Shown here: in pieces, positions 1 through 64,000 of the stretch | How positions within the stretch are numbered: the first letter of the stretch is position 1 | How the letters are laid out: each line of letters begins with the position of its first letter | Assembly: GCA_937958645.1 (NCBI GenBank) | Contig: CALGNI010000038.1 | Location: 3,647 to 67,646 of the forward strand | Length of the DNA: 64,000 nucleotides | From: Candidatus Absconditabacterales bacterium | GTDB taxonomy: Bacteria > Patescibacteriota > Gracilibacteria > Absconditabacterales > Absconditicoccaceae | Direction of reading: 5' to 3' | Notes under the pieces: model-generated | Seen by the model: the letters and a program-made list of their open reading frames with translations, nothing else | Databases searched by the model: none | What the model was told of the DNA's origin: nothing | Position numbers and translations under genes: made by a program

Positions 1-101
1 CTTGAGACTCACTAACAGATACATCCCTTGAGGACTGAGAATCTCCTCTTGAATAGACATAGCGAGATGAATGTTATTTTTGCACTTAATTCAATATCTT
101 C

Positions 102-3100
102 ATGTCCAGAAACACAAGACCTCGCAAAAGATCAAAAGATCCTTTGAAGGTGAGAATAAATGACCAGAATCAGAATCTTGCACAAGAAGCAAAGGAAGCT
201 TTCTCTAGTAATAAAAATATAGTGAAGAAAAACGCTGAACTCACTATAGATCTCATGAACATGGAAAATGATAGAGAACCAGCAATCATTAATCTAGATA
301 AATATACAAATCAACAAAAAGCATATCGACATCAATATATAAACTTAACGTATCTAGAAGAGCTTTCTGATAATGCACTCCCTATCGATCTGTCAGGAGT
401 AGTTGTCACCCCAAATAACTTACTAAAGACTGAATTTAGCGCTCAAGAATGGCTTTCCATCATGGAATTTCAGTCAACAGTACAAAAACCTTATGAGCGT
501 GAGGTATATGCAGCTTTCTTACAATCAATAGACCTCTTTGATCGATTGCCTGTGAAGTTGTGGAGTGTGATGAAGGCAATGCAGTGATCTGAGAATCTAG
601 ATGAGTCATGGAAAGAGTTTCTTCAAAACAGGAGTACAGATTTATCTAGTGAATATTTTTTCAAGTTGAGAGCTCAACCCTTAGAAAAAGAACAAGAGAA
701 GATTTTTCAACAATTTCTTGATCAAGGAGGTACTGAAAACGGATTTCATACACTGCGAAATCAATATATGAAGAAGCAATGGAATGTGTTGGATGAGAAA
801 GATGCGAATGAAGAGCAGTTATATAAACGCTGGAGACTTAGGGCTATCATGAGGGTGCTCCCTCGAACTGATGATCAGTTGATGCAGCTAGACATCTTGG
901 AGAAACAAACTTCCGATCCTTTGTGGATGTCGCAGGTGCAAAAGACCCTAGCGCATGCTTTTCATAACAACGAAGACCGAAAAAATAACTCACTACTCCA
1001 GTTTGATGTTCAATCTAAGCTGCTTTTTATCCTATGAAACTTTTTTGATGAAGAATCTGAAGTTATGATTAAGGAGAGAGCGTTAATTAGGCAGGAGGTG
1101 ACTTCTCTTTTTCAATGATTCTCTGGCTCTAAAGAGCAAAGCTGATTATCCTCGCTATTCCAAAATCCATCTTCCCCTGAAGAAATATTTACCAAAAAAA
1201 AACTCAAGACTCTTTTCGATCAGCTATTAGAAAATAGAAGCTATAAGACGTGGGGATTACCGTCTCATATGGAGTTTTATGAGAATATTGAGGCTATGGC
1301 TGATGAGTTGAATAAAGGAGCATGATTTAGATCAGAACTTACTGGTCTTTTTATAGATGAGGATGCATCAGAAGAAAAACAAAATTCAGACCTACTTATC
1401 TTATTTTTCAATACTCTTTCTAGAGAACTCTGAAAGGGGAAAGACCTGGATATTGCAATTATGAAAGCTATCTATGCAATTAATCATACATATTTGAATA
1501 GAGTTCCAACTATTAGAGTGAAGAGTCAGGACTGAACGTCATCTTCTAGAGAAGGATTGTATGTTACAAATATTAAAAAGTTACTTTCTTGGTTATACGA
1601 ACAAAAAAACACAAAAGAAGAGCAGTTGCTTCAGTGAATCGAATATTCCGAAATCAAGCAGTGAAGCATTGCATCTCTTGACCTTGATCCTCAGGTATTT
1701 TCATCAGTAGATACATATATAAACAGAATTATGGAATTGATTCCATTCTTCAGAATAGAAACAGGGATTGGAAATGATGAATTTCAGGCAGTGATTAAGC
1801 ATCTGTATAACGAGCTAGAAATCTACATCCAAACGCTTTCTGATCAAGAAATTCAAGCATATCTTGATCAAACATCTTCAATATGATCTAGTTGAAAGAC
1901 GATTGCTACACAAAAACCTCAAGAAGAATATTGAGATAACAAAGAGTATTTTATGGCTTTGATCAAGGAATACATCAAGGCAGAGTTGTTGTTGCAAAGC
2001 CCTGATGGTCTTTTGTTTTGAGAAGGAATATGGCCTTTGGGTGATGAGGATTCAATCTTATTTCTGAAAAATAATGATGATAAAAAACCTCTGGAGTATT
2101 CATATTTCGATTTTGCTTTTTTATTGAATAATTACGATTTGGTTAGATCTTTAGTTAATAAGATCGATCGATCAAAAACTATGCATTGGATGGAGAGAGA
2201 TTTTTCTGAACCGAAATTAGCGGTGATTACTTCAGATTTTTTTCTTAAATATGCTATGAAGCTCTGAGAGAGTACTTGGTTATTACTTAACAATTCTGCC
2301 AAGAACATTAGCCATAGACTTAATCCCCCTATGCCTATTAACCTAGGTGGGTGAAATAGTGCTGAAAGAAAAATAGAGGTAGAGAAAATATTAGAGTCTC
2401 ATGTTAGATTGTCAGGGGTTTCACATATCGATTTGCATAACATCAACTGAAAATCAATTCTTTCGCATATCCTAAACCAACAGTGACTTTCTGATGATCT
2501 GTTGAAAAAGCGACTTGATGAGTTTGGTGAGATTGATGAGAATGCGTATCATGATGTGTCTTGAGCTGAAGATTTTAAATCAAAAGGTGTACTTCAAACA
2601 ACAGCGATACATGATGCTGTTATAGCTGGAAATGTTAAGGGTTTTGAGTTGCTGTTGAAAAAATGAATAGCGAAAAGTATATATATAAATTTGTATACAC
2701 GCAATCAAATTGATAAACATAGGTACTCCCAAGAAAAGTCAGTAATTGATTTGATAGCTGAACATAATAATCAAGAAACAGCAAGAAAAATGATATGGAT
2801 CTTGTTTTCAATATTACCTGAAAAAACTCATATTGATTACTTTACCGGTGAAATTGATTTGAGGCTAAAAGACCCAAAAGATTTGTTTTCCGTCAGAAAT
2901 CCACCTACTTGACTCACCTGACTCCAAACCCTGGCAGCATATGGACATCTAGATCTTGTGGAGGAGTTGATGGAGCAGTATTCATTAGATATTCGATGAG
3001 ATCTAAATAAAAAGGAAATGATGCTGAAGATTGCATGATCACCTCACGCTAGTGTGCAGGTGCTTGAGTGGTTTGAGAAGAAGTTTTTGGAGGAGGAGTA

Positions 3101-3836
3101 TTTTGGTTCACCGGGTAAGACTACTTCTATTATGTCTTGGGGAGAAGACTGATCAGTAAATAATTTTAGACCTTGAGAACCTTTTCTTGTTGCGACTTGA
3201 TGAGATGGTTATGATGAGAATAATTCACACTTTTTATATGTGTATTGATTAGATTCGAAGAATACTCGAAAACAAGAAGAAAAGTGACGAAAGAAGTATG
3301 ATTTTCCCCTCTTGCCAAGTAAAGATTTTGTAGAGTTCATAAAAGAAAACAATAACTTCTGGAAAGCTAAAAATACGATGTTAGAAACAGAGGGGTATTA
3401 CCAGCGTATGAAGGCTGATTTTCTTAATACGCCTTGATATAGATATAGTATTAAACTATTCGAAAATTACGAATATGTTAATGCAATTATCAGTTCTGGA
3501 GATCCTGAGAAAGTAAAGTATCTATTACGCAAATGAGGATATAGTCACTGAAGACTAGAAAATCAGAGTGATGAACCTACAAGTTTAGAAAAAGTACTCA
3601 ATGAGCTAAAAAGTCCTGATAATATTGGTATTGGAATGCAGGCTGTAATCATAAATATAAGAATGATAGAAAATGATGGGGTTGATTTTTTTGCAACAAA
3701 AATGGGATTGAGAATCAATAACTTATTCAAGATAGTGAGATTGCTTCGAGATGATGATCAGCAGCATAAGAAATTGTATGAAAAGAATCTGAGTAAAGAG
3801 GTGCTACAGAAGGTGAGAGAGATTGTTGGAAAGTAA
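102..3836 (+). CDS. giant hypothetical protein (1244 aa) with ankyrin-like repeat segments
   Basis: ORF-track pieces 102-587, 666-1037, 2037-2267, 2691-2912 and 3636-3836 share one frame. My read-through found only TGA between them, no TAA/TAG, and a TAA end. An in-frame TAG lies upstream at 54-62. ANK-like strings include 'TAIHDAVIAGNVKGFELLLKKG' and 'LAAYGHLDLVEELMEQY'. Confidence 0.65.
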
Positions 3837-3903
3837 AGCACTTTAGTTCAGCAAAAAGAACGAATGTTCTTGATTTCTCCTCACTTAATTTTATACTAAA
3901 TAC

Positions 3904-4503
3904 ATGCCAAAAGAAAAAAACAGAGCCTACATCGATGGACAAAACCTGTATCTAGGAACAAAAGCTGCTAGGTGGCAAGTGGACTTTACGAAGTTTAGAA
4001 TTTATCTCAAAGACAAATATCAAGTAACTGAAGCATATTATTTTATGTGATATGTAGACGAGAATGAAGAAAAATTATATACGCATCTACAAGAGGCTTG
4101 ATTTATTATCGTATTTAGAGAGCATACAGCGAATTTGAAGGGGAAGAAGAAGGGGAATGTAGATGTGGATATCGTGTTCGAGATGATGAGAGCAATGCAT
4201 GAGAAAGATGATTTTGATAAGATCGTGCTGGTGTCTGGTGATGGTGATTATATCAAGCCGGTAAAGTACTTTATTGAGAAGGGATTGTTTAAGAAGATCT
4301 TATTTCCAAATAAGAACTACTCATCCTTGTACAAACAAATTCAGGATAGATTCTCAGTGAACATTAGTGTGAAAGATATTAAGATGAAAATAGCGCATAT
4401 TTCAAAGAAAAAAATCACCAAGAAGCCTACTTCGGACGCAATCGCTACCAAAAAGAAGAAGGTGACTAAGAAAAATAAACAACAAAAAAAAGGGACGGCC
4501 TAA
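3904..4503 (+). CDS. NYN domain (LabA/DUF88-like) protein with Lys-rich tail
   Basis: ATG 3904 is in frame with track ORF 4135-4503 through 2 TGA. Recognised strings: 'RAYIDGQNLY', 'VLVSGDGDYIKPV'. Ends TAA. Confidence 0.7.
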
Positions 4504-4714
4504 AGCACCAACACTTTTCGGAATCCCTTTCGTGGTAAGACAATTCTTATAGTACTGAAAAGATCTAAATATTGCAAGTCTTTTTGCGAGAATCTGATAA
4601 CAATGTTCTATCATTAGTTTAAAGATTCATAGAAACAGTAATGGATTCTGATATACATCAGAATGACGTGCTCTGGATTCTAGCTTCTAATCTCTAGCCT
4701 CTAAATTCTTTTTC

Positions 4715-6211
4715 ATGCCCAAAAAATTTGACCCCATAGCCACACAAGCCTTAGATCTTATGGAAAACTCCACGAAGTCACTTTTTTTGACGGGGAAAGC
4801 GGGGACGGGGAAGTCGACCTTGATCAATCACTTTATCGACACGACGAAGAAAAATATCTTGGTGTTAGCGCCGACTTGAGTGGCTGCCGTGAATATCGGT
4901 GGTACGACCATTCATTCCTTTTTTGGTCTTCATCCTGGGATAACTATAGATGAGGTGAAGGACGGTGAGTATGGGATGAATTCTTTGAAATGGAAGATTC
5001 TTGAAAAGTTAGATGCTATCGTGATCGATGAGATCTCGATGGTGAGAGCTGATATGATGCATATGATTCATCTGATCTTACAGGATGTATATGGTGATGA
5101 GGAGGCCTTTGGAGGGAAGCAGATGATCTTCGTGGGAGATCTGTATCAACTTCCGCCGATCGTGCGCGATGAAGAGAAGAAGTTTTTTCGCGAAGTATAT
5201 GGAAATCAGTATTTTTTCGCTCCCGAGTGCTATGACGCCCTAGGAACAACTACGATCGAATTACAGCATATGTATCGTCAAGAAGATGCGGGTTTCAAGA
5301 GGGTTTTGAATAAGATACGTTTAGGTTTACAGTCTCAAGCAGACCTTGATGTACTGAATGAGAAGGTCGCAAGTGCAGATGATCTTCAGTGAGTCATTCA
5401 CTTGATGACTACCAATGCTGATGCTGCGATGATCAACAAGCAAAAATTGATGCAGCTCAAGACCGATGAATACCGTGCTTTTTCAACTATTGATGGCGAA
5501 GTGCCTCCTTCGATGTTTATGAATGAAAATACTCTGGTGTTTAAGCCTGGTGCGCAGGTGATGATGCTGGTGAATGGGCAGAAGTGGAGTAATGGATCGA
5601 TTGGTACTTTGCTCTCTCGAGATGAAGATGATGAGATTGCTACTATCGAGGTAGATGGTGAGGAAGTACAGATAGAGCCACATACCCGAAATATTCGTAA
5701 ACCAAGTTATGATGAAAAAGAAAAGAAGATAAAAAATGATGTCGTGGGCTCATTTACCCAACTCCCGTTCAAGCTCGCTCGAGCGATCACGATCCACAAA
5801 TCCCAGTGATTAACCTTTGATCGTCTGGTGATTGATTTTGGTGCTCGTGTATTTGCAACGGGTCAATCATATGTAGCTTTGAGTAGAGTGACGAGTCTGG
5901 ATTGACTGACCCTTACCAGACCGCTTCGTATGTCGGATATAAAATGTGAACCGATCGTCCGTGAGTACATGATGGAAGAACTCGCAGATCAACGCGAACA
6001 GATGATAGAAGATGCTATCTCGGAAAAAAGAACGCTGAGTTGTATTTATATGAACTATAGAAACCAGGTTGAGGAGGTAACATTTACCCCGAGTTCATTG
6101 GAAGATGTGAGAAAGCAAGGTATCGAATTTCCGGGAGTGAAGCTTGAGGATAAGAAGGGAGAAGAGAGGTTGTTGAATGCTCAGAGGATGTTTGAGCTTG
6201 TGCGCACGTAG
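4715..6211 (+). CDS. PIF1/RecD-family ATP-dependent DNA helicase
   Basis: Walker A 'GKAGTGKST', 'LAPTGVAAVNIGGTTIHS' (the G is TGA 4877-4879), 'VIDEISMV', 'ITIHKSQGLTFD', 'YVALSRV'. It joins track ORFs 4880-5392, 5402-5809 and 5930-6211 in one frame. Confidence 0.85.
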
Positions 6212-6262
6212 CTCTCCCCTGCGCCCCTCTCAAGGAGAGGGGGATCTGTCGGTTTGGGATTC
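6212..6262. repeat. GC-rich palindromic intergenic element (copy 1)
   Basis: 'ctctcccctgcgcccctctcaaggagagggggatc' with hairpin cccctctc/gagagggg. Related to 8617-8696 and 27130-27250. GC-rich in an AT-rich context. Confidence 0.6.
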
Positions 6263-6288
6263 ACGGTTTAGTATTTCATAAAAAAAAT

Positions 6289-6314
6289 CCCAGATAGTGT
6301 GAACACTATCTGGG
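6289..6314 (-). terminator. rho-independent terminator for the 6338-6772 gene
   Basis: Perfect 11-bp stem cccagatagtg/cactatctggg, followed on the minus strand by a T-run (A-run 6281-6288 on plus). Confidence 0.7.
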
Positions 6315-6337
6315 AAATCTAACTTATAAAAAGCTAG

Positions 6338-6772
6338 TTAATCCGCGGTAAATGGTAAAAAATAGGGACAATAATGTCCAAGCTGTTTGCCATCGATTTC
6401 TTGAGGTAAATAGTCATTTTTTTTGAATCCAAATATTTCTTTTGGATGTTTTTTAGAGATAATTTGACAATCTTTTGTGGGATTAGGATGACCGTCTCTA
6501 TAGAAACACAAGGAACATTTTCTTTGCCATTCTTCTCCATGAGCAAGATCCTCGGGATCATCATAGGTTTGAATAGCTTTTCCTTCTCCTGATAGTAGCT
6601 GTGCCACTCGTAATGATTCTCGGGGATTGACTTGTCCATTTAGGCAAACACTTGGATGTTTTTTTCCACGTTTTTGTCTCCAAGCCCAATGAGCAATAAC
6701 ATATTCGATTGTTCCAATTGGTATTCCCGTAAATAATTTTTCTGTTTTCATTTTTTTATTTTTTATTTTCAA
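6338..6772 (-). CDS. hypothetical protein
   Basis: Intact 144-aa ORF in the track with a TAA stop and no TGA. A terminator lies downstream. No family recognised. Confidence 0.45.
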   Translation of the reverse strand: MKIKNKKMKTEKLFTGIPIGTIEYVIAHWAWRQKRGKKHPSVCLNGQVNPRESLRVAQLLSGEGKAIQTYDDPEDLAHGEEWQRKCSLCFYRDGHPNPTKDCQIISKKHPKEIFGFKKNDYLPQEIDGKQLGHYCPYFLPFTAD

Positions 6773-6936
6773 TTAAATTATGCTTTCTTTATATCTATAA
6801 TTTTACACAAGTCAATATCTACATCATTCATCTTCCTAGAGATTAAACCCAACATACATACAAGTAACTAATGCAAAACCAAGCCCCCTTATTCTCACCA
6901 CCATGATCCCTCTACGTTTCAAACGAAAGAATTTTT

Positions 6937-7314
6937 TTGAAAGAAATCATAACAGATAGAGGATCAAAATACTCTGTATTACTCGATGCACTTGCTCCTT
7001 CAGCTGATCCTCAGAAAGCAGCGAAGATGTTTTTTCATGCCTTAAAAAAAGATAAATTTCATGCAAAAGCAACACACAATAGCTACGCTCGAAGATGTGA
7101 AAGAGATGATGGATTTATCGCTGAAGGGTATTTTGATGATGGAGAAAGAGGTGCAGGGAAAATTATCTTACGCGAAATGACGAAGAATAACTTACTCAAT
7201 GGTATCATCGTAGTCACCAGATATTATGGAGGAGTGAAGTTGGAAGCGGACAGATTCCGTCATGTGGTGGATGCGACGCAGGCCGTGGTACACAAAGTAA
7301 AAAATAGAAAGTAA
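6937..7314 (+). CDS. yigZ: IMPACT/YigZ family (UPF0029) N-terminal domain protein
   Basis: 'ITDRGSKY', 'ATHNSYA', 'DDGERGAG', 'VVVTRYYGGVKL' match the YigZ/IMPACT signature. Track ORF with a TTG start. Confidence 0.65.
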   Translation: MKEIITDRGSKYSVLLDALAPSADPQKAAKMFFHALKKDKFHAKATHNSYARRCERDDGFIAEGYFDDGERGAGKIILREMTKNNLLNGIIVVTRYYGGVKLEADRFRHVVDATQAVVHKVKNRK

Positions 7315-7480
7315 AAAATAGAAATAGAGTTATATTTCGAAGAAAAATTACCAAGAAACTTACTTCGTAGCAAATAAAAAACAAGTCCTACCGAGGATAC
7401 CGCGAAGCTTGCTTCGATGGTAATCATTTTTTCATACTTATTTCTTTGATTTGTGAAGGTTCGAAGTGTATAAAAGATGA

Positions 7481-7897
7481 ATGAAGAAAATTCCTGCTTT
7501 GTTTGATGCGGAAAATGATGCTCGCAAGAGAGTGGAGTTTGCTGGTCGTAAGTTACCAGAGGTAAAAGCCGGTGAGATTTGGTGGTATTATGTTGGTATA
7601 AATATTGGGGAAGAAATTTCTAAGTGATTTCCATATCAAAGACCTTGTTTAGTTTTTAGTGAAGTAAAAAATAGTTCATTGCTTATGATTATACCGTTAT
7701 CAACTAGATTACATAAAAAACGGATATCTACTTCAATTGAACTTAATCATTTTCATAAATATTGATTACATAAAAAATCACGACTATTACTTCATCAAAT
7801 TCAGATTGTTGATAAGAAAAGGCTACAAAATAAAGTAATATGAAAAACTATCGGTAAAAGATTTTTGACGTTAATAAAGAATAGCATGTTTATATAA
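7481..7897 (+). CDS. PemK/MazF-like toxin (mRNA interferase fold)
   Basis: Table-25 ORF of 138 aa, absent from the track because of 3 TGA. 'GEIWWYYVGINIGEEISKGFPYQRPCLV', 'MIIPLSTR', 'LLHQIQIVDKKRL' resemble PemK family motifs. TAA stop at 7895. Confidence 0.55.
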
Positions 7898-7904
7898 AAA
7901 AACT

Positions 7905-7925
7905 CCCTAATCACAAGGATTAGGG
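7905..7925 (-). terminator. terminator hairpin after the 8051-8590 gene
   Basis: ccctaatc/gattaggg stem, with the T-run on the minus strand (A-run 7895-7902 on plus). Confidence 0.55.
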
Positions 7926-8050
7926 CATCCGCAATACGACACAAGGAAGATGCGTAACCAACACGAAGTTGATTAATACTTCTACTATACATATTTCGTT
8001 CTCCAAAATCAAGTTTTGGGAAAGAAAAAAGCAGGAAAAAATGTTAGAAA

Positions 8051-8590
8051 TTATTGTGTTCTTTTCATAAAAACAATTGCATCGATTTCTCTTTGTATAG
8101 TATCGATACTATCATTTCTTAGACATATTTTTTCTTTGTCATTCTCTTGATGTCTCTCCGTAGTTGAGTTGCTGACCTGCGTAGGTATTGATAGACTACG
8201 ATTCATTTTCAGTTCATCAAATGTCTCTCTCATGCATTGTAACGTATCTTTTTTTGCTTCTCGTAGCTGGGAAATTTCTTCAGAGTAGTCTTTATTTTGA
8301 AGTACGTCTTTTGCATATTGCTGATTTAATTCCTCTTTGTATTGAGCTAGGAAATTACTGATAACAGCTATTGGGTCAGCTTCTGTTTTTTCTTTAAGAA
8401 TTTGGCACATTGTAATGTATTCCTTTTCTTTAATTTTTTCTGGAGTATTATTTTGCTTTATAAATTCTGATACGCAGATTGGGGAAAAGAGCAACAGTAA
8501 AGCTGCACTGATTCAAGCCAATGAAGTTGACATTTTTCCACTCTCAATCTGTTTTATAGCAGATGTATACGGATTTTTTCTATTATTCAT
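8051..8590 (-). CDS. hypothetical secreted/anchored coiled-coil protein
   Basis: Track ORF 8051-8494 extends upstream through one TGA to ATG 8590. The N-terminus 'MNNRKNPYTSAIKQIESGKMSTSLAGISAALLLLFSPIC' looks like a signal peptide. Length 540 nt. Confidence 0.5.
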
Positions 8591-8616
8591 GAGGTATATT
8601 GCATAAAACGTATTTT

Positions 8617-8696
8617 TCCCTCACCCCAGCCCTCTACCCTCAAGGGGCATCGAGATCCCAACCCCTTCGCGAGGAGAGGGAGAACGGAAAAATTGT
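8617..8696. repeat. GC-rich palindromic intergenic element (copy 2)
   Basis: 'ccctcaccccagccctctaccctcaaggggcatcgagatcccaaccccttcgcgaggagagggagaacgg'. Confidence 0.55.
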
Positions 8697-8729
8697 TGCC
8701 TGTTTCAATTATCAATTATCAATTTTCAA

Positions 8730-9410
8730 TTAATCAAGGTACACCCTGTCCGAACTCCAAAACAAATAACTAAGCAGTAAGTATCATCCAAGGATATATG
8801 CAGTAAACCCGAGAATCAGTCCATAGTGGAGGCTGAGGTTATACCCAGCATGAAGAATAATACCTATGATGATTCATCAGATGATCCCGAAGATTTGTTT
8901 GAATCCAGTAAGCCTTGAAGCAACCCATCAGATGATTCCGGTAAACAGCGCATGTCCCATGAAACTCGTAAATCACCTAGTCACTGCCAGATTTGCTGCT
9001 TCTGATATTCCTTGGGTTTCACGAACAAGATAGATGATATTCTCGCCAAATCCAAAACCAAGCGCGATGAAAATACTATACAAGATGAGGTCATTGCGAG
9101 TAAGGTGCTGGCGTAGATATCGAATAAATGAACCAGCGAACTTCAAGATTTCTTCTTGAGCAGCCAGAAGAGTATATCAAATCAAAATCCCTGCAGTCAT
9201 TCATGTTTGACCAAAACCAAAATAATCTAAGGGAATCCCAAAGCGTTCTGCGATGCCAGGGAGTGCCAGTAGCCCAATCGCAATACCAATCCCTCCGATC
9301 ACCAACAAGATCTTCGTACTCGATTCTTGTTTCCCAAAAAGTGTCTCAGCGACTCGAAGTCGAACTGAGAACAGTATTCGGGTGATGATGATTCAGATGA
9401 TGATGGACAT
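8730..9410 (-). CDS. prsW: PrsW-family intramembrane metalloprotease
   Basis: 226-aa table-25 ORF (681 nt, many TGA-Gly). 'AAQEEILKF', 'ALGFGFGENIIY', 'SFMGHALFTG', 'ILHAGYN' match PrsW motifs. Multi-pass membrane protein. Confidence 0.7.
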
Positions 9411-9950
9411 GCTAAGTAAAGCTAAAAGCTGAAAGCCAAAAGCTAAAATATATAGTTTAGTTAATAGTCATTCTTGTTATTGGAGCAAGGAGAAAGAAGA
9501 TTTGATTGAGATTGAACAAAAGAGCCTGTACTTTACAGTCTCTTTTTTTATATTCTAGTAAACAAGAGAGGAGTGTCCTAGTGTATTGGTATATTAGTAC
9601 ATTAACTCGCCTTTGCCTTCGGCATATATTCCTTGCAACTGATCACTTCGTCCCTTCGGTCCTAGTTCTCAGACAAGTAATTAACTTACTAATTCACTAA
9701 TATACTAATTTATCCAATTCACCTAATTTACCCAACTCGCCTAACTTGCCTAACTTGTCTTTACCTTCGATCCTAGTTCTCAGACAAGTAATTAATTTAC
9801 TAATATACTAATTTATCCAATTCACTAATTCACTAATTCACTAATTTACTAATTTATCTAATTCACCTAATTTACCCAATTTACTAATTCACTAATTCAC
9901 TAATCTACTAATTCACCTAATTTACCCAATTTACCCAACCTGTCTAAAAA
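9411..9950. repeat. composite repeat region upstream of mutL
   Basis: Contains 'aagctaaaagctgaaagccaaaagctaaaa' and an inverted copy of the 75-bp element at 9608-9684, with a partial copy at 9759-9797. Long degenerate 8-9-nt arrays 'ttcactaa / tttacccaa / ttcacctaa' span about 9684-9940. Confidence 0.8.
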
Positions 9951-9951
9951 A

Positions 9952-11781
9952 ATGATCAAAAAACTCCCCCAACACCTCATCAACAAACTCAAAGCTGGAG
10001 AAATCGTCGAGCGTCCTGTTTCTATCGTGAAGGAACTCGTGGAAAACTCGCTTGATGCCTGAGCTACGCAGATCAGCATGGAGATTTCTGCTTGAGGAAA
10101 AAAGTTGATTAAGATTCAAGATAATGGAACGGGGATGACCAAAGAAGACCTTCAGATGAGTGTGGAACGTTATGCAACATCCAAACTAGACGAGACAAGC
10201 GATATTGAGATGATCGAAAGTTATGGATTTAGGGGTGAGGCCTTAGCGAGTGTGAGTGAGGTGAGTATCTTTCGTATTCAGACTCGTCAAGCAGCAGAAA
10301 CTGAATCAGGGGTCTGATATGAGCTGTATCGCGCTGAAGGAAGATATGATATCAAGCAAATTCCGTTTGCTCGTGAGCATGGAACGACCGTCTTCGTAGA
10401 AGATGTGTTTCATCATATCCCAGCTCGTGAAAAATTCCTCAAATCTGATTCGACCGAACGAAATTATATCAAGAAAATGTTCTTACAATACGCCCTGGTG
10501 CATCGAGATAAAAAACGAGAGCTCCTCAAGGATGGAAAATCGATGTATAGCTTTCTCCCTGCCGATAGTCTCATGGAAAGAGTGCTTTCACTCACCAAGA
10601 AAGATCGAGAAAAAAATCTAAAAACCCTTGCCTATCAAGATAAGCAATTAGAAATATTTGGTGTAGCTGGAGACGCGAGTTTGCATTTTGCGACTGGCCA
10701 ATATTTTTGGTTGTTTGTGAATGGACGTCCTGTGCAAGATAGAGTCTTAAAGTCTGCTGTGATGGAGGCCTATAGAAGGCAGATCGTGCCAGGTAGTCAT
10801 CCTTTCGTGTGTCTTTTCCTGGAGATAGACCCGAGACAAGTAGATGTGAATGTTCATCCAAGAAAACTCGAAGTAAAATTCCTCGACCCATGAAGCGTGC
10901 ATACCCGCGTCAAAGAAACGATCCGTGAAGCAATAGGAAGTCAAAAAGTGAACTATGCTGCCTTCAATCAAGAAGCAGTGAGGAGTAGCTCTCATCCCAG
11001 CTCAGGTTCAGGGAAAAGATTCAATGCTGAGCAATATCGTCAACATCAGTCTGGATTAACAGAATCTCAAATTCAATGATTGAAGCAGGTATGATCGATG
11101 AAAAACTGAGCTGAAGCAATGATGTTTGGTGCCGCAGATATGGATAAGGTTCATCTGGGGCAAAGTCAGTTGTGAACTGAGCTTATGGTCGTGGGTGAGC
11201 AAGAATCATATACCCTGATTGGCCAACTCCGACAGAGTTATATCCTTCTCCAAGCACCCGATGCATTGGTCTATATTGACCAACATGCTTTAGCAGAAAG
11301 AATCGCTTTTGAACAAATGAAGAAAAAAATAACCGCTGATGGCTTTAGTTCTGAAGTGCTTCTTCAGCCCCTAAGTCTCGAGATCCCCAAAGACATAGAT
11401 ATTGATGAGAAGATTGAACTCTTATGAACGATAGGGTTTGATGCTTCGGTATTGAGTGAGCGGAAGCTTGTCATCTATTCAATTCCTCGTGTGTTTCATG
11501 AGTGGAAGGTGGATATAGAATTGATCATCAATCGAGTCTGGTGAGCCAAGCACAACGCCCAAGGTCCAGAACTTTTTGGTCTGATGGTGGATGAAATGGT
11601 AGGGATGAAAGCCTGCAAAGCCTCAATCAAAGCAGGTCAAAAGCTCAGTCCCCAAGAAATGAAACAGCTCGTCCAAGATGGATTTACCTATATCCCAGGA
11701 ATGTTCGTCTGTCAGCACGGAAGACCAAGCGCAGTAAGGATTGAGAAGGGGAATGTGGATGGGTTGTTTGAAAGGCATTAG
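9952..11781 (+). CDS. mutL: DNA mismatch repair protein MutL
   Basis: '[24 protein letters not shown]', 'IQDNGTGM', '[10 protein letters not shown]', '[12 protein letters not shown]', and C-terminal 'CQHGRPS'. Five track ORFs join in one frame through TGA. TAG stop. Confidence 0.95.
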
Positions 11782-11782
11782 A

Positions 11783-11944
11783 GAAGGAAGAATGAAGAAG
11801 GAAGAATAAAGAAGGAAGAATAAAGAAGGAAGAATAAAGAAGGAAGAATAAAGAAGGAAGAATAAAGAAGGAAGAATAAAGAAGGAAGAATAAAGAAGGA
11901 AGAATAAAGAAGGAAGAATAAAGAAGGAAGAATAAAGAAGGAAT
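11783..11944. repeat. 14-bp tandem repeat (gaaggaagaataaa), about 11.5 copies
   Basis: Unit starts fall every 14 nt from 11783 to 11937, immediately after the mutL stop. Track ORF 11623-11961(-) is just its translation. Confidence 0.95.
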
Positions 11945-12081
11945 ATTGTATTATGTGTCATCCTGAATGAGTTCGTAGCGTAGCGGAGAACGATTGAAGG
12001 ATCTCGAGTGGATACTATCCTTGCGAGATCCTTTTAGTTTTTAGCTTTCAACTTTCAACTTTAAATTTTTAACTTTAATTC

Positions 12082-12645
12082 ATGTCCAAGCTCTATTTCC
12101 GTTATGCTGCCATGAATGCAGGGAAAACTACTTCATTGCTGCAAGTAGCTCACAATTATCAAGAGCGTGGTATGAGGGTGTTGATCTGTAAGCCAGCAAC
12201 CGATACCAAGGCTGGTGATCAGCTGAGTAGTAGGATTGGTTTAGCAAAAAAAGTAGATGTTTTGATTCATCCTGATGATTCTTTAGATGCATTGATTCCT
12301 GAGACTGGTGTAGATTGTCTTTTGGTGGATGAAGCACAATTTTTATCTCCTAAGCAAGTAGATCAACTCCGACATATCGCTGTAAAATGAAACGTGCCAG
12401 TGATCTGTTATGGTATTCGTACTGATTTTTTGATGAAATGATTTCCATGAAGCACGAGATTGTTAGAAATCGCTCATAGCATAGAAGAACTCAAGACAAT
12501 ATGTCGCTGTGGTAAAAAAGCAGTCTGCAACATGAGATTGATCAATGGAGAACCTGTTTTTCAAGGAGATCAAGGCGCTATCGATGGAGAAGTCGAGTAT
12601 GAAAGTGTGTGTGGAAGGTGTTTTTTGGAGGAGAGGGTATGATAA
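12082..12645 (+). CDS. tdk: thymidine kinase
   Basis: 'MNAGKTTSLL', 'LLVDEAQFL', and Zn ribbon 'CRCGKKA...CGRCF'. Track ORFs 12082-12390 and 12460-12642 are in frame. Ends GTA TGA TAA. Confidence 0.9.
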
Positions 12646-12740
12646 TAAATATACTATATATATAAATCATCTATTGTAAATCTCCGCAAAATCCTTATTA
12701 TAATTAAGTAATAAAAATCTAAACCTAAAAAAATAAAAAT

Positions 12741-13790
12741 ATGAGAAGTTCATTAATAGTAATAATTATTACTGCAGTATTTTTATGCACCTTGAGTTGT
12801 AATACTACGTGGTATGATGAGGGAGAATTTGAAGAGTTTCCTGAATTATCAATTTCTGGAGATCGCCGAACTCAAGCGATTTGTGATTCTTATCTAGAGT
12901 CGTATGAGTACACGAATGATGTGAGTATTCAGGAGTTATTCTTGGAGTATCAAGTCTTCAAAGCTAATCTTGAAAAATTTTCTTTGTTTGCGATAAAGCA
13001 TAAACAATATCAAACCAAAGGTCTTGGGATCAATATCTTGCCTATGGATATTAAAATACAAGCTTTGTTTGATAGGCGACATATGAAAAGTAAACGAGGT
13101 CAGAATGGCTCGCCATGGTTAATTCTTCAGAACAACTACTATAGAATAGTTAAAAATAAAAGTTCTTCTGAATATCAAAAATACTATTTTGATGGATCTG
13201 AAATAAATAAGAGCGTTGAATTGAAAGACATCTCAAGTTTAACTCTTGGAATGAAAAATTTAGAAGATCTTACGGACTCTGATATTGATTTTAATAGAAA
13301 AAAAGAGTTATTTGATTTCTATAAAGACTTAGAAGATGGATTTACCTATAATCAAGAATGTACTAAGGAAATTTATACTACAGCATTTCTAGGGTGTCCC
13401 TTAGAAAAGCTAGAAAATCTACAAGAAACACCTACTGAGCTTAGAACTAGGACACTACATTCTGAAGAATTAAACTCTTTAGAGTTAGCAGCTCTTAGGC
13501 CTGAAGTATATCATATTTTGAAACAAGCTAATTTCTTTCTTGAGAATTTCACTAAAACTATTTCTAGAAATGATATTCCTTTTTATGATGAGAGTATTGC
13601 AATAGAAATATCTGAAAACTCAGAGAAAGAAATATTCATCGCAGACTGTGATTTTGAAGCAGGTATCGATCAAGACTCATTGAAACTTGGAGCCGAAATT
13701 ACTGTTGGGGGTGATAATCCAATATTAGGATTTGGTGGAGAGTGTAGAGTGAAGATTGAGTGGAAAGCTTTTAAGTCTAAAGCTGAGTAG
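12741..13790 (+). CDS. hypothetical lipoprotein
   Basis: Intact 349-aa ORF. Signal peptide with a lipobox-like 'FLCTLSC'. A terminator lies downstream. No TGA codons. Confidence 0.55.
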   Translation: MRSSLIVIIITAVFLCTLSCNTTWYDEGEFEEFPELSISGDRRTQAICDSYLESYEYTNDVSIQELFLEYQVFKANLEKFSLFAIKHKQYQTKGLGINILPMDIKIQALFDRRHMKSKRGQNGSPWLILQNNYYRIVKNKSSSEYQKYYFDGSEINKSVELKDISSLTLGMKNLEDLTDSDIDFNRKKELFDFYKDLEDGFTYNQECTKEIYTTAFLGCPLEKLENLQETPTELRTRTLHSEELNSLELAALRPEVYHILKQANFFLENFTKTISRNDIPFYDESIAIEISENSEKEIFIADCDFEAGIDQDSLKLGAEITVGGDNPILGFGGECRVKIEWKAFKSKAE

Positions 13791-13815
13791 AGATAAGTTA
13801 TTTTTTAACCAAAAA

Positions 13816-13845
13816 GCCTCGTGATATGATCACGAGGCTTTTCTC
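13816..13845 (+). terminator. rho-independent terminator
   Basis: gcctcgtgat/atcacgaggc stem followed by a T-rich run. Confidence 0.75.
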
Positions 13846-13996
13846 TATATGAAGGTTACTCCTGAGATTCCACGCAGCAATCGTTCACCTTTCGTTTCTC
13901 TCAAGGGAACTCATCCGGCTCTGAATGACGAATTACTATCAAATTTTTCTTTTTCTCACTCTTTATCATCTCTTCTACATTCTATTATTCACGTCT

Positions 13997-14024
13997 GGGA
14001 CGAGGCAATGCCAACGTCCCTACG
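13997..14024 (-). repeat. REP hairpin with GTAG head
   Basis: Minus strand reads cGTAGGGACG-loop-CGTCCC. Confidence 0.55.
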
Positions 14025-14068
14025 ACTCTTACTTCTGCTTTCTTCATTCTTTCTTCTAACTCTAAACT

Positions 14069-15088
14069 CTATTTATCGTCTCCATCAACCATATCTTCAA
14101 CCATATCCTCAGCTTTATCAATCATATCTCCAGCTACTTCTTCTACTTTATCAATAATTCCGCTTGCTACTCATCCAGTAGCAGCATCTACGGTATCAGC
14201 TAGTTTTGTTACGACTCCTTTTGCCATATCACCAGCTCCGTCGATAGCTCCTCATGCTATACCTCCGAGTCATCCAGCGAGTCCTCACATAAGACCTCCA
14301 GCACCTTTTACAGCATCTCCAAGTCCTCATGCAGCTTTACCAGCAAGATCTCCGGCTCATTCAACTACAGATCCAGCAGCGTCTGCTACTCATCATGCAA
14401 CATTTCCAGCAGCATCAACAGCACCAGAAGCAACGCTTCCAGCAGCATCAACAGCACCACTAGCAACAGATCCAGCAGCGTCTACAGCTCCTTTAGCTGC
14501 GTCACCCACCATATTTCCTGCTCATTTTGCAACATCAACAGCACCAGAAGCAACGCTTCCAGCAGCATCAACAGCACCACTAGCAACAGATCCAGCAGCG
14601 TCTACAGCTCATTTTGCTGCGTCACCTACCATATTTCCAGCTCCTTTAGCCATGTCTCCCAGACCACCAGCTAATCAACCAGCCATTCCAGTTGCCTTAC
14701 CTAGAGTTCCTTTTAGGATACTATCAAGTGAGAAGTCTCAAGCTCCCATAAATACAGTAAGGAGTGAACCGATCAAGATGAAGAGTAGTTTAGGATCAAA
14801 TCATCCAACTGCATTCCATGCAACGATCATGATTATTGCACCAATAATACCAGCTAATCTCGTCTTGTATCCTAGAATCAAAGCAGCACCTGCTAAGATT
14901 TCTCATAAGGTTGCTAACCAAAACCAAACAGTGTTTGGAAGTATTTCCAAGAAAGGAATCAACTGTGATGCAGCTCCTCATACGAAATCAATATTTCCTG
15001 GCATACCACCAAATTTACCAAGTCCAGCTACCAATAATAAGATACCTACAGCAACGCGAATAATTCAAAGTACTTTTCACATAATCAT
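14069..15088 (-). CDS. DoxX-family membrane protein fused to a roughly 210-aa Gly/Ala-rich repeat tail
   Basis: Table-25 ORF of 1020 nt. N-terminus 'VLGIIRVAVGILLLVAGLGKFGG...' with 4 TM segments (DoxX-like). The tail is 'GDAAKGAVDAAGSVASGAVDAAGSVASGAVD...' with a near-identical internal DNA duplication (about 14400-14520 vs 14530-14640). Many Gly are TGA. TAG stop. Confidence 0.65.
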
Positions 15089-15197
15089 AAAAAAAGATAA
15101 AAAAAGATTAATCCCTTTCGATAAGTCTAATATTCGCTTCATTTGCAAGGAGTAGTTGGTTGATATGAGTGCTAAGTTCTTTACAAAAAAGAAAAAA

Positions 15198-15219
15198 CCA
15201 CCAATGACTGGTGGTTTTT
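15198..15219. terminator. bidirectional terminator between the two DoxX genes
   Basis: ccacca/tggtgg hairpin flanked by an A-run and a T-run. Confidence 0.6.
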
Positions 15220-15238
15220 CTCTTTATGGAGAGATATT

Positions 15239-15766
15239 TTATTTATTCTTTTTCTTTTTTCCTCATGTAGGTATTTCACATGATCCATCACTACATCATC
15301 AAGCATCACAACCGCAAGAGCCATCATTTTTATCACATGCACAAGATCCTCATGAACATTTGTTGCATGGACATCATTTTCCACACAATTTTCGAGCTCA
15401 TGGTCATTGTGTAAGTACTACCAATGATCATAGTACTACCACAATCCATGGTGGCATGATTCATTGTGTACTTGCAAAAGCCATGATTACTAGTGCTAAA
15501 ATAGCTCATGCTTTACTTAGGATACGACATCCTGAAAGAAGAAACAATCAAGCAATAATTTCACCTATGGTTGCGATCCAACCCCAAGCAACAGCTGACA
15601 AGAATCCTAGGAACGGCAATAAATCTGTTGCTGCAGCTCAGTATTGTGCCATTCATGCTGATCATCCAGCTACTTTCATGATACCAAACGCTAACATAAC
15701 TAATCATGTGATAATACGCACTACTCAAAGAATTTTTCCGCGGTTTCAAGTGTTTCAATGTTTCAT
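15239..15766 (-). CDS. DoxX-family membrane protein with Cys-rich C-terminal tail
   Basis: Table-25 ORF of 528 nt. 'ILGVVRIITGLVMLAFGIMKVAGG' (DoxX-like). The tail is 'CGKGCPCNKCSGGSCACDKNDGSCGCDAGGCSDGSC'. TAA stop. Confidence 0.65.
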
Positions 15767-15924
15767 AGATACTAATAATGAATAAAAAAATATATGACTA
15801 TTATAGTAATTTTATCAATCAAATATAGTAATAATAACATTAGAAAATTCTGAGAAAGTCTCACTAGAATTCTGAAGTTGAATTGCTAGAAACGGAGTAA
15901 CGATTTATCACTTATTTAACTCTC

Positions 15925-17205
15925 ATGATTCATAGTACTGATCCAAAGATTGCTGCGCTAATCCAGGCAGAGCAAGAAAGACAAGCAACAGGAATGGAAT
16001 TTATTGCTAGTGAAAACTATCAGTCAAAAGCAGTGCTGGAAGCGCAATCTAGTGTGTTTGCGAATAAGTACAGTGAATGAACCCCTGGGAGAAGGTATTA
16101 TGGAGGTCAAGAAAACACCGATCTGATGGAACAGTTGGCGATCGATAGAGCGAAAGCATTGTTTGGTTCAGATCATGCGAATGTGCAAGCTTTGAGCTGA
16201 GCTGCAGCAAATGTGTGTATCTATGCAGGATTATTGCAGCCAGGAGATACGGTACTGGGTATGGATCTTACTCATTGAGGACATCTTACTCATGGTCATC
16301 CAGTGACCTTCATGGGAAAGATATTCAATTTTGTTCGCTATGGAATGAAGGACATCAGCACGGGTGAGATAGACTTTGAAGGTATTAGAGCTATGGCACA
16401 TGAACACAAACCTAAAATAATTCTTGCGGGATTTAGTGCATATCCCAGAGAGCTGGATTATGCTAAGTTCGCTGAGATTGCAAATGAGGTATGAGCAGTA
16501 GCGATGGCGGATATGTCTCATATTGGAGGATTGATTGCTGGGGGAGTATTGGCAAATCCTTTTGATGCAGGGTTTCAAGTAATGATGACCACGACGCACA
16601 AATCCCTGAGAGGGCCAAGAGGTTCTTTGATCTTGAGTAAAGGAACCGTAGGAAATCCATTGAAGAAGCCTGAAGATACGGTAGAAAATATTCCAACACG
16701 TATCGATAGAGCAGTATTCCCTGGTGTGCAATGAGGACCTCATATGAATACGATCGCTGGGATCGCAGTAGCATTGCATGAAGCAAATACAGAAAGCTTT
16801 AAAACCTATGCACAACAAACCATAGACAATGCAAAAGCAATGGCAGAAGAATTCCTTAGCAGAGGATACAAACTCGTGACTTGATGAACCGATAATCATA
16901 TGATCGTTTTAGATTTTTCATGAACTAATATTAACGGTTCTGTGGCAGAAAAATCCTTGGATGTGTTGGGAATTAGTACAAGTAAAAGCACGATTCCTGA
17001 TGATCCAAATCCTCCCTTCAGACCCTCAGGTCTCAGAATCTGAACTCCAGCGATGACCACCAGAGGTCTCAAGGAAGATGAGATCAAGACGATAGTGGGT
17101 TGGATGGATTCAGCATTCAAGCATCACGACAAAGAAGATATCCTTACGGGACTTCAGGCGGAGGTGGAGATTATGAGTAAGGCTTTTCCGAGTCCGAGTG
17201 TGTAG
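15925..17205 (+). CDS. glyA: serine hydroxymethyltransferase
   Basis: 'IASENY', '[13 protein letters not shown]', 'LTHGGHLTHG' (TGA 16276-16278 is Gly), '[12 protein letters not shown]', 'VFPGVQGGPH'. Track ORFs 16303-16494 and 16504-16734 are in frame with ATG 15925. Confidence 0.95.
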
Positions 17206-17212
17206 AAAGAAG

Positions 17213-17240
17213 GCGCGGTCATCGACCGCGCTTTCTTTTC
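17213..17240 (+). terminator. rho-independent terminator after glyA
   Basis: gcgcggtc/gaccgcgc stem followed by a T-rich tract. Confidence 0.75.
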
Positions 17241-17304
17241 CCTCCCTTGATTATTCTCACTAGATCCCTATATAGTACTCAATCCATGTACTTTCTCACT
17301 TCAT

Positions 17305-17853
17305 ATGAACTTAGAGAAACTCTTCTGATCTAGAACGAAAACCGACATACTGAAGTACCTTGTCTTTCGTAGGCAAGGAATTTCTGTTCGTGCATTTGAG
17401 ACAGAGTTAACACGATCTTTCCCCGCTATCAAGAAGCAAATCGATCAACTAGAAGAGGCTTGAGTGATTAGAGTAACTAAAGACAACAACAGACGATCGA
17501 TCTTTATGGTCGATGGAATCGACGATTATATAAAGAGTATTTTTATGTATACACTCAAGTTTGATTTGAGTGAGTATTTTTGATGAATGCCAAAAGATGT
17601 TGATAAATATTTCCTAGGAAAAGTATTTGGAAATGATTTTGATATGGATCTGGTGATCGTTCATCAAGCATCAGGAAAAGAAAAAATACCTCAAATGAAG
17701 CAAGATATTTCAACGATCTTCGAAAAATACCTCATCCTCACCGTAAACGTGGTGTTTATGTCTGCAGATGAGTTCCAAAAACGTAACAGACTCGCTGATA
17801 AGTTCGTTCTTTCATTGCTGGCAAGTGGTAAGCCGCAGCCTGAGGTGGAGTAG
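17305..17853 (+). CDS. winged-helix DNA-binding domain protein
   Basis: ATG 17305 is in frame with track ORF 17587-17853 through TGA. 'TKTDILKYLVFRRQGISVRAFETELTRSFPAIKKQIDQLEEAGVI' looks ArsR/MarR-like. Confidence 0.5.
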
Positions 17854-17954
17854 GAGGAAAGTAGAAATGAATGGAGAAGGAAGAATGAAGAAATGTGTCG
17901 AAAAGAAAAGACCGAGGAAAATATTCCTTCGGTCTTTTGTTTTAGATAATAAGA

Positions 17955-19016
17955 TTATTGTGGCATCATACCTAATCGTTTCCAAAAAATAGAATTGATT
18001 GATTTTATGCACAATTCAAGAAATGGAGTAATAGTAGTCCACTGCCATTTCTTTTTTGTGAACTTTATTCTTTTGTTTCCTATTCGACAAAATACTACGG
18101 TAATTAAGAAGCTCATAGACACAGAAAATATAGTCACTGCAATGAGTTGAAATGAGTGATTTGTTTCAATTATTCGACCCCACATTAAAAAGATTACTAA
18201 TGAAGCTGATAATATACCAGTTAATAGCTCGATCTCCAATAGTTTTTCGATAATCACCTTGCATCCATCTTTGCATACATCATACCCACCCAATACGATG
18301 ATGAAAGGTGAGGTAGGAATCACGAATAAGCTGATTACTAATGCTATTATCATTTTGCAGATCATCTTTGTGCCAGACAAAAGTGAGTACATTTTTACTT
18401 TAAGAATTCCAAATTCTTCAATAGCTATCAATGCTTCTTGATACAGGAGAGAAATTCGTTTTTGAACTTTGATTTTAGCATTTTCTTTTGACAAATTTTT
18501 TTCAGCAACTTTAGATTTAATATGTGATTCTTCACTTGTAAAATCAAGTTTTGTAAAATTAAAAGACAAATAACTTAGAATGCTGTATTCTTTAATTTCT
18601 TTTTTTGTATAAATGAAGAAAGTTATTACAAACATGAAAGATGTAAAGTAGAAAATTTCGATAATCACTTTTGCTGTTGTGCTTAAGAAGTCAAAGTTAA
18701 TAAATTGTGATACTTGAACAAAAATGAATGAAAAAAATATAGAATTTATTATCAAGCTAATCGTAACTAATTTATCAGATACTCTTGCTAGCTTTTTCAC
18801 TTTTTCTTCAGCCGATGGTTCTACATTGGTTTTCTTAAGTTTGTTTTTAAGTTCTTTGAAATGGTATCCTAGGTAGGCTATGCAGCCAATAAGGATTGAA
18901 GCGCTGTACACAACTATCATATTGGTAGTTATCAGTCTCATAATAGCAATAGCTGCTAAAACGATGATAGCAGAACAACATCCCGCTATGAGTTGTTTGT
19001 TTGTTAATGACGTCAT
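17955..19016 (-). CDS. hypothetical polytopic membrane protein
   Basis: Intact 353-aa track ORF with multiple hydrophobic segments. No family recognised. Confidence 0.55.
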   Translation of the reverse strand: MTSLTNKQLIAGCCSAIIVLAAIAIMRLITTNMIVVYSASILIGCIAYLGYHFKELKNKLKKTNVEPSAEEKVKKLARVSDKLVTISLIINSIFFSFIFVQVSQFINFDFLSTTAKVIIEIFYFTSFMFVITFFIYTKKEIKEYSILSYLSFNFTKLDFTSEESHIKSKVAEKNLSKENAKIKVQKRISLLYQEALIAIEEFGILKVKMYSLLSGTKMICKMIIALVISLFVIPTSPFIIVLGGYDVCKDGCKVIIEKLLEIELLTGILSASLVIFLMWGRIIETNHSFQLIAVTIFSVSMSFLITVVFCRIGNKRIKFTKKKWQWTTITPFLELCIKSINSIFWKRLGMMPQ

Positions 19017-19264
19017 AATTCAGATTTTTAGTGATATTTTATTTACAAATTTTATTTCTTCGTTATTGTAGGAAAAATATCTCAACTTGCAATCTTTAGT
19101 TTTGTCCGTATACATATCTTAGTGGGCGAGCCCATTTTTTTTATTCGAAGAAGAATGCTAGATTTCGTAGTATTCATCGTTGAATTTCATAAGTGGTGCT
19201 GAGTCAAATATGACGCTCAAGACTGATGAAATTTGTGAGAAGTATTTATTTTTGACCATATATA

Positions 19265-19456
19265 ATGTTGAACTTTTTCTATGACAGTTTGGAAACACTG
19301 AAGAAAGTAAAAAAACCTAAAAGCGCTGATGTATGGAGCCTTACGCTTATCATCTTCGTGGTAGTGATTATTGCTGCGTTGATGTTCGCATTGATGGATG
19401 GTGTCTTTGGTGAAGTGTATAATGCTATTTATGAAGCGTTAAGTTGAGCTTTCTAA
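19265..19456 (+). CDS. secE: preprotein translocase subunit SecE
   Basis: 63-aa single-TM protein directly upstream of nusG (conserved synteny). 'KKVKKPKSADVWSLTLIIFVVVIIAALMFAL'. The TGA at 19445 is read through to TAA 19454. Confidence 0.7.
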
Positions 19457-19582
19457 GTGTTGGTGATTCTCTTTGGAGGTTTGCTCCTTGTGACGATATT
19501 CTTTAGGATATGCGGCACATTTCAAAATAGATTTGGGCGAAATTTGATTCGTCGGTAATCATTTACTCATTTACCATTATCC

Positions 19583-20155
19583 ATGGCAGAAGCAATAGAT
19601 ATAGCGAAACAGATTGAAGATAATCAATATAGATGGTATGTACTGAGTGTAAACTCTGGACAAGAACAGCTCGTAGTTGATAATCTTCAAGAAAGAGTTT
19701 CAAAACAACAAATGGAACTAGAAATCGTTGATTATTTCAATCCAGTGGTGAATGAAGTATATTACAAGAAAGGAGAAAAGGTCGTGAGACATACAAAATT
19801 ATATCCTGGATATGTTTTTGTGAAGAGCAAAATGAATGAAAAGATCTGGTATATTATTAGAAATACTCCTGGTGTGAGATTGATTGTATGAGCTGAGATT
19901 AGACCGATTCCATTGACCGATAAGGAATACGATGAAATGGTAGCTCATGTTGAAGAAAAGAATGCTAGAGCAGAATTTGCAGTACCTTTCGAAGAAGGTG
20001 ATGTTGTGATTCTAAGAGACGGAGACTTCAATGGAATGAAATGATTGATCACTGAAATCGATCCAGTAAAATGAATGGTATACGCTAACGTTGAAATCCT
20101 TGGGAGAAATACACCGGTGATGGTGAGTTTTGATAAGGTTGAGAGAGTGGCGTAG
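19583..20155 (+). CDS. nusG: transcription termination/antitermination factor NusG
   Basis: 'WYVLSVNSGQE', 'LYPGYVFVK', 'IRNTPGV', and KOW 'GDVVILRDGDFNGMKGLITEID'. TAG stop. Confidence 0.9.
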
Positions 20156-20279
20156 AGAGAAATAGAGAAATAGAGAAAGTGAGAAATAGAAAAAGTGAGA
20201 AAGAGCTGTCATCCAGAATGACGAAAGTTCCAACTTGTCCAATTCAGCTAACTTGCCTAATTTTATCCTCTTTTCACTC

Positions 20280-21290
20280 ATGTATCCTAGAGATGAATCA
20301 AAAAGAGTAGGTCGATCATTGATTGTCTTATTGGCAGCATTGTTATTGGTGTATGTGATCTTTTTTGATGTTCATGGTGATAAGTTGCGTATCGGTTCAT
20401 TGACGGGTCTGGATGAAATCGAGCAAACTCGTTCTTGAAATGAACTTACCGGTGCTGATATTGATAGAATGGTCTATATTGATACTACCAATCAAGTCTC
20501 AAACAACCAAAACTCAGACGATGTATATTATCCATCATATTACCAAGATAGCCCAAATGTAGCACAGACTCAACCCGATACATGATTAATCCAAGCACAA
20601 AATATTCAAAAGGATGCATTAGTCGTTGATCCAACACCTCAAGCAGGTGACACTTCTACCGTCCCAGATATCATCAATGATACGCAAGGAAGAAGATTTT
20701 ACTCAACAGATTTCTTGTTTGGGAGATCTGATCCAGATGATCTTTCATCGGTAAATGTATGATCTACTGCCAATCCTGTATGAGTAAATGCAGGCGTAAG
20801 CAACACAAATGTTGCTCAACAAGCACAAAATATTGTTGCTCCAGCAGTAGCTCCAACCACCACTCCTACAAATCCAATTTCTACCTTGCCCACAGGATCA
20901 ATTCAGTTTGCAAATACCCGAGTGTGGGACGGGATGTTAACTATTCTTCAGAGCCTAGAACTTGATGATGATGTTCGTTATATCTTGAAAGATATTAACA
21001 ATACGCACTATATCTATATGGGTCAACTCCAGTGATCTGTTGCTTCATTAGTAACTTTTTTGTGAGGAACAACCGTTGACATTAACGATCAAACCACTAT
21101 AAAAAACAATCAACTGTTCGGGGCAAATGTCCAAAGAATCACCATGCCATCATATAAGAGTAATCTAAAGGAACTGATGCTGGTGAGATTTGCTAATGGA
21201 GATGTTCGATTTCTTCAAATCGATAAGGATTGGTACAATCAATTGCAAAACAAATTGGAGATAAAGCAGAAGTTTGAGACATATTATTAA
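20280..21290 (+). CDS. hypothetical membrane-anchored protein inserted between nusG and rplK
   Basis: Table-25 ORF. N-terminal TM 'RSLIVLLAALLLVYVIFF', then a low-complexity Q/N/T/P-rich linker, then a C-terminal globular part. TAA stop at 21288. Confidence 0.55.
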
Positions 21291-21404
21291 AATAGAAAGT
21301 TAATTACTTGCCTATGAAACCAGAGCGAAGCGATAGGTTGAGTAGATGTAAGTGATATATGCCTCAGGTAAAAAAGTAAAAAATAGAAAAGAAAGAAAAG
21401 AAGC

Positions 21405-21429
21405 GTAGGGTCATGATTTCTTATGACCC
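21405..21429 (+). repeat. REP hairpin with GTAG head
   Basis: GTAGGGTCAT-loop-ATGACCC. Confidence 0.55.
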
Positions 21430-21588
21430 AAGCGAGGCATTTTATATCGTCACTGAATGACGGGTATATATCAAAGCATCTTATGAACACTCGCGCGATG
21501 AGTATTCATTAGATCCTTTGGATCTTATCTAGGATAGACAAGTATTTTTTAGATACTTATTCTAGGTTGCGGAAGGCTTTGCGCTGTT

Positions 21589-21615
21589 GGACCGCTTTTA
21601 TTATTATTTATACAC
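21589..21615 (+). promoter_or_regulatory. conserved leader motif upstream of rplK (paralogous motif at 22152-22177)
   Basis: 'gcgg.ag.ctt....c..t..gaccgctttta..tta..tatacaca' occurs just 5' of both rplK and rplA. A GCGG...CCGC closing helix is present in both copies. Confidence 0.4.
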
Positions 21616-22056
21616 ATGGCAGGAAAGATTCAAGTACAGTTTACGCTGCATATGCCAGCATGAAAAGCAACACCAGCACCTCCTATTGGACCTATTTTGG
21701 GTCAGCACGGTATCAATATCGGTGAATTCGTTAAGAAGTTTAACGACAGCACGATGGAAATCATGCAAAAATATGGATGAGCAGAAATCAAAGTACCGGT
21801 AGATATTACGGTATTCATCGATAGATCATTTAAGATGGAAATCCATCCACCTGTAACTTCTTCATTGTTAAAATACAAAGCGAAGATCAAATCAGGGAGT
21901 GGAGAACCAAATTCTAATAAAGTTGCAACACTTTCAATGGAAGACCTAGAAGAAATCATCGATATCAAGTTGCCTGTAATGAACACAAACAACAGAGATT
22001 CAGTAAGAAAGAGTATCATAGGTACTGCTAAGAGCCTTTGAATAGAAGTAAAATAA
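21616..22056 (+). CDS. rplK: 50S ribosomal protein L11
   Basis: '[22 protein letters not shown]', 'FVKKFN', 'PPVTSLLK'. In frame with track ORF 21835-22041. TAA at 22054. Confidence 0.95.
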
Positions 22057-22151
22057 GAGTTAAAAATCAGAGTTAGAGTTAGATCGTATCTAAATTCTAA
22101 CTCTAAACTCAAACTCTAAACTCTAGTATCCGCGGCAGACTTACGTCGTTA

Positions 22152-22177
22152 TGACCGCTTTTAACTTATTATACACA
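22152..22177 (+). promoter_or_regulatory. conserved leader motif upstream of rplA
   Basis: See 21589-21615. 'tgaccgcttttaacttattatacaca'. Confidence 0.4.
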
Positions 22178-22182
22178 TTATC

Positions 22183-22863
22183 ATGGCTAAGAAAGGAAAG
22201 AAGTTTGTTGAAGCTAAAGCAAAGGTAGAAGTGGAAAAGAAATATCCACTTGCTGAAGCTGTAGCATTGGTAAAAGAAGTATCTACAAGTAAGTTCGTAG
22301 GAACACTAGAGCTTCATGTTTGTACTAATGCAAACCCAAAGTATAATGACCAAATCTTGAGAGGGACTGTAGTTCTTCCTCATGGAACAGGGAAAAAAGT
22401 AACAGTTGCTGCATTTGTTGGTGACGAAAACAGAGACGAAGCTACTAAGGCTGGAGCTGATATCGTAGGAAACAAGGAGTTGATCGCTGCTATTGATAAA
22501 GGAGATATCAACTTCGATATCTTGGTAACAACAGCTGATCAAATGAGAGATCTTGCTAAAGTTGCGAGACAGCTTGGACCAAAGGGTCTTATGCCTAGTC
22601 CAAAAGCTGGTACAGTAACAGCAAATCTTGCTAAGACGATTGATGAATTGAAAAAGGGGAGAGTAGAATACAAGCTAGATAAAACAGGAAATGCTCATCT
22701 TGCAGTGGGGAAACTCGACTTCGATGATGCTAAACTTATGGAAAATGTAAGATCAATTCTAGACTCTATGGAAGAAAATAAACCAGTAGGAGTAAAAGGA
22801 AATCTTATCAAAAAGATTGTCCTCGCACCTACTATGGGTCCTGGAGTACAAATTGAAGGATAA
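22183..22863 (+). CDS. rplA: 50S ribosomal protein L1
   Basis: Intact track ORF. 'LPHGTGK', '[15 protein letters not shown]'. No TGA codons. Confidence 0.95.
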
Positions 22864-22890
22864 AAGAGAATTTAAGAAAAAATAAAGAAA

Positions 22891-22917
22891 AATCGGTCGT
22901 GAGATCGATTTTTTTTC
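22891..22917 (+). terminator. rho-independent terminator after rplA
   Basis: aatcggtc/gatcgatt hairpin followed by T8. Confidence 0.7.
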
Positions 22918-22974
22918 ATGTTTTTTTCACACGTATCAATCTGTTTTTTGAGGGAGTATCCTTAGAATAATTTT

Positions 22975-23613
22975 ATGAAAAATAGAAAATCGCCTCGCAA
23001 GAAATGATATGATTATACGTCCTCAGGAGCGTATTTTGTTACGATTAACACAAAAAATCGTAAACCCTTTTTTTGACGGATCATTAAGTCAGATGATCCC
23101 AAAAAAGAACAATATATGAGACTAAATTCATTATGAAAATGCTGTAAACAAAAAATTGAACAAATAAATACCAGAAAAAATGTTACCATAAATGAATGGG
23201 TAATCATGCCGGATCATATCCATATGATTGTGATATTGGCGGAATGGGATATAAATCGAAATGACAAAAAATCCACCATCATAAATAATAATCCTATGAA
23301 CCTATCGTTAAACAATAATCCTATGAACCTATCGTTAATAGGTCCTGGGCGTGATAATCAAAATCAAACGGAATTTTCGAATCAAACGCAGGACGGTTTA
23401 ACGAACCGTCCCTACGATTGACCAACGTTATGAAATATTATAAAATTATTCAAATGAAACGTATCTAAATACGCTAAACAAAATAATATATCATTTGCAC
23501 GACAATCACGTTATCACGATCATATCATCAGGAATCATAATGAATATCGTCGTATTCAATGGTATATCATCAATAATCCTAGACACCGAAAAGGTCTAAT
23601 AAAAACTGACTAA
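22975..23613 (+). CDS. REP-associated tyrosine transposase (RAYT; IS200/Y1_Tnp-like)
   Basis: 'KGYDYTSSGAYFVTINTKNR', 'WVIMPDHIHMIV' (HUH), 'SRYHDHIIRNHNEYRRIQWYIINNP' (catalytic Tyr region). It carries an internal 27-bp tandem duplication (NNNPMNLSL x2) and a REP hairpin at 23391-23416. Confidence 0.75.
23391..23416 (-). repeat. REP hairpin with GTAG head inside the RAYT CDS
   Basis: Minus strand reads cGTAGGGACGGTT-loop-AACCGTCC. Confidence 0.55.
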
Positions 23614-23635
23614 TCAAAACCCCGAAGGGGATATT

Positions 23636-24634
23636 TTATTGCTCAAAATCAATCAAACCTGCACGAGGATTCTGAAGTAAAAACTCACGGGCTTTTGCGA
23701 CGCTTCCTGCGACTCATAGTAAGGTTTTTGCATGATCTGCTTTTATACCAAATTCTTTTACTAACATATCAATACCTCTCTGGTTTAGTTTGTTGTTTGA
23801 TAGTTTCATATAGATCATTTTGTTTCCCAGGGTTCTTTCAAGTTGCACCATAATTGATGTAGAGATTGCATTTAGAACAAGTTTTTGAGCAGTACCAGGA
23901 CTCATTCTTGAGCTTCATTCGATAAAGGCCTCACCAATATTTACCTCTATAGGATAGTCGACGTGCTTTCATAGTGGTGTTCATGGGGAAGTACTAATAC
24001 ATCATGTGAGAATGCCGTTTGCTTTGCAGTCTTTTACTCATCAGATGACATAAGGAGTAGTTCATGAGGCAGCCACTCAAATCACGATGTCTTTGTGTGT
24101 GATAGCATAGTTTTGTAAATCTTTTCGTGCTTGGGTGCTAACGTCTTCTGCATTTTCAACTGAATTTCTCAGAGCTTTATCTCATCAGGCAATGATTCAA
24201 ATCACGGTGTTAGCATCAACACCAAACGTAGGAGGGCATTCTGAGGCATCGAGCACTCCCAGACGTCAACTGGTCCCAGCACCGATAAAAACAAAGATCT
24301 AAAATTGGGCTCACTTCGCCGCAAGCAAACGGAGTATTTGCCCAATTTTTCTTCTCGTTCCTCGAAGACCGATCTTTGTTTTCGTTCGGAAGCCTTCGAA
24401 AGCAACACTATCATGAAGAAGTATGATATCTATTATTGCCTCGCACTAAAGTGACGAGGTAATATTCCGAATATAAAACAGTCTTCACCCAAGTTTCATT
24501 CTTCAACTAATAGCATCAATCAGTTCTCAAGCAGCTTTTGAGCATTTCCTCACTGCAGGAGCAATGAATAAGTCCTTATCATTGATGTGAAGAAAAAGTT
24601 CTTCTCAACTCATCGATGAATGAATTTCAGACAT
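23636..24634 (-). pseudogene. murQ: N-acetylmuramic acid 6-phosphate etherase (MurQ), ORF split by a 186-nt element
   Basis: The 5' part (24634-24473) ends '...KLGGRLFY'. The 3' part (24286-23636) starts '[23 protein letters not shown]' and contains 'GSSRMSPGTAQKLVLNAIST'. Removing 24287-24472 restores the SIS motif [14 protein letters not shown] in frame (813 nt). Read-through hits TAG after 8 codons. Confidence 0.8.
24287..24472 (-). mobile_element. structured roughly 180-nt insertion element, copy A (inside murQ)
   Basis: Homologous to 26721-26897(+) and 57313-57485(+). It has a 5' hairpin acctcgtcac/gtgcgagg and nested helices with compensatory changes between copies. Inserted at tAT|ATc with no target duplication. 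Confidence 0.75.
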
Positions 24635-24810
24635 GCTATCCTACAAAATAAATAACCCTATTGTATGGAATTTATAAAAGATGTATACTGTAAGAACACA
24701 TATCTGATAATTGACCACATGACCTGTTTTTTCATGCGATTTTATTTGTTTTTTATCATTGCTTTATTTATAGTCTAAATAGTAACAAGACCTTTAGAAA
24801 TCTCATACTC

Positions 24811-25407
24811 ATGACAGGTATTCCAAATATAGTCTTAGAAGAAATAGAGCAGCTTAAGGCTGAGGGTAATTATGATAAGGCCTTGAAGAGGGTGAATGGA
24901 CTTTTGTCACGCGATCCTACCAATAGAGAAGCCTTGTATCAAGTGGCTGATATTGAATATAGAAGAGGAGAGATTGGAAAAGCTGAGAAGCCGGTAGATT
25001 TTTTGCTTCAGTCGAATAAGGACGATGCGATGAGTTGGTATATCAAAGGAGTATTGGAAATGGAGAAGACCAATCGATGAACAGCCAAGGAAAAGTTTCA
25101 AAAAGCTCTAGATATGCTTGATCAAGACAATCCAGAGATCTTGAGATGTTATGGATTGTGTGAATATTGGTCTGGAAATAGGGAAGAATGAATGAGTTAT
25201 CTCATGGAATCTCACAAAGTAAATGCGCTTGACGCAGAGGTGATTCTAAATATCATAGAAGTAAGTATTTTGGAACAAGAGAAAGAAACTGCATTGGAAT
25301 ATGTGCAGTATTATTATAAAGTGAAAGATAAGCTTCAATGCTTTGATAGAGACATCACGTATTATGAAGAAAAAATTCAACTGTTTGAAGAGTTTCTCAA
25401 AGGATAA
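24811..25407 (+). CDS. TPR repeat protein
   Basis: Track ORFs 24811-25080 and 25192-25407 are in frame through TGA. 'AEGNYDKALKRVNGLLSRDPTNREALYQVADIEYRRG' is TPR-like. Confidence 0.65.
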
Positions 25408-25433
25408 GAAAGGAGGCGAATTTTTGTTAAACG

Positions 25434-26354
25434 ATGTTGATGAAAAATACTACACGACAAATGATCAAATCATCATGGACCCATATGCTTTCTCTGGTAG
25501 GAATCATTAGTTTTTTGTTGTTCTTTCTAAATTTGTTGATTATCTTATCGTACAATACAGGAGTCTTCAATGAAGATGTAAGAGAAAAATTATGAGTGTA
25601 TCTGTACTTGGATGATACAGAAGTCGCTAAAGACCTCATATATTCCGAAGCAATTGATATGAAATCAGAGTTGGAAGCAGCATGAATGACCGTTGATTTT
25701 TACTCGAAAGATGATGCATTTGAAATATTAGAAGAAAGATTACCGAATGTGATCGATAATTTTGAAAGATACGGTATTGATAATCCCTTACCGCCGACCT
25801 TGTATATCCAGTTTTCCAATGAACAAGATTATTCTCGTTTGAAAGACATCGTATTGAGTTATGAAGATGTGATTATAAATTTATCAGACTTAGAATCTTC
25901 CTGATTTACCTTTACTGAACAAGAGCGTAGATCAGCTAATGTGATCAACCTTACAAACTTTCTAAATCAGTTTAGTTATTTCCTTATCGCGATCGTTCTT
26001 GCGATTATTATTGCCTTTCTTCTATTTGGATTGAAAATTACCTTCTATCGCTTTCGAGAACAAATCGAAGTGGAGAAGCTGTTATGAGCAGGATATTTTC
26101 ATATCAAAAAGCCCTTCCTGATCATGTCAGCGATTGTGCTTTTGGTTGCATTTGGCCTTATGGTACTGTATTTCCTTGGGTTCTTTGCTGCATTGGATGG
26201 ATATGTGATGTCAGTATTTAGCGTCTCAGTATATGAATACCTCCTACCGCTCAACTTCATCCAAGAGTTTCTCACCCGAGAAGCATTGATTCTAGTATGT
26301 CTCGGGGTGTTGTTTTCTCGAGGGTTTTTGAGTAGGTTGATTAGGAGGGTGTAG
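25434..26354 (+). CDS. ftsX: cell division protein FtsX-like permease
   Basis: N-terminal TM segment, periplasmic domain 'DAFEILEERLPNVIDNF...PLPPTLYIQF', and three C-terminal TM segments. SD 'aaggagg' at 25410. Track ORFs 25686-25904 and 26124-26354 are in frame. Confidence 0.75.
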
Positions 26355-26356
26355 GT

Positions 26357-26506
26357 AAGTTAATTACTTGCCTATAAGCTAGGACCAAAGGGACGAAGTG
26401 ATCAGTTGCAAGGAATATATGCCGAAGGCAAAGGCAAGCTAGTTTGTATGTCATCCTGAACGTAGGGACATAATTTCTTATGTTCCGTAGTGAAGGATCT
26501 CGAGAG
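26357..26506 (+). repeat. 75-bp element copy plus GTAG-REP / 'gtcatcctgaa...gaaggatctcgag' element
   Basis: 26357-26436 is 'taattacttgcctataagctaggaccaaagggacgaagtgatcagttgcaaggaatatatgccgaaggcaaagg'. 26449-26506 contains GTAGGGACA-loop-TGTTCC. Confidence 0.8.
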
Positions 26507-26531
26507 GTTTTGGTTCTAGAATAGATAAAAT

Positions 26532-26568
26532 AAAAAGATCTACCTAATAATCAGGTAGATCTTTTTTT
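26532..26568. terminator. bidirectional terminator
   Basis: agatctacct/aggtagatct 10-bp stem flanked by A5 and T7. Confidence 0.8.
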
Positions 26569-26962
26569 ACACAGTAAATTCTCTATTTATGATTCAGTCT
26601 TCATAGTCTGGATGCTTTTCATTAGTCTTAAGTGTTTTGTAAGCTTCACGTTGTTTATCTATTCTTGCCTTTGCCGCGTTTTTTGCGCAATCATCTCGAT
26701 ATTCAGAATGTCAGAAAGATATTCGGATCATTACCTCGTCACTTTAATTAGAAGCAATCAAAGAAAACCTACTTCTTCATGATTCATAATGAATTTGTCG
26801 ACATCCGAACGAAACAAAATATCGATTATTGAAGAATGAGATGAAAATTTAGGCGAATACCTCGTCGAGGTGAGTCTAAATTTAGATATTTTGTTTTATT
26901 AGATTTTTGGCAGCTTTGATTTTTAGAATAGAGTCTGGCTTTGTGCGCTTTTGGATTTTCAT
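26567..26962 (-). pseudogene. small ORF (72 aa if repaired) split by element copy C lying antisense
   Basis: 26962-26898 encodes 'MKIQKRTKPDSILKIKAAKNL'. Joining it to 26720-26567 gives an in-frame '...ISFGHSEYRDDCAKNAAKARIDKQREAYKTLKTNEKHPDYEDGIINREFTV', ending exactly at the terminator (219 nt total). Confidence 0.45.
26721..26897 (+). mobile_element. structured roughly 180-nt insertion element, copy C
   Basis: 'attcggatcattacctcgtcac...tacttcttcatgat...ccgaacgaaacaaaatatcg...aaaatttaggcgaatacctcgtcgaggtgagtctaaatttagatattttgtttt'. Inserted at gAT|ATt. Confidence 0.7.
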
Positions 26963-27004
26963 AGGTAATTTATATAAAGATAAAATTCTTCTTCCTTCTT
27001 CCTT

Positions 27005-28201
27005 CTAAACTCTACTTTCTATCACCCCACTCCCTACCAATTCATCACCATCGTACAAAACAACAATCTGTCCTGGTGAGATGGCGCGTTGGGGTGTGGT
27101 GAATGTTACGAGGTAGGATTGATTTGACTCATGCTGGGTTAATCCCTCTCAGTCCCCCTTTGAAAAGGGGTCTTTACGCTTGGGTTTGCCGTCGAACCCC
27201 TCTGTCTTTCACTGCGTTCAAGACATCTCCCCTAAGGGGAGACCATCAGATTGTTTTTCAATTTTTGTAATTTCACACTCTTGGTCTTCTTGTCTGTAAC
27301 GGATCTTGGCGTGGCCTTTCCGGGGAACTGAAGGAGTCTCTCATGAGGTCCACTGAATTTCTGATGCAATGAGTGAATCGTGCATAAGGTCTTTTTCTTG
27401 ATCTTTACTGACAGTGATCGTGTTTGAAGAGGTGTCTTTTGCAATTACATACCAAGGACCTCCACCGAGTCAGAGTCATGTTCTTTGACCAATAGTCACA
27501 AAGTGAGCTCATTCATGCTGTCAGAGGATTTTTCCTTCGGTATCAACTATGTTTCAGGGCTTTTTTGGCAAGGCTTCTTGAAGAAATTCTTTGATGGGCA
27601 CCTTTCCGATGAAACATAGTCATTGGCTGTCTTTGCGATCTGCATTGGGAAGTTTGATTTCTTGAGCGATCTTTCTTACTTCATCTTTGGTGAGTTCTCC
27701 CAGAGGAAATAAAGAGGATGCTAATTGCTCTTGGTTTAGTCCTGAGAGAAAATATGACTGATCTTTGTTGTGATCGATTCATTTTAAGAGTAATTTTTTT
27801 CAATCATGTTCTGAGATTCTTGCATAATGGCCTGTAGCGACGTAATCACAGTTGAGTTTTTTTGCTTCATCCAAAAAAAGTTTGAATTTAACTTCGCTGT
27901 TACATAAGACATCAGGATTTGGGGTAAGGCCTTTTTCATAGCCATCATAGATGTACTGGATGATGGTTTGATGGTATTGTTCACGAAAGTCAAAGATGAT
28001 AAATGTCTTGATTCATAGGTGTTTTGCAACTTTTAGTGCCATATCTCTATCTTGTCTGGTATGACAGTGGGGATTTTCTTCTTCAGCATAGTTTTTCATA
28101 AATCCCGCAATGACCTCATATCATTGGGTTTGCAAAAGATGTGCTGACACCGCAGAGTCAACTCATCAAGATAATCATAAGAGGACGCGTTTTTTTTTCA
28201 T
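27005..28201 (-). CDS. mnmA: tRNA-specific 2-thiouridylase MnmA, with an in-frame GC-rich insert
   Basis: PP-loop 'VLLGLSGGVDSAV' (both G of SGG are TGA, about 28161-28166), '[12 protein letters not shown]', 'ATGHYAR', 'KDQSYFL', 'DSQGLCFIG', 'PQRAISPGQ'. Length 1197 nt. TAG stop. Confidence 0.9.
27130..27250. repeat. GC-rich palindromic element embedded in frame in mnmA
   Basis: 'tccctctcagtccccctttgaaaaggggtc...acatctcccctaaggggagacc', with hairpins tctcccc/ggggaga and cccctttt/aaaagggg. Translated as about '[41 protein letters not shown]'. Confidence 0.7.
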
Positions 28202-28204
28202 AAG

Positions 28205-28390
28205 GTGAATTAGGCAAGTTGGGTAAATTAGACAAGTTAATTACTTGCCTGAGAACTAGGACCGAAGGGACGAAGTGATCAGCTGCAAGGAATATATGCC
28301 GAAGGCAAAGGTAAATTAATTACTTGCCTGAGAACTAGGACCGAAGGGACCAGCTGCAAGGAATATATGCCGAAGGCAAAGGCAAGTAAT
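28205..28390 (+). repeat. octamer array plus two tandem copies of the 75-bp element
   Basis: Copies lie at about 28237-28311 and 28312-28382. The second lacks 'gaagtgat'. Confidence 0.85.
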
Positions 28391-28416
28391 TATTTAACGA
28401 TTATATCATTATTGCT

Positions 28417-29247
28417 TCATAAGTCTAGTCTAGTGACTGCGTTGAAATCGTTGTAGTACTGGGTAAGGTCCAGGAGTTTGGCGAGTTGAGAGTCGATAGA
28501 TTTGTCTAAGTGAAATAAGATGAGTTTATCTTTGTAAGTGAGATGAAGTTTTTGCCCTCCTGCAAAATATTCGATATCTTTGATGTCTTTAGCGTCTATG
28601 ATATCAAAGATGTTGTTGATCACCGTGACTAGCGTGCTGCTGTGAATATGATAAAAAATACCTTCTAGTGATTCGTATCATGTCTCCCTAGATGGGAGTC
28701 TTATTCTTGTTAATCATTCTTGGATACTATCTGAGGCCTGGACTTTGTAAGCCTGATTATCGCTAGCGATCCAGGTGCTACCATCATGCGTGAGTGCCAA
28801 ATCAGCTGAATTAAAGATGATCTGCGCGAGGATCGTGTTTTTTTGTTTGGGCTTTGTGATTTGGATGTCTTGTATGATGGGAAATTGTTCTTTGATGGTG
28901 GATTCAAAGTCTCCTTGTTTGGTATAGGTATAGGTGCTTCGATTCATGCCTGAGAAGTACTGAGTGATTCATTCTTGTATCTCTTGGCTATCGTATATTA
29001 TCAAGCTTTCTTCATCAATAATTACTTGTTGAATAATATTTTCTGGATTGGTAAGAAAACGACTCGTGATCAGTCGTCAAATTCCAGTCAATATCGGCAC
29101 TCAAAAAATAAGTCCCCAATTTGTTGGGGAGATACTCTTCCGGATTCTTTGTTTTTTGCGTTTTCTAATCTTCGTGATTTCTTTCTTCTTGCTTTTTCAT
29201 CAAGATCAGAGTTTTAGCGGTATTTTTAAGTTTTTAGATTTTAGCAT
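28417..29247 (-). CDS. hypothetical membrane-anchored protein
   Basis: Track ORFs 28417-28623 and 28714-28947 are in frame. They extend through TGA to ATG 29247 (831 nt). Basic N-terminus plus TM 'NWGLIFGVPILTGIGRLITSRFL'. Confidence 0.5.
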
Positions 29248-29298
29248 TGGGGAAGACAGGGGTAAACTACGCTTATTTTGTGATAGCTAACTATGTGT

Positions 29299-29736
29299 TT
29301 ATCATATGATCGTGAGGAGCAAAAGCGTAATCAGTACTCATGCAAGGATTCATCAAATAACTTCTCATACCGTATGACCCAATCTTTCTTTGAGTTGCTC
29401 TGGAGTTTCTTGTCCCGGATTTAGTTCATTGAGTCCTTTAGTGATCTGATTCAACGAGCTAGCGTGTTGACCCGCTTGATATCTTATGTTGGCTGCATCA
29501 TACCAAAACAAAAATGAAAAAGTGATGGTAATCGCAAACTCTACCGAATGCAGGCCAGTATAGTATACCACTAAGGTACAAATGCTTGATGAGATACCAC
29601 TATGAACAGAAGGGAATCATCAAGATCACCAGAGTCAGCTCATAGTGAAGGTTTTTTCTACAGTATAGTCAATCAAGACTTTGACCGCTTGGATCAAAGC
29701 TCCTACTACTAGGGGAACTATAAAGAGTAATTTCAT
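29299..29736 (-). CDS. divergent PAP2 / DUF212 family membrane protein
   Basis: 'GGFPSVHSG', 'WYDAANIRYQAGQHA', 'LKERLGHTVGEVIGG'. Track ORF 29365-29571 extended both ways through TGA. Ends ATA TGA TAA. Confidence 0.65.
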
Positions 29737-30082
29737 GAGAATAAGTAAGTCAAAGACTGAATTAGTGAAACTATAGGAATATGGCGCTAGGGATCAATAG
29801 CAATAGGGTATCTGTTGCTTTTTGGTCTGGAAGTCTTGATTTGAATCTTGCTAACCGTATGCTTGAAGTTCTTTAAAAAAAAACAGAGAATTATCTATTA
29901 AGGAGGTGATGATTTACTTCGAAAAGAGATAGAAAGATGGTTTTTTTTATATTTTTTCGAGCAGTGAAGAATTGCCTCCTCGAGGAAATGATAGCAAACA
30001 AGCCAATTCATTTTTTTGAATTTTCTTCGAACTTCTGTATTCTAACTCTTCGCTAAGTTTTTCATCATTTCCTTAAAGCACA

Positions 30083-31246
30083 ATGGTATCTATCATATTG
30101 TTAGTACTTAGTTTGATTATCTTGATTTGAATGGTAGCTTGGTCTCTGTTGAGAGGGTGGCGAATACTGTTTTTTGGTTGTTTGTTGTTATTATTTGGGA
30201 TAGGGGCGATGTTTAGTGTAAGTATTCATGAGTCTTTTGAATACACCCGTAAGTTTCTTGATGCCCCTTCAAATTACTTCTACTTCTTTGAACATATAGA
30301 AAAATTTATTTTGTGAGCGATCGTTTGTCTCATTGCGTATGTTACCCCCTGGGCTTGGGTCAAGAAGAGTAGTTTCTTGCTGTTTGCGGGGAGTTTGATT
30401 TTGATGCTGGCACTGTTTTTTATCTGAGATGATTTCAATAAAGGGGCCAACTTATGGATTAGGATTGCAGGGAATACCATCCAACCAGGGGAGTTCTTTA
30501 AGGTCTGAATGGTGTTCTTCTTAGTTTCACGGCTGTCTAGGAAAAAAAGAGTCTTCGATGAACTTCAATATTATCTTTGATTTGCTATGATTGCGTGACT
30601 TTGTGCATGAATCTACTTCTTCTTGCCTGATTATGGGTCATTACTGATTATCGGTCCCGTTGCTTTGATTCTGTTTCGATTTTATGGAGGTAAACGATAT
30701 TATATTCTCACGACGCTAGTGTTAGGATTTTTTGTGGTTGTATTAGCTTCTGCCAAAAGTACCTATGTAAATGAAAGAATTGGGTATTTCTTAGACCCCA
30801 GTAGTGACCCTAGTTCAAGAGGGATTGGATGGCAAACTACACAGTCATTGGTAGCAGTAGGATGATGATGAATTATTGGGAAAGGGTATGGAAAGGGATT
30901 ACAAAAGTTTTGATATATCCCGGAAGCTCAAAGTGACTTTATCTTTGCTGCGTTTTCGGAAGAAATAGGATTTTTGGGAAATAGTATCTTACTGACTCTG
31001 TACTTCTTGCTTGCCCGAAACGTCCTCAAATGACTCAAGTGACTTCGCGATCCTTTCGATAGAGGAATCGTAGTGTGACTTCTTTCGTTGATTATCATGC
31101 AGATGTTCGTAAATATCGGAGTAAATATCAAATTACTTCCTTTGACCTGAGTGACCTTGCCTTTCATTAGTCATGGATGATCCGCGTTGATGGTGAATAT
31201 GCTCGAGATCGTGTTGTTGCATAAGATTGTTAATAAGATACCGTAA
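30083..31246 (+). CDS. ftsW: FtsW/RodA/SpoVE family peptidoglycan glycosyltransferase
   Basis: 'IQPGEFFKV', 'PDYGS', 'GGGGIIGKGYGKG', 'IPEAQSDFIFAAFSEE', 'GVTLPFISHGGSA'. Track ORFs 30131-30316 and 30623-30865 are in frame. Confidence 0.9.
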
Positions 31247-31510
31247 AGAGAAAGAGATAATAATTCGTCAGTAGGGATGCTTCATTAAAGCATCCCGGAA
31301 TCAAGAATTCTCCATCATTTAGTATATAGGAAATTCTAAATACTGACTGTACAAGCTGCTTATGAACGAGTGATTAAAAAAAATAGTATATATTTGCTGA
31401 ATACATATAAATACTCCAATTACTGACTAAGCAATAAGTTTTGGAGTACTAATTCTATATTAAAAAGATTGAATCAAAAACCCGAAGGATTATTTTATTT
31501 TATTACGCTC

Positions 31511-32290
31511 ATGATCCTAGAACCAAAGACATGATTTGTTGGAAATGCCTTGTGAGATGAGGTATATGATTTGCAAGTAAAGGAGGGAGTTTTCCCAACT
31601 CATTGTGAGGAGGTTTTGGTGATGCATAAGTGAAATATAAAGAGCATGAGGCCTCAAGAAATCTGAGATGGTATGGAGGTGGTAAAGCTAAAAGCTAAAA
31701 GCTGAAAGCTAAAAGATGAAATTGACAAGGTGAATCTTATTTCGGGGATGAGTATCTATCAATGGTTTGATGAGAATACATGAACGCAGGAAACATATGC
31801 TTATGGAATTGATAGATCTAAAATTGATTGGATAAATGATGTTTGCAAGGATTTATGATTATGAGTATCATTGGAAGATGAAAAATTTGTAAAAATCACC
31901 AACTGATCGTTCCAGATTCCTGAGGATTGATTGCTCTCTTTCTTCTTTTGACTAGTGCTGATTTATGGTAAATTTACCATCGTTGATGAGGTCTTGAGAC
32001 ATGCAGTAATTCAACTTCCTTTGGTGGGGAGTATAGCAATGCAGGAAGAAATTCTGTTAAACTTAAAAGAAGTATTATTTGAGCAAGAATTGTATCTAAC
32101 GATTACTTATCTCACACAAAAGTCATGACAACTCTTGCAAGTCAATATTCATGATGAAGAAATCTTAGATATATGGAGTAGTTGGCTATGATGAGAAGCT
32201 CATGAGTATGATACTCTCCGCAATGAGATCAAAAATTTTGCTCAAATCGATGAAATTGATAACTACGTTTTGAAATTCCTTCATAAATAA
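31511..32290 (+). CDS. hypothetical protein
   Basis: 780-nt table-25 ORF with many TGA and a TAA stop. It contains the 'aagctaaaagct' repeat in frame. No family recognised. Confidence 0.4.
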
Positions 32291-33031
32291 GTACATTCAA
32301 TCAAAGAGTAGAGTCATTCAAAAAAGGCACACGTCGTCATCCAGAAGGAGGTACGACTGAAGGATCCAGTCATTTTGTAACCTTACTCCGATAATTGATA
32401 TATTTTAGAGGCAATGTCTTAAGACGATAGTAATTACCTCAGGTAAAAATTATTTATGCCTAGATTCCACGTCGCAAACGACCACTACTCACTTCGTTCG
32501 CAGGGTCTTATCCGACTCTGAATGACGAGCTTTAAATTTTAAACTTTACCTCTGGCTAGAACAAACAAAGCGTGAATAGCAAAGAAAAAGGTGCAACAAG
32601 CGAAGCAGAAACTTTTGTCATGACCAAAAACGAGATCAAATGAGGGGATGAAGAGAGACTATACCAATCCCAAGTGAAACTCATATGAATGGTTCATGAG
32701 ATCAGGGAAACGAGTATGTGATAGAACTTCATGCCGCGAAGATCCTGATGGATTTAGACTTATCCGCAAGCCAAGTGGAGGAGAACCAACCTTCGTAGAG
32801 ATAGGGAAGCAGAGTTGGGCGTATAGAAGGTATTTAAAGAGGGCGCATAGGATGTCGTTGAAGTAATTGATAATGGAAAATTGATTATTGAAAATAAATG
32901 GGTGCGAAAACACGGTAAACTACTATATGCAAAACGAAAAGATACATCAAGACGTCATCCCGTGTACACGGGATTCAGGATCTTCGGATCTATTCGTCGC
33001 AGAGCTCCTTATAGCTCTCGAATTCACCTGA

Positions 33032-33105
33032 AGGGGGGTGGTGTAATGGGAACACAGAGGTCTTCGGCACCTCGGTTATCAGTTCAAATCTGATCCTCTC
33101 TGCCA
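33032..33105 (+). tRNA. tRNA-Arg (anticodon UCG), CCA encoded
   Basis: Hand-folded cloverleaf: acceptor agggggg/cctctct (with G3.U70 and G5.U68), U8, D stem gtgt/acac with loop aatggga, anticodon stem gaggt/acctc with loop cTTCGgc, variable ggtt, T stem atcag/ctgat with loop ttcaaat, discriminator g, cca. Confidence 0.8.
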
Positions 33106-33161
33106 TTGACAATTTACATGAAAAGTATATAAAAATTAAGCTTTAGGGTTTAATTTTTTTT

Positions 33162-33782
33162 ATGTGAGAACGAGATAAATTATTACGTCATGATGACTAT
33201 GTAATTGAAGTTGAAGGTATATCAATCCTTATAAAGGATAAGGTATTTAGCCCAGATCCAAGAATTACTCAATCATCCAATATGCTTTTGAAGCATTTGC
33301 CTAATGTTAGCTGAAAAGAAGTATTAGATATTTGATGTTGAACAGGAATAGTTTGACTAACTGCTGCCAAGAAAGGAGCTAAGAGAGTTGTGTGTAGTGA
33401 TGTAGATATGCATGCTATTCTCAATGCGAAGGAAAATGTAGCTTCTAATAATTTACAAAATAATATTGAGGTTTTACAATCCAACTTATTTGATGCTTTA
33501 GATTGAAAATTTGATTATATCTTTGCTAATCTTCCAATATTGGATGAAGTTTGGAATTCGAATGTTCAAAAAAATAATTCTACTTCAACTCTGATTCAGA
33601 GATTTCTTAGAGAAAAAAGTAAGTATCTTTCAAAGAATTGAAAAACTTATTTAACACGAGCATCATTTGCAGATATTGAGCCTTTATATTCATATTTTAA
33701 GAGTATGAAGCTTGATGTTAAGGAAATCAAAGAAACTAAAGCGTGATATGATCGATATATTTTCGAAATATTAAGTCACTAA
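33162..33782 (+). CDS. class I SAM-dependent methyltransferase (HemK/PrmC-like small MTase domain)
   Basis: Motif I 'VLDIGCGTGIVGL' (TGA at 33333 and 33339 are Gly), 'CSDVD', and an NPPY-like 'FANLPI'. 206 aa. Confidence 0.7.
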
Positions 33783-33886
33783 TTTTCTATCTAAGTGCAT
33801 TGATTTTATTTTGCTATTTTTTTGTGAATACATTGTGAAAATGCTTGATTACAGGAAAAATAAATATTGAAAATTAACCAAAGCAA

Positions 33887-33952
33887 GTCAATATCTACAT
33901 TACTAATATGCTGATGTAAGGAGTAAAGGAGAGTAGCATTCTCTCTGAATTT
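33887..33952 (+). repeat. roughly 65-nt structured direct repeat (copy 1)
   Basis: 'gtcaatatctacattactaatatgctgatgtaaggagtaaaggagagtagcattctctctgaatt'. Nearly identical to 35437-35500. Its first 16 nt also occur at about 6803-6820. Confidence 0.8.
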
Positions 33953-34132
33953 GATTATGAGACATATAGATTTTTAGAGATCTGGCTTTTCGGGGTGGGA
34001 TTTTTTTGTTTTGATAGATTTTGCCTATCTTAGAATTAGACTTGTAGTTACAAGATCTTGTTAATCTTTTAGTATTGACTATATATCAGAAGGCAAAGTT
34101 GTTTTTGGTTATATTTTATTTTAGTCATATTT

Positions 34133-35392
34133 ATGTCTCTTTTGAAAAGTGGATTTGCTATCATTCTTATTTTTACCTCCTTATCATTATGAGCTGCATT
34201 TGCTACATCCCATGATATTGAAGATCTATATATAGATGGAGAGTTAGTTCCTCAGAGTATTTTAGATACATTTGAACATATTAATCCATGACACTTAGAT
34301 GGAAATAGTTGAGTACAGAATTATGGTTACCGAAAAGATGAAAATAATGTATATATTCATGATGGTCACACTCAAGATTGATCCCCTCAATATTATACTT
34401 TACCAAATGTTGATCCAGATACGTTTGAAATCATAGAATTAGAAATAAAACCTGAAAATCTTTGGAGAGCATACTATGATATGTACACTACTTGGTGAGT
34501 GTCAATAGGATATACTAAAGATGCATCACACGTGTATTACAAAAACAAGCTTATTCCCAAAGCTGATCCATTGACTTATAAAACTCTTCTATGAGGGTAT
34601 TTTATAGACAAAGATAGCGTCTACTCTCATAATGATGATATGCCTAGCCGTCTAATACATGTAGATGTAGATACGTTTGAAGTGTTGTGAGTAGATGAAT
34701 TATGAGAAGAGTGGGAAACTTCGAGTTGGTTTTATGGTAAATATTATGCTCGTGATAAGAATAATTTATTCTACAAAGGAAATATTGTTCAATGAGCTGA
34801 TCCAGATGACTTTACAAAACTGAATGATTTTGGTTATTATGTTAGTAATGATTTTGTTTTGCACCACTGAAGGGTGATTCCTTGAGTTAGCGAATCAGAT
34901 TTTTCCACGCAAAACTACATAGTCCCTTTAGCTCCTGAGGAGCCTGTCAAAGGAACTTCTCCTGATGGAATTGCTTTGTCTCTTCCATGAGCCGATACTA
35001 CAAAAAACTATTGATTCTATGTCTTTAACAATAAGATATTCACGCCTCACTGAAAAGTTGTTAGCTTTCTTCATACAAACAAATTGAAACTTCATGAGCT
35101 ATGAATTACTGATGACAATATGTTTTATATTGAGTACTACCATACATATGGTCAATTTTCTTCTTATCGTGAACATTTTAAGATAAAGTTTCTTCCCAAA
35201 CATGCAGATGTGATTGATCTTTATATGAAAGAGAGTGTAGCATCTAGGATGACAGTGGAAACATTGGTAAAGAAACTTGAATTATATAAAGAAAGTAGAC
35301 CAGAGGACTATATGGAATGATGAACGAATGATGTACTAATATGGGCACTAGTAGATCATGTATTGGAAAATGGATATACGTATTATCAGTAG
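34133..35392 (+). CDS. DKNYY-domain secreted protein
   Basis: Signal peptide 'LLKSGFAIILIFTSLSLGAAFA'. Repeated 'D.SHVYYKNK', 'DKDSVYSH', 'DKNNLFYKGN' motifs. Track ORF 35120-35320 is in frame. TAG at 35390. Confidence 0.7.
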
Positions 35393-35436
35393 ATTTCTGA
35401 TTGAGATCTTTTTTTATGGCATAAATTATCTATGAA

Positions 35437-35500
35437 TCAGTATCTACATTACTAATATGCTGATGTAAGGAGTAAAGAAGAGAAGCATTCTCTTTGAGTT
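35437..35500 (+). repeat. roughly 65-nt structured direct repeat (copy 2)
   Basis: 'tcagtatctacattactaatatgctgatgtaaggagtaaagaagagaagcattctctttgagtt'. Its second hairpin differs from copy 1 by a compensatory G-C to A-T change. Confidence 0.8.
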
Positions 35501-35671
35501 CTTGCTTGAGAATAGTTCAATCGTTCTCTCTGCTTGTTGCATTATTTGTTGCATTCTCAATTTTTATCAGTATCATTAGAGCAGTTAAGAAATAAGCTCC
35601 CTTTGAAGCGAAAGTCGACTCCATGTCGTGTAGTGATTAAGTTCCACTACTAGCTCCTTAGGGGGCTTTTC

Positions 35672-36376
35672 TTATTGTTGAAATTCAGAGTTATCTCGAA
35701 GTACTAAGGTACTATGAATTTTTTCTTTAAGAAAATCTATATATCTAGGTTCATTCTTAGTGTGAGATCTTTGTATTCCTCGATTGATATAGTCACTAAC
35801 TTGCAAGCAAGGTTCATCAGATGGCATTTGTACACGCACCTCAAAGGGATACTGCTTATTGATATTCTGCATAGCTTTTTGAATACTATTTGTGAGAGCA
35901 ACTTGTTTACTTTTGTTTTGTCTTTTCTCAAAGCAAATAAGATTCTTCTCATTACTCAAGCATCCATGAGTATGCTCAAACAGTTCTTGAACAGTAGTAT
36001 TGTAGAACACCTCTGGCTTATTGTTGTGTTTAGATTTGAAGATAGCTTCGTCTTTGTGTACAATAATCGTATGAGCTTCAAAAGGGAGATCAATGAGTTT
36101 CTTGTAGAGTTTCTCTCTAACCTCAGGCACATCCTCAGAAGCATGAAAGACAAATCTTTCTCTTCTTTTTTCTACACTAGGTATTCAAGCAAGGTATGGG
36201 TCATTTAAGACTTCATCTCTAGCTTCTTGTATTGCTTTCCTAATTGTTTTGGGATCATCTGTGATAATCATGCATAGCTGAAGATAGGACGAGCATCAAT
36301 GCGTCCCTACGATGAGCTTCCCATATTTACTATAGAAAGTATTGTCTCAGCTTTCATCGATAAAAATATACTTCAC
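35672..36376 (-). CDS. DUF3800 domain protein
   Basis: N-terminus 'VKYIFIDESGDNTFY' (the DUF3800 signature), GTG start. Track ORF 35672-36130 extended through TGA. Contains an in-frame REP hairpin at 36287-36311. Confidence 0.7.
36287..36311 (-). repeat. REP hairpin with GTAG head inside the DUF3800 CDS
   Basis: Minus strand reads cGTAGGGACG-cattgatgc-tCGTCCT, translated as 'IVGTHGCSSY'. Confidence 0.55.
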
Positions 36377-36886
36377 AAGATATGTGTGGATAAAATGTAT
36401 ATAGCTCAACTATATATAAGTGAGAAATAAGACCAAGCACAATCTCAAACTTTATCATCAATTTGCATCTCATTTTCAGTTCCATATATGCATCTTACGA
36501 GAGTAGTGACGTGATCCATCTATTTTGAAAAAAATATGATCACATCTGCTAGTATCTACCTAGCTTCAAGATAGTACTTATCAGTTGGTACGGCAAATAT
36601 ATAAAATGTTTGGATCTTACGGAGTTGGATACTAGTGCAGTTAGTAAACTTCTTACAGACTACTTATACAGATTTCTTCGCTTTCCAACTGATGTTTTAG
36701 TGCAAGTAAAGCACTTGAATTGGTGCGAACATATTGCTTTTAACAGTTGTAATACGCTTTCTGAACTTAAGAAAATTGATGGTAAGCATATATGAAAATC
36801 TAGCCTGAGGGTTAGATTTTTTCTTTTATAAAAAAAACACCAAGGTAAACCTTGATGCTTATGCGACTTAAAGAAGCCACATGAAT

Positions 36887-37564
36887 TTAATGATAGAATT
36901 GTAGCTTAATCGCGGTCGGATCGAATCCAACAGTAATCTGCGGAGAGGCATAGCCAACTGCAGCAGTTGAACCATCCAAATAGATTGCATTGTTGCAGTC
37001 TTGTAATCGTAGAGCTTCACTAAGCTCATAAAAGGTAACGGGTTGATTTGATATAGCTACTACTAGTGAGCCATCATCTCGGTATCCAACTCCAGATCTA
37101 ATATATCTAGATGGATTGGACTTGTTGTGTAAGTTCTTTCCTTGGAGTACTAGGATCATCCCATTCTGAAACCCCCATAAGAGATATTCAGGTGTATGTA
37201 TCCAATCTTCATACCGTTGGAGGATCATCTTGCCTTGCTTTGTTAATCCAAATATTCCATTATCATTACTGAAGTTGCCAGGATAGTCACTTGGTTCTAC
37301 CCAAGGCTTTTTCTGTAAGGAAATACTGTAATACTTTTGAGTTTTTTTATTATAACGATGTTCTGTTACAACATAACCACCAACAGGTGTCCCATCTCCT
37401 ACAAACAATGGACCATTGACCACATAAGAGATATGCTTAGTGCAGTCCTGGAACTTACCAAATCCAATATCATAATTATTGTTTGGGTATAGGAAGGTAA
37501 AGTTCTGAGCGAAGGTACTTGAAAGTACACAAACGAAGGTAACTAATGTTAAGAAGTTTTTCAT
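36887..37564 (-). CDS. phosphodiester glycosidase family (DUF2233) secreted protein
   Basis: Intact track ORF. Signal peptide ends 'SSTFAQ'. 'RSGVGYRDDGSLVVA', 'AIYLDGSTAA'. No TGA among about 20 Gly codons. Confidence 0.7.
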   Translation of the reverse strand: MKNFLTLVTFVCVLSSTFAQNFTFLYPNNNYDIGFGKFQDCTKHISYVVNGPLFVGDGTPVGGYVVTEHRYNKKTQKYYSISLQKKPWVEPSDYPGNFSNDNGIFGLTKQGKMILQRYEDWIHTPEYLLWGFQNGMILVLQGKNLHNKSNPSRYIRSGVGYRDDGSLVVAISNQPVTFYELSEALRLQDCNNAIYLDGSTAAVGYASPQITVGFDPTAIKLQFYH

Positions 37565-38388
37565 ATTTTTAGTTTTATTTTTTATTAAGGTAATATATCT
37601 CTAATTCTCGAGAGTCCCTTATTGAACTCATCAGAGGTGTGCTCAAGTTCACGTAATTTTTTCAATTCTTCTCTTTGAGTAGTGTGATCTCAGACTGATC
37701 TAACTCTGGATTCTTTCCGAGCAATTTATGGAGTAAAGCTAATGTAAGTTCTGTGTTCTTCATATATATTTTTATATTTTGATACATTACTTATCAAATG
37801 AGGATCATGATTCGCATCACGATCTCTCATCATCAAAGGAGACTTTGACCTTACGCGATTTAGTCATTCATGTAGTTCGTTAAAGCAAGAGAGTACAACT
37901 GTACGTGTTACAAACTTGGCAACTACTTATAGCGGCCTACAACAACTAAATATTTTACTCGTCGTAGTTTGCTGGGATTATAAAAGATTCTGATACGATA
38001 GTATAGTGTATGCCTGTAATAGGGTCATACATATAGTATTGTGTCGCCTCTAAAATAATTTTTCGGTCATATCTCAATGGACCGCAACCCTTTTTCATTA
38101 TATACTGTTAAGGAGCATTTTCTTTGTTAGTATTGTTTATGGGAGAGGCGAGACAACTGTTTATCTACAGGATCGAATCCCCATGTATCTACATCTGTTG
38201 ATGAGAGAATGTGTTTATAGACATAAAAATATATAAGTCAACACACTAAGATCCTTGTGTGTTGTTAGAGATTTACAACAGCTTCGAGAAATAAGCGATA
38301 GAGAATCGTTATTATGTAATAACTTTTTGATGTGAGATGTTATCAGGATTGGTATAGAATAGACGCAATTATTGATCGAAATTGAAAA

Positions 38389-38415
38389 GCACTAGCGTTA
38401 GCTAGTGCTTTTTTT
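38389..38415. terminator. terminator hairpin
   Basis: gcactagc/gctagtgc stem followed by T7. Lies downstream of the minus-strand 38450-39910 gene, but the T-run is on the plus side. Confidence 0.6.
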
Positions 38416-38449
38416 GGTTTTTCAATAATGAAAAACACGCCTCGATTTC

Positions 38450-39910
38450 TTAGGAATCTGTGGTATTAATATAAACTTCAGGATAAATTTTTGATTGTGC
38501 AATAAATGAATTTTGACCTGTATCATCAATCACGATTTCTGCTGTCGCTCAAGCATAGTCATATTTACTCACTACTGGTCGAGTAATTCACAAAGATCTT
38601 AGATACTTCTTTTTTAGTTCAACATTTCATCAAGTCCATACGATAATCTCTTTTCATTCGGCTTCGTATTTTTTGAGGAGCTCAACGACCTTTGGTCTTA
38701 ATTTTTGCGTTCACTCTTTCCCAGAATGAATCCCTACATAATCAATCAGTGTACCATCTACATCTACATATACTCATTCTATTCTTTCTCATTTCATTAC
38801 TTCAGGTAGATCTAGATTAATATGTAGTATATAGTCCATCGCCTTATCAAATGTTTCGAGTCATGGAAAGAATTTTTGCACTTCTTTTAATCGTTCTACT
38901 TGTTCGCTTTCAGTCATATCATAAGGATCTTCTTTGTGTTGTAGAGTGTGACGAAACTTTCATATCCTTCTACCTGCTTCACTAGATATTAGAGCAGTTA
39001 AATTTTTTCACTTTTTATTTTCTATAGTTTTTTCTGCTCATCATATGTGTTTACTAGATAGAGATTCTTGTTTTAGATTATTTACAAGTAATTCATTCGG
39101 GTTAAATGGAAGTTGTTTAAGTTTGCTCTTAGGATAAGAGAGAAATAATTTAATTTGATCAGCTTTTTGGGGAGATAATTTCTTGATATTATCTAGTGTC
39201 AAAAACGACATAAGAACAATACTCTCTTTTTTATTTTTTGCAAGAAGTTCCAGTGCATCACTGAGTCAAGATAGATCCGTTCTACTTCATCAATCTTTTT
39301 TGTATTCACATATAATAAAGTGAGTATTTTTATATCTATGATCTATTTCCATATGTAGATTAGATAAATAGTCTTTTATATTCTCAGTCTCTTCATGAAA
39401 AGTGATTGAACTAAGTATCCTGTTATGACTATTCTCATTTATCTTTTCATGATCTGATTTCTTTGACATTAATTCCATTGGATTAAATGGAAGTTGGATA
39501 TACTCAGTGTTTGGATATGTAAGAAATAGCTTCATACTCTTTGAAGTTTTTGCTTGTTCATTCTCCATGAATTCTTGAGGAAAAAATCACATTAATACAA
39601 TTTTTTCATTTTCATTTTTAGCAAGTAATTCTAATGAATCATCAAGTCATTTCATGTCTAGTCTATTTCCTCAATGATGATCGTGTGTAGCATAAAGAAA
39701 ATGAGCATTCTTATATTTCTCACGGAAGTCTTTTCCTTTCAAATCGTCTTTATTTACATTGTTTCCAAACCAAACCTTCATATCTTGATCAAAGGTAATT
39801 GAATTCCAAATTGGCTTATCATTTAGAATCGAATAAATTTCATTTCTAGCAATTGCTAAATCTTCTTGGGAAGGGAACTTACATTCTCATCATGCAGGTG
39901 CTTCAGACAT
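38450..39910 (-). CDS. hypothetical protein: two tandem roughly 130-aa repeats plus a C-terminal HAD-like domain
   Basis: 1461-nt table-25 ORF. Repeats: 'HFLYATHDHHGGNRLDMKGLDDSLELLAKNENEKIVLMGF...LPFNPMELM' vs 'HFIICEYKKDGGSRTDLSGLSDALELLAKNKKESIVLMSF...LPFNPNELL'. HAD motif I 'VYVDVDGTLIDY', later 'IVWTGGN' and 'VIDD'. Confidence 0.6.
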
Positions 39911-40006
39911 AACAATGATGTGTAAAAAATAAAATCTAACTATAGCTCTAAATATTTTATTACCAATAGGGGGATTGGTTGTTCTGTTGTCATAAGATTA
40001 CAACTA

Positions 40007-40762
40007 TTATATTTCTTTTGTATGATTCCGAATAAATTCAAACAAACTATATATGCTTTGATACATATTTTGATTTTCAATTATAAGAACATGAGGAGTG
40101 TTAGATCAATCAAAAAACAAAAATGATATTTTATTTGGTCAGTAAAGATTTATATCAGCATTTATATCAAAGGGGAGTTTGTCGATAAGTTTAGATTCTC
40201 TGTTGTGTTCTTTATCTTTGTCTTTTAGTTCTTGAATATTGGTATTATGTTGCGACAATATCCTATATGTTTTCAATTTATTCTTTTTTCTGGCTCTTCT
40301 GTAAACTCATACATGCTGTAACAACTTCTCATCAAAGTACTTAGGCGTTCATAGAATTGATCTCATATCTACAGTGCTGTTAGCGAAATCTTGAAACAAC
40401 TTTTCTAATCAAGAAGATCATTCTAGGTAAGTAACTTTAGGTTTTGATCACTTGGTACTTGAGAGCTCCAGCAATAGAGGGACAATCTCTTTGAATCATT
40501 CGGTTTTGCTCTCAATGTGCTTGAGAAGCAACTCGGGAGATACCACAGAAAAAAATGAAATATCTTTTCTTTTTAATTCTTGAATGGTTCATTCTCAAGT
40601 TAGTTTTTTTAGTAGAGCATATACCGTGGTTCTTTTTTCTTCTGCATGTCTTGCGACCGTACTCGCTGGTGCACTTCACAATTCCAAAACTGTCAGGTAG
40701 ATCTTTGCCTCCTTTTCGCTCATTCATCGATCTTTTAGTGCTCAGATAAGGTTGTCTTGCAT
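40007..40762 (-). CDS. TrmB-family transcriptional regulator
   Basis: 'GMSEKEAKIYLTVLELGSAPASTVARHAEEKRTTVYALLKKLTGEGTIQE' is wHTH. The C-terminal domain is similar to 56332-57138 and 57547-58287. Track ORF 40512-40727 is an out-of-frame artefact. Confidence 0.7.
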
Positions 40763-40939
40763 GACTAAAGTGATGGTAAATACTTCACTAAGTATACCTG
40801 TATCTAGAAAAAATAGCAAAAAAACCATGGCCTGTTGCTATTTCCTAACAACACATACCACACTCAGGCTATTGACAAATTGATTTAAATAATTATTATA
40901 TAAACACTTCTCGATGTTGAGAAGTGCTAAAACAAAAAT

Positions 40940-41503
40940 ATGTTGCAAAATATCTTAAAAACCGCTTTCATTTGCTTTTTATCTCTTTCTTTCAGTTCTT
41001 TGTTTGCTCAAGATGAGCCAATCAACTTGACTGATATGCATCAACGAATACAAGAGTTGGAAAAGAAACTAGCTGAGAATGGAGATGAAACAGTAGCTGA
41101 AATTGAAATTGATGAAGGCTGGAAGATGAGTATCGGATTTACTTTAAGTCCATCATTCATCTACACTCTAGAGGATGATGCTCCGACACAGCTTGGGGCA
41201 CCATTGTTAGCTACCTTCTCTTTAGCTAAGGAGAAGTGGTTCATCGGGGCTTACTATAGCTTAGCGAGTAATGAGCCATCAATATTGGTGAATTATTCAC
41301 TAAATCCCAAGCTTGGTGTATATTACTTAGGGAGTATCAATCCAAAGATTGATCTGAAGTATAGTTCTATAGGTCTTACAACACCCTTAGGAAATGCGCT
41401 AGGATTTATCGAGGTGGGAAGGAATTTTGGCTCAGAAGCTTCAAGTACTAAACCTTACCTGGTTGGAGGAGTGTTAATCTTCTTCATGAAGGACTTAAAC
41501 TAA
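40940..41503 (+). CDS. hypothetical secreted protein (possible small beta-barrel)
   Basis: Intact track ORF. Signal peptide ends 'SSLFAQ'. Alternating hydrophobic pattern. No TGA. Confidence 0.55.
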   Translation: MLQNILKTAFICFLSLSFSSLFAQDEPINLTDMHQRIQELEKKLAENGDETVAEIEIDEGWKMSIGFTLSPSFIYTLEDDAPTQLGAPLLATFSLAKEKWFIGAYYSLASNEPSILVNYSLNPKLGVYYLGSINPKIDLKYSSIGLTTPLGNALGFIEVGRNFGSEASSTKPYLVGGVLIFFMKDLN

Positions 41504-41712
41504 AAATTATCTTAACAAGGCGCGCCAGAAGCCAAAAAAAAGTCCCAAAGGCATGGGCGATTAAAAGTATGAGGAATTTAGTAAGAGATGTACTAGCTAT
41601 GTTTGACAAGCCGAATTACAAGAAACTGCAAGAGCAGAAAGCATTTAAGAAGAAATTAGATGATTTCAAAAACTTGCTAGATGACTAAGTATTCTCTAGT
41701 CACTATAAGTGA

Positions 41713-42774
41713 TTACAAATTCTCAAACTTTTCCCTCAACTCATCTTTTTGAAAAAAATCTAATTTAGAGATGAAGTGCAAGGCTGCATCGAGTCTTTTT
41801 CTGTTTTTTGCAAATTTGTTCTTATGTACTAGTACTTCGATATATCACCAAAGTTCTTCTTGTGATGAAATATGTTCCTTCACAAATTTTTGGAGTAAGA
41901 TAGCTTCTCTAGCACTAGATTTGTTATTTGCGCGCAGGTAGAGCGTCTGAAAAGTGAACTTTTTGAGAGAAGGAGAAAGTGTTAAGTTGTTTTTCTTGAA
42001 TCCTTCCAAGATAAAGGTAGTGATTTCTGTCATGGTGTTTTTTGGTTTCAATGAAGCTACTTTTTCTCAAAGCAAAAATCGTTTATACATATTCTGTGAT
42101 CATGATTCAATTTGCTGTGATATTCAACTAATATGATGGAAGTCTGGATTACCAGGGATCTCATCCTTTAGTTTCTTTTTGAAGTTTCTTATTTTTAGGT
42201 CTTTTGATCCTTTTATTGCTGCAAATGCCGTTTCTCTCTCTATTTTGGATTCACTTTGAATGTCCAAAGTACTGATGTCAGGTCATCAAATTGTTTCTTC
42301 GTAGCTATAATTATCTAGAGTAGCTGCTATCTCATGTTTGTGATGGGTAGAAATTTCGTCTGCTGGTGTTGTTTGCATAGAATCCGTTCATTGTTTGTTA
42401 GTACTGATCTGAGTCGGAGAATCATGGAAGACAGCAACGATGCTATCGATAGCGATGATATTATTAATCACTCTTTCTTTCTCATTGAGTTCCTTGATGA
42501 GTGAATCAATAATTGTGGCTTTTAGCGTAGGTTTATTGTGTAGAACAATTGCTTTATTTAGAGTTTGTATGATTTCTTTGAGCATCTGAGCACTTATATG
42601 TGATCAGTTCTGTTCAATCAAAGAAAGAACGTCATCACGAAAAAACATTTCAACAACGAAGTTGCTAGCGTCCTTCATTGTATCCACAAGAAAATTCACT
42701 TGTGATTGAAGTTCTTCTGAGATGTTTTTTCACTCTTGTGGAGTGTTTAGTGGTGTTGGGGTTAGATTTTTCAT
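41713..42774 (-). CDS. hypothetical protein
   Basis: 1062-nt table-25 ORF that joins track ORFs 41845-42051 and 42388-42585 in frame. No family recognised. Confidence 0.5.
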
Positions 42775-43011
42775 AGTAGTAATTTATTTATTCTACTGCT
42801 GTTGTCAATATTAATTCTGCTTTTATTTACTTATCCCTTTATTTGAGCTTCGAAATACACGCTAACTATTAGCCCTTGAAATCACCCCCATTATTCATTA
42901 TCAACAAGACATGAATATGCTGATCTGCAAAAAATCTGCAAAACCTTGTAAGCCACATTGTGGTAGGTTTTTGTAGGCAATAAAGAATACATCTTATTAG
43001 CTCTATCAAAT

Positions 43012-43042
43012 CAACCTATCCATAGCGGAGGTTGTTTTTTTT
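43012..43042 (+). promoter_or_regulatory. terminator-like hairpin in the 5' leader of the decarboxylase gene (candidate attenuator/riboswitch platform)
   Basis: caacct/aggttg stem followed by T8, ending 19 nt before ATG 43061. The nearest upstream gene is divergent, so there is no upstream plus-strand gene to terminate. Confidence 0.45.
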
Positions 43043-43060
43043 ATGTTTTGATTTTTTATT

Positions 43061-44332
43061 ATGACGACATTGAGAATAAGTAATGATGGTATTTCCCCTG
43101 AGTTGGATCCTAAGATCTTGGATGTGATTGCCCAGGTTGATCACACAGGTGCATATTACCTGTATGATGAGCAATATATCGTCGATCAAATAGCCGTGTT
43201 TAAGCAGCGAGAGATGGCTTGAGGATTTCAGTTGAGGTATGCGATGAAGGCAAATCCGATCAAAAGGATCTTGGAAACCATGAATAAGAATGATGTGCAT
43301 ATCGATGCGTGTAGTGAATATGAAGTCTGGAGGGCGATGGACGCAGGGTTCGAACCACATCAGATTCAACTCACCGGGCAGGTGTTACCTGAGAACTTAG
43401 GAAAATTGCTTGAGTTGTGAATATCGATTTGTGCATGTTCTTTGCATCAAATAGCTATGATCTGAAAGATTAAACCTGGAGCTACGATGTGAATAAGACT
43501 CAATCCCTGATCAGGATCAGGTCAATTTCCTGGAGTGAACGTATGAGGAGAGAATTCTTCATTTGGGATATGGTATGACAAAATTCCTGAGATTCTTGCT
43601 TTGGCTCAGGAGTATGATTTGCGTATCACGACCATGCATACGCATATCGGTTCAGGTACAAACCCTGATGTACGAGAAGATGTAGCATCTCATTCTCTAT
43701 GATTTTCTAAGCATTTCAAAGATCTTGAAACCATAAACTTATGATGATGATTTAAGATAGCCAGAACCCTTCATGAAAAGGCTGTTGATATCTCGGAAGT
43801 ATGAAAAAAACTCCAGGAAGCGCTTGCTCTCCATGAAAAAAACACCGGAATCAGTCTCAAGCTTGAAGTAGAGCCCGGAAGTAACCTTGTAGCAAATGCA
43901 GGCTATCTCGTAGCTCAAATCGATGATCTGGTAGATACTGGAGCATCATGAAATACCTTCGTGAAACTCAATATCGGGATGTCAGATATCATCCGTCCTA
44001 TCATGTACGGAGCTGAACATCCGATTCGATTTTTGACCACAGATCCAGATGATACCCAGCAAGAAGTCATCATCGTAGGACACAGTTGTGAAAGTTCAGA
44101 TATGCTGACGGTAGATAATATTTGAACCCCACGCAAACGTAAAGTTCCTAGCAACATCGATATCTGAGATCTAGTCATCATAGGTGGAGCGTGAGCATAC
44201 TGCAGCAGTATGAATACCAAAAATTACAACTCATTCCCTGAGATCCCAGAATATCTTCATACTACACACTGAATGATAGATCTTATCAAAGCAGGTCAGG
44301 AGGTTGAGGATATATGGGCTTTGGAGGTGTAG
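43061..44332 (+). CDS. fold-type III PLP-dependent decarboxylase (Orn/DAP/Arg decarboxylase family, LysA-like)
   Basis: 'LRYAMKANP' (PLP Lys), 'HTHIGSG', 'INLGGGF' (three consecutive TGA at 43742-43750), 'EVEPGSNLVANAG', 'GAGAYCSSM'. Confidence 0.8.
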
Positions 44333-44427
44333 GGAATGGACTTAGGGGGTGTGCGTGAGTGCATATGGTTTGATTTTTGATTTACTTAGTTTATGATGAA
44401 TGCATTCATTTATTTCCCCTATAAACT

Positions 44428-45456
44428 ATGATAATAGATCTCCATCAAGATTGGTCAGATAATAGTCTTACTACGACTCATAAGGATTTCTTTTCTAAGG
44501 AAGAAAATCTTCATGGCTGGAATATGGAATGAATGGACGCAGTAAATCATGCTACATTTGAAAAATTAAGATCATCAGGCATTGTTGCTGTCATAGGAGC
44601 GCTATTTATCGACCCGATCACAATGGAAGCGAGTGATCATTCATTTTCTCAGTGAAGACAACCCATCGAAGCTGCTTTGTATGAGCTACATCGTCACAAT
44701 AAGTTTTATGACTACGTAGTTTGAGCATCAGATGGAGAACTTCGTTTGATAGTATCAGGAAATGATCTGGATGAATGTATTCAAGAGAAGAAAATGTGAC
44801 TTATTAAGCATATCGAATGATATTATGTGCAAGATCCGTCAGGAAATATGGATGTGTTAGACCGCCTGTATGATCAGTGAATTAGATCGGTATGAATGAC
44901 TCGAAATATCAATAACAATTTAGCTCAAGCATCGAATGATGGAGAGCATACTCATTGATTGACTGAGTTGTGAAGAATCTTTGTAGAAACACTAATAAAA
45001 AAATGAATGATTCTTGATCTTGCTCATCTTTCGAGAACGTCAGTTGATGATGTGCTAGATATTGTCTCTTCTCCGGTTATGGTTTCTCATACTGCATTGA
45101 CCTGAGATAACGATAATCATAGATTTATCACTCCTGATCAAGCAAAGAAAGTAGCGGACAAGTGATGAATTATTTGATTAGCTGCTATGAAAAACAAATC
45201 TGATGAGTTTCCTCTAATCACACTTGATCATTATGGCGATCAAATAAAAACATTAATTAATTTGCTTGGAGAGGATTATGTCTGAATTTGAACGGATTTT
45301 GATTGATTGCCAAGTGAGTATGTGGTTGAATGATTTGATGATACGAGTAAATATCATCTAGTGCAAGAGCAGTTGCTAAAGAAATGACTCAAGCAAGCTC
45401 AAATTGAGAAAGTGATGTGATGAAATGCAAAGAGATTTATCCAGGCAGTATTATAA
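44428..45456 (+). CDS. membrane dipeptidase (peptidase M19) family protein
   Basis: 'IIDLHQD', 'LIKHIEG', 'GIRSVGMTRN', 'ILDLAHLS', 'VMVSHT', 'GIGTDFDG', 'VMGGNAKRF'. Confidence 0.75.
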
Positions 45457-45479
45457 ATATATAAAATTGTATGAAAAAA

Positions 45480-45506
45480 GAGTGAGACGTCTTCTCACTC
45501 TTTTTT
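45480..45506. terminator. bidirectional terminator between convergent genes
   Basis: gagtgaga/tctcactc stem flanked by A6 and T6. Confidence 0.75.
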
Positions 45507-45508
45507 CT

Positions 45509-46477
45509 TTATCAGGAGTATTTATATCACTTCCGTCTAGATTCAGCTTCAATATAAAGAATCACTACTTCTTGACCTACTTGCATATCATATGATGATA
45601 CTCAAAGGGATGTCTTTTTATCTATGATGCAAATAAGGTCAGGGAATGATGCTTCAAATCAAGAGCTAGAGATTTCCATATACTCGTTTTTGATGATAAC
45701 GTTTCGTTCAGTATTCTTGTCATCGAAAATTGATGCAGTTCACTGGAGGAATCATCACTTTTTGGTTATGTTTACCTGGTTGACTATTCACTGACTCACT
45801 ATCGTTCCTAGTGATGGCAAGATTTTTTCATCGTTTTCAATAGCCGCTCATACGAGAATACTTCTACTCAATGCTCATGCGCTTGCATGTTCTTTGAAGA
45901 TATTGGCTGTACAGATATGATCAATACAAATTAACGACCCTCAAGTTGTGGTTACCAATCTTCTCAGTTCTTTATCCGCTTTCTTGATATTTTGTTCTTC
46001 GAGGTAATGAATATGGAGATCTTTATCAACAGCGATGATGGGAAACACACTAATGCTAGCTAAGAGAAAGTTATCATATTGAAGTTCTGGCACAGCTCTT
46101 CCTCAAACAATATCAGCATCCACTAGGGGAATATTTGTCATTCAGCTCAAGCCAAGCACCATCATTTCAATTCCCGTTTCTACGGGAACTAGTCAGTGGA
46201 GATCCTGTTGATAGCGCTCATTGACATACTTGAGTCATGCTAGTGCTTGCTGTTTTATCGTGTCAGATACGGTTCAAGCAGGTCAAACACCATACACACA
46301 TGCAAGAAGCTGCGTATCATCAAACTCCTGAATTCCTTTTAGTTCAGGGTATGGAATCTTATCTTTTACGAATTTTTCTAACAATGATTCTTGGGTATCT
46401 ATCGAGAATCCTCATCATGTGCTAAATATTGATGCTCAAGCGATCATCTGTTTGCAGGTTTGATAATTAAGCTTCAT
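45509..46477 (-). CDS. DUF917 family protein
   Basis: 'GASIFSTGGGFS', 'VPVETGIEMMVLGLSGMTNIPLVDADIVGGRAVPELQYDNF'. Its start overlaps the upstream gene's stop by 11 nt. Ends TCC TGA TAA. Confidence 0.65.
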
Positions 46478-47537
46478 GAGTTGGGTTAGAGGTTAAAGTA
46501 GTTTTGAGGTAAGATCAAATGATGCTTTTGGTTAAGTTGACTGAGCTTTTAATATCTGCAAAATAATTAAACTCATCTTCTTGAAAGGTAGAATGTGAGG
46601 GGATATATCATGCAATCATTCATGGAACCTCACATCATAGTGATTTAATTGCCTCATCCGTTTGTATCAAAATTTTCATTTCATTTGTATTTTCGAGAGC
46701 CAATCAGAATCATTGTTCCATATTTTGAATATATGCAGCAATATAGCTTGCGTTCACAATATCTTTCAATGAGCTTGGCGGATTCATTTGGAAATATTGC
46801 TTCAAAAATGGATCTGTAATCTTTTCGCTCAGCTCTTGAACAGACGGTTTTTTTGATTGGGCTAGTTCTTGCTTGATATATGCTCAAATCTCAGCAAGAG
46901 GCTCTATTGTTTGCGTCTTTTCTTGTAGTGATTTTGGAACTCTTTTTTTGATTGCTTTGCTTACGTAGTTGGATTGAAGATCAATTTTTTCTATATACTT
47001 ATTCAGTAGATCAGGTCAAAGTAAAGGAGAATCTAGATAATACAAATAATATTCAACTCTTGGGATATGAAATGATACAGAGTTAATCATTTCTGGATTC
47101 ATTCATTCAAGTACTCCTTTTGGTATCCTACACAAATAATCAATATCATAAGGGCTCAAATTCGGGTTTCCAAGGATATCTATTAGCTGTCATTTACTTG
47201 GCAATTTACGAGGATCCGTGAGAATTACTTGATCTCAAGTTTCGTTTAGTCAGGTGAGTGTATTATTGCCAAACAAGCAAATTCAACTAATGACTGCAAG
47301 TTTTTCTCAAGGTGGAGGAGTTTTAGATATTCAGTTTTTTAGTCAACGAAAATGTCACGAAAATGCATTAGATTGAGTTTCTAAGCTGATATAGGTATCC
47401 TGTCCAGTTTTGCTAAAAGTAGTATCGTTTGATGATGGAAGATAGTCTTCCAGTGCTTCTACGTAATGAAGTTGTTTGTTTTTACTCTTGGTAGAGATGT
47501 TTTGTGGGGTATTACCGTTTCATGGTGTATTGATCAT
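46467..47537 (-). CDS. hypothetical protein, translationally coupled to DUF917
   Basis: 1071-nt table-25 ORF that joins track ORF 46681-46887 in frame. No confident family. A weak 'EQGFGLA' resemblance to QEGLA-motif proteins is not trusted. Confidence 0.45.
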
Positions 47538-47641
47538 GAGAATTGATGAATGATTAAAAATAACACAAAGGTTCGTCGAAACTAACTTCTTCGAAGCATA
47601 TGTCCATTCATCAGTCTCGGGCCCGATCCTGATATCTTAAC

Positions 47642-47673
47642 AAAAAAAACCTCCTGTAATTGTTACAGAAGGG
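47642..47673 (-). promoter_or_regulatory. terminator hairpin in the 5' leader of the 47537-45509 operon (candidate attenuator)
   Basis: Minus strand reads cccttctgtaa-caa-ttacaggagg followed by T8, about 105 nt upstream of ATG 47537. An upstream segment 'acagaggggagg' could compete for the 5' arm. It overlaps a 15-codon uORF (METFLLKQRGGFLMM). Confidence 0.4.
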
Positions 47674-47943
47674 TTTGAATGATTATTGTGATGAGTGTAA
47701 CTTACTTAATTACATCATCAGAAAACCTCCCCTCTGTTTGAGAAGAAATGTCTCCATGAAAATGAATTAATTAGATTAGTCATCAGAACAATAAACTAAA
47801 TGTTAAGATACATTATGTATACATGATTCTATTCTTGGTTTCAAGGGGAAATGTAAGCGACTTTGATAAGCGGCTTATTTTCCTCTTGCAAAATAATTTT
47901 CTATCAGTAATAATAAAATGTTTTACTGAAGTAATACACTAAT

Positions 47944-48204
47944 ATGTTATTTCCAGAATCATTGAAATTAGTTACTGATACACTTTGGCGCATCAAAAAG
48001 GAAGATCTAGATTGAAGTCTAGAAGATCTTTTTACACCTTCAGAAATTATAGAGATCGCTGATAGAATACTAATATTAAAAGCCCTCAAGGAAGGGAAAA
48101 AACAAAGAGCCATTGCTGAAGAGCTATGATTATCGGTTACTACTGTTAGTAAAGGATCTAGAGTGTTGAAGTATGGGAGAAGAAAAATAGAGAAAGTGCT
48201 CTAA
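47944..48204 (+). CDS. Trp repressor family protein (YerC/YecD-like)
   Basis: 'TPSEIIEIADRILILKALKEGKKQRAIAEELGLSVTTVSKGSRVLKYG' matches the TrpR/YerC HTH pattern. 86 aa. Confidence 0.65.
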
Positions 48205-48270
48205 AAATTTTACCCGCATGTTTTAGTGTAGTAATACGATTTGATTATTTTTTTATAAAATATTTTAAAG

Positions 48271-49236
48271 ATGAAAAATACACCATATATTGAAAACGCT
48301 CATATAAATATTGAGCAAGAGTTTAGATTGCTTAATGATTCATGAGAACTTGTTATAGAAAAAGATGGGATGAGTTTGCCAGAGTATATTCACTATTCGA
48401 TAAAGCTAAAACCTGAATTAACTTTATTGTTGAAGCAATGATACATCCAAATACACCCAGAATTTAATAAAGATCAGTTTGAAGTTGCAAGCTATGGGAA
48501 GAATAGTTTTTCATCAGTGAAAGATATTATGCTTACGACATATACTTGATTGTCTGAAGTGCTCGCTGAGCAGTGAGAAACCATAGATTTACGTGTACTT
48601 CCACCTGAAGGACCCGCGATATGACATACTGAATATAAACCCTATTATCCATTGTTAGCTAAGAAAGTAATAGAACAAACTGGTGATAGTAATTCGATTA
48701 AGAAATTTGATATTACTTCATGTCAGTTCAATATTGATGATCCTGAGTTGACTCTGTATAGAGCAATTGCAGATGATTTTCATCAGCACGGATTTTTTAA
48801 TTCGAAGTATGGCTCTTTGAGATCGCCACATAGAGCAAAGATTTTCAAAGATATTATTGATAGAATTACAGAAACCTGAATGATATCTTGAGGAATTTAC
48901 CCTCCATATCTTGAGTGAGTCACACTAGAAGAACCTTGATTTCTACCATTTATGCCCCCAAGTTCCTATGATAGAATGTTACGTAATGATGAACTACTAA
49001 AGTATTTTCTTGATTGACCAAATACTCAACATTATTTAGAAATTAAAAGCAGCGACATTAACAATTCAGGACATTACCTTGAAATCAAACCCTTTGATTT
49101 ATGAGTAGAAAATCATGGACTAATTGAATCTGGGGACTGAAGTGAGATTATTTCAAAAAGATATGATACAATTTACAAATATTTAATTGATACTCATGAT
49201 GAATATGATAACAGAATACCTCAATCTGAGATCTAG
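48271..49236 (+). CDS. divergent carboxylate-amine ligase-like protein (GCS2-like, tentative)
   Basis: 'IEQEFRLLNDSGELV', 'IHPEFNKDQFEVAS', 'LEIKPFD' loosely follow YbdK/GCS2 motifs. Track ORF 48652-48879 is in frame. Confidence 0.4.
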
Positions 49237-49268
49237 TACATTAAAAGTTTTATTAAAAGATACTTTCC

Positions 49269-50078
49269 ATGATATACCCAAGAATAGAAACTATTAACTC
49301 TTGAGTCCCTTGACCTACCACAACAATTATCTGAGGAATTCATGGGAATGAACCAACGTGATTTGAGTTGATTCAGATGCTAAAAGATTCGTTATGTATT
49401 GATGCTGGAGTAGTAACACTAATCTCAGCTCATCATGAGGCAAAAGAAAAGAATGCAAGATTCATCGATAAAGATCTTAATAGAAGTTTTGGTAAGAGCG
49501 TAGACGAGACCATTGAGTCTCGTCTTGCTCAACTCATATCTCCATATATCACAAAGGCTAACTATGTACTTGATGTCCACAATACAGTAAAAAACTCCTC
49601 ACCGAGATTTTGTATTAGTGAACATGAGGAGTTTGCGCAGTTTATTGGTATTCCTTTTTATGTTTGATGATGCTGAGAGAAATTTATGTGAAGTACCGAT
49701 CAATTTGCCGATCGTGAGTGAGCAAAGTGATTTTGTCTGGAAGCTTGATGGATTCATGAGAGTAAAGACCACACTCAGTTTGCTTACGATTCGAGTATTA
49801 ATCTTTTGAAGTCTTTTGGTAACATAGAATGAGATCCGAACAATTATTGATCAAGCAAGAAGTTGGTAATGGATATAATGTATCACGCTACCTGAAATTA
49901 TGAAAGTAAACGTGAGTTTGCTGATTTCGATCCAGTAAAGGCAGGGGAAATGATTTGAGTTGATGAAGATAGACCGATCATGGCAACTGAAGATTGATTT
50001 ATCTTATTTTCCAGCATGGAAGCAAGAAGAGGTGAGTTGGGCTTTATGTTTTTGAAGGAGAGGGGTAATTCTAAATAG
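49269..50078 (+). CDS. succinylglutamate desuccinylase/aspartoacylase (AstE/AspA, M14-like) family deacylase 1
   Basis: 'IIGGIHGNEPTG', 'IDKDLNRSF', 'VLDVHNT'. Track ORF 49368-49667 is in frame. Confidence 0.7.
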
Positions 50079-50251
50079 TGAAGCTGAGTACACTTGAGAA
50101 TTAAAGTAAACTCATAGTACTTGATAAGTTAATGTTGTGTTAGTTTTTGCTGTTATTATTTTTAACAACAGATAATATATTATGTTATTGATTTTATGTT
50201 CTTTATATAAATAAATTCTAAGTCTAGTTATTTTATTCTCTTCTATTAAAA

Positions 50252-51961
50252 ATGCTCAATAATTCAAAAAATAACATCTTATGAAAGTATAAAAAGTATT
50301 TTCTAGAAGAATGAGAATGAAATGCTAGTGATGTAAAAAAATATTTTGATGGACTTTATGATAGAGTTTTTTCCAAGTTTCAAGAATGAAATCAAGCGTT
50401 AATGAAGAAAAATGATAATCAATCATTGCGTTATATTGATAGTATAAAAGATGAAACCTTCCCTGAAAAAGGATTAAACATTGATGAGGTCTTAGAAAAA
50501 ACAAGTAAGGCATTTTGATGAGCATTGAGACGACATTCAACTCAAACCGCGTATAACGTTTGACCTAGTCCAATTCTTCCTACTGTTGGTGTGAATGCAG
50601 TAGTAAACTTATTTAATCCTAACTGTTTAATGGATGAGGTTTGTTGAGACTTTATGGTGACTGAAAAAAAAGTAGTCAAATTTTTGAGTGATATCGCGTG
50701 AATAGATTACAATAAATCAGACTGAATGTCTACTTATTGATGAGCATGAACTTTAATGTATGCTATCAAGACTAGCCTTTGAAAGGTCTCTAGTACATCA
50801 TTTTCACAATGAATCCGTAATGATTATTACGTACTTACTTGAGAATCAAATCATTATTTTATCACAAATATATGCTGATTTCTTTGAATTTGAACAGATC
50901 AATGTATTAGGATACCTTCAATAGATCATGGAATTATGGATTTAGTAGAATTAAGATCAGTCTATGAATCCCTGCTTAAGGAAGATAAGAAGGTGATTTG
51001 TATAATAGCTAATTGATGAGAGACTATTAATCATGCAATTGATGATTTATCAGAAATAACAAAAATAATCGACAACCTCACTAAAATATATGAATCAAAC
51101 AGGCCCCATTTACATTTAGATAGTGTAAATTGACGATGTTGGTTAACATTTCAGTGATATGATTTCGAAGAAAATCAATTAAAGATCAATGAAATAGATT
51201 TAAGTAAAATTCGTAAAGCCTATACCTTACTTTCTAAAGTATACCTTGCTGACTCTTTTTCAGCAGATTTTCATAAAACATGACTATGTCCTTATACCTC
51301 AGCTTTTTATCTTGTTAAAAATTTTGAAGATTTAAAGCATATTCAATGAATTGAAAGTTATAAGAAGGATATTTCTCGATGAGAAGGAATTAATTTAAAA
51401 ACATCTATAGAGCATTCTAGATCTTGAACATGAATATTAAGTGCATATGTTTCAATATTAACAATGTGAAAAGAATGATTTCAAGCGTACTTGAGTACTT
51501 TATTCAATAGTTGAAGGAATATCAAGAACGTAATTTTAAATAAATATCCTGATAAGATTGAAATTGTAAATAAATTGTGAAATCGATTTGTTAATATTAT
51601 TGTACTTAAATTCTTTAACAATCAGCCTGAATTTGAAGATCTATGTAGGTCTAGCGATGAAATCAAATTGAAATACAATCAATTTGCTCGTTGATACTAT
51701 GAATTTTGTCTGTCTAAAGTTAGAGAATGAAATTCAATGTACCCATATTTATGATACATTAGTAATTATACACATTTAGGAGAAAAAACCTGATTGGTCA
51801 CTTTTAAGATCTATGGAATGTCAGTTAACTACACCAATAAAGATTATACTTATTTTGTGAAATCAGTGGTTCATTCGTTAAACGAATACAAGAAAACAAT
51901 GGCTAAATGATCAAATCGCAAGACTATGCTTACCAAAGAAAAAAGGCATACTTTAAAGTAA
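50252..51961 (+). CDS. group II PLP-dependent decarboxylase (aromatic amino acid/Tyr/Glu decarboxylase-like)
   Basis: 569-aa table-25 ORF with about 38 TGA. PLP-lysine motif 'SADFHKTGLCPY', and 'YGGAGTLMYAIK'. TAA at 51959. Confidence 0.7.
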
Positions 51962-51995
51962 AGGAGTAGTGCTATTTTAAATCTTATGACATAAT

Positions 51996-52766
51996 ATGGA
52001 TAAGATTATAGAATTTTATTGAACAAGATCTAAGAATGAGGTTGGTATTCTAAATACAGTTCTAGATGATCTGAATGAACTCTTAGTAAATGTTGATAGA
52101 TGAAATTCTCACAATATTTCATGTATATTATATTGATCTTTAGCAACCTATGACCAAACGAAAAATTCCGATATTGACGTAATGTTTATGAAGAACGGAA
52201 AATCATCTAAGGAATTGTTTGATCAATTGAAATGATGACTGATAGATATTTCAAAAAAAAACAAACTAGAAGTTGATGAAGAAGTCCCGTTCAAGAGTAA
52301 GTTGATATTCAGTCATAACGAAATTTTAGAGTCTTTGTTAGCAAAATGATTTCCAAACATAGATTGAAAAATAGAAGTTCCAAATATCATTTCAACTAAG
52401 GATCTTAGAAAAAAATCCACAAAAATTAGATTATGAACCAACATTATAACCACGCCAAATATTTGAATTTTCCATTCAGTAAGTGAAAAAGAATTTTATG
52501 ATCAAATAAAGTATAGATGATGATTGCTCTTACAAAGCTTGGCTAGAAACCTCTTTACACAAAATTTTAAAAATCAAAAGATCACTCAGAATGACCTTCT
52601 TGAAGTGTTGGCTACTAGCAATTGAAATGAATGAAGGAAGCATCTCTGATATAAAATTGAAAGGCCTTTTGTAAGAAAATATTTAGTTAACTTATTGGAA
52701 AAAAAGTACTCCAATCAGGAGTTAGATAGCATGGAAAATAGTTTATGAAGTCAAATATTTTTATAA
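51996..52766 (+). CDS. nucleotidyltransferase (Pol-beta superfamily) domain protein
   Basis: 'ILYGSLATYDQTKNSDIDVMF' matches the GS...D.D NTase motif. Confidence 0.55.
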
Positions 52767-52779
52767 TATACTTAAATTT

Positions 52780-53595
52780 ATGAAAATTAATTTACAAATA
52801 CTTTGATCTTGATGATCAATCCCTACGCCTAGAATATGATCAAAGAGTGAAATATCAAAATTGGCAAGAGAAGTCTGACATCCATATAAGAAGAACTCAA
52901 GCTGTCTGTGAATTCCTGAAATTCATGCACTTATTGATTGTCCCGAAGATATATCTGATTCATTAAATAAAATAGACTTTCCTAATGTAAAGCACTTATT
53001 CTTAACACATTGGCATCCTGATCATACATTTTGATTAAGAGTGTTGCTTTCAAGCGTATTCGATCCAATAGATAAGAAAATTGATGAGCCAATACAACTT
53101 TACTTTCCAAAAAAAGTTTATCAAGATTTAAGACAACATTACCCTTCAATTGATTATTTTGTTGATGAAATGTGATTTTGAGTTGTGAATTTCCTAGAGC
53201 ATTGAGAATCAGTAAATATTTGATGAGTTAGCATCACAACTATATGATATTCATGAGAATGATCATGGGTAAATTGATATTTAATTGAGTCAAACTGAAA
53301 GCGTGCTTTATATTCACCTTGTGAGACAATTTTATTCGAACAATTTGAAATTAATGATTTGGATATACTTATTACTGAGTGTTGAGTTTTTTCTTTTGAT
53401 AAGGTGAAAACTGAAATATCTTTTCCAAAAATGATCAAAAATATAGAGAGATTACAGCCAAAAAAAACGTATATAACCCATATTGAGGAAGTTGAATTAG
53501 CGAGATGGGGGTATGATTACTTGCAAGAAATGAAGGAAAAATATTCAGATATTCCTTTCGAATTCGCTTTAGATTGACTAAAAATAGACTTATAA
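52780..53595 (+). CDS. MBL-fold metallo-hydrolase
   Basis: 'ILGSGGSIPTP', 'LFLTHWHPDHTFGL' (HxHxDH). Confidence 0.7.
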
Positions 53596-53596
53596 C

Positions 53597-54955
53597 ATGT
53601 CAAAAAGTGTAACTATAGTCTGATGGGGAACAAGTGCAGCGATAGCTGCATTGAATTACTACAATGAATGATATAACATTGAAGTTTATACTAAGTGACC
53701 AGAACCTACGTTAGACAATATTTCATCATCGGATATTGACTTTTATGCTTCATCAATGACTTGATGAACTGATATTCAGCGTTTTATAACTTGAATTGAG
53801 TGAAATCCATGGAATTTTTGTGCTTTTAGTTCACACCAATGCGAAGACTGGTCTAAGATGTGGAAAACTACAATTTCCGAATGATGATGGTTAGAAAAAG
53901 AGGCCTCGCTTTATTCTAAAAAGATGCAAAATAAAATTAAAAATAGAGCTTTATTTTACAATAAAATGTGAATTGAAGAGCAAACTACTAACTATAATAA
54001 ATGGATTATTAAAAATAAGGAAAGTTTATCATTACGAAAAAAATGTATCATTGACTCACCAGAGCTATTTAAATGAACTGAAATACAGTGATTTGATTCT
54101 GGTGTGTTAAAACTCTTTTTGAATCAGAAATATTTTGAAAAAACATATTTCAAGTTCAAGAGACTTGATCTTTTAGCTAAAAAATTGACGTTTAAAAGTA
54201 TCGTAAACTGACATGAGATGTTTTGATTTCGAGAAAAATGAATAAATATATCTAAATTTACTTATCTATTGGTAAAGATTAAAGACCTTTTAATGTCAAA
54301 TTGAGTAAAATTTTATTTTGACAATGAAATTAAAAGCATTTCCTTAAATCGTAAAAAAATTATTGAATGAATAGTGTTGAGTTCATGAGAGGTAGTTCAT
54401 AATCAAAATTTTTCATTTCATTTGTGAGCTTATAATTCTAGTTCAAAAATTAATGCAGAGTTACAAGACATTGTTCCAGTTTGATGATTGTGGTCAATTG
54501 TTGAGATAGGAGACGAAGTCGATCCATTCTATCTTAAACATCCAATGAAACTTCACACGACTAAAGAAGGAGATATCTTCTGACGAGATATTAATATTTC
54601 CAGGATAGATCATCCAAATAAAAATTTATTTCTAGCATGATATTGATATATCGTGAGTGAGCATGCATGAAAACAGAACAGTGATATTGAATTTGCAAAA
54701 ACTAGACTTCATTCTCGATTTGAAACGGAGATTTGTAGACGGTTTAAGAAGAAAGATATTAAATCTATCAAACACATAGAAAATATTTGTTATAGGTCAT
54801 TTACACCAACGGACAGAGAGACATTATATGCATATGAAACATGAAAGTGATGAAAAGCAATATTCTGCTCAGGTTGAAATACTTGAAGCACTACAATTAG
54901 TTTTAAAGATGCAAAACTATGTATTGACATATTGAATAATAAAGTTAAGAACTAA
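53597..54955 (+). CDS. FAD-dependent oxidoreductase (DAO/amine-oxidase-like)
   Basis: N-terminal dinucleotide fold 'VTIVGWGTSAAIAALNYYNEGYNIEVY'. C-terminal 'FCSGGNTGSTTIS'. The start lies 1 nt after the MBL stop codon. Confidence 0.55.
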
Positions 54956-54980
54956 TTACTTTTATCTTTAAGTGTATCTC

Positions 54981-56291
54981 ATGGAATGAAATGACAAAAA
55001 TTTACCTAATGGTTATGAATCTACTCCTGACGATGAGAAAGTTACATTATGAAGTAAGAATTCTTTATTAGATTCATTACAATTGAATCGAGAGGAATAT
55101 TTGAACAATGCAATAGATACTGCAGAATCAGAGAAAAAAAAGGCATATTTTATGAGAATAAAAAAATTATTAGGATTGAAGGATTTATCTAAAGAACCAT
55201 GAAATCCTATCGCATTAATCATTGATAGTATAAAAAATGATGAATTTTATAGTTCTTTTGAAGATATTGAGGCTTCAGAAATTGCTTCAGAATGGGCGAC
55301 GTTTGATGTATTTAATTTTCCTGAGGACCATGTTGCTAGGAGAACATCAGATAGTTATTTCTTGTTAAAATCTAATAATGTTAGTGAAAGTATATTGCTT
55401 AGACCTCATACTTCGATCGTCCGATATGACTATTTAATGACGATGGATTGAAAGAAAAAACTAGAAGAAGAAGGGGAGATTAAGATATTATCATCTTGAA
55501 AAGTATATCGTGTTGATACTTTGGATCCAACTCATCATGAATGTTTTCATCAAATTGACTGATTGAGAATTGTTAAAAAGGACAAAGAAATTATTACACA
55601 AGAAACATTAAAAGATGTTTTAACAGTTACAATTAAGGCAGTTTTTGGTGACGATGTAGAGTTTAAATTTTATGAGGATAGCTTTCCATATACAGTTGAG
55701 TCATTAGAAGCATATGTTAAATTTGAGGATAAATGGATAGAAGTTTTAGGCGCATGAATAGTGCATCCTTCAGTTTTAGAGAAATTATGAATTAATTCTG
55801 ATGAATATAACTGACGGGCTTATTGATTTTGAATCGAGAGACTCGCTATGGCATTAAAGAAAGTGCCTGATATTAGAATTTTTTGGTCAGAAGATGAGAG
55901 AGTAACTAATCAGCGATGAAACTTTGAGCCGTATGAAGAAATCAGTAAATTCCCACCAGTTTACAAAGATATATCTTTAGTTGTTCCTAAAAATAAATTT
56001 GTTGAGGATACTTCTGAATGAGCTGATCCTTTTGATTTAAATGAAACAACAGAGTCAAATTTCTTTGAATTTTCAATTATTGCTAGAAATGTATGATGAG
56101 ATCTTATTGAAGCAGTAGAAATTACTGATATATTTAAGAATGATGCTAAATTTTGAGAGGAGTTGATGTCTATAACATTAAGAATTACGTTTAGATCATT
56201 AGAAAGAACTCTTACAAACGAAGAAATCAATAAAATGTACTTTGATATTAGACATGAAATTGAAAACTGATTAGGGTATGAATTAAGATAG
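54981..56291 (+). CDS. monomeric phenylalanyl-tRNA synthetase-like protein (PheS catalytic core fused to an FDX-ACB domain)
   Basis: 'FNFPEDHVARRTSDSYF', 'LLRPHTS', motif 2 'GKVYRVDTLDPTHHECFHQIDGL', motif 3 'AYGFGIERLAMAL' (TGA at 55824 and 55830), then 'FPPVYKDISLVVP...ITLRITFRS' (FDX-ACB). 436 aa. Confidence 0.8.
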
Positions 56292-56331
56292 AAACGATTT
56301 TTAGTTTGTCTTTAGTGTTAACATAGATTGA

Positions 56332-57138
56332 ATGGATGAAAATATCATACGTTCTCTAATAGGACGATGAATGACCGATAAGGAAGCCATAATATACTAC
56401 GCGCTTCTGGAACTATGAAGTTCTCCTGCGAGTTCAATTTCGAGATATTTAAATCAAAATAGAACTACAGTCTATACAATACTAAAAAGAATGAAAGAGA
56501 GATGAATTGTTCAAGAGTTAAGATCAAAAAAAACTTTATACTATTCAGTTATCGAGCCCGATAAGTTATTTAGAGACCTTTCCAATAGAGCGACAGCATT
56601 TAGCTCTATAATTCCTGAGTTATTAAACTTAAGTAAGTCTTTTGATTCTAAGCCAAAAATTCAATATTTTGAATGAAAAAAATGATTTCACTTTCTCATG
56701 GAAGATATTTTGGCAAGTAGATCTGATGTTAGATCTTTGCGAGGATCATCTCCGTTTTATACAGATGAGGAATTCATTTCTCGACTATCAAAATCTGCGC
56801 AAAAATATAGAGAAACTTTGCATAATAATTGATTTGTCTCTTATAGAATTTTCTGAATTAGTACTTTAAATACCCACATTGGGGATACATTAAAAAATGA
56901 TAAGTTATTCCGTAGAGAAATGAGAATAGTTGAAAATCCTATATTTGATATTAAAACAGATTTGGTGATATATGCAAAGGATAAGGTTTCATTATCATTT
57001 TTTGATGACAACTGAATTCCACATATTCTAATAATTACTAATGTAGCTATTTATAAAACTATGCTGAGCATCTTTAAGTTTCTTTGGTGAAGTTGAATAG
57101 AATATTCAGATGATTTTTTCCTTTGAAAGAAAAGATAA
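56332..57138 (+). CDS. TrmB-family transcriptional regulator
   Basis: 'GMTDKEAIIYYALLELGSSPASSISRYLNQNRTTVYTILKRMKERGIVQE'. Track ORF 56642-56869 is out of frame. Confidence 0.7.
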
Positions 57139-57214
57139 AGCGCTCAAGTAGTTGTTATATGAGATCGTTGACTATTCTGTATGTGCTTTTTTGAATTGAT
57201 TTGAACAACTTCTT

Positions 57215-57485
57215 TTATTGCGTCGCACTGAAGTGATGAGGTAATATTCCGAATATATATTAAATCAGAAATATCAAAACTTTTTTATAAGTTATATATG
57301 ACTAAATAATTCTACTTCTTCGTGATAGTAATGCTTTCCCAGACTTTCGAACGAAAACAAAGGTCTATCTTCGAGGAACGAGAAGAAAAATTGGGCGAAT
57401 AGTTTCATTTCATGAAACCGCTAATCAAAGATTAGTACTCCGTTCGCTTGCGACGGAGCAAGTCCAATCTTAGATTTTTGTTTTT
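57215..57485 (+). mobile_element. structured element copy B (rearranged, intergenic)
   Basis: The core 57313-57485 aligns with copies A and C and carries an extra hairpin insert. The 5' hairpin module (57215-57255) is present but inverted and displaced by about 57 nt. Confidence 0.65.
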
Positions 57486-57546
57486 ACTTCATTGCAAATT
57501 TGAGTATCTATTATATAGATATGTTGCGATTTATAACAGTCATATT

Positions 57547-58287
57547 ATGATTCAAAAAGTACTACAAGATATTTGATTTAGTGATAGGGAGGCTAAAATT
57601 TATTTAGCTTGACTTGAAACATGACTTGCTCCAGCTAGTAAGATTGCTAAATATGCTAATGAAAGAAGAGTGACAACATATCAAACTTTGTTACAAATGT
57701 CGAAAAAACAATGGGTAAAACAGGTAGTTAAGAATAATGTGTCTCAATACGAGATGGTTTCACCAAAAGAGTTATGAACTATTTATACTAAGAGAGTTTG
57801 ATTATTAAACGAAAAAATACCAGAGATGGTTGCGTTAATGAACAACTTTTCTTCGAAACCTATTGTGAAATATTATCAATGAAGAGAACAGCTAAAAGAG
57901 CTATTTAATAAGATCGTTTTTGATTGATTTAAAATGAATCAGGATGATTATTTTTTAAGTTTTCTATGAACTTGAGACGTAGATAAAGAATTTTCTAATC
58001 GGCTTTCAACTGAATTTAAAAGATACAGACTCACTTGTCCTACTAGATCAAGATTTCTCCTTTCAGAGTGAGATCATGAATATTTAAAATATAATATGAA
58101 ACATCACGAATTTCGTTTGGTAAAAGACCCTATATTTAAAATTGCAAATCAGATAGTTATTTATGGAGATCTTAAAGTAGCTATTTTGATGTATAACGCT
58201 GACGAATTATCTTGAGTAGTTATTCAAAGTCAAAGTTTTCATGATGCTCTAAAATGAATATTTTATACTATTTGGAACGTGCTTTAA
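57547..58287 (+). CDS. TrmB-family transcriptional regulator
   Basis: 'GFSDREAKIYLAGLETGLAPASKIAKYANERRVTTYQTLLQMSKKQWV'. 246 aa. Confidence 0.7.
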
Positions 58288-58438
58288 GAATTCAAAACTT
58301 ATTAAATTTGTTTTGTTGTTTATTTTTACAACACGTAGCTTTTAAAAACCTTGTTATTAAATAAATCTCTACTAATATGAACTTTAATACTACATTGAAG
58401 TTTTTTTAGATAGTATTTATTTGCTCATATCAATTCAA

Positions 58439-59203
58439 ATGAAGCTTACAAAAAAAAGTTATGAACGTGAATCTCATAGTATTTGGAGGGCAATGTATAC
58501 TATGCAGATGGATACAATCAAAAAGTATGATTGCGTTTCTAAAGAAATTTTGAAATGAATTCACAAGATCGGTTTCGATCCCAAAAAAATACCTAATGCT
58601 CGTAATATATCTAGAAAATTAATATGATTAACATGATGGTCTCTTTGTGATGCAACTAGTCCTTTTATGACACATGATGATTGGTTTTCGTGTTTGATAA
58701 ATAAGAAATTTCCTGTTACCAATTATATTCGTAAACATAAGGATATACTCTATACTCCATTGCCAGATATGTTTCACGAATATTTTTGACATATGCCTCA
58801 AATGTCACTTGACTTCTTTGCTAATTTAGAGTATAAAATGGCTAGAATTCATCAGAATGCAATTTCATTAGATCTTAAGATAAAATTATATGATTTCTCA
58901 TGGTGGACTATTGAGTACTGAGTACTTATGGAAGATTGAATTCCAAAAGCAGTCTGAGCATGATTGTTATCTTCTCCTTGAGATTTGCGTGATTTTGTTG
59001 ATTGAAAATTTGAACTAAAAAGATGAACTCTTGCTTCTTTGATATCTCATAAGCCAAGTCCACATCAACAGCATAAATTTCTTTTCTATTTTGAATCACT
59101 TCAAGAGTGGGATACATTGCTAGATGAATACGTTGCGTTTTCAAAGAAACAATCTAAAGTAAAAGAATGATTGCCCTCTGGAAGGGTAATTAGTGATGAA
59201 TAG
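58439..59203 (+). CDS. phhA: phenylalanine-4-hydroxylase (aromatic amino acid hydroxylase family)
   Basis: 'PLPDMFHEYFGHMP' (iron His pair), 'WWTIEYGV', 'GAGLLSSPGD'. Confidence 0.8.
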
Positions 59204-59232
59204 TGATTTTAGTTATTTACTGATCTAATTAA

Positions 59233-60375
59233 ATGGAAAACGTTAATGCAAGTTGATACATAAATAAGAATGTCGAAATTAGAAATGACAAAAACATTAT
59301 TCAATTGTCGTTGTGACGTAATCCTTTAGGAATGCATCAAGCTTTGAAAGATTTTTATAAATCTTGAGAAAACTGACTTCTTATTCCATCTGAATCATAT
59401 TGAGATCCAAGTTTAACAGCTTCGAAATCGCTTATTGTAGAATGATTGTGATTGCAAGATGTGACTAATGATCAAATATTACTCGATTGAAATTGAAGTT
59501 ATGGTATGTGAGATGAGATAACACGTATTTTGGCAAATCAATGATTCAAAACTATAACAGTTTTGCCATACTCATTTCCAAATGTATGAGAACGAGCGAA
59601 AAGACATAAAGTACAGTACAAGAGCTATTGAGAAGAGAAAGATTCAATACAAGAAAATTTTGATAAATTGTTGAATAGCTCTAATAATTCTTTTATCGAG
59701 AGTATAGTCTATATTGATTTTCCAAATAATCCAACATGATTTAGTGTAAATGTTGAAAAACTTTACGATTTGGTAACCAAAGTTAAAAAATCAGGTTGAA
59801 TTGTCTTCTTGGACTGAGCATTTTGAGAATACAATGAAGATTTTTCACTAATAATATCGGAAGTTGTAAGAAGATGATGAATTGTTATCTGATCTACTTC
59901 AAAAATGCATTGAATTCCTGATATGAGAATTGGTCGATGAGTTCTCCCAGAGGACTTAGTTTGAAAGACAGATTCGTTGGTATTTTGAATTAATCATTTT
60001 ACAAAAGTGACAATAAAAAAACTCTTTGAACAAGATGAAAATAATGAATCAATTTCATCACTTCATATTCAAGATTCTATACAACACAATACTAAAGTTA
60101 ATAAAATCTTAACCCAAGAGCTTGATAGGTTGTGATATACTGTTCTATCATCAAATTTGCAAGTACCGATTCAAACAGTAATATCGCATATTCATGAGGA
60201 TTTATATACTGTTCTGAAAAATGAATGAAAGATTGCTACTGAATCACTGCATCACTACAATAGCACGTTACTTGATTCTAAAAAATGATATGAGGAGACT
60301 TGAGTGCGCATGCTGACTCCACATGAAGATCAGTTAGATTTGGTTATAGAAAGATTTAAGAAAATAAATAAATAA
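59233..60375 (+). CDS. class I/II PLP aminotransferase (histidinol-phosphate/aromatic aminotransferase-like)
   Basis: 'YIDFPNNPTGF', 'GSTSKMHGIPDMRIG' (PLP Lys). Starts 30 nt after the phhA stop. Confidence 0.7.
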
Positions 60376-60411
60376 ATTTTGATGAACTTAGTTTTATTCT
60401 GTATTTATTAG

Positions 60412-61827
60412 ATGAAAGAAACATACTGAGCAGAAATAGAATTTTTCTCTACTAATAGCGATTGAAAATTAACATGAATTGACGCAGCATGATATGTTAA
60501 TAACTCACTAAATGATTCATCAAGCATGAAATTACATCATGATTCTTGTACGCATTTACTTGAGTTGAACTGAATCGTTTCTGAGGATTTGTCTCTAATC
60601 TTGAGTCAAATTGTGAATGACGTAGATGAGGCAATTAGATATGTTCATAACAAGGATCTTCATGTGCTGAATTCTTCAACACATCCAACTATGACTCATG
60701 CTGAAGCTTATCAAAATAATATTCGTAAGCCGATATATGCTTTATTAAGGCCTGCATCTCATGAAAATGATGTAAATATTCAGTCAGCATTACAGTCAAA
60801 TCATAGAAATTGGAAGCATGAACTCTCTTCATTACATGCTGGTATTCAACCATGGAATTCAATTGAAATAGACTCACTTCAAGAATCATACAATTCATTA
60901 CTTGCTACAGATTTCTTGATTCGTTATTTATCAGCAAATAGCCCATTTTTTGAAGGAAAAATTCAATGATGATTAGATAATAGATGGAGAATGTACGATC
61001 AAGAAAAGTGAATGTTATCAACCTCGATTTATAGTGACGAAACTAGTTGACTGATAAAAAAATATAATCATGATGAAATTACTCTTTCAAAATATCTTGA
61101 TGGTGTATTTTCTCAAAGCAATTTATTTTGAATATGAACTAAGAAGAGTATGTTTGTTCATCAATCACAAAATAAAATTTATGAAGTATTTTGAGATTCA
61201 GGAAAAGAGAAATTTTTGGACATAAATACTTTAAAAACACATACTTTAGATCCATTTGAATCATTCTCTTTTAATGAGCTGGCAAGATTTATACCATATT
61301 TCACTTCATTTTGAATTAGATTAGTTTGAGGAGAAACTATCACTTGAGAAGATTTTAAGCTAACGATGAAATATATACAAGAAAAAAATGAAACTAATCT
61401 GTTACGTATGTTTAAGAAGTATTGAATCAAATTTGCAGTTGAGTGAAGATGATGATCAACGGTGATGCCTGAATGAGATGATTATTCACTTATGTTATTG
61501 CCTTTAATACTCCAATCATATGCTTTAAAGGAGTCCTCTGCTGTAAATAAACGGATAAATCAGCAGCAATGATGATGGGACACGATCAGTAAATTAAATA
61601 AATCTGTTCTAGATTGATGAATTTCTGAAGAGTATACAGAATTTGCTTTGTGATTAATGGAAGTATTATTCGATTCTACTCAAGAATTGTGAGATTCTTC
61701 AGGGTTAATTAACCAATCAGTAGAAAAAGCAAAGGATATGATTAGACTCAATGAAAATAAGGCTCAAAGAGACATTAAGCTTTCAAAAGGTAGTGTTGAT
61801 AAATATACTGAGATGAATTTACTATAG
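60412..61827 (+). CDS. glutamate-cysteine ligase family 2 (GCS2) type carboxylate-amine ligase
   Basis: 'YGAEIEFF', 'LLELN', 'SLHAGIQPW', 'LSANSPFFEGK', 'AVEGRGG'. Track ORF 60589-60969 is in frame. Confidence 0.6.
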
Positions 61828-61836
61828 TATAGGCTT

Positions 61837-62952
61837 ATGATTATAAAATCTTGTGAAATCAGAGTTATATCAGTACCAATGAAGCAATCACTTCTTGTAT
61901 CTTTTGGTGAACTTAAAGAGATTCAAACATTAATTATCGAATTAAAAGATGAGGATTGAAATATTTGATATGGAGAAAGTATTTTAGTGCCATTTCTATC
62001 TTCTTCATTTACGAGTTTTGATGTGTGAAGAATTGTTGCAAAAAAGTATTTAAAACCACTTGTGCAATGATATGAGATTGATGATTATGAAGACCGGAAA
62101 AAAACAATAAGTAAGTTTTCAAAGCACTTAGATCAGATATATTGATATGAAATGGTGAAAGCTTGATTTAATAATGCTTGTATTCATTTGTTGGCAAAAA
62201 GAAAATGACTGTCAGTTTTTCAACTATTCGATGTCAATAAGTCAGAATTTAATGCGCAAGAATCCATTTCAATATGAGATTTTGACTCTATTTCAGCTGA
62301 ATTAGATATATTGAAGAAAAAATGATACACCTTTGTTAAAATAAAAATATGAGATAATAGTGACCTAGATTTGCTATCGACTTTAATCAAATCAAATCCT
62401 TCACTTAAGATTTGAGTCGATGCGAATGCTTGATTCAATAGGTGAGATACTGATTCGCTGCTATTATTTGCGAAAAATAGTTGAGTAGCTTTTATTGAGC
62501 AGCCATTCTGAAAAGAAAGGCTTTTTGACCATGCTCAACTCCAACTATGATTGAAATGTTGAGTGAGCTTAGATGAATCAATAATAACAATTAACGATCT
62601 TAGTGATGCCATTAATTTAGTTTCTTGTAGAATGATAAATATAAAAATTTGAAGAGTCTGATGATTGATGCATTGAATTAAATTGTATGAGCTTGCAGAA
62701 CGTAACCATATTGATGTACGAGTTTGATGAATGTTAGAAACCTGAATTTGAAGAATATATAGTCTTTGCTTATGAGCGCTGATCCAGAATGAAGTTTGAC
62801 ATGATATTTCTGAAGTAAATACTCGATATGAACAAGATATTGTGAAAAAATCATACAAAATAGAAGAAGGAAAATTGAAAATACTGAATTTAACTAAAGA
62901 TATCGAAATTGATTTTGAGGTTTATGAAAAATATACTATTGAAATCTTTTAA
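61837..62952 (+). CDS. enolase-superfamily enzyme (OSBS / N-succinylamino-acid racemase / dipeptide epimerase subgroup)
   Basis: 'FVKIKIG', 'IGVDANAGF', 'FIEQPF', 'VSLDESI', 'INIKIGRVGG', 'GGMLETGIG'. Confidence 0.75.
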
Positions 62953-62971
62953 TCTTAACCTAATCTAAAAA

Positions 62972-63928
62972 ATGAATTCAATACTTACCTCTGTACACAA
63001 TGAAGTGCCTTGAGTACTGCATCTGGATTCTTGAACACAGTGACCTGTATTCTGAGTTAGCTCATGCGTTCATTGATGAGAAGTGACTTGAATAAGAATT
63101 ATTGAAGAATTTCTTAAGAGTAATAAAGAATGAAGAATAAAATTAATAAAATGATCGTTAATGTTAATTCTCGCAAATGTAGATGCGTATAAGTCATTTA
63201 TAGATGTTACTTCTTCGTTAGATAATACTATGACTAAGGAGAAATTAGAGGCAGTGAAAAAATATAGATATCTAGATGAAAATATGAATCGCTGTACAGC
63301 TGAAGATAACTTGAATGTATCCATATCAAGAGAAGTGAAAAGAGTGAATGAATTATCAAAAACATTAGAAAATATTGATATCTTGTTGGATATACATACC
63401 ACCAGTACACCTTCAGACTCAATTATGATTTATTCTTCTTGAATGGGTCGTGAAAAATATTCTGATATATGTAACACAAAAGAACATCTGATAGATATTA
63501 CTGATCATCTAGCTTGAAAACCATTTTTTGATATGGTAGAGCGTAGTGGAGGAGTATGACTAGCAATTGAGTCTTGATATGAACTAGATGATCAATGATA
63601 TAAAGTATGATTTGAAAATCTAATTAGATTGCTAGATGAGGAATGAATGATAGAAGTAGAATGATGAGTCGATCAATTTTACTCTCCTAGAAAAGAAAAT
63701 AGAAAAATACAGATCTATGATCATATTGTCTTCAGAAATAATGATTTCTCCTCAATTTATCTTAAAGATAAGCCATTGCATCATGGACAAATTCTTCCGG
63801 AAGGGACGTATATGTGATTTGATTGATTAGCTGATATATTCTTGAGTGAGGTGTCAATTATAATTATGCCGAATGTAGGAGTAAAATATATATGAGAAGA
63901 GTTTTGTTTTTTGTGAAGATTAGTCTAG
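62972..63928 (+). CDS. succinylglutamate desuccinylase/aspartoacylase (AstE/AspA) family deacylase 2
   Basis: 'GVSSCVHGGEVTG', 'LDENMNR', 'LLDIHTTS'. Track ORF 63161-63442 is in frame. Confidence 0.65.
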
Positions 63929-64000
63929 TAAAATAAACTAAAAAATGAGTTTGTAATGCATGTCAATATATATATAATATTTTTACTAAAAACATTGCTA

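What the first reader, a model, noticed from the sequence alone, without database searches (positions are those of the whole stretch)
47944..63928. 16-kb same-strand cluster of aromatic-amino-acid and amide-bond enzymes in a CPR-type genome
Fifteen co-oriented genes are tightly spaced, with several gaps of 1-40 nt. In order: TrpR-like regulator; GCS2-like ligase; AstE/AspA deacylase; group II PLP decarboxylase; nucleotidyltransferase; MBL hydrolase; FAD oxidoreductase; monomeric PheRS-like protein; two TrmB regulators; Phe-4-hydroxylase; aminotransferase; a second GCS2 ligase; an NSAR/OSBS enolase; a second AstE/AspA deacylase. The combination Phe to Tyr hydroxylation, transamination, decarboxylation, ATP-dependent amide ligation, racemisation/epimerisation and deacylation does not match any pathway I recognise. 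Candidate-phyla-radiation genomes usually lack amino-acid metabolism. The cluster could make or recycle an N-acylated or gamma-glutamylated aromatic amine or amino-acid conjugate, or salvage aromatic residues from host peptides. The function is inferred and unproven.
Basis: inference. Interest (0 to 1): 0.85.

Follow-up and report, generated by a model that had tools for sequence, protein, structure and literature searches.

The report
Racemase salvage operon with novel ligase
Four genes in this run, from a tiny host-dependent bacterium, form a rare version of a known three-step route for converting mirror-image (D) amino acids to the usual L form, here using an unstudied ATP-driven ligase; the other genes are the cell's ordinary Phe-tRNA synthetase, regulators and unexplained neighbours.

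Summary
With TGA read as glycine (code 25), 15 same-strand genes fill 47944-63928, mostly 1-40 nt apart. g45 is not detectably GCS2-like, and g50 shows only a dinucleotide-binding motif.

The single-pathway reading is only partly supported. The PheRS (g51) is the normal single-chain PheRS of Gracilibacteria, and its neighbours differ in relatives. The Phe hydroxylase has one relative among species-representative genomes, where it stands alone.

The last four genes do form a conserved module: HisC-like aminotransferase g55, GCL-fold ligase g56, NSAR/OSBS racemase g57 and AstE/AspA deacylase g58. The g56 family is very rare, with 12 other cluster representatives among 1.84 billion. It lies directly upstream of an NSAR/OSBS gene in 4 of 5 assessable loci.

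The closest standard-code NSAR operon has a GNAT and an M20 hydrolase at the ligase and deacylase positions. That matches the known acylate-racemise-deacylate D-to-L amino-acid pathway.

Best reading: an ATP-dependent, CoA-independent variant of that pathway, sitting among housekeeping and unexplained genes. Substrates and direction are inferred. I rate it a new variant of a known kind, of moderate interest.

The parts
47944..48204 (+). TrpR/YerC-YecD-like small HTH regulator (86 aa). It is adjacent to the run. No link to the module was shown.
   Evidence: Pfam Trp_repressor 3.7e-14. NCBIfam yecD_yerC 34.6 bits, below the 42.2 cutoff.
48271..49236 (+). g45, a 321-aa protein of unknown family.
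   Evidence: No Pfam, NCBIfam, PDB or PADLOC hit. hhalign against the g56 family gives probability 0.25%.
49269..50078 (+). g46, an AstE/AspA-family zinc deacylase (paralog 1).
   Evidence: Pfam AstE_AspA_cat 3.4e-17. The HxxE...H zinc ligands and the catalytic Glu are invariant in the three paralogs, and their profile hits succinylglutamate desuccinylase and aspartoacylase structures. It is 30% identical to the third paralog, which lies downstream of the window.
50252..51961 (+). g47, a divergent group II PLP-dependent decarboxylase (569 aa). It is a possible accessory of the module, and its substrate is unassigned. It is the first gene of the low-GC, high-TGA block.
   Evidence: Pfam Pyridoxal_deC 38 bits, above the cutoff of 27. 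The best NCBIfam families are PanP and diaminobutyrate decarboxylase. PDB hits are spread over DABA, Tyr, Trp, Glu and CSA decarboxylases. L016 carries a 545-aa group II decarboxylase beside its module, with the same top two NCBIfam families.
51996..52766 (+). g48, a Pol-beta-superfamily nucleotidyltransferase. Its role is unknown.
   Evidence: Pfam NTP_transf_2 21.3 bits against a cutoff of 21, and Polbeta 26.5 against 26.9. PADLOC gives only generic NTase-motif matches.
52780..53595 (+). g49, an MBL-fold metallohydrolase. Its role is unknown.
   Evidence: Pfam Lactamase_B_2 6.4e-14. NCBIfam hits to RNase Z, PhnP and similar families are weak and all below cutoff.
53597..54955 (+). g50, a 452-aa protein with only an N-terminal dinucleotide-binding motif. 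Its family is unknown.
   Evidence: No Pfam or NCBIfam hit. In the PDB only residues 1-47 resemble kynurenine 3-monooxygenase, E 0.008. The only relative in JGI metagenomes is a 27%-identical fragment.
54981..56291 (+). g51, a single-chain PheRS (class II core plus FDX-ACB anticodon-binding domain). It is judged to be the lineage's housekeeping enzyme and not part of a pathway.
   Evidence: Pfam tRNA-synt_2d 6.4e-57 plus FDX-ACB 2.5e-17. It has 1,756 homologs, and the listed ones are 51-64% identical; those that carry a source name are Gracilibacteria or 'gcode 4' records. Neighbourhoods in L002-L005 are unrelated. Motif 3 is intact, with its Gly encoded by TGA.
56332..57138 (+). g52, a TrmB-family transcriptional regulator.
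   Evidence: Pfam TrmB 3.9e-13. It is 39% identical to g38 (40007-40828, minus strand) and 28% identical to g53.
57139..57546 (.). A 408-nt intergenic gap holding one copy of a repeated non-coding element. It is a probable operon boundary.
   Evidence: blastn matches to 24286-24475 (84-91% identity) and 26719-26859 (73-81%). No Rfam hit.
57547..58287 (+). g53, a TrmB-family transcriptional regulator. It is a possible local regulator of g54-g58, which is inference only.
   Evidence: Pfam TrmB 5.3e-09. It has paralogs g38 and g52.
58439..59203 (+). g54, a bacterial-type pterin-dependent aromatic amino-acid (Phe-4-) hydroxylase.
   Evidence: Pfam Biopterin_H 2.3e-30. NCBIfam phenylalanine 4-monooxygenase 158 bits, below the 247 cutoff. 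The best PDB matches are Colwellia 2V27/2V28 and Chromobacterium 1LTZ, with the H, H, E iron triad aligned. The only GTDB-representative relative is stand-alone, in a Berkelbacteria MAG.
59233..60375 (+). g55, a HisC-like fold-type-I aminotransferase. It is a recurrent companion of NSAR operons.
   Evidence: Pfam Aminotran_1_2 6.6e-17. NCBIfam hisC 80 bits, below cutoff. It is homologous to the aminotransferases beside NSAR in L016 (2e-18), L006 (4e-11) and L012 (7e-10), and those three are closer to each other than to g55.
60412..61827 (+). g56, a member of a rare GCL/GCS2-fold ATP-dependent carboxylate-amine ligase family. It is the proposed N-acylating step.
   Evidence: Pfam GCS2 32.4 bits, cutoff 21, N-terminal region only. 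Only 12 other representatives exist among 1.84e9 clusters. The family profile hits YbdK 1TT4 and 1R8G. The AlphaFold model of family member P0245 matches plant Glu-Cys ligase 2GWC at E 2.9e-9, TM 0.70. The gene is directly upstream of NSAR/OSBS in the window, L012, L015 and L016.
61837..62952 (+). g57, an NSAR/OSBS-subfamily enolase-superfamily enzyme. It is the proposed N-acyl-amino-acid racemase.
   Evidence: TIGR01928 197.7 bits against a cutoff of 200.65. The best PDB matches are 1WUF, 1WUE, 3QLD, 2ZC8 and 1SJA. KxK, D, E, D and K-x-G-R are all conserved. Dipeptide-epimerase models score far lower, at 76.9 and 48.2 bits.
62972..63928 (+). g58, an AstE/AspA-family zinc deacylase (paralog 2). 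It is the proposed N-acyl-L-amino-acid hydrolase.
   Evidence: Pfam AstE_AspA_cat 1e-09. Zinc and catalytic residues are conserved, and the profile hits desuccinylases and aspartoacylases. The C-terminal end of a g58-like gene lies in the L012 module.

Best explanation
The 16-kb run is a mosaic and not one pathway. Its core is a four-gene module, g55-g58. I propose that this module is an ATP-dependent, CoA-independent variant of the known 'acylate, racemise, deacylate' route for inverting amino-acid stereochemistry.

Proposed steps (all inferred):
1. The GCL-fold ligase g56 uses ATP to join a small carboxylate to the alpha-amino group of a D-amino acid. The carboxylate is most plausibly succinate or the gamma-carboxyl of glutamate.
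2. The NSAR/OSBS enzyme g57 racemises the N-acyl amino acid through its two-lysine, metal-stabilised enolate mechanism.
3. The AstE/AspA-family zinc hydrolase g58 removes the acyl group from the L-isomer, which pulls the equilibrium towards L.
4. The HisC-like aminotransferase g55, and the glutamate dehydrogenase just past the window's end, can then pass the amino group on.

A host-dependent Gracilibacterium could in this way salvage D-amino acids, for example from prey cell walls. The decarboxylase g47 may be an accessory. The Phe hydroxylase g54 most simply makes Tyr from Phe. g51 is the ordinary PheRS. g52 and g53 are TrmB regulators. TrpR, g45, g46 and g48-g50 remain unassigned.

Shown here: family and fold memberships, catalytic residues, and recurrent gene adjacency. 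Inferred: substrates, the acyl donor, the direction of the pathway and its physiological role.
For: (1) g57 is a bona fide NSAR/OSBS-subfamily protein with every catalytic residue. In this subfamily the biological function is assigned from genome context: a men operon indicates OSBS, and the D-amino-acid conversion operon indicates NSAR (PMC12006748). No men gene is present in the window or in L001.

(2) Around g57's closest standard-code relative (L006/L007) the gene order is aminotransferase, GNAT, NSAR, M20 hydrolase. The window has aminotransferase, GCL-fold ligase, NSAR, AstE/AspA hydrolase. The order is the same, with two non-orthologous replacements.

(3) The g56 family is extremely rare, with 12 other cluster representatives among 1.84e9. 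It abuts an NSAR/OSBS gene, with a gap of at most 29 nt or an overlap, in the window, L012 (code 25, GC 19%), L015 and L016 (standard code, GC 49% and 41%). A deacylase accompanies it each time: AstE/AspA in the two code-25 loci, and a DapE/ArgE-type M20 in the two standard-code loci.

(4) The ligase fold is confirmed. The Pfam GCS2 hit is above cutoff, the family profile hits YbdK, and the model of P0245 matches plant GCL, YbdK, gamma-GCS and GS.

(5) Characterised members of both the NSAR and AstE families act on N-succinyl amino acids (family definitions).

(6) The aminotransferase recurs in L006, L012 and L016.

(7) PheRS is excluded from the pathway by its wide orthology and non-conserved neighbours.
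Against: No enzyme activity has been measured. The acyl donor, the amino-acid substrate and the direction are all inferred.

One g56-family member (L017/L018) sits next to a glutamine synthetase with no NSAR gene, so the linkage is not universal.

g57 scores just below the TIGR01928 cutoff, and its nearest solved relatives (Listeria, Enterococcus) are thought to act as OSBS in vivo.

The exhaustive search had to use the database copy of g56 with Trp in place of 26 Gly, which lowers sensitivity, so '12 others' is a lower bound. Code-25 genomes are probably under-represented or fragmented in protein databases.

The fold model is of P0245, which is 26% identical to g56, and not of g56 itself.

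In L012 the aminotransferase and the ligase are truncated at their junction, although a full-length ligase, P0254, exists on another contig.

The tight spacing of g47-g52 (1-40 nt) means PheRS is probably co-transcribed with unexplained enzymes. The mosaic reading does not explain that.
Confidence: 0.55

Rival explanations
1. All 15 genes, or at least the compositionally uniform block g47-g58, form a single pathway. It makes or recycles an N-acylated or gamma-glutamylated aromatic amine or amino acid by Phe-to-Tyr hydroxylation, transamination, decarboxylation, ligation, epimerisation and deacylation. The PheRS-like protein would have a dedicated role.
For: The genes are co-oriented and tightly spaced. 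g47-g58 share a distinctive composition, GC 0.28-0.31 with 74-95% of Gly encoded by TGA. L016 combines decarboxylase, aminotransferase, M20, ligase and NSAR within 7.5 kb. g51's best NCBIfam model is a 'PheS-related mystery ligase SrmL', although the score is below its cutoff.
Against: g51 has 1,756 homologs with the same architecture in Gracilibacteria-type contigs, and their neighbourhoods are unrelated. It keeps the canonical motif 3. The hydroxylase relative found is stand-alone. The nearest families of the decarboxylase are aspartate and diaminobutyrate decarboxylases, not aromatic ones. None of g45 and g48-g50 recurs in any related locus. A decarboxylated amine has no alpha-carboxylate and so cannot be an NSAR substrate (enolase-superfamily mechanism).
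Confidence: 0.12
2. The same module runs in the biosynthetic direction. An L-amino acid is acylated, racemised and released, or kept as the N-acyl-D form, to supply D-amino acids or an N-acyl-D-amino-acid product, for example for the cell wall or a secreted metabolite.
For: NSAR catalysis is reversible, so direction is set only by the stereospecificity of the ligase and the hydrolase, and neither is known. Three AstE/AspA paralogs and a weakly GNAT-like gene nearby suggest several acyl-amino-acid substrates.
Against: Characterised AstE, AspA and DapE/ArgE enzymes act on N-acyl-L-amino acids (established family knowledge). An aminotransferase beside the module in four loci, and a glutamate dehydrogenase just downstream of g58 in this genome, fit use of an L-amino-acid product.
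Confidence: 0.15
3. Murein-peptide recycling. g57 is an L-Ala-D/L-Glu-type dipeptide epimerase and g58 is an MpaA-like amidase, as in the E. coli ycjG-mpaA pair. Together they would process cell-wall peptides.
For: The enolase-superfamily MLE subgroup includes dipeptide epimerases, and the AstE/AspA fold is related to M14 carboxypeptidases (weak Peptidase_M99 hit for g46). An M19 dipeptidase and a LysA-like DAP decarboxylase lie just upstream, at 43-45.5 kb.
Against: g57 scores 197.7 bits on the NSAR/OSBS model and only 76.9 and 48.2 bits on the L-Ala-D/L-Glu epimerase models. Its best structural relatives are all NSAR/OSBS enzymes, with dipeptide epimerases far lower. It has the subfamily's K-x-G-R motif. 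This reading gives no role to the tightly linked ligase.
Confidence: 0.07
4. g57 is simply MenC (o-succinylbenzoate synthase) for menaquinone synthesis, and the neighbouring genes are unrelated.
For: The best curated model is named o-succinylbenzoate synthase. Sources annotate the homologs that way. The nearest solved relatives from Listeria and Enterococcus are considered OSBS in vivo.
Against: No men genes occur in 70 kb. Four independent loci couple the gene to a ligase and a deacylase. Gracilibacteria have very sparse metabolism (PMC6744442) and, from general knowledge, no respiratory quinones.
Confidence: 0.03
5. Chance juxtaposition. The genes are unrelated and merely packed on the leading strand of a compact genome.
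For: GC skew is positive across the whole window and genes are mostly on the plus strand. The neighbours of PheRS and the hydroxylase are not conserved.
Against: A family with about 13 cluster representatives in 1.84e9 lies next to NSAR/OSBS in 4 of 5 loci, in organisms with different genetic codes and GC from 19% to 49%. That cannot be chance.
Confidence: 0.05

Closest known systems
N-succinylamino-acid racemase pathway for irreversible D-to-L amino-acid conversion (Geobacillus kaustophilus; Sakai et al. 2006, Biochemistry 45:4455, as cited in PMC12006748)
   Same: It has an NSAR/OSBS-subfamily racemase flanked by an enzyme that can N-acylate an amino acid and by a metal-dependent N-acyl-amino-acid hydrolase. 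The gene order matches the GNAT-NSAR-M20 operon seen beside g57's closest standard-code relative (L006). There is no men context.
   Different: The acylating position is held by an ATP-dependent GCL/GCS2-fold ligase, not a succinyl-CoA-dependent GNAT. In the code-25 loci the hydrolase is AstE/AspA-family, not M20. A HisC-like aminotransferase is part of the unit. The host is a code-25 CPR bacterium.
DgcN/DgcA D-glutamate catabolism (N-acetyl-D-Glu racemase; NCBIfam NF042940)
   Same: It follows the same acylate, racemise, deacylate logic with an enolase-superfamily racemase. The glutamate dehydrogenase downstream of g58, and the preference of AstE/AspA enzymes for N-acyl-Glu and N-acyl-Asp, would suit a D-Glu or D-Asp substrate.
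   Different: g57 scores only 90 bits on the DgcA model, against a cutoff of 400 and against 197.7 bits on the NSAR/OSBS model. There is no DgcN-type acetyltransferase.
YbdK / GCS2 carboxylate-amine ligases and plant-type glutamate-cysteine ligase
   Same: The fold matches. The N-terminal GxExE-type motif and the 'ANSP' region are shared. ATP-dependent activation of a carboxylate and attack by an amine are presumed.
   Different: Sequence similarity is marginal, about 10-14% identity in structural alignments. All curated NCBIfam models score far below cutoff. The family has its own motifs (GRGWxHE, IQPWNS) and extra C-terminal helices. It is genomically linked to a racemase, which is not known for YbdK or GCL.
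phhA-type bacterial phenylalanine hydroxylase (Pseudomonas phhABC)
   Same: g54 has the catalytic domain and the iron triad of bacterial PAH. An aminotransferase follows it, as phhC follows in phhABC.
   Different: No pterin-4a-carbinolamine dehydratase (phhB) is present in the window or in its gaps. The aminotransferase is HisC-like and belongs with the NSAR module. g54 scores below the equivalog cutoff.
Mitochondrial-type single-chain PheRS (TIGR00469) and NCBIfam 'PheS-related mystery ligase SrmL' (NF051887)
   Same: g51 has the same two-domain architecture, a class II core followed by an FDX-ACB domain.
   Different: g51 is below the cutoff of both models, at 180 against 258 and 207.7 against 300. 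It is bacterial and widespread in Gracilibacteria.

Membership tests
NSAR/OSBS subfamily of the enolase superfamily (g57) | MLE-subgroup catalytic set: a KxK motif, three metal ligands (D, E, D) and a second catalytic Lys | tested here: met
   VKIKI, VDAN, IEQP, LDES and NIKIGRVGG are all aligned with the homologs.
NSAR/OSBS subfamily of the enolase superfamily (g57) | Second-shell Arg (R266 in Amycolatopsis numbering), conserved throughout the subfamily (PMC12006748) | tested here: met
   The K-I-G-R motif is present in g57 and in the L012, L015 and L016 homologs.
NSAR/OSBS subfamily of the enolase superfamily (g57) | Scores as a member on the curated model TIGR01928 | tested here: inconclusive
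   197.7 bits against a cutoff of 200.65. All the best PDB hits are subfamily members. The L016 homolog scores 338 bits.
NSAR/OSBS subfamily of the enolase superfamily (g57) | Racemase activity on N-succinyl or N-acyl amino acids | not testable with these tools
   This needs an enzyme assay.
Sakai-type D-to-L amino-acid conversion operon | NSAR gene outside a menaquinone operon | tested here: met
   No men genes occur in the 64-kb window or in the 6.7 kb that follow it. The rest of the genome was not seen.
Sakai-type D-to-L amino-acid conversion operon | Adjacent GNAT-type succinyl-CoA:D-amino-acid N-succinyltransferase | tested here: not met
   The GNAT found beside NSAR in L006 and L008 has no homolog in the window. 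The position is held by the GCL-fold ligase g56. A weakly GNAT-like gene (E 0.004) lies about 1.3 kb past the window's end.
Sakai-type D-to-L amino-acid conversion operon | Adjacent M20-family N-succinyl-L-amino-acid hydrolase | tested here: not met
   g58 is AstE/AspA-family. M20 hydrolases are present in L006, L015 and L016 instead.
GCS2 / glutamate-cysteine-ligase superfamily (g56) | Pfam GCS2 domain above the gathering score | tested here: met
   32.4 bits against a cutoff of 21, but only over residues 6-100. 3 of 11 family members match.
GCS2 / glutamate-cysteine-ligase superfamily (g56) | GCL/GS-type fold | tested here: met
   The model of family member P0245 (pLDDT 77.5, pTM 0.83) has as its best Foldseek hit 2GWC at E 2.9e-9 and TM 0.70, followed by 1TT4, 1R8G and 2D32.
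GCS2 / glutamate-cysteine-ligase superfamily (g56) | Membership of a curated YbdK or GshA equivalog | tested here: not met
   TIGR02050 gives 20.1 bits against a cutoff of 176.4. P0245 and P0247 are similar, and P0246 has no hit.
   No Pfam hit at E<=10. hhalign probability 0.25%. No PDB or NCBIfam hit.
AstE/AspA zinc deacylases (g46, g58) | HxxE...H zinc ligands and a catalytic Glu | tested here: met
   They are invariant in the three-paralog alignment, and the profile hits 2BCO, 3CDX and 2GU2.
Bacterial phenylalanine 4-monooxygenase (g54) | 2-His-1-carboxylate iron triad within a Biopterin_H domain | tested here: met
   PDMFHEYFGH and TIEYG align with Colwellia PAH. Pfam 2.3e-30.
Bacterial phenylalanine 4-monooxygenase (g54) | Equivalog-level score, and a pterin-recycling partner (PhhB) nearby | tested here: not met
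   158 bits against a cutoff of 247. No PCD-like ORF occurs in the cluster or in its gaps.
Housekeeping PheRS (g51) | Class II core with motif 3 plus an anticodon-binding domain, and wide orthology in the lineage | tested here: met
   Whether a canonical pheS/pheT also exists in the genome could not be tested.
L-Ala-D/L-Glu epimerase plus MpaA murein-peptide recycling pair | The enolase member groups with dipeptide epimerases | tested here: not met
   76.9 and 48.2 bits on the epimerase models against 197.7 bits on NSAR/OSBS. PDB dipeptide epimerases match at E 1e-17 or weaker, against 3.5e-48 for the best NSAR/OSBS match.

The most novel reading that the evidence does not exclude
The g56 family is a previously unrecognised class of GCL-fold enzymes that synthesises N-succinyl- or gamma-glutamyl-D-amino acids with ATP. 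It would replace the succinyl-CoA-dependent GNAT of the NSAR pathway and so define a CoA-independent amino-acid stereo-inversion route. That route would suit organisms without a TCA cycle. In this Gracilibacterium it is embedded in a laterally acquired low-GC island that also carries the Phe hydroxylase, a decarboxylase and the cell's PheRS. The island would let a predatory or episymbiotic CPR cell turn host-derived D-amino acids into usable L-amino acids.
Probability: 0.4. Interest if true: 0.7.

Novelty: new variant of a known kind. Interest (0 to 1): 0.55.

Why it matters
The NSAR/OSBS subfamily is a textbook case for how enzyme function is assigned from genome context. A new, recurrent context would extend the known D-to-L amino-acid conversion pathway and give a first functional lead for an essentially unannotated ligase family. 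Here that context is a GCL-fold ATP-dependent ligase in place of the CoA-dependent acyltransferase, and in two loci an AstE/AspA deacylase in place of M20.

For CPR biology it offers a concrete, testable way for a metabolically minimal, host-dependent bacterium to use D-amino acids, which are abundant in the cell walls of its hosts.

It also corrects an over-reading. The PheRS, the regulators and probably the hydroxylase are ordinary neighbours, and the cluster is not a 15-step aromatic pathway.

Tried and rejected
I worked through database copies translated with table 4 (P0001, P0002, P0122), in which Trp stands for Gly.
- Word-indexed search with g56 found only the gene itself.
- Species-representative genomes searched with g54 gave one stand-alone Berkelbacteria gene, and the window's own genome is not among the representatives.
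- The metagenome scan with g50 gave only a 27%-identical fragment.
- Promoter and terminator scans were uninformative. Counts were at or below the shuffled expectation, and no plus-strand terminator lay in a gap.
- g45, g56 and g58 as single sequences found nothing useful in the PDB. Profiles and a fold search were needed instead.
- g45 as a second GCS2 ligase was tested and rejected.
- A defence-system origin for g45 and g48-g50 has no PADLOC support.
- No pterin-recycling ORF was found in the gaps.
- Literature searches for NSAR together with a GCS2 or carboxylate-amine ligase, for SrmL, and for single-chain PheRS in CPR found nothing relevant. Odokonyero 2018, the main paper on NSAR genome contexts, is not held.

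Full report
**Observation.** Under the standard bacterial code the region breaks into ORFs shorter than 130 aa. Treating TGA as a sense codon raises total ORF length in the window from 20.6 kb to 103.7 kb and gives long, tightly packed genes. TGA encodes glycine and not tryptophan. The three glycines of the invariant class-II synthetase motif 3 in g51 are all TGA. TGA positions in g57 and g56 align mainly with Gly, and not with Trp, in standard-code homologs. Public protein databases hold these proteins translated with table 4, with W at every such site.

With table 25, fifteen plus-strand genes occupy exactly 47944-63928. Ten of the fourteen gaps are 1-40 nt and four are larger, at 66, 173, 408 and 151 nt. 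An identical Logan contig shows that the same-strand run continues past the window. It continues with a glutamate dehydrogenase, a weakly GNAT-like protein, a third AstE/AspA paralog and four more genes.

**Family assignments.** Two fail. g45, called 'GCS2-like', has no detectable family at all, and profile comparison with the g56 family gives probability 0.25%. g50, called an 'FAD oxidoreductase', has only an N-terminal dinucleotide-binding motif.

The decarboxylase g47 is very divergent. Its nearest curated families are PanP (aspartate) and diaminobutyrate decarboxylases, so nothing marks it as aromatic. The hydroxylase g54 has an intact iron triad and resembles bacterial Phe hydroxylases. 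No pterin-recycling gene is nearby.

**What is not part of a pathway.** g51 has the single-chain PheRS architecture, a class II core plus FDX-ACB. It has 1,756 homologs, and the listed ones are 51-64% identical. Those that carry a source name are Gracilibacteria or 'gcode 4' records. In three relatives its neighbours share nothing with this cluster. It is therefore best read as the lineage's ordinary PheRS.

The two TrmB genes belong to a paralog family with another member at 40 kb. The only hydroxylase relative among 185,579 species-representative genomes is a stand-alone gene set among housekeeping genes in a Berkelbacteria MAG.

**What is a conserved unit.** g57 is an NSAR/OSBS-subfamily enolase-superfamily enzyme. 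TIGR01928 gives 197.7 bits against a cutoff of 200.65. The best structures are 1WUF, 1WUE, 3QLD, 2ZC8 and 1SJA. The KxK, D, E, D and K-x-G-R residues are all present. Its closest homologs outside this genome are only 32-34% identical.

In this subfamily, function is assigned from context. A men operon means OSBS, and an operon with the D-amino-acid conversion genes of Sakai et al. 2006 means NSAR (PMC12006748). Around the closest standard-code homolog (L006/L007) the order is aminotransferase, GNAT, NSAR, M20 hydrolase. The window has aminotransferase g55, GCS2-fold ligase g56, NSAR g57 and AstE/AspA deacylase g58.

An exhaustive HMMER search with the database copy of g56 found only 12 other cluster representatives among 1.84 billion. 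Their contexts are summarised below.

| Locus | Code, GC | Gene context |
|---|---|---|
| L012 | code 25, GC 19% | AstE-like C-terminus, aminotransferase, ligase, NSAR |
| L015 | standard code, GC 49% | ligase, NSAR, M20 |
| L016 | standard code, GC 41% | ligase, NSAR, then convergent M20, aminotransferase, group II PLP decarboxylase |
| L013/L014 | GC 21-25%, code not tested | fragments that end inside the ligase |
| L017/L018 | standard code | ligase next to a glutamine synthetase, no NSAR (the one counter-example) |

The ligase and racemase genes are 9-29 nt apart or overlap in every case. The aminotransferases of L006, L012 and L016 are clearly related to each other and more distantly to g55. 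The M20 of L016 is a DapE/ArgE-type desuccinylase or deacetylase.

The g56 family has its own motifs: TYGGExE, GRGWxHE, IQPWNS and ANSP. Its profile hits YbdK. An AlphaFold model of member P0245 (pLDDT 77.5, pTM 0.83) matches plant glutamate-cysteine ligase best at E 2.9e-9 and TM 0.70, then YbdK, gamma-GCS and glutamine synthetases. No curated NCBIfam model names the family.

**Mechanism proposed.** Shown: the families, the fold, the catalytic residues and the recurrent adjacency. Inferred: that g56 uses ATP to N-acylate an amino acid, g57 racemises the N-acyl amino acid, and g58 hydrolyses the L-form. That would be the logic of the Sakai pathway, and of the DgcN/DgcA D-glutamate route, with the CoA-dependent acyltransferase replaced by an ATP-dependent ligase.

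Succinate or the gamma-carboxyl of glutamate are the most plausible acyl donors, for three reasons. Characterised NSAR enzymes act on N-succinyl amino acids. AstE is a desuccinylase. GCL-fold enzymes activate a gamma-carboxyl. A gamma-glutamyl group is close in structure to a succinyl group.

The aminotransferase, and the glutamate dehydrogenase 146 nt downstream of g58, would let the L-product enter nitrogen or carbon metabolism. An organism with very sparse metabolism (PMC6744442) and a host-dependent lifestyle could use this to salvage D-amino acids. The M19 dipeptidase and LysA-like decarboxylase just upstream fit a peptide and cell-wall salvage theme, but that is speculation.

**Rivals.**
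- The single 15-gene aromatic pathway is weakened by the PheRS, hydroxylase and decarboxylase results above.
- The opposite (biosynthetic) direction cannot be excluded without stereospecificity data.
- Murein-peptide recycling is disfavoured by the model scores.
- OSBS for menaquinone is disfavoured by context.
- Chance is excluded for g55-g58 but not for the rest of the run.

**Unexplained.** g47-g58 form a compositional block. GC is 0.294 against 0.364 for the first 48 kb, and TGA makes up 74-95% of Gly codons against 0-93% in the other ORFs of the window, at most 0.60 in the first 27 kb. The glutamate dehydrogenase right after the block has no TGA at all. That could mean lateral acquisition from a lower-GC code-25 lineage, but the block includes the PheRS. 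Also, g47-g52 are spaced 1-40 nt apart, so PheRS is probably co-transcribed with a decarboxylase, a nucleotidyltransferase, an MBL hydrolase and g50, for no reason I can give.

**Verdict.** The defensible finding is narrower and better grounded than the original: a rare ligase-containing variant of the N-acyl-amino-acid racemase pathway, conserved across different genetic codes. I found no mention of it in the literature I could search. I rate it a new variant of a known kind, with interest 0.55.

Noticed in passing
window 1-64000; L001 6704-7936 and 11781-12761: TGA(Gly) use differs greatly between genes. Several have no TGA at all: ribosomal protein L1 g21, g11, g14, g36, g39, the downstream glutamate dehydrogenase (38 Gly codons, all GGN) and a Biotin_lipoyl protein. 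In g47-g58, 74-95% of Gly codons are TGA. This may reflect expression level or recent transfer from standard-code donors.
   Followed up: partly
window 54981-56291 (g51): A mitochondrial-type single-chain PheRS (core plus FDX-ACB, about 410-450 aa) appears to be the standard PheRS across Gracilibacteria-type genomes, with 1,756 homologs. The best NCBIfam model is 'PheS-related mystery ligase SrmL', below its cutoff. I found no paper describing this for CPR bacteria. Whether these genomes lack the canonical alpha2-beta2 enzyme was not tested.
   Followed up: partly
window 57139-57546, 24286-24475 (reverse orientation), 26719-26859: There are three copies of a non-coding element of about 200 nt, 73-91% identical. 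A 47-nt sub-block is inverted in the 57-kb copy, which also carries a 36-nt insertion. A consensus fold has 42 pairs, 8 with compensatory changes, but that rests on only three sequences. There is no Rfam match. ORFs g24 and g27, which overlap the other two copies, are probably spurious.
   Followed up: partly
window 43043-47537 (g41-g44): Just upstream of the cluster lie a LysA-like diaminopimelate decarboxylase (243 bits, below the 298 cutoff), an M19 membrane dipeptidase (2.6e-54), a DUF917 protein resembling thiohydantoin desulfurase, and a weak DUF3196 protein. These are further amino-acid or peptide-processing enzymes in a lineage known for sparse metabolism.
   Followed up: partly
L001 6704-9940 (immediately downstream of the window): The same-strand run continues with a divergent ELFV-type glutamate or amino-acid dehydrogenase, a weakly GNAT-like 260-aa protein with an RGRGVASKLY motif, and a third AstE/AspA paralog that is 30% identical to g46. 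These may belong with the module.
   Followed up: partly
L006 5300-5956; L012 3246-3479: A low-molecular-weight phosphatase or ArsC-like gene (CxxNxxRS motif) sits beside the NSAR module in two unrelated loci, one standard-code and one code-25. No counterpart was found in the window.
   Followed up: no
L010 9926-10738: A Berkelbacteria (CPR) MAG encodes a stand-alone Phe-hydroxylase homolog, 36% identical to g54, between miaA and maf. Pterin-dependent hydroxylases therefore occur sporadically in CPR genomes.
   Followed up: partly
window 40007-40828 (g38, minus strand): This is a third TrmB-family regulator, 39% identical to g52, with 13 of its 14 Gly codons as TGA. That composition resembles the low-GC block although the gene lies 10 kb outside it.
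   Followed up: no
window 14069-15142 (g13, minus strand) and 102-3836 (g1): g13 is a Gly/Ala-rich repetitive membrane protein with (GSVASGAVDAA)n-like repeats. g1 is a 1,244-aa protein with no assignment attempted. A tRNA-Arg(TCG) at 33032-33105 is the only RNA gene detected.
   Followed up: no

Follow-up and report, generated by a model that had tools for sequence, protein, structure and literature searches.

Phenylalanyl-tRNA synthetase (PheRS) occurs in three forms, and the single-chain form has, in the reviews and databases searched, been described for organelles only. The 64,000-nucleotide stretch of DNA from a Candidatus Absconditabacterales bacterium analysed here, in the following called the window, carries a gene in which a PheS-type catalytic core and an FDX-ACB anticodon-binding domain are fused into one chain. 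This locus raises the question of which task a PheRS with the domain organisation of the mitochondrial enzyme might have in a bacterium: whether it is the only PheRS of the cell, an auxiliary or resistance copy, a replacement of one subunit of the canonical enzyme or a ligase outside of translation.

The gene and its genetic code

The fused gene, a member of the family designated type A in the following, extends on the + strand from an ATG at position 54981 of the window to a TAG at position 56291 and encodes 436 amino acids under code 25. When the same interval is read with table 11, 17 internal stops appear in frame and a + strand open reading frame of at least 80 amino acids is not found. 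The in-frame stops are TGA in 17 out of 17 cases and are located at conserved glycine positions of PheS, in motifs 2 and 3, as exemplified by 'GA*IVHP' and 'Y*F*IERLAM'. Because all 17 stops are TGA at conserved glycines, the window can be assigned to code 25 (TGA=Gly), the genetic code of Gracilibacteria and Absconditabacteria. In the window and related loci TGA constitutes 47-83% of the glycine codons, and the GC content of the window is 34.8%. The PheRS gene is thus real, under code 25 only. The coordinates and the 436-aa length given in the original prediction are exact, provided that TGA is a sense codon, and the two strings quoted there, 'FPPVYKDISLVVP' and 'ITLRITFRS', are both found in the code-25 protein.

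A database copy (P0001) represents the same gene with TGA translated as tryptophan, with 96% identity and 17 differences among 436 residues. Equally, pipelines that apply table 11 overlook the gene, and others label its product 'hypothetical', a designation given to type A proteins at NCBI because every curated cut-off is failed.

Domain architecture and conserved residues

In Pfam, the code-25 protein matches the class II core PF01409 (tRNA-synt_2d) and, C-terminally of it, PF03147 (FDX-ACB), both far above the gathering score, which bears out the prediction of a PheS core followed by an FDX-ACB domain in one chain as well as the profile match expected for the C-terminal domain. After motif 3, 146 residues follow, which form the ACB domain. 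The N-terminal coiled-coil domain of PheS, PF02912, has no Pfam match in the window protein. The features of the gene are as follows.

54981..55202, + strand: N-terminal extension, aa 1-74; no PF02912 match, the TIGR00468 alignment beginning at model position 49
55203..55913, + strand: class II PheS catalytic core, aa 75-311; PF01409, E 6.4e-57
55497..55562, + strand: motif 2 region GKVYRVDTLDPTHHECFHQIDG, aa 173-194, with Arg177 (E. coli Arg195); from the alignment with E. coli PheS and family conservation
55683..55694, + strand: Phe-ring pocket FPYT, aa 235-238 (E. coli F248-P-F250-T251); from the alignment, F250 replaced by Y family-wide
55812..55850, + strand: motif 3 GRAYGFGIERLAM, aa 278-290; Ala280 corresponds to the specificity gate Ala294 and Arg287 to Arg301 of E. 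coli
55944..56288, + strand: FDX-ACB anticodon-binding domain, aa 322-436; PF03147, E 2.5e-17, nearer to the mitochondrial-type ACB than to the PheT ACB
56127..56135, + strand: Asp383-Ile-Phe385, equivalent to Asp364/Phe366 of human mtPheRS; Asp in 116/119 and Phe/Tyr in 119/119 family members
56169..56171, + strand: Ser397, equivalent to human Ser375; 119/119 in the family
56286..56288, + strand: C-terminal Arg436, equivalent to human Arg414; 119/119 in the family

All three glycines of motif 3 are encoded by TGA. Alignment with E. coli PheS demonstrates the conservation of the motif 2 arginine, the H-T-S and FHQ segments, the FP(F/Y)T pocket, Ala280 and the motif 3 arginine, and the residues of the Phe pocket, named for checking in the original prediction, are retained in the window protein, as are those for ATP. 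Two family-wide substitutions, E210 to D and F250 to Y in E. coli numbering, are conservative, and two further ones beside Ala280, W to R and F to Y, are found in the window protein; together these replacements could shift specificity.

In the human mitochondrial enzyme (mtPheRS), Asp364, Phe366, Ser375 and Arg414 read G34 of tRNA-Phe, with Ser375 providing a hydrogen bond to O6 of G34 and Arg414 hydrogen bonds to O6/N7, and the exchange Asp364Gly abolishes activity (PMC7540514). The conservation of this residue set in the type A family is strong evidence that the protein would bind a G34 tRNA in the fashion of PheRS.

Profile scores and extent of the family

The curated cut-offs are 258.35 bits for TIGR00469 (pheS_mito), 237.45 bits for TIGR00468 (pheS), 300 bits for NF051887 (SrmL) and 403 bits for TIGR00472 (PheT). 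The window protein stays below the first three, with 180.2 bits on pheS_mito (10 other type A members: 158-200 bits, all below the cut-off), 166.4 bits on pheS (tested type A proteins overall: 135-179 bits) and 207.7 bits on SrmL. The latter model, 'PheS-related mystery ligase SrmL', is the best-scoring curated model, and since its alignment (30-348 of 349) extends over the core as well as the C-terminal domain, SrmL is evidently fused in the same way. The likeness is assessed through the model score, and this score stays short of 300, a value also not reached by the other 30 fused-clade proteins tested (190-274 bits; type A 190-233 bits). The 31 proteins in total comprise the window protein, 11 further type A members including the divergent P0123, type B, P0124/P0125 and 16 mitochondrial-type or short fused proteins.

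The type A family consists of at least 120 clusters with 52-62% identity. The two-domain fusion is present in all of the best 120 matches, and those that bear a name come from Candidatus Gracilibacteria or 'uncultured bacterium (gcode 4)'. Fused relatives outside of type A were retrieved in an exhaustive search of 1.84 billion representatives, among them type B, a second bacterial group (P0124 and a gene on contig L032), and P0125 from Oligoflexia. Many fused proteins pass the pheS_mito cut-off, fern and Euglena sequences among them, and the fused proteins of 345-390 aa tested are all of the mitochondrial type. One fused gene is located on a phage-like contig of 160 kb.

Fold and phylogeny

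Human mtPheRS provides the solved structures closest to the window protein. The AlphaFold2 model of P0007, a correctly translated homologue with 60% identity (pLDDT 91.6, pTM 0.87), superimposes over the whole chain on the closed state of human mtPheRS (3CMQ; TM 0.73/0.74, 438 columns), while with bacterial alpha chains the catalytic half alone matches. The predicted fold, as modelled on this homologue and not on the window protein, is like that of human mtPheRS.

A neighbour-joining tree was calculated from 224 core columns with 200 bootstraps, a simple approach which may suffer from long-branch effects. In this tree all fused proteins are split from all canonical PheS proteins, those from code-25 genomes included (bootstrap 100%). 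Type A, type B and the Oligoflexia protein form one clade (bootstrap 100%), which is sister to, and not located inside, the clade of mitochondrial-type and short fused proteins (98.5%). The ACB domain gives a congruent picture: with a profile built on the type A ACB, type B and Oligoflexia proteins reach 56-76 bits, and the median is 52 bits for mitochondrial-type proteins but 23 bits for PheT of the same lineage. As the core tree and the ACB scores agree, the fused layout is considered an old shared feature, and the phylogeny proposed as a check supports the predicted mitochondrial domain organisation, with core and ACB both grouping with the mitochondrial type and not with canonical PheS and PheT. 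Two simpler scenarios were consequently rejected: a recent capture of the ACB domain from the resident pheT is contradicted by the two median scores, and a PheS of the lineage with an added domain by the existence of canonical code-25 PheS proteins, which are no closer to type A than is E. coli PheS.

With mitochondrial PheRS (PheRS-M, FARS2, yeast MSF1; TIGR00469; 3CMQ, 3TUP) type A therefore has in common a one-chain layout, in which FDX-ACB comes directly after a class II core of the PheS type, the Asp/aromatic/Ser/Arg set for reading of G34, the absence of an editing domain, the predicted fold of the homologue (TM 0.73 to 3CMQ) and the joint grouping of core and ACB. It differs in being bacterial and encoded in code 25, in its score below the TIGR00469 cut-off, in its separate sister clade, in lacking an insertion between motifs 2 and 3 and in the coexistence of full-length PheT in related genomes, whereas the mitochondrial enzyme works as a monomer, with no beta subunit in its compartment or genome. 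With canonical PheS, type A shares a homologous core with approximately 35% identity to the E. coli protein, including the residues of motif 2, motif 3 and the Phe pocket, while its own ACB and the B8 domain of PheT are homologues; in contrast to canonical PheS, it is devoid of PF02912, carries its own ACB, fails TIGR00468 and is separate in the tree.

PheT and canonical PheS in TGA=Gly bacteria

The original prediction had noted that no pheT lies adjacent, which can be extended: neither pheT nor a second pheS is present anywhere within the 64-kb window or in the approximately 100 kb of flanks around orthologues. For the search in genomes, a DNA pattern for the near-universal B5 motif of PheT with glycine forced to TGA was applied to 185,579 species genomes, for which approximately 0.5 chance matches are expected. 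Four contigs matched, all labelled Gracilibacteria, Absconditabacterales or 'Peribacteria', and each of them encodes a full-length PheT, 810-863 aa long, whose frame contains 12-34 TGA codons and whose sequence aligns end-to-end with E. coli PheT; one of these proteins scores 624 bits on TIGR00472, compared to the cut-off of 403. Equally, a PheT query retrieved more than 100 clusters, many of them named 'phenylalanine--tRNA ligase subunit beta [Candidatus Gracilibacteria bacterium]'. A metaproteome table of Gracilibacteria lists a detected 'pheT' protein, without sequence or length.

In two assemblies, PheT and type A are found together. Assembly GCA_964618565.1 contains PheT P0294 as well as type A P0067, and the two also share the original ACD_3 bin. 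PheT P0288 (MDD2487687.1) and type A P0007 (MDD2487799.1) derive from one MAG submission, as their accessions are 112 apart (GCA_028685185.1), and since the PheT contig of this MAG (L032) carries in addition a type B fused gene 5 kb from pheT, the assembly holds PheT, type A and type B. Same-contig co-occurrence was not found in the top-120 match lists, those for type A and PheT included. PheT of type A genomes possesses all five domains and its own complete ACB.

Canonical PheS was searched for in metagenome contigs with a pattern for class II motif 3 in which the three glycines were forced to TGA, and six AT-rich contigs with canonical PheS were obtained along with four GC-rich chance matches. 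Four of these PheS proteins are full-length (332-404 aa) and two are fragments; TGA is located at conserved glycine positions, and all stop approximately 35 aa past motif 3, without an ACB. The full-length code-25 proteins have approximately 40% identity to E. coli PheS over the whole length, and the two tested on TIGR00468 score 286-304 bits, above the cut-off. They represent three divergent lineages; in one, pheS is directly followed by pheT, and on contigs L024, L025 and L027 pheS stands alone, unlinked to pheT. PheS-only representatives with a TGA-as-Trp signature were not found among the 150 nearest. P0447 uses the standard genetic code, and P0405 belongs to an assembly in which the fused gene is not known to occur.

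The co-occurrence with type A is based on PheT, in two assemblies, and canonical PheS is seen on metagenome contigs of TGA=Gly bacteria. With respect to the outcome that had been named as speaking against a synthetase, canonical pheST together with a loss of Phe-binding residues, the canonical genes do exist in the lineage, and the Phe-binding residues are nevertheless retained.

These data bear directly on the leading option of the original prediction, a sole, streamlined monomeric PheRS in a cell that has lost the beta subunit. The small genomes, the self-sufficiency of this architecture in mitochondria and the lack of pheT and of a second pheS in the window and the orthologue flanks are in line with such a loss. 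However, PheT shares the assembly with type A in two relatives, is widespread in Gracilibacteria and has been listed as a detected protein in the metaproteome. As bacteria with TGA=Gly, moreover, have an ordinary PheST, the sole-enzyme option is unsupported and must be regarded as highly improbable.

Gene neighbourhood

The PheRS gene is the seventh gene of a tightly spaced same-strand array and is surrounded by the following features.

48271..54955, + strand: same-strand upstream array with tight spacing, in the order unknown protein of 321 aa, AstE/AspA, PLP decarboxylase-like protein of 569 aa, nucleotidyltransferase, MBL-fold protein, Rossmann-like protein of 452 aa
56332-57138 and 57448-58287, + strand: TrmB-family regulators (Pfam)
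58421-59203, + strand: biopterin-dependent aromatic amino acid hydroxylase (Pfam)

The gene for the Rossmann-like protein (53597-54955) is separated from the PheRS gene by a gap of 25 bp; described initially as an FAD oxidoreductase, its product has no Pfam match and shows merely a GxGxxA-like N-terminus. Downstream, the predicted TrmB regulators are confirmed, two in number, and the predicted Phe-4-hydroxylase is confirmed as a biopterin-dependent hydroxylase; further genes there encode an aminotransferase, GCS2, MR_MLE and another AstE/AspA. A T-box or leader RNA was not found at the locus, and a promoter scan gave fewer sites than in shuffled sequence.

In L001 the upstream gene order is the same as in the window. 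In L002, a MAG, the orthologue is located between chorismate synthase and chorismate mutase within a complete shikimate/Phe/Tyr operon. Other orthologues have different surroundings: 3' of dnaE and 5' of radical-SAM genes in L004, a TPR protein and a phosphodiesterase in L006, ATP synthase and dCTP deaminase in L010 and conjugation-type genes in L018. The link to an 'aromatic cluster' thus stands for two of approximately six contexts, the window and L002, and does not stand as a conserved property of the family; as a recurring link it fits phenylalanine as the substrate without defining the family. A conserved biosynthetic cluster around the gene was equally considered and rejected, as the GCS2-MR_MLE pair alone is common with the Oligoflexia locus (L009) and the other contexts differ.

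Proposed role and alternative explanations

On balance, the type A protein is probably a second, autonomous and editing-free PheRS of the mitochondrial type that exists in Gracilibacteria beside the canonical enzyme of two subunits. Its mechanism would follow that of the homologous human mtPheRS. The class II core would activate phenylalanine with ATP, with ATP held by motif 2 Arg177 and motif 3 Arg287 and the phenyl ring placed between Phe235 and Tyr237 in a pocket closed by Ala280. The C-terminal FDX-ACB would read G34 of tRNA-Phe via Asp383, Phe385, Ser397 and Arg436; upon tRNA binding the ACB domain might swing from a closed to an open state, and phenylalanine would be transferred to A76. 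With no B3/B4 editing domain, Tyr-tRNA-Phe would not be clearable in cis. Monomeric activity, specificity for phenylalanine and tRNA-Phe and independence of PheT are inferred from these comparisons.

Several arguments point towards autonomy. PheT in type A genomes keeps a complete ACB and five domains, which suggests two separate tRNA-binding enzymes; type A has its own strictly conserved anticodon reader, which would be redundant inside one complex with a PheT that keeps its own; a coiled-coil domain of the kind used by the alpha subunit in the heterotetramer is absent; the core has no specific kinship to the canonical PheS of the lineage; and the group has canonical PheS in its deep branches. 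Of the proposed 'resistance or auxiliary copy', it is the auxiliary part that is favoured by the evidence, through PheT in two type A assemblies. As a second copy, the enzyme could serve as a back-up or as a version insensitive to analogues or inhibitors, or it could deliver Phe-tRNA in a manner coupled to the metabolism of aromatic amino acids.

Duplicated or auxiliary aminoacyl-tRNA synthetases are established in bacteria, for example resistant IleRS2 or TrpRS2 and stress-induced copies of ThrRS or LysRS, and are often of another evolutionary type than the housekeeping enzyme and found in a specialised gene neighbourhood. Type A resembles these in that one amino acid would be served by a further synthetase besides the housekeeping enzyme, and differs from them in being one chain versus alpha2beta2 and in the absence of editing.

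The main alternative is that the fused protein, type A or, where present, type B, has replaced PheS as the alpha subunit of a PheT-containing PheRS, in which case it would not be monomeric and its FDX-ACB would be an accretion. The intact PheT of type A genomes indeed needs a catalytic partner, and a canonical pheS is absent beside pheT in L012, L013, L016 and L032; the short distance between the type B gene and pheT in L032, the lack of PheS-only representatives with the TGA-as-Trp signature among the 150 nearest and the fact that three PheS-like genes would be many for a reduced genome point in the same direction. However, an unlinked arrangement of pheS and pheT is normal in the group, as the three contigs with pheS alone illustrate, and canonical PheS is maintained in three deep TGA=Gly lineages. 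Equally, the missing PF02912 coiled coil, used by alpha in the heterotetramer, the complete G34-reading ACB on both type A and PheT and the equal distance of the type A core from code-25 canonical PheS and E. coli PheS speak against a subunit role, which we consider unlikely.

To a similar degree unlikely is a function as a non-translational, SrmL-like ligase derived from PheS, which would serve the neighbouring amino-acid and peptide enzymes by charging another acceptor or by feeding an aminoacyl-tRNA-dependent transferase. The protein does have SrmL as its top NCBIfam match and lies in an operon-like array of amino-acid-modifying enzymes, its nearest relative outside Gracilibacteria, from Oligoflexia, is also near an adjacent GCS2-MR_MLE pair, and genes for peptidases, ligases or radical-SAM proteins are repeatedly found in the vicinity of type A or type B. 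On the other hand, the SrmL cut-off is reached by none of the 31 fused-clade proteins tested, the near-invariant G34-reading residues imply tRNA binding, and the contexts vary by genome, with the GCS2-MR_MLE pair as the sole overlap with L009. Furthermore, the one clear operonic context, for Phe/Tyr biosynthesis, fits an ordinary Phe-tRNA ligase. A second PheRS, independent of PheT, is therefore preferred over both explanations.

Implications for the origin of mitochondrial PheRS

A search of the literature for bacterial fused or monomeric PheRS, SrmL and pheT of Gracilibacteria retrieved no relevant paper, and the Vampirococcus paper and that by Jaffe et al. hold no usable information on aminoacyl-tRNA synthetases. 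As a tentative and still rather doubtful extension of the reading as a second PheRS, Gracilibacteria and at least one Oligoflexia lineage might carry an ancient, pre-fused clade of single-chain PheRS that is sister to mitochondrial PheRS, and thereby two parallel PheRS systems. If so, mitochondrial PheRS would not be a eukaryotic assembly of alpha and beta pieces; it would go back, by descent or by exchange, to a bacterial or viral gene in which the fusion already existed, and these bacteria would possess one PheRS that edits (PheST) and one that does not.

A large, conserved family of fused bacterial proteins that is kin to the organellar enzyme in both domains represents, in any case, a testable lead on the origin of mitochondrial PheRS. 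Equally, judging from the coexistence with PheT, two designs of PheRS seem to be retained in some of the smallest bacterial genomes, one of which would be unable to proofread Tyr-tRNA-Phe, which raises questions about fidelity, about Phe/Tyr metabolism in view of aromatic operons in two lineages, and about a possible insensitivity to inhibitors or analogues. The SrmL model at NCBI shows that curators have been aware of some PheS-related fused ligase.

Genetic code and RNA genes

Genetic code 25, in which TGA is read as glycine, is used throughout the window (1-64000), with TGA making up 47% of the glycine codons in 14 large ORFs. ORF calling with table 11 breaks up nearly all genes of the window, and its annotation therefore needs to be redone with code 25. 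A single tRNA gene, tRNA-Arg(TCG), was detected by ARAGORN and Rfam, which found no other RNA gene in the window.

Gene neighbourhood of the fused PheRS

Genes for amino-acid and peptide enzymes are densely packed around the fused PheS and FDX-ACB gene (type A), in what appears to be a salvage or small-molecule pathway. The 452-aa protein encoded directly upstream, a putative FAD oxidoreductase in the original prediction, possesses a GxGxxA-like N-terminus, and a Pfam search with this protein gave zero matches at E<=0.01.

Features of the window
33032-33105, +, tRNA-Arg(TCG)
43043-63928, enzyme set: Orn/DAP/Arg decarboxylase, M19 dipeptidase, S-Me-THD/DUF917, two AstE/AspA deacylases, group II PLP decarboxylase-like protein, nucleotidyltransferase, MBL-fold protein, Phe hydroxylase, aminotransferase, GCS2 ligase, MR_MLE epimerase
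53597-54955, +, 452-aa protein directly upstream of the PheRS gene

Fused PheRS in other genomes

In a Gracilibacteria MAG (GCA_017973835.1, locus L002 620-14526), the type A gene is part of a complete shikimate and Phe/Tyr biosynthesis operon, flanked by chorismate synthase on one side and chorismate mutase on the other. Such an operon represents an unusual biosynthetic capacity in a CPR bacterium. Immediately 3' of the type A gene of GCA_964553745.1 (L004 11412-15924) lies a RiPP-like cluster, in which a 40-aa ORF and the gene for a 243-aa protein are accompanied by three radical-SAM genes, one of them encoding a SPASM domain.

GCA_028685185.1 encodes a second fused PheS and FDX-ACB paralogue of 435 aa, type B (L032 17585-18892, -), which shows 46% identity to type A of the same genome and scores 246 bits on the pheS_mito profile (cut-off 258). 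The type B gene is located 5 kb from pheT and is surrounded by genes for NUDIX, Asn synthase, radical SAM and M19 peptidase proteins.

The nearest relative outside Gracilibacteria, P0125, derives from an Oligoflexia MAG (GCA_019694465.1, L009 2753-11245). An adjacent GCS2->MR_MLE pair occurs near P0125 as well as in the window (60412-62952), with the MR_MLE proteins of the two loci matching at E 1e-41 to 1e-51; the pair may have been transferred as a block, or its recurrence may point to a functional link. A 354-aa fused PheRS above the pheS_mito cut-off is encoded on a 160-kb contig of Logan SRR32456865 (L011 10001-11065), which, with its genes for Thy1, dCMP deaminase, an eIF-1a-like protein and PcfJ, its gene orientation on one strand throughout and numerous small unknown ORFs, resembles the genome of a jumbo phage or giant virus.

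Canonical pheS and pheT

In TGA=Gly bacteria, pheS (L024, L025, L027) and pheT (L012, L013, L016, L032) are mostly unlinked, and among the TGA=Gly loci examined the two genes are adjacent only in the L021/L022 lineage; elsewhere in bacteria, in contrast, the pheST pair is highly conserved. In two MAGs labelled 'Candidatus Peribacteria' (L012, L014), pheT contains 18-25 in-frame TGA codons, and TGA=Gly is therefore used there; this casts doubt on the taxonomic label or the code assigned to these records.

What the first reader, a model, noticed from the sequence alone, without database searches (positions are those of the whole stretch)
60412..63928. Duplicated ligase-deacylase modules bracketing the cluster, one with an NSAR/OSBS racemase
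A GCS2-type carboxylate-amine ligase followed by an AstE/AspA zinc deacylase occurs at both ends of the cluster (48271-50078 and 60412-63928). At the 3' end an enolase-superfamily OSBS/NSAR/dipeptide-epimerase enzyme (61837-62952) is wedged between them. NSAR-type enzymes act on N-acyl or N-succinyl amino acids, and AstE/AspA enzymes remove such acyl groups. An acylate, racemise, deacylate logic (D/L interconversion or processing of an N-acyl aromatic amino acid) is therefore plausible. The two modules are highly diverged paralogues rather than a recent duplication.
Basis: inference. Interest (0 to 1): 0.6.

Follow-up and report, generated by a model that had tools for sequence, protein, structure and literature searches.

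The report
Ligase–racemase–deacylase amino-acid conversion operon
In a tiny bacterium that reads the stop codon TGA as glycine, three adjacent genes (an ATP-using ligase, an N-acyl-amino-acid racemase and a zinc deacylase) most likely tag, flip and untag D-amino acids, probably phenylalanine or tyrosine, to recover usable L-amino acids; this is a known pathway in which both helper enzymes have been replaced by unrelated ones.

Summary
The genes are real, but only if TGA is read as Gly (table 25). At 27 TGA positions in the enolase gene, homologues mostly have Gly and never Trp.

The 3' trio is confirmed:
- 60412-61827 is a very divergent GCS2-type ligase.
- 61837-62952 is an NSAR/OSBS-subfamily enolase enzyme with every catalytic residue.
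- 62972-63928 is an AstE/AspA hydrolase with its Zn ligands and catalytic Glu.

The genome has no MenB and no real MenD, and all four AstE/AspA paralogues keep the Zn ligands.

The two closest relatives of the enolase in reference genomes are the only two of 80 loci with a GCS2 ligase directly upstream. One is followed by an M20 deacylase; the other sits beside a D-Ala-D-Ala dipeptidase. Other relatives sit in the published GNAT-NSAR-M20 D-to-L operon, often among aromatic amino-acid genes. Another genome of the phylum has GNAT-enolase-AstE/AspA.

So the acylate-racemise-deacylate reading is well supported by context. No activity, substrate or direction is shown.

The "duplicated ligase" is not supported: the 321-aa ORF at 48271 is not detectably GCS2. 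AstE/AspA genes do not bracket the cluster: two more exist.

Verdict: new variant of a known kind; moderate interest.

The parts
60412..61827 (+). Divergent GCS2-type (YbdK-like) carboxylate-amine ligase, 471 aa, 26 TGA=Gly codons. Proposed ATP-dependent N-acylating enzyme. Motifs: G6-x-E8-x-E10, L-E51-L, S-A-N-S-P-F (174-179), N-R-W-R, V-E-G-R (343-346).
   Evidence: Pfam GCS2 32.4 bits against GA 21. hhalign to a GCS2 alignment E 5.4e-4. HMM score above all 500 shuffles. BLASTP 1.6e-6 to the ligase upstream of the closest enolase relative, L049. hhalign to the L049+L048 ligases E 1e-4 over 318 columns. No other relative among 5.8e9 proteins. AF2 model failed, pLDDT 34.
61837..62952 (+). NSAR/OSBS-subfamily enolase-superfamily enzyme, 371 aa, 27 TGA=Gly codons. 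Proposed N-acyl-amino-acid racemase. Catalytic residues: K168/K170, D195, E221, D246, K270, R273, G297-GMLETGIGR-306.
   Evidence: TIGR01928 197.7 bits. Best PDB matches 1WUF, 1WUE, 3QLD, 2ZC8, 1SJA. Residue mapping to Amycolatopsis NSAR. Trees. Absent from 59 of 60 relatives.
62972..63928 (+). AstE/AspA-family zinc hydrolase (AstE2), 318 aa. Proposed N-acyl-L-amino-acid deacylase. Residues: H34, E37 (HGGE), R107 (NMNR), H142 (LDIH), E200 (IESG).
   Evidence: Pfam AstE_AspA_cat 1e-9, 38.6 bits against GA 25. Motif alignment of the four paralogues. H-E-H Zn triad of the fold as described in PMC9974463. Most divergent paralogue, at most 27% identity to relatives.
59233..60375 (+). Class I/II (HisC-like) aminotransferase, 36 nt upstream of the ligase. 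A conserved companion of this enolase clade.
   Evidence: Pfam Aminotran_1_2 6.6e-17 and TIGR01141 1e-22. Homologous aminotransferase directly upstream of the acylating enzyme and enolase in L022 (25%, 1e-10) and in L115 (28%, 2e-18).
58421..59203 (+). Phenylalanine-4-hydroxylase-type aromatic amino-acid hydroxylase. First gene of the tightly spaced five-gene run (gaps 29, 36, 9 and 19 nt).
   Evidence: Pfam Biopterin_H 1.8e-30 and NF008877 1.3e-46. Spacing. No terminator-like site in 57-64 kb.
50252..51961 (+). Group II PLP-dependent decarboxylase, 569 aa, in the same compositional block. The same enzyme type accompanies the enolase module in two other CPR genomes.
   Evidence: Pfam Pyridoxal_deC. 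L049 has a decarboxylase directly after the enolase. The L115 decarboxylase matches at 3e-9. Composition.
48271..49236 (+). 321-aa protein of a tiny family, function unknown, not demonstrably GCS2. It forms a conserved two-gene unit with AstE1.
   Evidence: No Pfam hit. Only 2 relatives among 1.84e9 representatives. hhalign to GCS2 E 0.21. Shuffle test negative. Pair with AstE conserved in L034 but not in G019.
49269..50078 (+). AstE/AspA-family zinc hydrolase (AstE1), 269 aa. Residues: H25, E28, R72, H104, E158.
   Evidence: Pfam 3.4e-17. PDB matches to succinylglutamate desuccinylase and aspartoacylase. Motifs. Orthologue at 51% identity next to the 321-aa family gene in L034.

Best explanation
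Genes 60412-63928 form a three-enzyme 'tag, flip, untag' module that converts D-amino acids to L-amino acids. It is most likely co-transcribed with the aminotransferase and the Phe hydroxylase just upstream.

Proposed steps:
1. The GCS2-type ligase uses ATP to join a carboxylic acid to the amino group of a D-amino acid. The acid is probably a dicarboxylate such as succinate, or the side-chain carboxyl of Glu or Asp.
2. The NSAR-type enolase enzyme racemises the alpha-carbon of the N-acyl amino acid through a metal-stabilised enolate, using its two lysines.
3. The AstE/AspA zinc hydrolase removes the acyl group from the L-isomer only, which pulls the equilibrium toward the L-amino acid.

The likely substrates are hydrophobic or aromatic amino acids (Phe, Tyr). 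The module is a CoA-independent version of the published Geobacillus pathway (GNAT succinyltransferase, NSAR, M20 desuccinylase). The ligase stands in for the GNAT and AstE/AspA stands in for M20.

Shown here: family membership, intact catalytic residues, gene order, absence of men genes, and interchangeable partners in related operons.
Inferred: every activity, the acyl donor, the amino-acid substrate and the D-to-L direction.
For: 1. Enolase identity. [quoted passage not shown] In this subfamily, function is assigned from genome context and from whether menaquinone is needed (PMC12006748).
2. No MenB and only sub-threshold ThDP-enzyme hits for MenD in a 91.5%-complete genome; the controls rang.
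3. Census of 80 reference loci. Within 3 kb of the enolase: GNAT partner 16, GNAT+M20 11, M20 8, GCS2(+M20) 2, none of these partner families 39; in four more loci the script did not recover the enolase ORF. The two GCS2 loci are the two best matches to the window enolase (33% identity). L048 reads GCS2-enolase-M20. L049 reads M15 D-Ala-D-Ala dipeptidase, GCS2-like, enolase, PLP decarboxylase, with an AstE/AspA-like gene upstream.
4. The window ligase is homologous to those ligases (BLASTP 1.6e-6; hhalign 1e-4 over 318 columns).
5. Metagenomic relatives. P0003 sits in aminotransferase-GNAT-enolase-M20. P0050 sits in GNAT-enolase-M20 inside a chorismate/prephenate/DAHP/TyrRS cluster. P0010 and P0070 have the GNAT directly upstream of the enolase. 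P0011 has an M20 directly upstream of it.
6. G332 in the same phylum has PALP-GNAT-enolase-AstE/AspA with overlapping genes. G444 has an ATP-grasp ligase in the acylating position. So both swaps occur independently.
7. The genome has no homologue of the canonical GNAT partner or the M20 partner, and no SucC.
8. All four AstE/AspA paralogues keep the Zn and catalytic residues. Known members hydrolyse N-succinyl-Glu, N-acetyl-Asp and beta-Asp-Arg (PMC9974463).
9. Gaps of 9-36 nt and no terminator-like site.
10. The canonical pathway is described in bioRxiv 10.1101/2022.03.03.481873.
Against: - No biochemical data exist for any of the three proteins.
- The ligase is extremely divergent. It has no relative in a 5.8e9-protein search, profile probabilities are only 30-57%, and the structure model is unusable. 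One nearly invariant GCS2 position (D339 of the reference) appears substituted.
- The enolase sits on a very long branch (1.7-4 substitutions per site). Its grouping with the GCS2- and GNAT-context clade has only SH-aLRT 74-96, with long-branch warnings.
- 39 of the 80 related loci show none of the tested partners.
- The module is absent from all four same-genus genomes, so it is accessory and its role could be niche-specific.
- The direction rests only on the L-specificity of characterised AstE/AspA enzymes.
- Absence of men and SucC genes is negative evidence from an incomplete MAG.
Confidence: 0.6

Rival explanations
1. Same three chemistries, but used in the opposite or a biosynthetic direction. 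The module would make a D-amino acid, or keep an N-acyl or gamma-glutamyl D-amino acid as a product (for the envelope, a signal or a toxin), not salvage D-amino acids.
For: NSAR is freely reversible. The ligase's stereopreference is unknown. The gene is accessory and patchy. The genome also has a GNAT, Asp/Glu racemase, GNAT, AstE4 cluster, so it invests in D/L chemistry generally.
Against: Characterised AstE/AspA members act on N-acyl-L-amino acids (NCBIfam names). A deacylase at the end of the operon would undo a stable N-acyl product. Related operons sit with L-amino-acid supply genes (aromatic biosynthesis, aaRS, aminotransferase) and with a D-Ala-D-Ala dipeptidase that releases D-amino acids.
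Confidence: 0.13
2. Peptide rather than N-acyl chemistry. The enolase would epimerise a cell-wall-derived or gamma-glutamyl dipeptide, like L-Ala-D/L-Glu epimerase working with an M14-type amidase. AstE2 would act as the peptidase, and the ligase would make or recycle such peptides.
For: AstE/AspA shares the carboxypeptidase A fold, and one member is a beta-Asp-Arg dipeptidase. GCS2 enzymes make gamma-Glu amides (the YbdK reference cited). L049 has an M15 D-Ala-D-Ala dipeptidase in the same gene run. The best PDB hit, LiOSBS, lies in a cell-wall gene cluster. G264 pairs a double ATP-grasp L-amino-acid-type ligase with an enolase.
Against: The window enzyme scores far better against NSAR/OSBS models than against Ala-Glu epimerase models (197.7 bits against 77 and 48). 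It carries the NSAR/OSBS 'GGMLETGIGR' strand, not the 'GCMxES'-type strand seen in the five other Patescibacteria enolases, which resembles (from memory) that of dipeptide epimerases. A gamma-Glu or beta-Asp tag would in any case be a sub-case of the main model.
Confidence: 0.12
3. The three genes are neighbours without a shared pathway. They would be independent amino-acid-processing enzymes gathered in an accessory region.
For: The contig is rich in miscellaneous amino-acid enzymes and duplicated pairs. 39 of 80 related enolase loci show none of the tested partners. The exact combination GCS2-NSAR-AstE/AspA was found only here.
Against: The genes have 9- and 19-nt gaps and uniform composition. 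The ligase-enolase pair is conserved in the two closest relatives. A deacylase follows the enolase in many independent lineages.
Confidence: 0.1
4. The enolase is a genuine o-succinylbenzoate synthase for menaquinone synthesis.
For: The best NCBIfam model is menC_lowGC_arch (197.7 bits). Nearly all database relatives are annotated OSBS.
Against: The score is below the model's cut-off. There is no MenB, and only weak generic ThDP hits for MenD. None of the nine contexts read gene by gene was a men operon; the census did not test for men genes. The lineage is CPR with reduced metabolism.
Confidence: 0.02

Closest known systems
[quoted passage not shown]
   Same: Same central enzyme subfamily with the same catalytic residues. 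Same three-step protect, racemise, deprotect logic. Same gene order: acylating enzyme, racemase, deacylase. Relatives of the window enolase sit in exactly this operon.
   Different: Both partners are replaced by unrelated folds. An ATP-dependent GCS2-type ligase replaces the CoA-dependent GNAT, and an AstE/AspA zinc hydrolase replaces M20. The genome has no homologue of the canonical GNAT or M20 partner. The acyl donor is therefore probably a free acid, not succinyl-CoA.
GCS2 ligase, NSAR-type enolase, M20 operons of CPR bacteria. Seen here in L048 and, without M20, in L049. Reported only in unchecked notes of this scan (e1-2096759, e1-856137, e1-2042737). I did not search the literature for this operon type, and none of the papers I read describes it.
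   Same: Homologous ligase (about 500 aa) directly upstream of the closest enolase relatives. An aminotransferase and a group II decarboxylase recur as companions.
   Different: Here the deacylase is AstE/AspA, not M20. The ligase and enolase are far more diverged (22% and 33% identity) and are written in the TGA=Gly code.
AstE (succinylglutamate desuccinylase), aspartoacylase, DoeB and CphZ: the characterised AstE/AspA family
   Same: Catalytic-domain match above Pfam's cut-off. H-x-x-E ... H zinc triad, the conserved Arg and the catalytic Glu are present. All known members cleave an N-acyl or isopeptide bond to an L-amino acid.
   Different: Scores lie far below every equivalog cut-off (38-47 bits against 180-400). 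AstE2 has a 21-residue insertion and at most 27% identity to any relative sampled. No member is known to act downstream of a racemase.
YbdK / GCS2 carboxylate-amine ligases (PF04107)
   Same: The N-terminal G-x-E-x-E strand, the A-N-S-P-F...G...R segment and the late E-x-R motif are present and collinear.
   Different: Only the first 100 residues reach Pfam significance. The substrates are unknown. No GCS2 enzyme is known to N-acylate D-amino acids.
DgcN/DgcA N-acetyl-D-glutamate racemase route (NCBIfam NF042940; pathway details from memory)
   Same: Another acylate-then-racemise route that uses an enolase-superfamily racemase.
   Different: The window enzyme scores 90 bits against a cut-off of 400 for DgcA, so it is not a member.

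Membership tests
NSAR/OSBS subfamily (MLE subgroup, enolase superfamily) | KxK motif, D-E-D metal ligands and second catalytic Lys | tested here: met
   K168/K170, D195, E221, D246 and K270 align to K161/K163, D189, E214, D239 and K263 of Amycolatopsis NSAR.
NSAR/OSBS subfamily (MLE subgroup, enolase superfamily) | Second-shell Arg equivalent to R266, conserved throughout the subfamily (PMC12006748) | tested here: met
   R273 in N-I-K-I-G-R-V-G-G. Literature.
NSAR/OSBS subfamily (MLE subgroup, enolase superfamily) | Groups with subfamily members, not with Ala-Glu epimerases or muconate cycloisomerases | tested here: met
   TIGR01928 197.7 bits against 86 (muconate cycloisomerase) and 77 (Ala-Glu epimerase). 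The top five PDB hits are all NSAR/OSBS. The trees place it inside the family. The score is 3 bits under the TIGR01928 cut-off.
NSAR/OSBS subfamily (MLE subgroup, enolase superfamily) | N-succinylamino-acid racemase activity | not testable with these tools
   Needs an enzyme assay.
Genuine menaquinone OSBS (MenC) | Other men genes present in the genome or in the operon | tested here: not met
   MenB: 0 hits. MenD: 62 and 34 bits against a cut-off of 244. No men gene lies near the window gene or in any of the nine related contexts read gene by gene.
GCS2 / YbdK carboxylate-amine ligase (PF04107), 471-aa protein | Match to the family model above the curated threshold | tested here: met
   32.4 bits against 21, residues 6-100 only.
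GCS2 / YbdK carboxylate-amine ligase (PF04107), 471-aa protein | Conserved core motifs across the catalytic domain | tested here: met
   G-x-E-x-E, the second-strand E, A-N-S-P, G...R and E-x-R are present. Two conserved positions (E107 and D339 of the reference) are substituted. hhalign E 5e-4 and 1e-4. BLASTP 1.6e-6 to the L049 ligase.
GCS2 / YbdK carboxylate-amine ligase (PF04107), 471-aa protein | Glutamine-synthetase-like fold | tested here: inconclusive
   Single-sequence AF2 model has pLDDT 34. No fold search was attempted on it.
GCS2 / YbdK carboxylate-amine ligase (PF04107), 321-aa ORF at 48271 | Any significant sequence or profile match to the family | tested here: not met
   No Pfam hit at E<=1. 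hhalign E 0.21. HMM score within the shuffle range. PDB profile search empty. AF2 pLDDT 33.
AstE/AspA zinc hydrolases (PF24827) | Catalytic-domain match above threshold | tested here: met
   AstE2 38.6 bits and AstE1 63.1 bits against a cut-off of 25.
AstE/AspA zinc hydrolases (PF24827) | H-E-H zinc triad plus catalytic Glu | tested here: met
   AstE2: H34, E37, H142, E200. AstE1: H25, E28, H104, E158. All four paralogues keep them. The triad is described in PMC9974463.
AstE/AspA zinc hydrolases (PF24827) | C-terminal barrel-sandwich hybrid domain (PF04952) | tested here: inconclusive
   Pfam did not report it for AstE1 or AstE2, though it did for the G332 homologue. The C-terminal regions align among the paralogues.
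Canonical D-to-L conversion operon (GNAT + NSAR + M20) | GNAT succinyltransferase partner | tested here: not met
   No homologue anywhere in the genome (tblastn with table 25).
Canonical D-to-L conversion operon (GNAT + NSAR + M20) | M20 L-desuccinylase partner | tested here: not met
   No homologue of the operon-type M20 in the genome.

The most novel reading that the evidence does not exclude
Some CPR bacteria would run a CoA-free amino-acid stereo-inversion pathway. An orphan GCS2-type ligase would spend ATP to attach a free dicarboxylate, or the side-chain carboxyl of Glu or Asp, to a scavenged D-amino acid. An NSAR-family enzyme would racemise that conjugate. An AstE/AspA hydrolase, a family never linked to racemases, would release the L-amino acid. 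This would give three new enzyme activities. If the tag is gamma-Glu or beta-Asp, it would also give the first NSAR-family enzyme acting on an isopeptide. It would further offer a route by which host-dependent bacteria feed on D-amino acids from prey cell walls.
Probability: 0.3. Interest if true: 0.7.

Novelty: new variant of a known kind. Interest (0 to 1): 0.55.

Why it matters
- **Enzyme evolution.** NSAR/OSBS enzymes are a textbook case of function evolving from promiscuity, and their biological roles are assigned from context. Here the racemase is kept in an organism that cannot need OSBS. Both partner enzymes have been replaced by unrelated folds, which is strong natural evidence for the pathway logic.
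- **New activities.** The module points to a possible ATP-dependent, CoA-independent N-acyl-amino-acid synthetase and a new AstE/AspA deacylase specificity. Both would interest people who use NSAR and acylases for dynamic kinetic resolution of amino acids.
- **CPR biology.** It suggests how an ultra-small, biosynthetically poor bacterium without a visible succinyl-CoA source could recover L-Phe or L-Tyr from D-amino acids.
- **Annotation.** Public protein sets hold these genes translated with TGA = Trp, so about 6-7% of the residues in the two proteins checked are wrong.

Tried and rejected
- **Structure prediction.** The 471-aa ligase (single sequence) and the 321-aa ORF (3-sequence alignment) both gave pLDDT about 33. 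No fold search was run on them.
- **PDB sequence and profile searches.** Empty for both ligase candidates and for AstE2.
- **MAFFT --add shuffle test.** A test of conserved-column matches was invalid because adding 200 sequences changed how the real ones aligned. It was replaced by an HMM-score shuffle test (after two script errors).
- **Pairwise BLASTP to canonical GCS2.** Comparing the window ligase with canonical GCS2 from relatives gave nothing significant. Significance came only with the NSAR-adjacent ligases.
- **Distant enolase in same-family genome G022.** It lies in an unrelated context (MiaA, lysozyme, TPR), so it is not informative.
- **G019 homologue of the 321-aa ORF.** It has no AstE neighbour.
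- **Promoter scan.** Below shuffle expectation, so uninformative.
- **Five other enolase hits in the phylum.** Only 21-26% identical, with a different eighth-strand motif. I treat them as analogous modules, not orthologues.
- **AU test of a GCS2-context clade.** It did not finish in time.
- **Horizontal transfer.** I considered reading the low-GC block as a recent transfer and did not adopt it. Other genes of the genome share the same composition (ArgRS and the second DUF917/M19 pair).


Full report
**1. Is it there?**

Under the standard bacterial code the last 20 kb of the window holds only nine ORFs of 80 aa or more. Reassigning TAG or TAA does not.

TGA makes up 5-7% of codons. In the enolase gene, 27 TGA codons align to positions where 119 homologues mostly have Gly; 13 or more of these are near-invariant Gly, and none is Trp. 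So the organism uses table 25 (TGA = Gly). It is a Gracilibacteria-type member of the CPR/Patescibacteria. Its genome is 1.55 Mb in 105 contigs and 91.5% complete. The public protein collection holds these proteins translated with TGA = Trp: P0001 and P0121 are 93-94% identical to the correct translation.

**2. The three genes of the finding**

*Enolase member, 61837-62952 (371 aa).* Pfam gives MR_MLE_C 7e-25. The best NCBIfam model is TIGR01928 (menC_lowGC_arch) at 197.7 bits, just under its 200.65 cut-off and far ahead of DgcA (90), muconate cycloisomerase (86) and Ala-Glu epimerase (77). The five best solved structures are all NSAR/OSBS-subfamily enzymes: 1WUF, 1WUE, 3QLD, 2ZC8 and 1SJA. 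Mapped on Amycolatopsis NSAR, every catalytic residue is present:
- K168/K170 (KxK)
- D195, E221, D246 (metal ligands)
- K270 (second Lys)
- R273, the equivalent of R266. This second-shell residue lets the second lysine act as acid/base in the racemase reaction (PMC12006748).

Pocket positions L19, F23, V51 and L54 are hydrophobic.

*AstE2, 62972-63928 (318 aa).* It passes Pfam's AstE_AspA_cat threshold. It has H34-G-G-E37, N-M-N-R107, L-D-I-H142 and I-E200-S-G. This is the H-E-H zinc triad, the conserved Arg and the catalytic Glu of the fold (the fold is described in PMC9974463).

*Ligase, 60412-61827 (471 aa).* It has no relative other than itself among 5.8 billion proteins or in 60 related genomes. 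It still counts as GCS2, for these reasons:
- Pfam GCS2 scores above threshold over residues 6-100.
- hhalign to a 32-sequence GCS2 alignment gives E 5e-4 over residues 50-354.
- The signature L-S-A-N-S-P-F-F-E-G-K...N-R-W-R is present, and most of the invariant core is kept.
- Its HMM score exceeds all 500 shuffles.

**3.

Neither condition holds. The genome has no MenB-like gene. Its only MenD-model hits score 62 and 34 bits against a cut-off of 244, while the control genomes ring as expected. All four AstE/AspA paralogues keep their zinc ligands. An OSBS role is therefore very unlikely.

**4. What relatives show**

The enolase gene is accessory. It is absent from all four same-genus genomes and from 59 of 60 relatives. 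The next-best database proteins are only 30-34% identical.

The contexts of those relatives are informative:
- P0003: aminotransferase, GNAT-like, enolase, M20.
- P0050: the same GNAT-like, enolase, M20 unit inside an aromatic cluster (EPSP synthase, chorismate mutase, prephenate dehydrogenase and dehydratase, chorismate synthase, DAHP synthase, TyrRS).
- P0010 and P0070: the GNAT directly upstream of the enolase.
- P0011: an M20 directly upstream of the enolase.

This is the published D- to L-amino-acid conversion operon: GNAT succinyltransferase, NSAR/OSBS, M20 L-desuccinylase (bioRxiv 10.1101/2022.03.03.481873).

Unchecked notes from earlier agents claimed that CPR bacteria have GCS2-racemase-M20 operons. 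I tested this independently. A scan of one genome per species with an enolase alignment returned 80 loci.

| Partner within 3 kb | Loci |
|---|---|
| GNAT partner only | 16 |
| GNAT + M20 | 11 |
| M20 only | 8 |
| GCS2 (with or without M20) | 2 |
| none of these partner families | 39 |
| enolase ORF not recovered by the script | 4 |

The two GCS2 loci are the two best matches to the window enolase (33% identity; E 5e-54 and 4e-51).
- L048 reads GCS2 (505 aa, Pfam 2.9e-10), enolase, M20.
- L049 (Candidatus Saccharimonadales) reads AstE/AspA-like, a second enolase, an M15 D-Ala-D-Ala dipeptidase, GCS2-like (506 aa), enolase, group II PLP decarboxylase.

The window ligase matches the L049 ligase by BLASTP (1.6e-6). 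It matches the pair by hhalign (E 1e-4, 318 collinear columns). So the ligase-racemase pair is homologous and syntenic across these three loci.

In Collierbacteria (L115) the order is decarboxylase, aminotransferase, GNAT, enolase. Its aminotransferase is 28% identical to the window's.

A separate survey of 401 genomes of the phylum found five more enolase modules, from a more distant subgroup (21-26% identity):
- G332: PALP, GNAT, enolase, AstE/AspA, with overlapping genes.
- G326: PALP, GNAT, enolase, M20.
- G444: PALP, ATP-grasp ligase, enolase, M20.
- G264: double ATP-grasp ligase, enolase.
- G243: PALP, enolase, M20.

So the acylating position can be filled by a GNAT, an ATP-grasp ligase or a GCS2 ligase. 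The deacylating position can be filled by M20 or AstE/AspA.

Phylogeny places the query on a very long branch. It groups with the P0003/P0050 clade (SH-aLRT 96 under LG+G4, 89 under C20). Once L048, L049 and L115 are added, it falls in an eight-member clade with them (SH-aLRT 74). This agrees with the context evidence but is not strong on its own.

**5. Mechanism proposed**

The spacing suggests one transcript. The order is Phe hydroxylase, aminotransferase, ligase, racemase, AstE2, with gaps of 29, 36, 9 and 19 nt. No terminator-like site lies in 57-64 kb, and composition is uniform (GC 0.29; TGA is 74-95% of Gly codons).

The steps would be:
1. The ligase N-acylates a D-amino acid at the cost of ATP.
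2. The enolase racemises the N-acyl amino acid.
3. AstE2 hydrolyses the L-isomer.

The genome lacks the canonical GNAT and M20 partners. It also lacks a SucC-like gene, which fits a CoA-independent acylation.

All activities, the acyl donor, the substrate and the direction are inferences.

**6. What is not supported**

The 321-aa ORF at 48271 cannot be shown to be a GCS2 ligase. It belongs to a tiny family with two relatives among 1.84 billion representatives. It does form a conserved pair with an AstE1 orthologue in one other TGA-recoded organism, so it may well be functionally linked to AstE1. Its chemistry is unknown.

'Bracketing' is also inaccurate. A GNAT-like gene plus AstE3 lie 2-3 kb past the window end, and that pair is conserved in two same-class genomes. 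On contig C55, a GNAT, an Asp/Glu racemase, a GNAT and AstE4 lie in tight order. Each of the four AstE/AspA genes thus follows a putative or unknown amide-forming partner, and two of the four modules contain a racemase of unrelated fold.

**7. Verdict**

The finding is a real, intact, probably co-transcribed ligase-racemase-deacylase module. It works like the known D-to-L conversion pathway but is not a member of the canonical operon, because both partner enzymes are displaced by unrelated folds. It is a new variant of a known kind. None of the papers I read describes a GCS2-NSAR operon, though I ran no literature search aimed at one. Its interest is moderate, and it is directly testable in vitro.

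Noticed in passing
G000 contig C55:16910-19844 (minus strand), outside the window: A second racemase-containing AstE/AspA module. The order is GNAT (198 aa), Asp/Glu racemase (PF01177, 4.5e-20), GNAT (212 aa), AstE4 (281 aa), with gaps of 73, 9 and 12 nt. Each of the genome's four AstE/AspA genes directly follows a putative amide-forming enzyme.
   Followed up: partly
contig C38 just past the window end (window-equivalent 64075-67311): The cluster continues with a Glu/Leu/Phe/Val-type dehydrogenase, a GNAT-like protein and a third AstE/AspA gene. The dehydrogenase has 0 TGA among its 38 Gly codons, whereas its neighbours use TGA for 74-95% of Gly codons. The GNAT-like + AstE pair is conserved in two same-class genomes (L005, L008).
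   Followed up: partly
window 60412-62952 and 48271-49236; proteins P0001, P0121, P0122, P0123: Public protein collections hold these proteins, and relatives from other TGA-recoded organisms, translated with TGA = Trp (table 4) where Gly (table 25) is correct. For the two window proteins checked (P0001, P0121), about 6-7% of residues are wrong, which lowers family-model scores.
   Followed up: yes
window 50252-63928 compared with its flanks: A 13.7-kb block is compositionally uniform (GC 0.28-0.31; TGA is 74-95% of Gly codons). The neighbouring genes differ (orf321 0.55, AstE1 0.62, AstE3 0.38, AsnRS 0.20). Other genes of the genome share the low-GC, high-TGA class, so this is not clearly an island.
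   Followed up: partly
window 44428-46477 and C38:81485-83547: A DUF917 (S-Me-THD-like) gene and an M19 dipeptidase gene occur as a pair twice on the same contig, about 33 kb apart.
   Followed up: no
window 53597-54955: A 452-aa ORF with a Rossmann-type G-x-G-x-x-A N-terminus and no Pfam family sits in the middle of the cluster, translationally close to the MBL-fold hydrolase (a 1-nt gap).
   Followed up: no
L043, L044, L045, L047 (G326, G243, G444, G332): In four Patescibacteria genomes the enolase module is headed by a PALP-family PLP enzyme. In three of them (G326, G444, G332) it carries an N-terminal Cys-rich motif (C-x2-C). This conserved extra component has an unknown role.
   Followed up: no
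L049:3421-7116 (Candidatus Saccharimonadales): An M15 (VanX-type) D-Ala-D-Ala dipeptidase lies immediately upstream of the GCS2-like ligase and NSAR-type enolase, and a second enolase paralogue lies before it. This ties the module to D-amino acids released from cell-wall peptides.
   Followed up: partly
L016 (G060:C1:41256-43347) and L017 (G029:C19): Other ligase-hydrolase pairs occur in the same class. One is a 440-aa GCS2 followed by a Peptidase_C26 (PuuD-like) amidohydrolase. Another is a 260-aa mini GCS2-like protein followed by an M20 peptidase.
   Followed up: no
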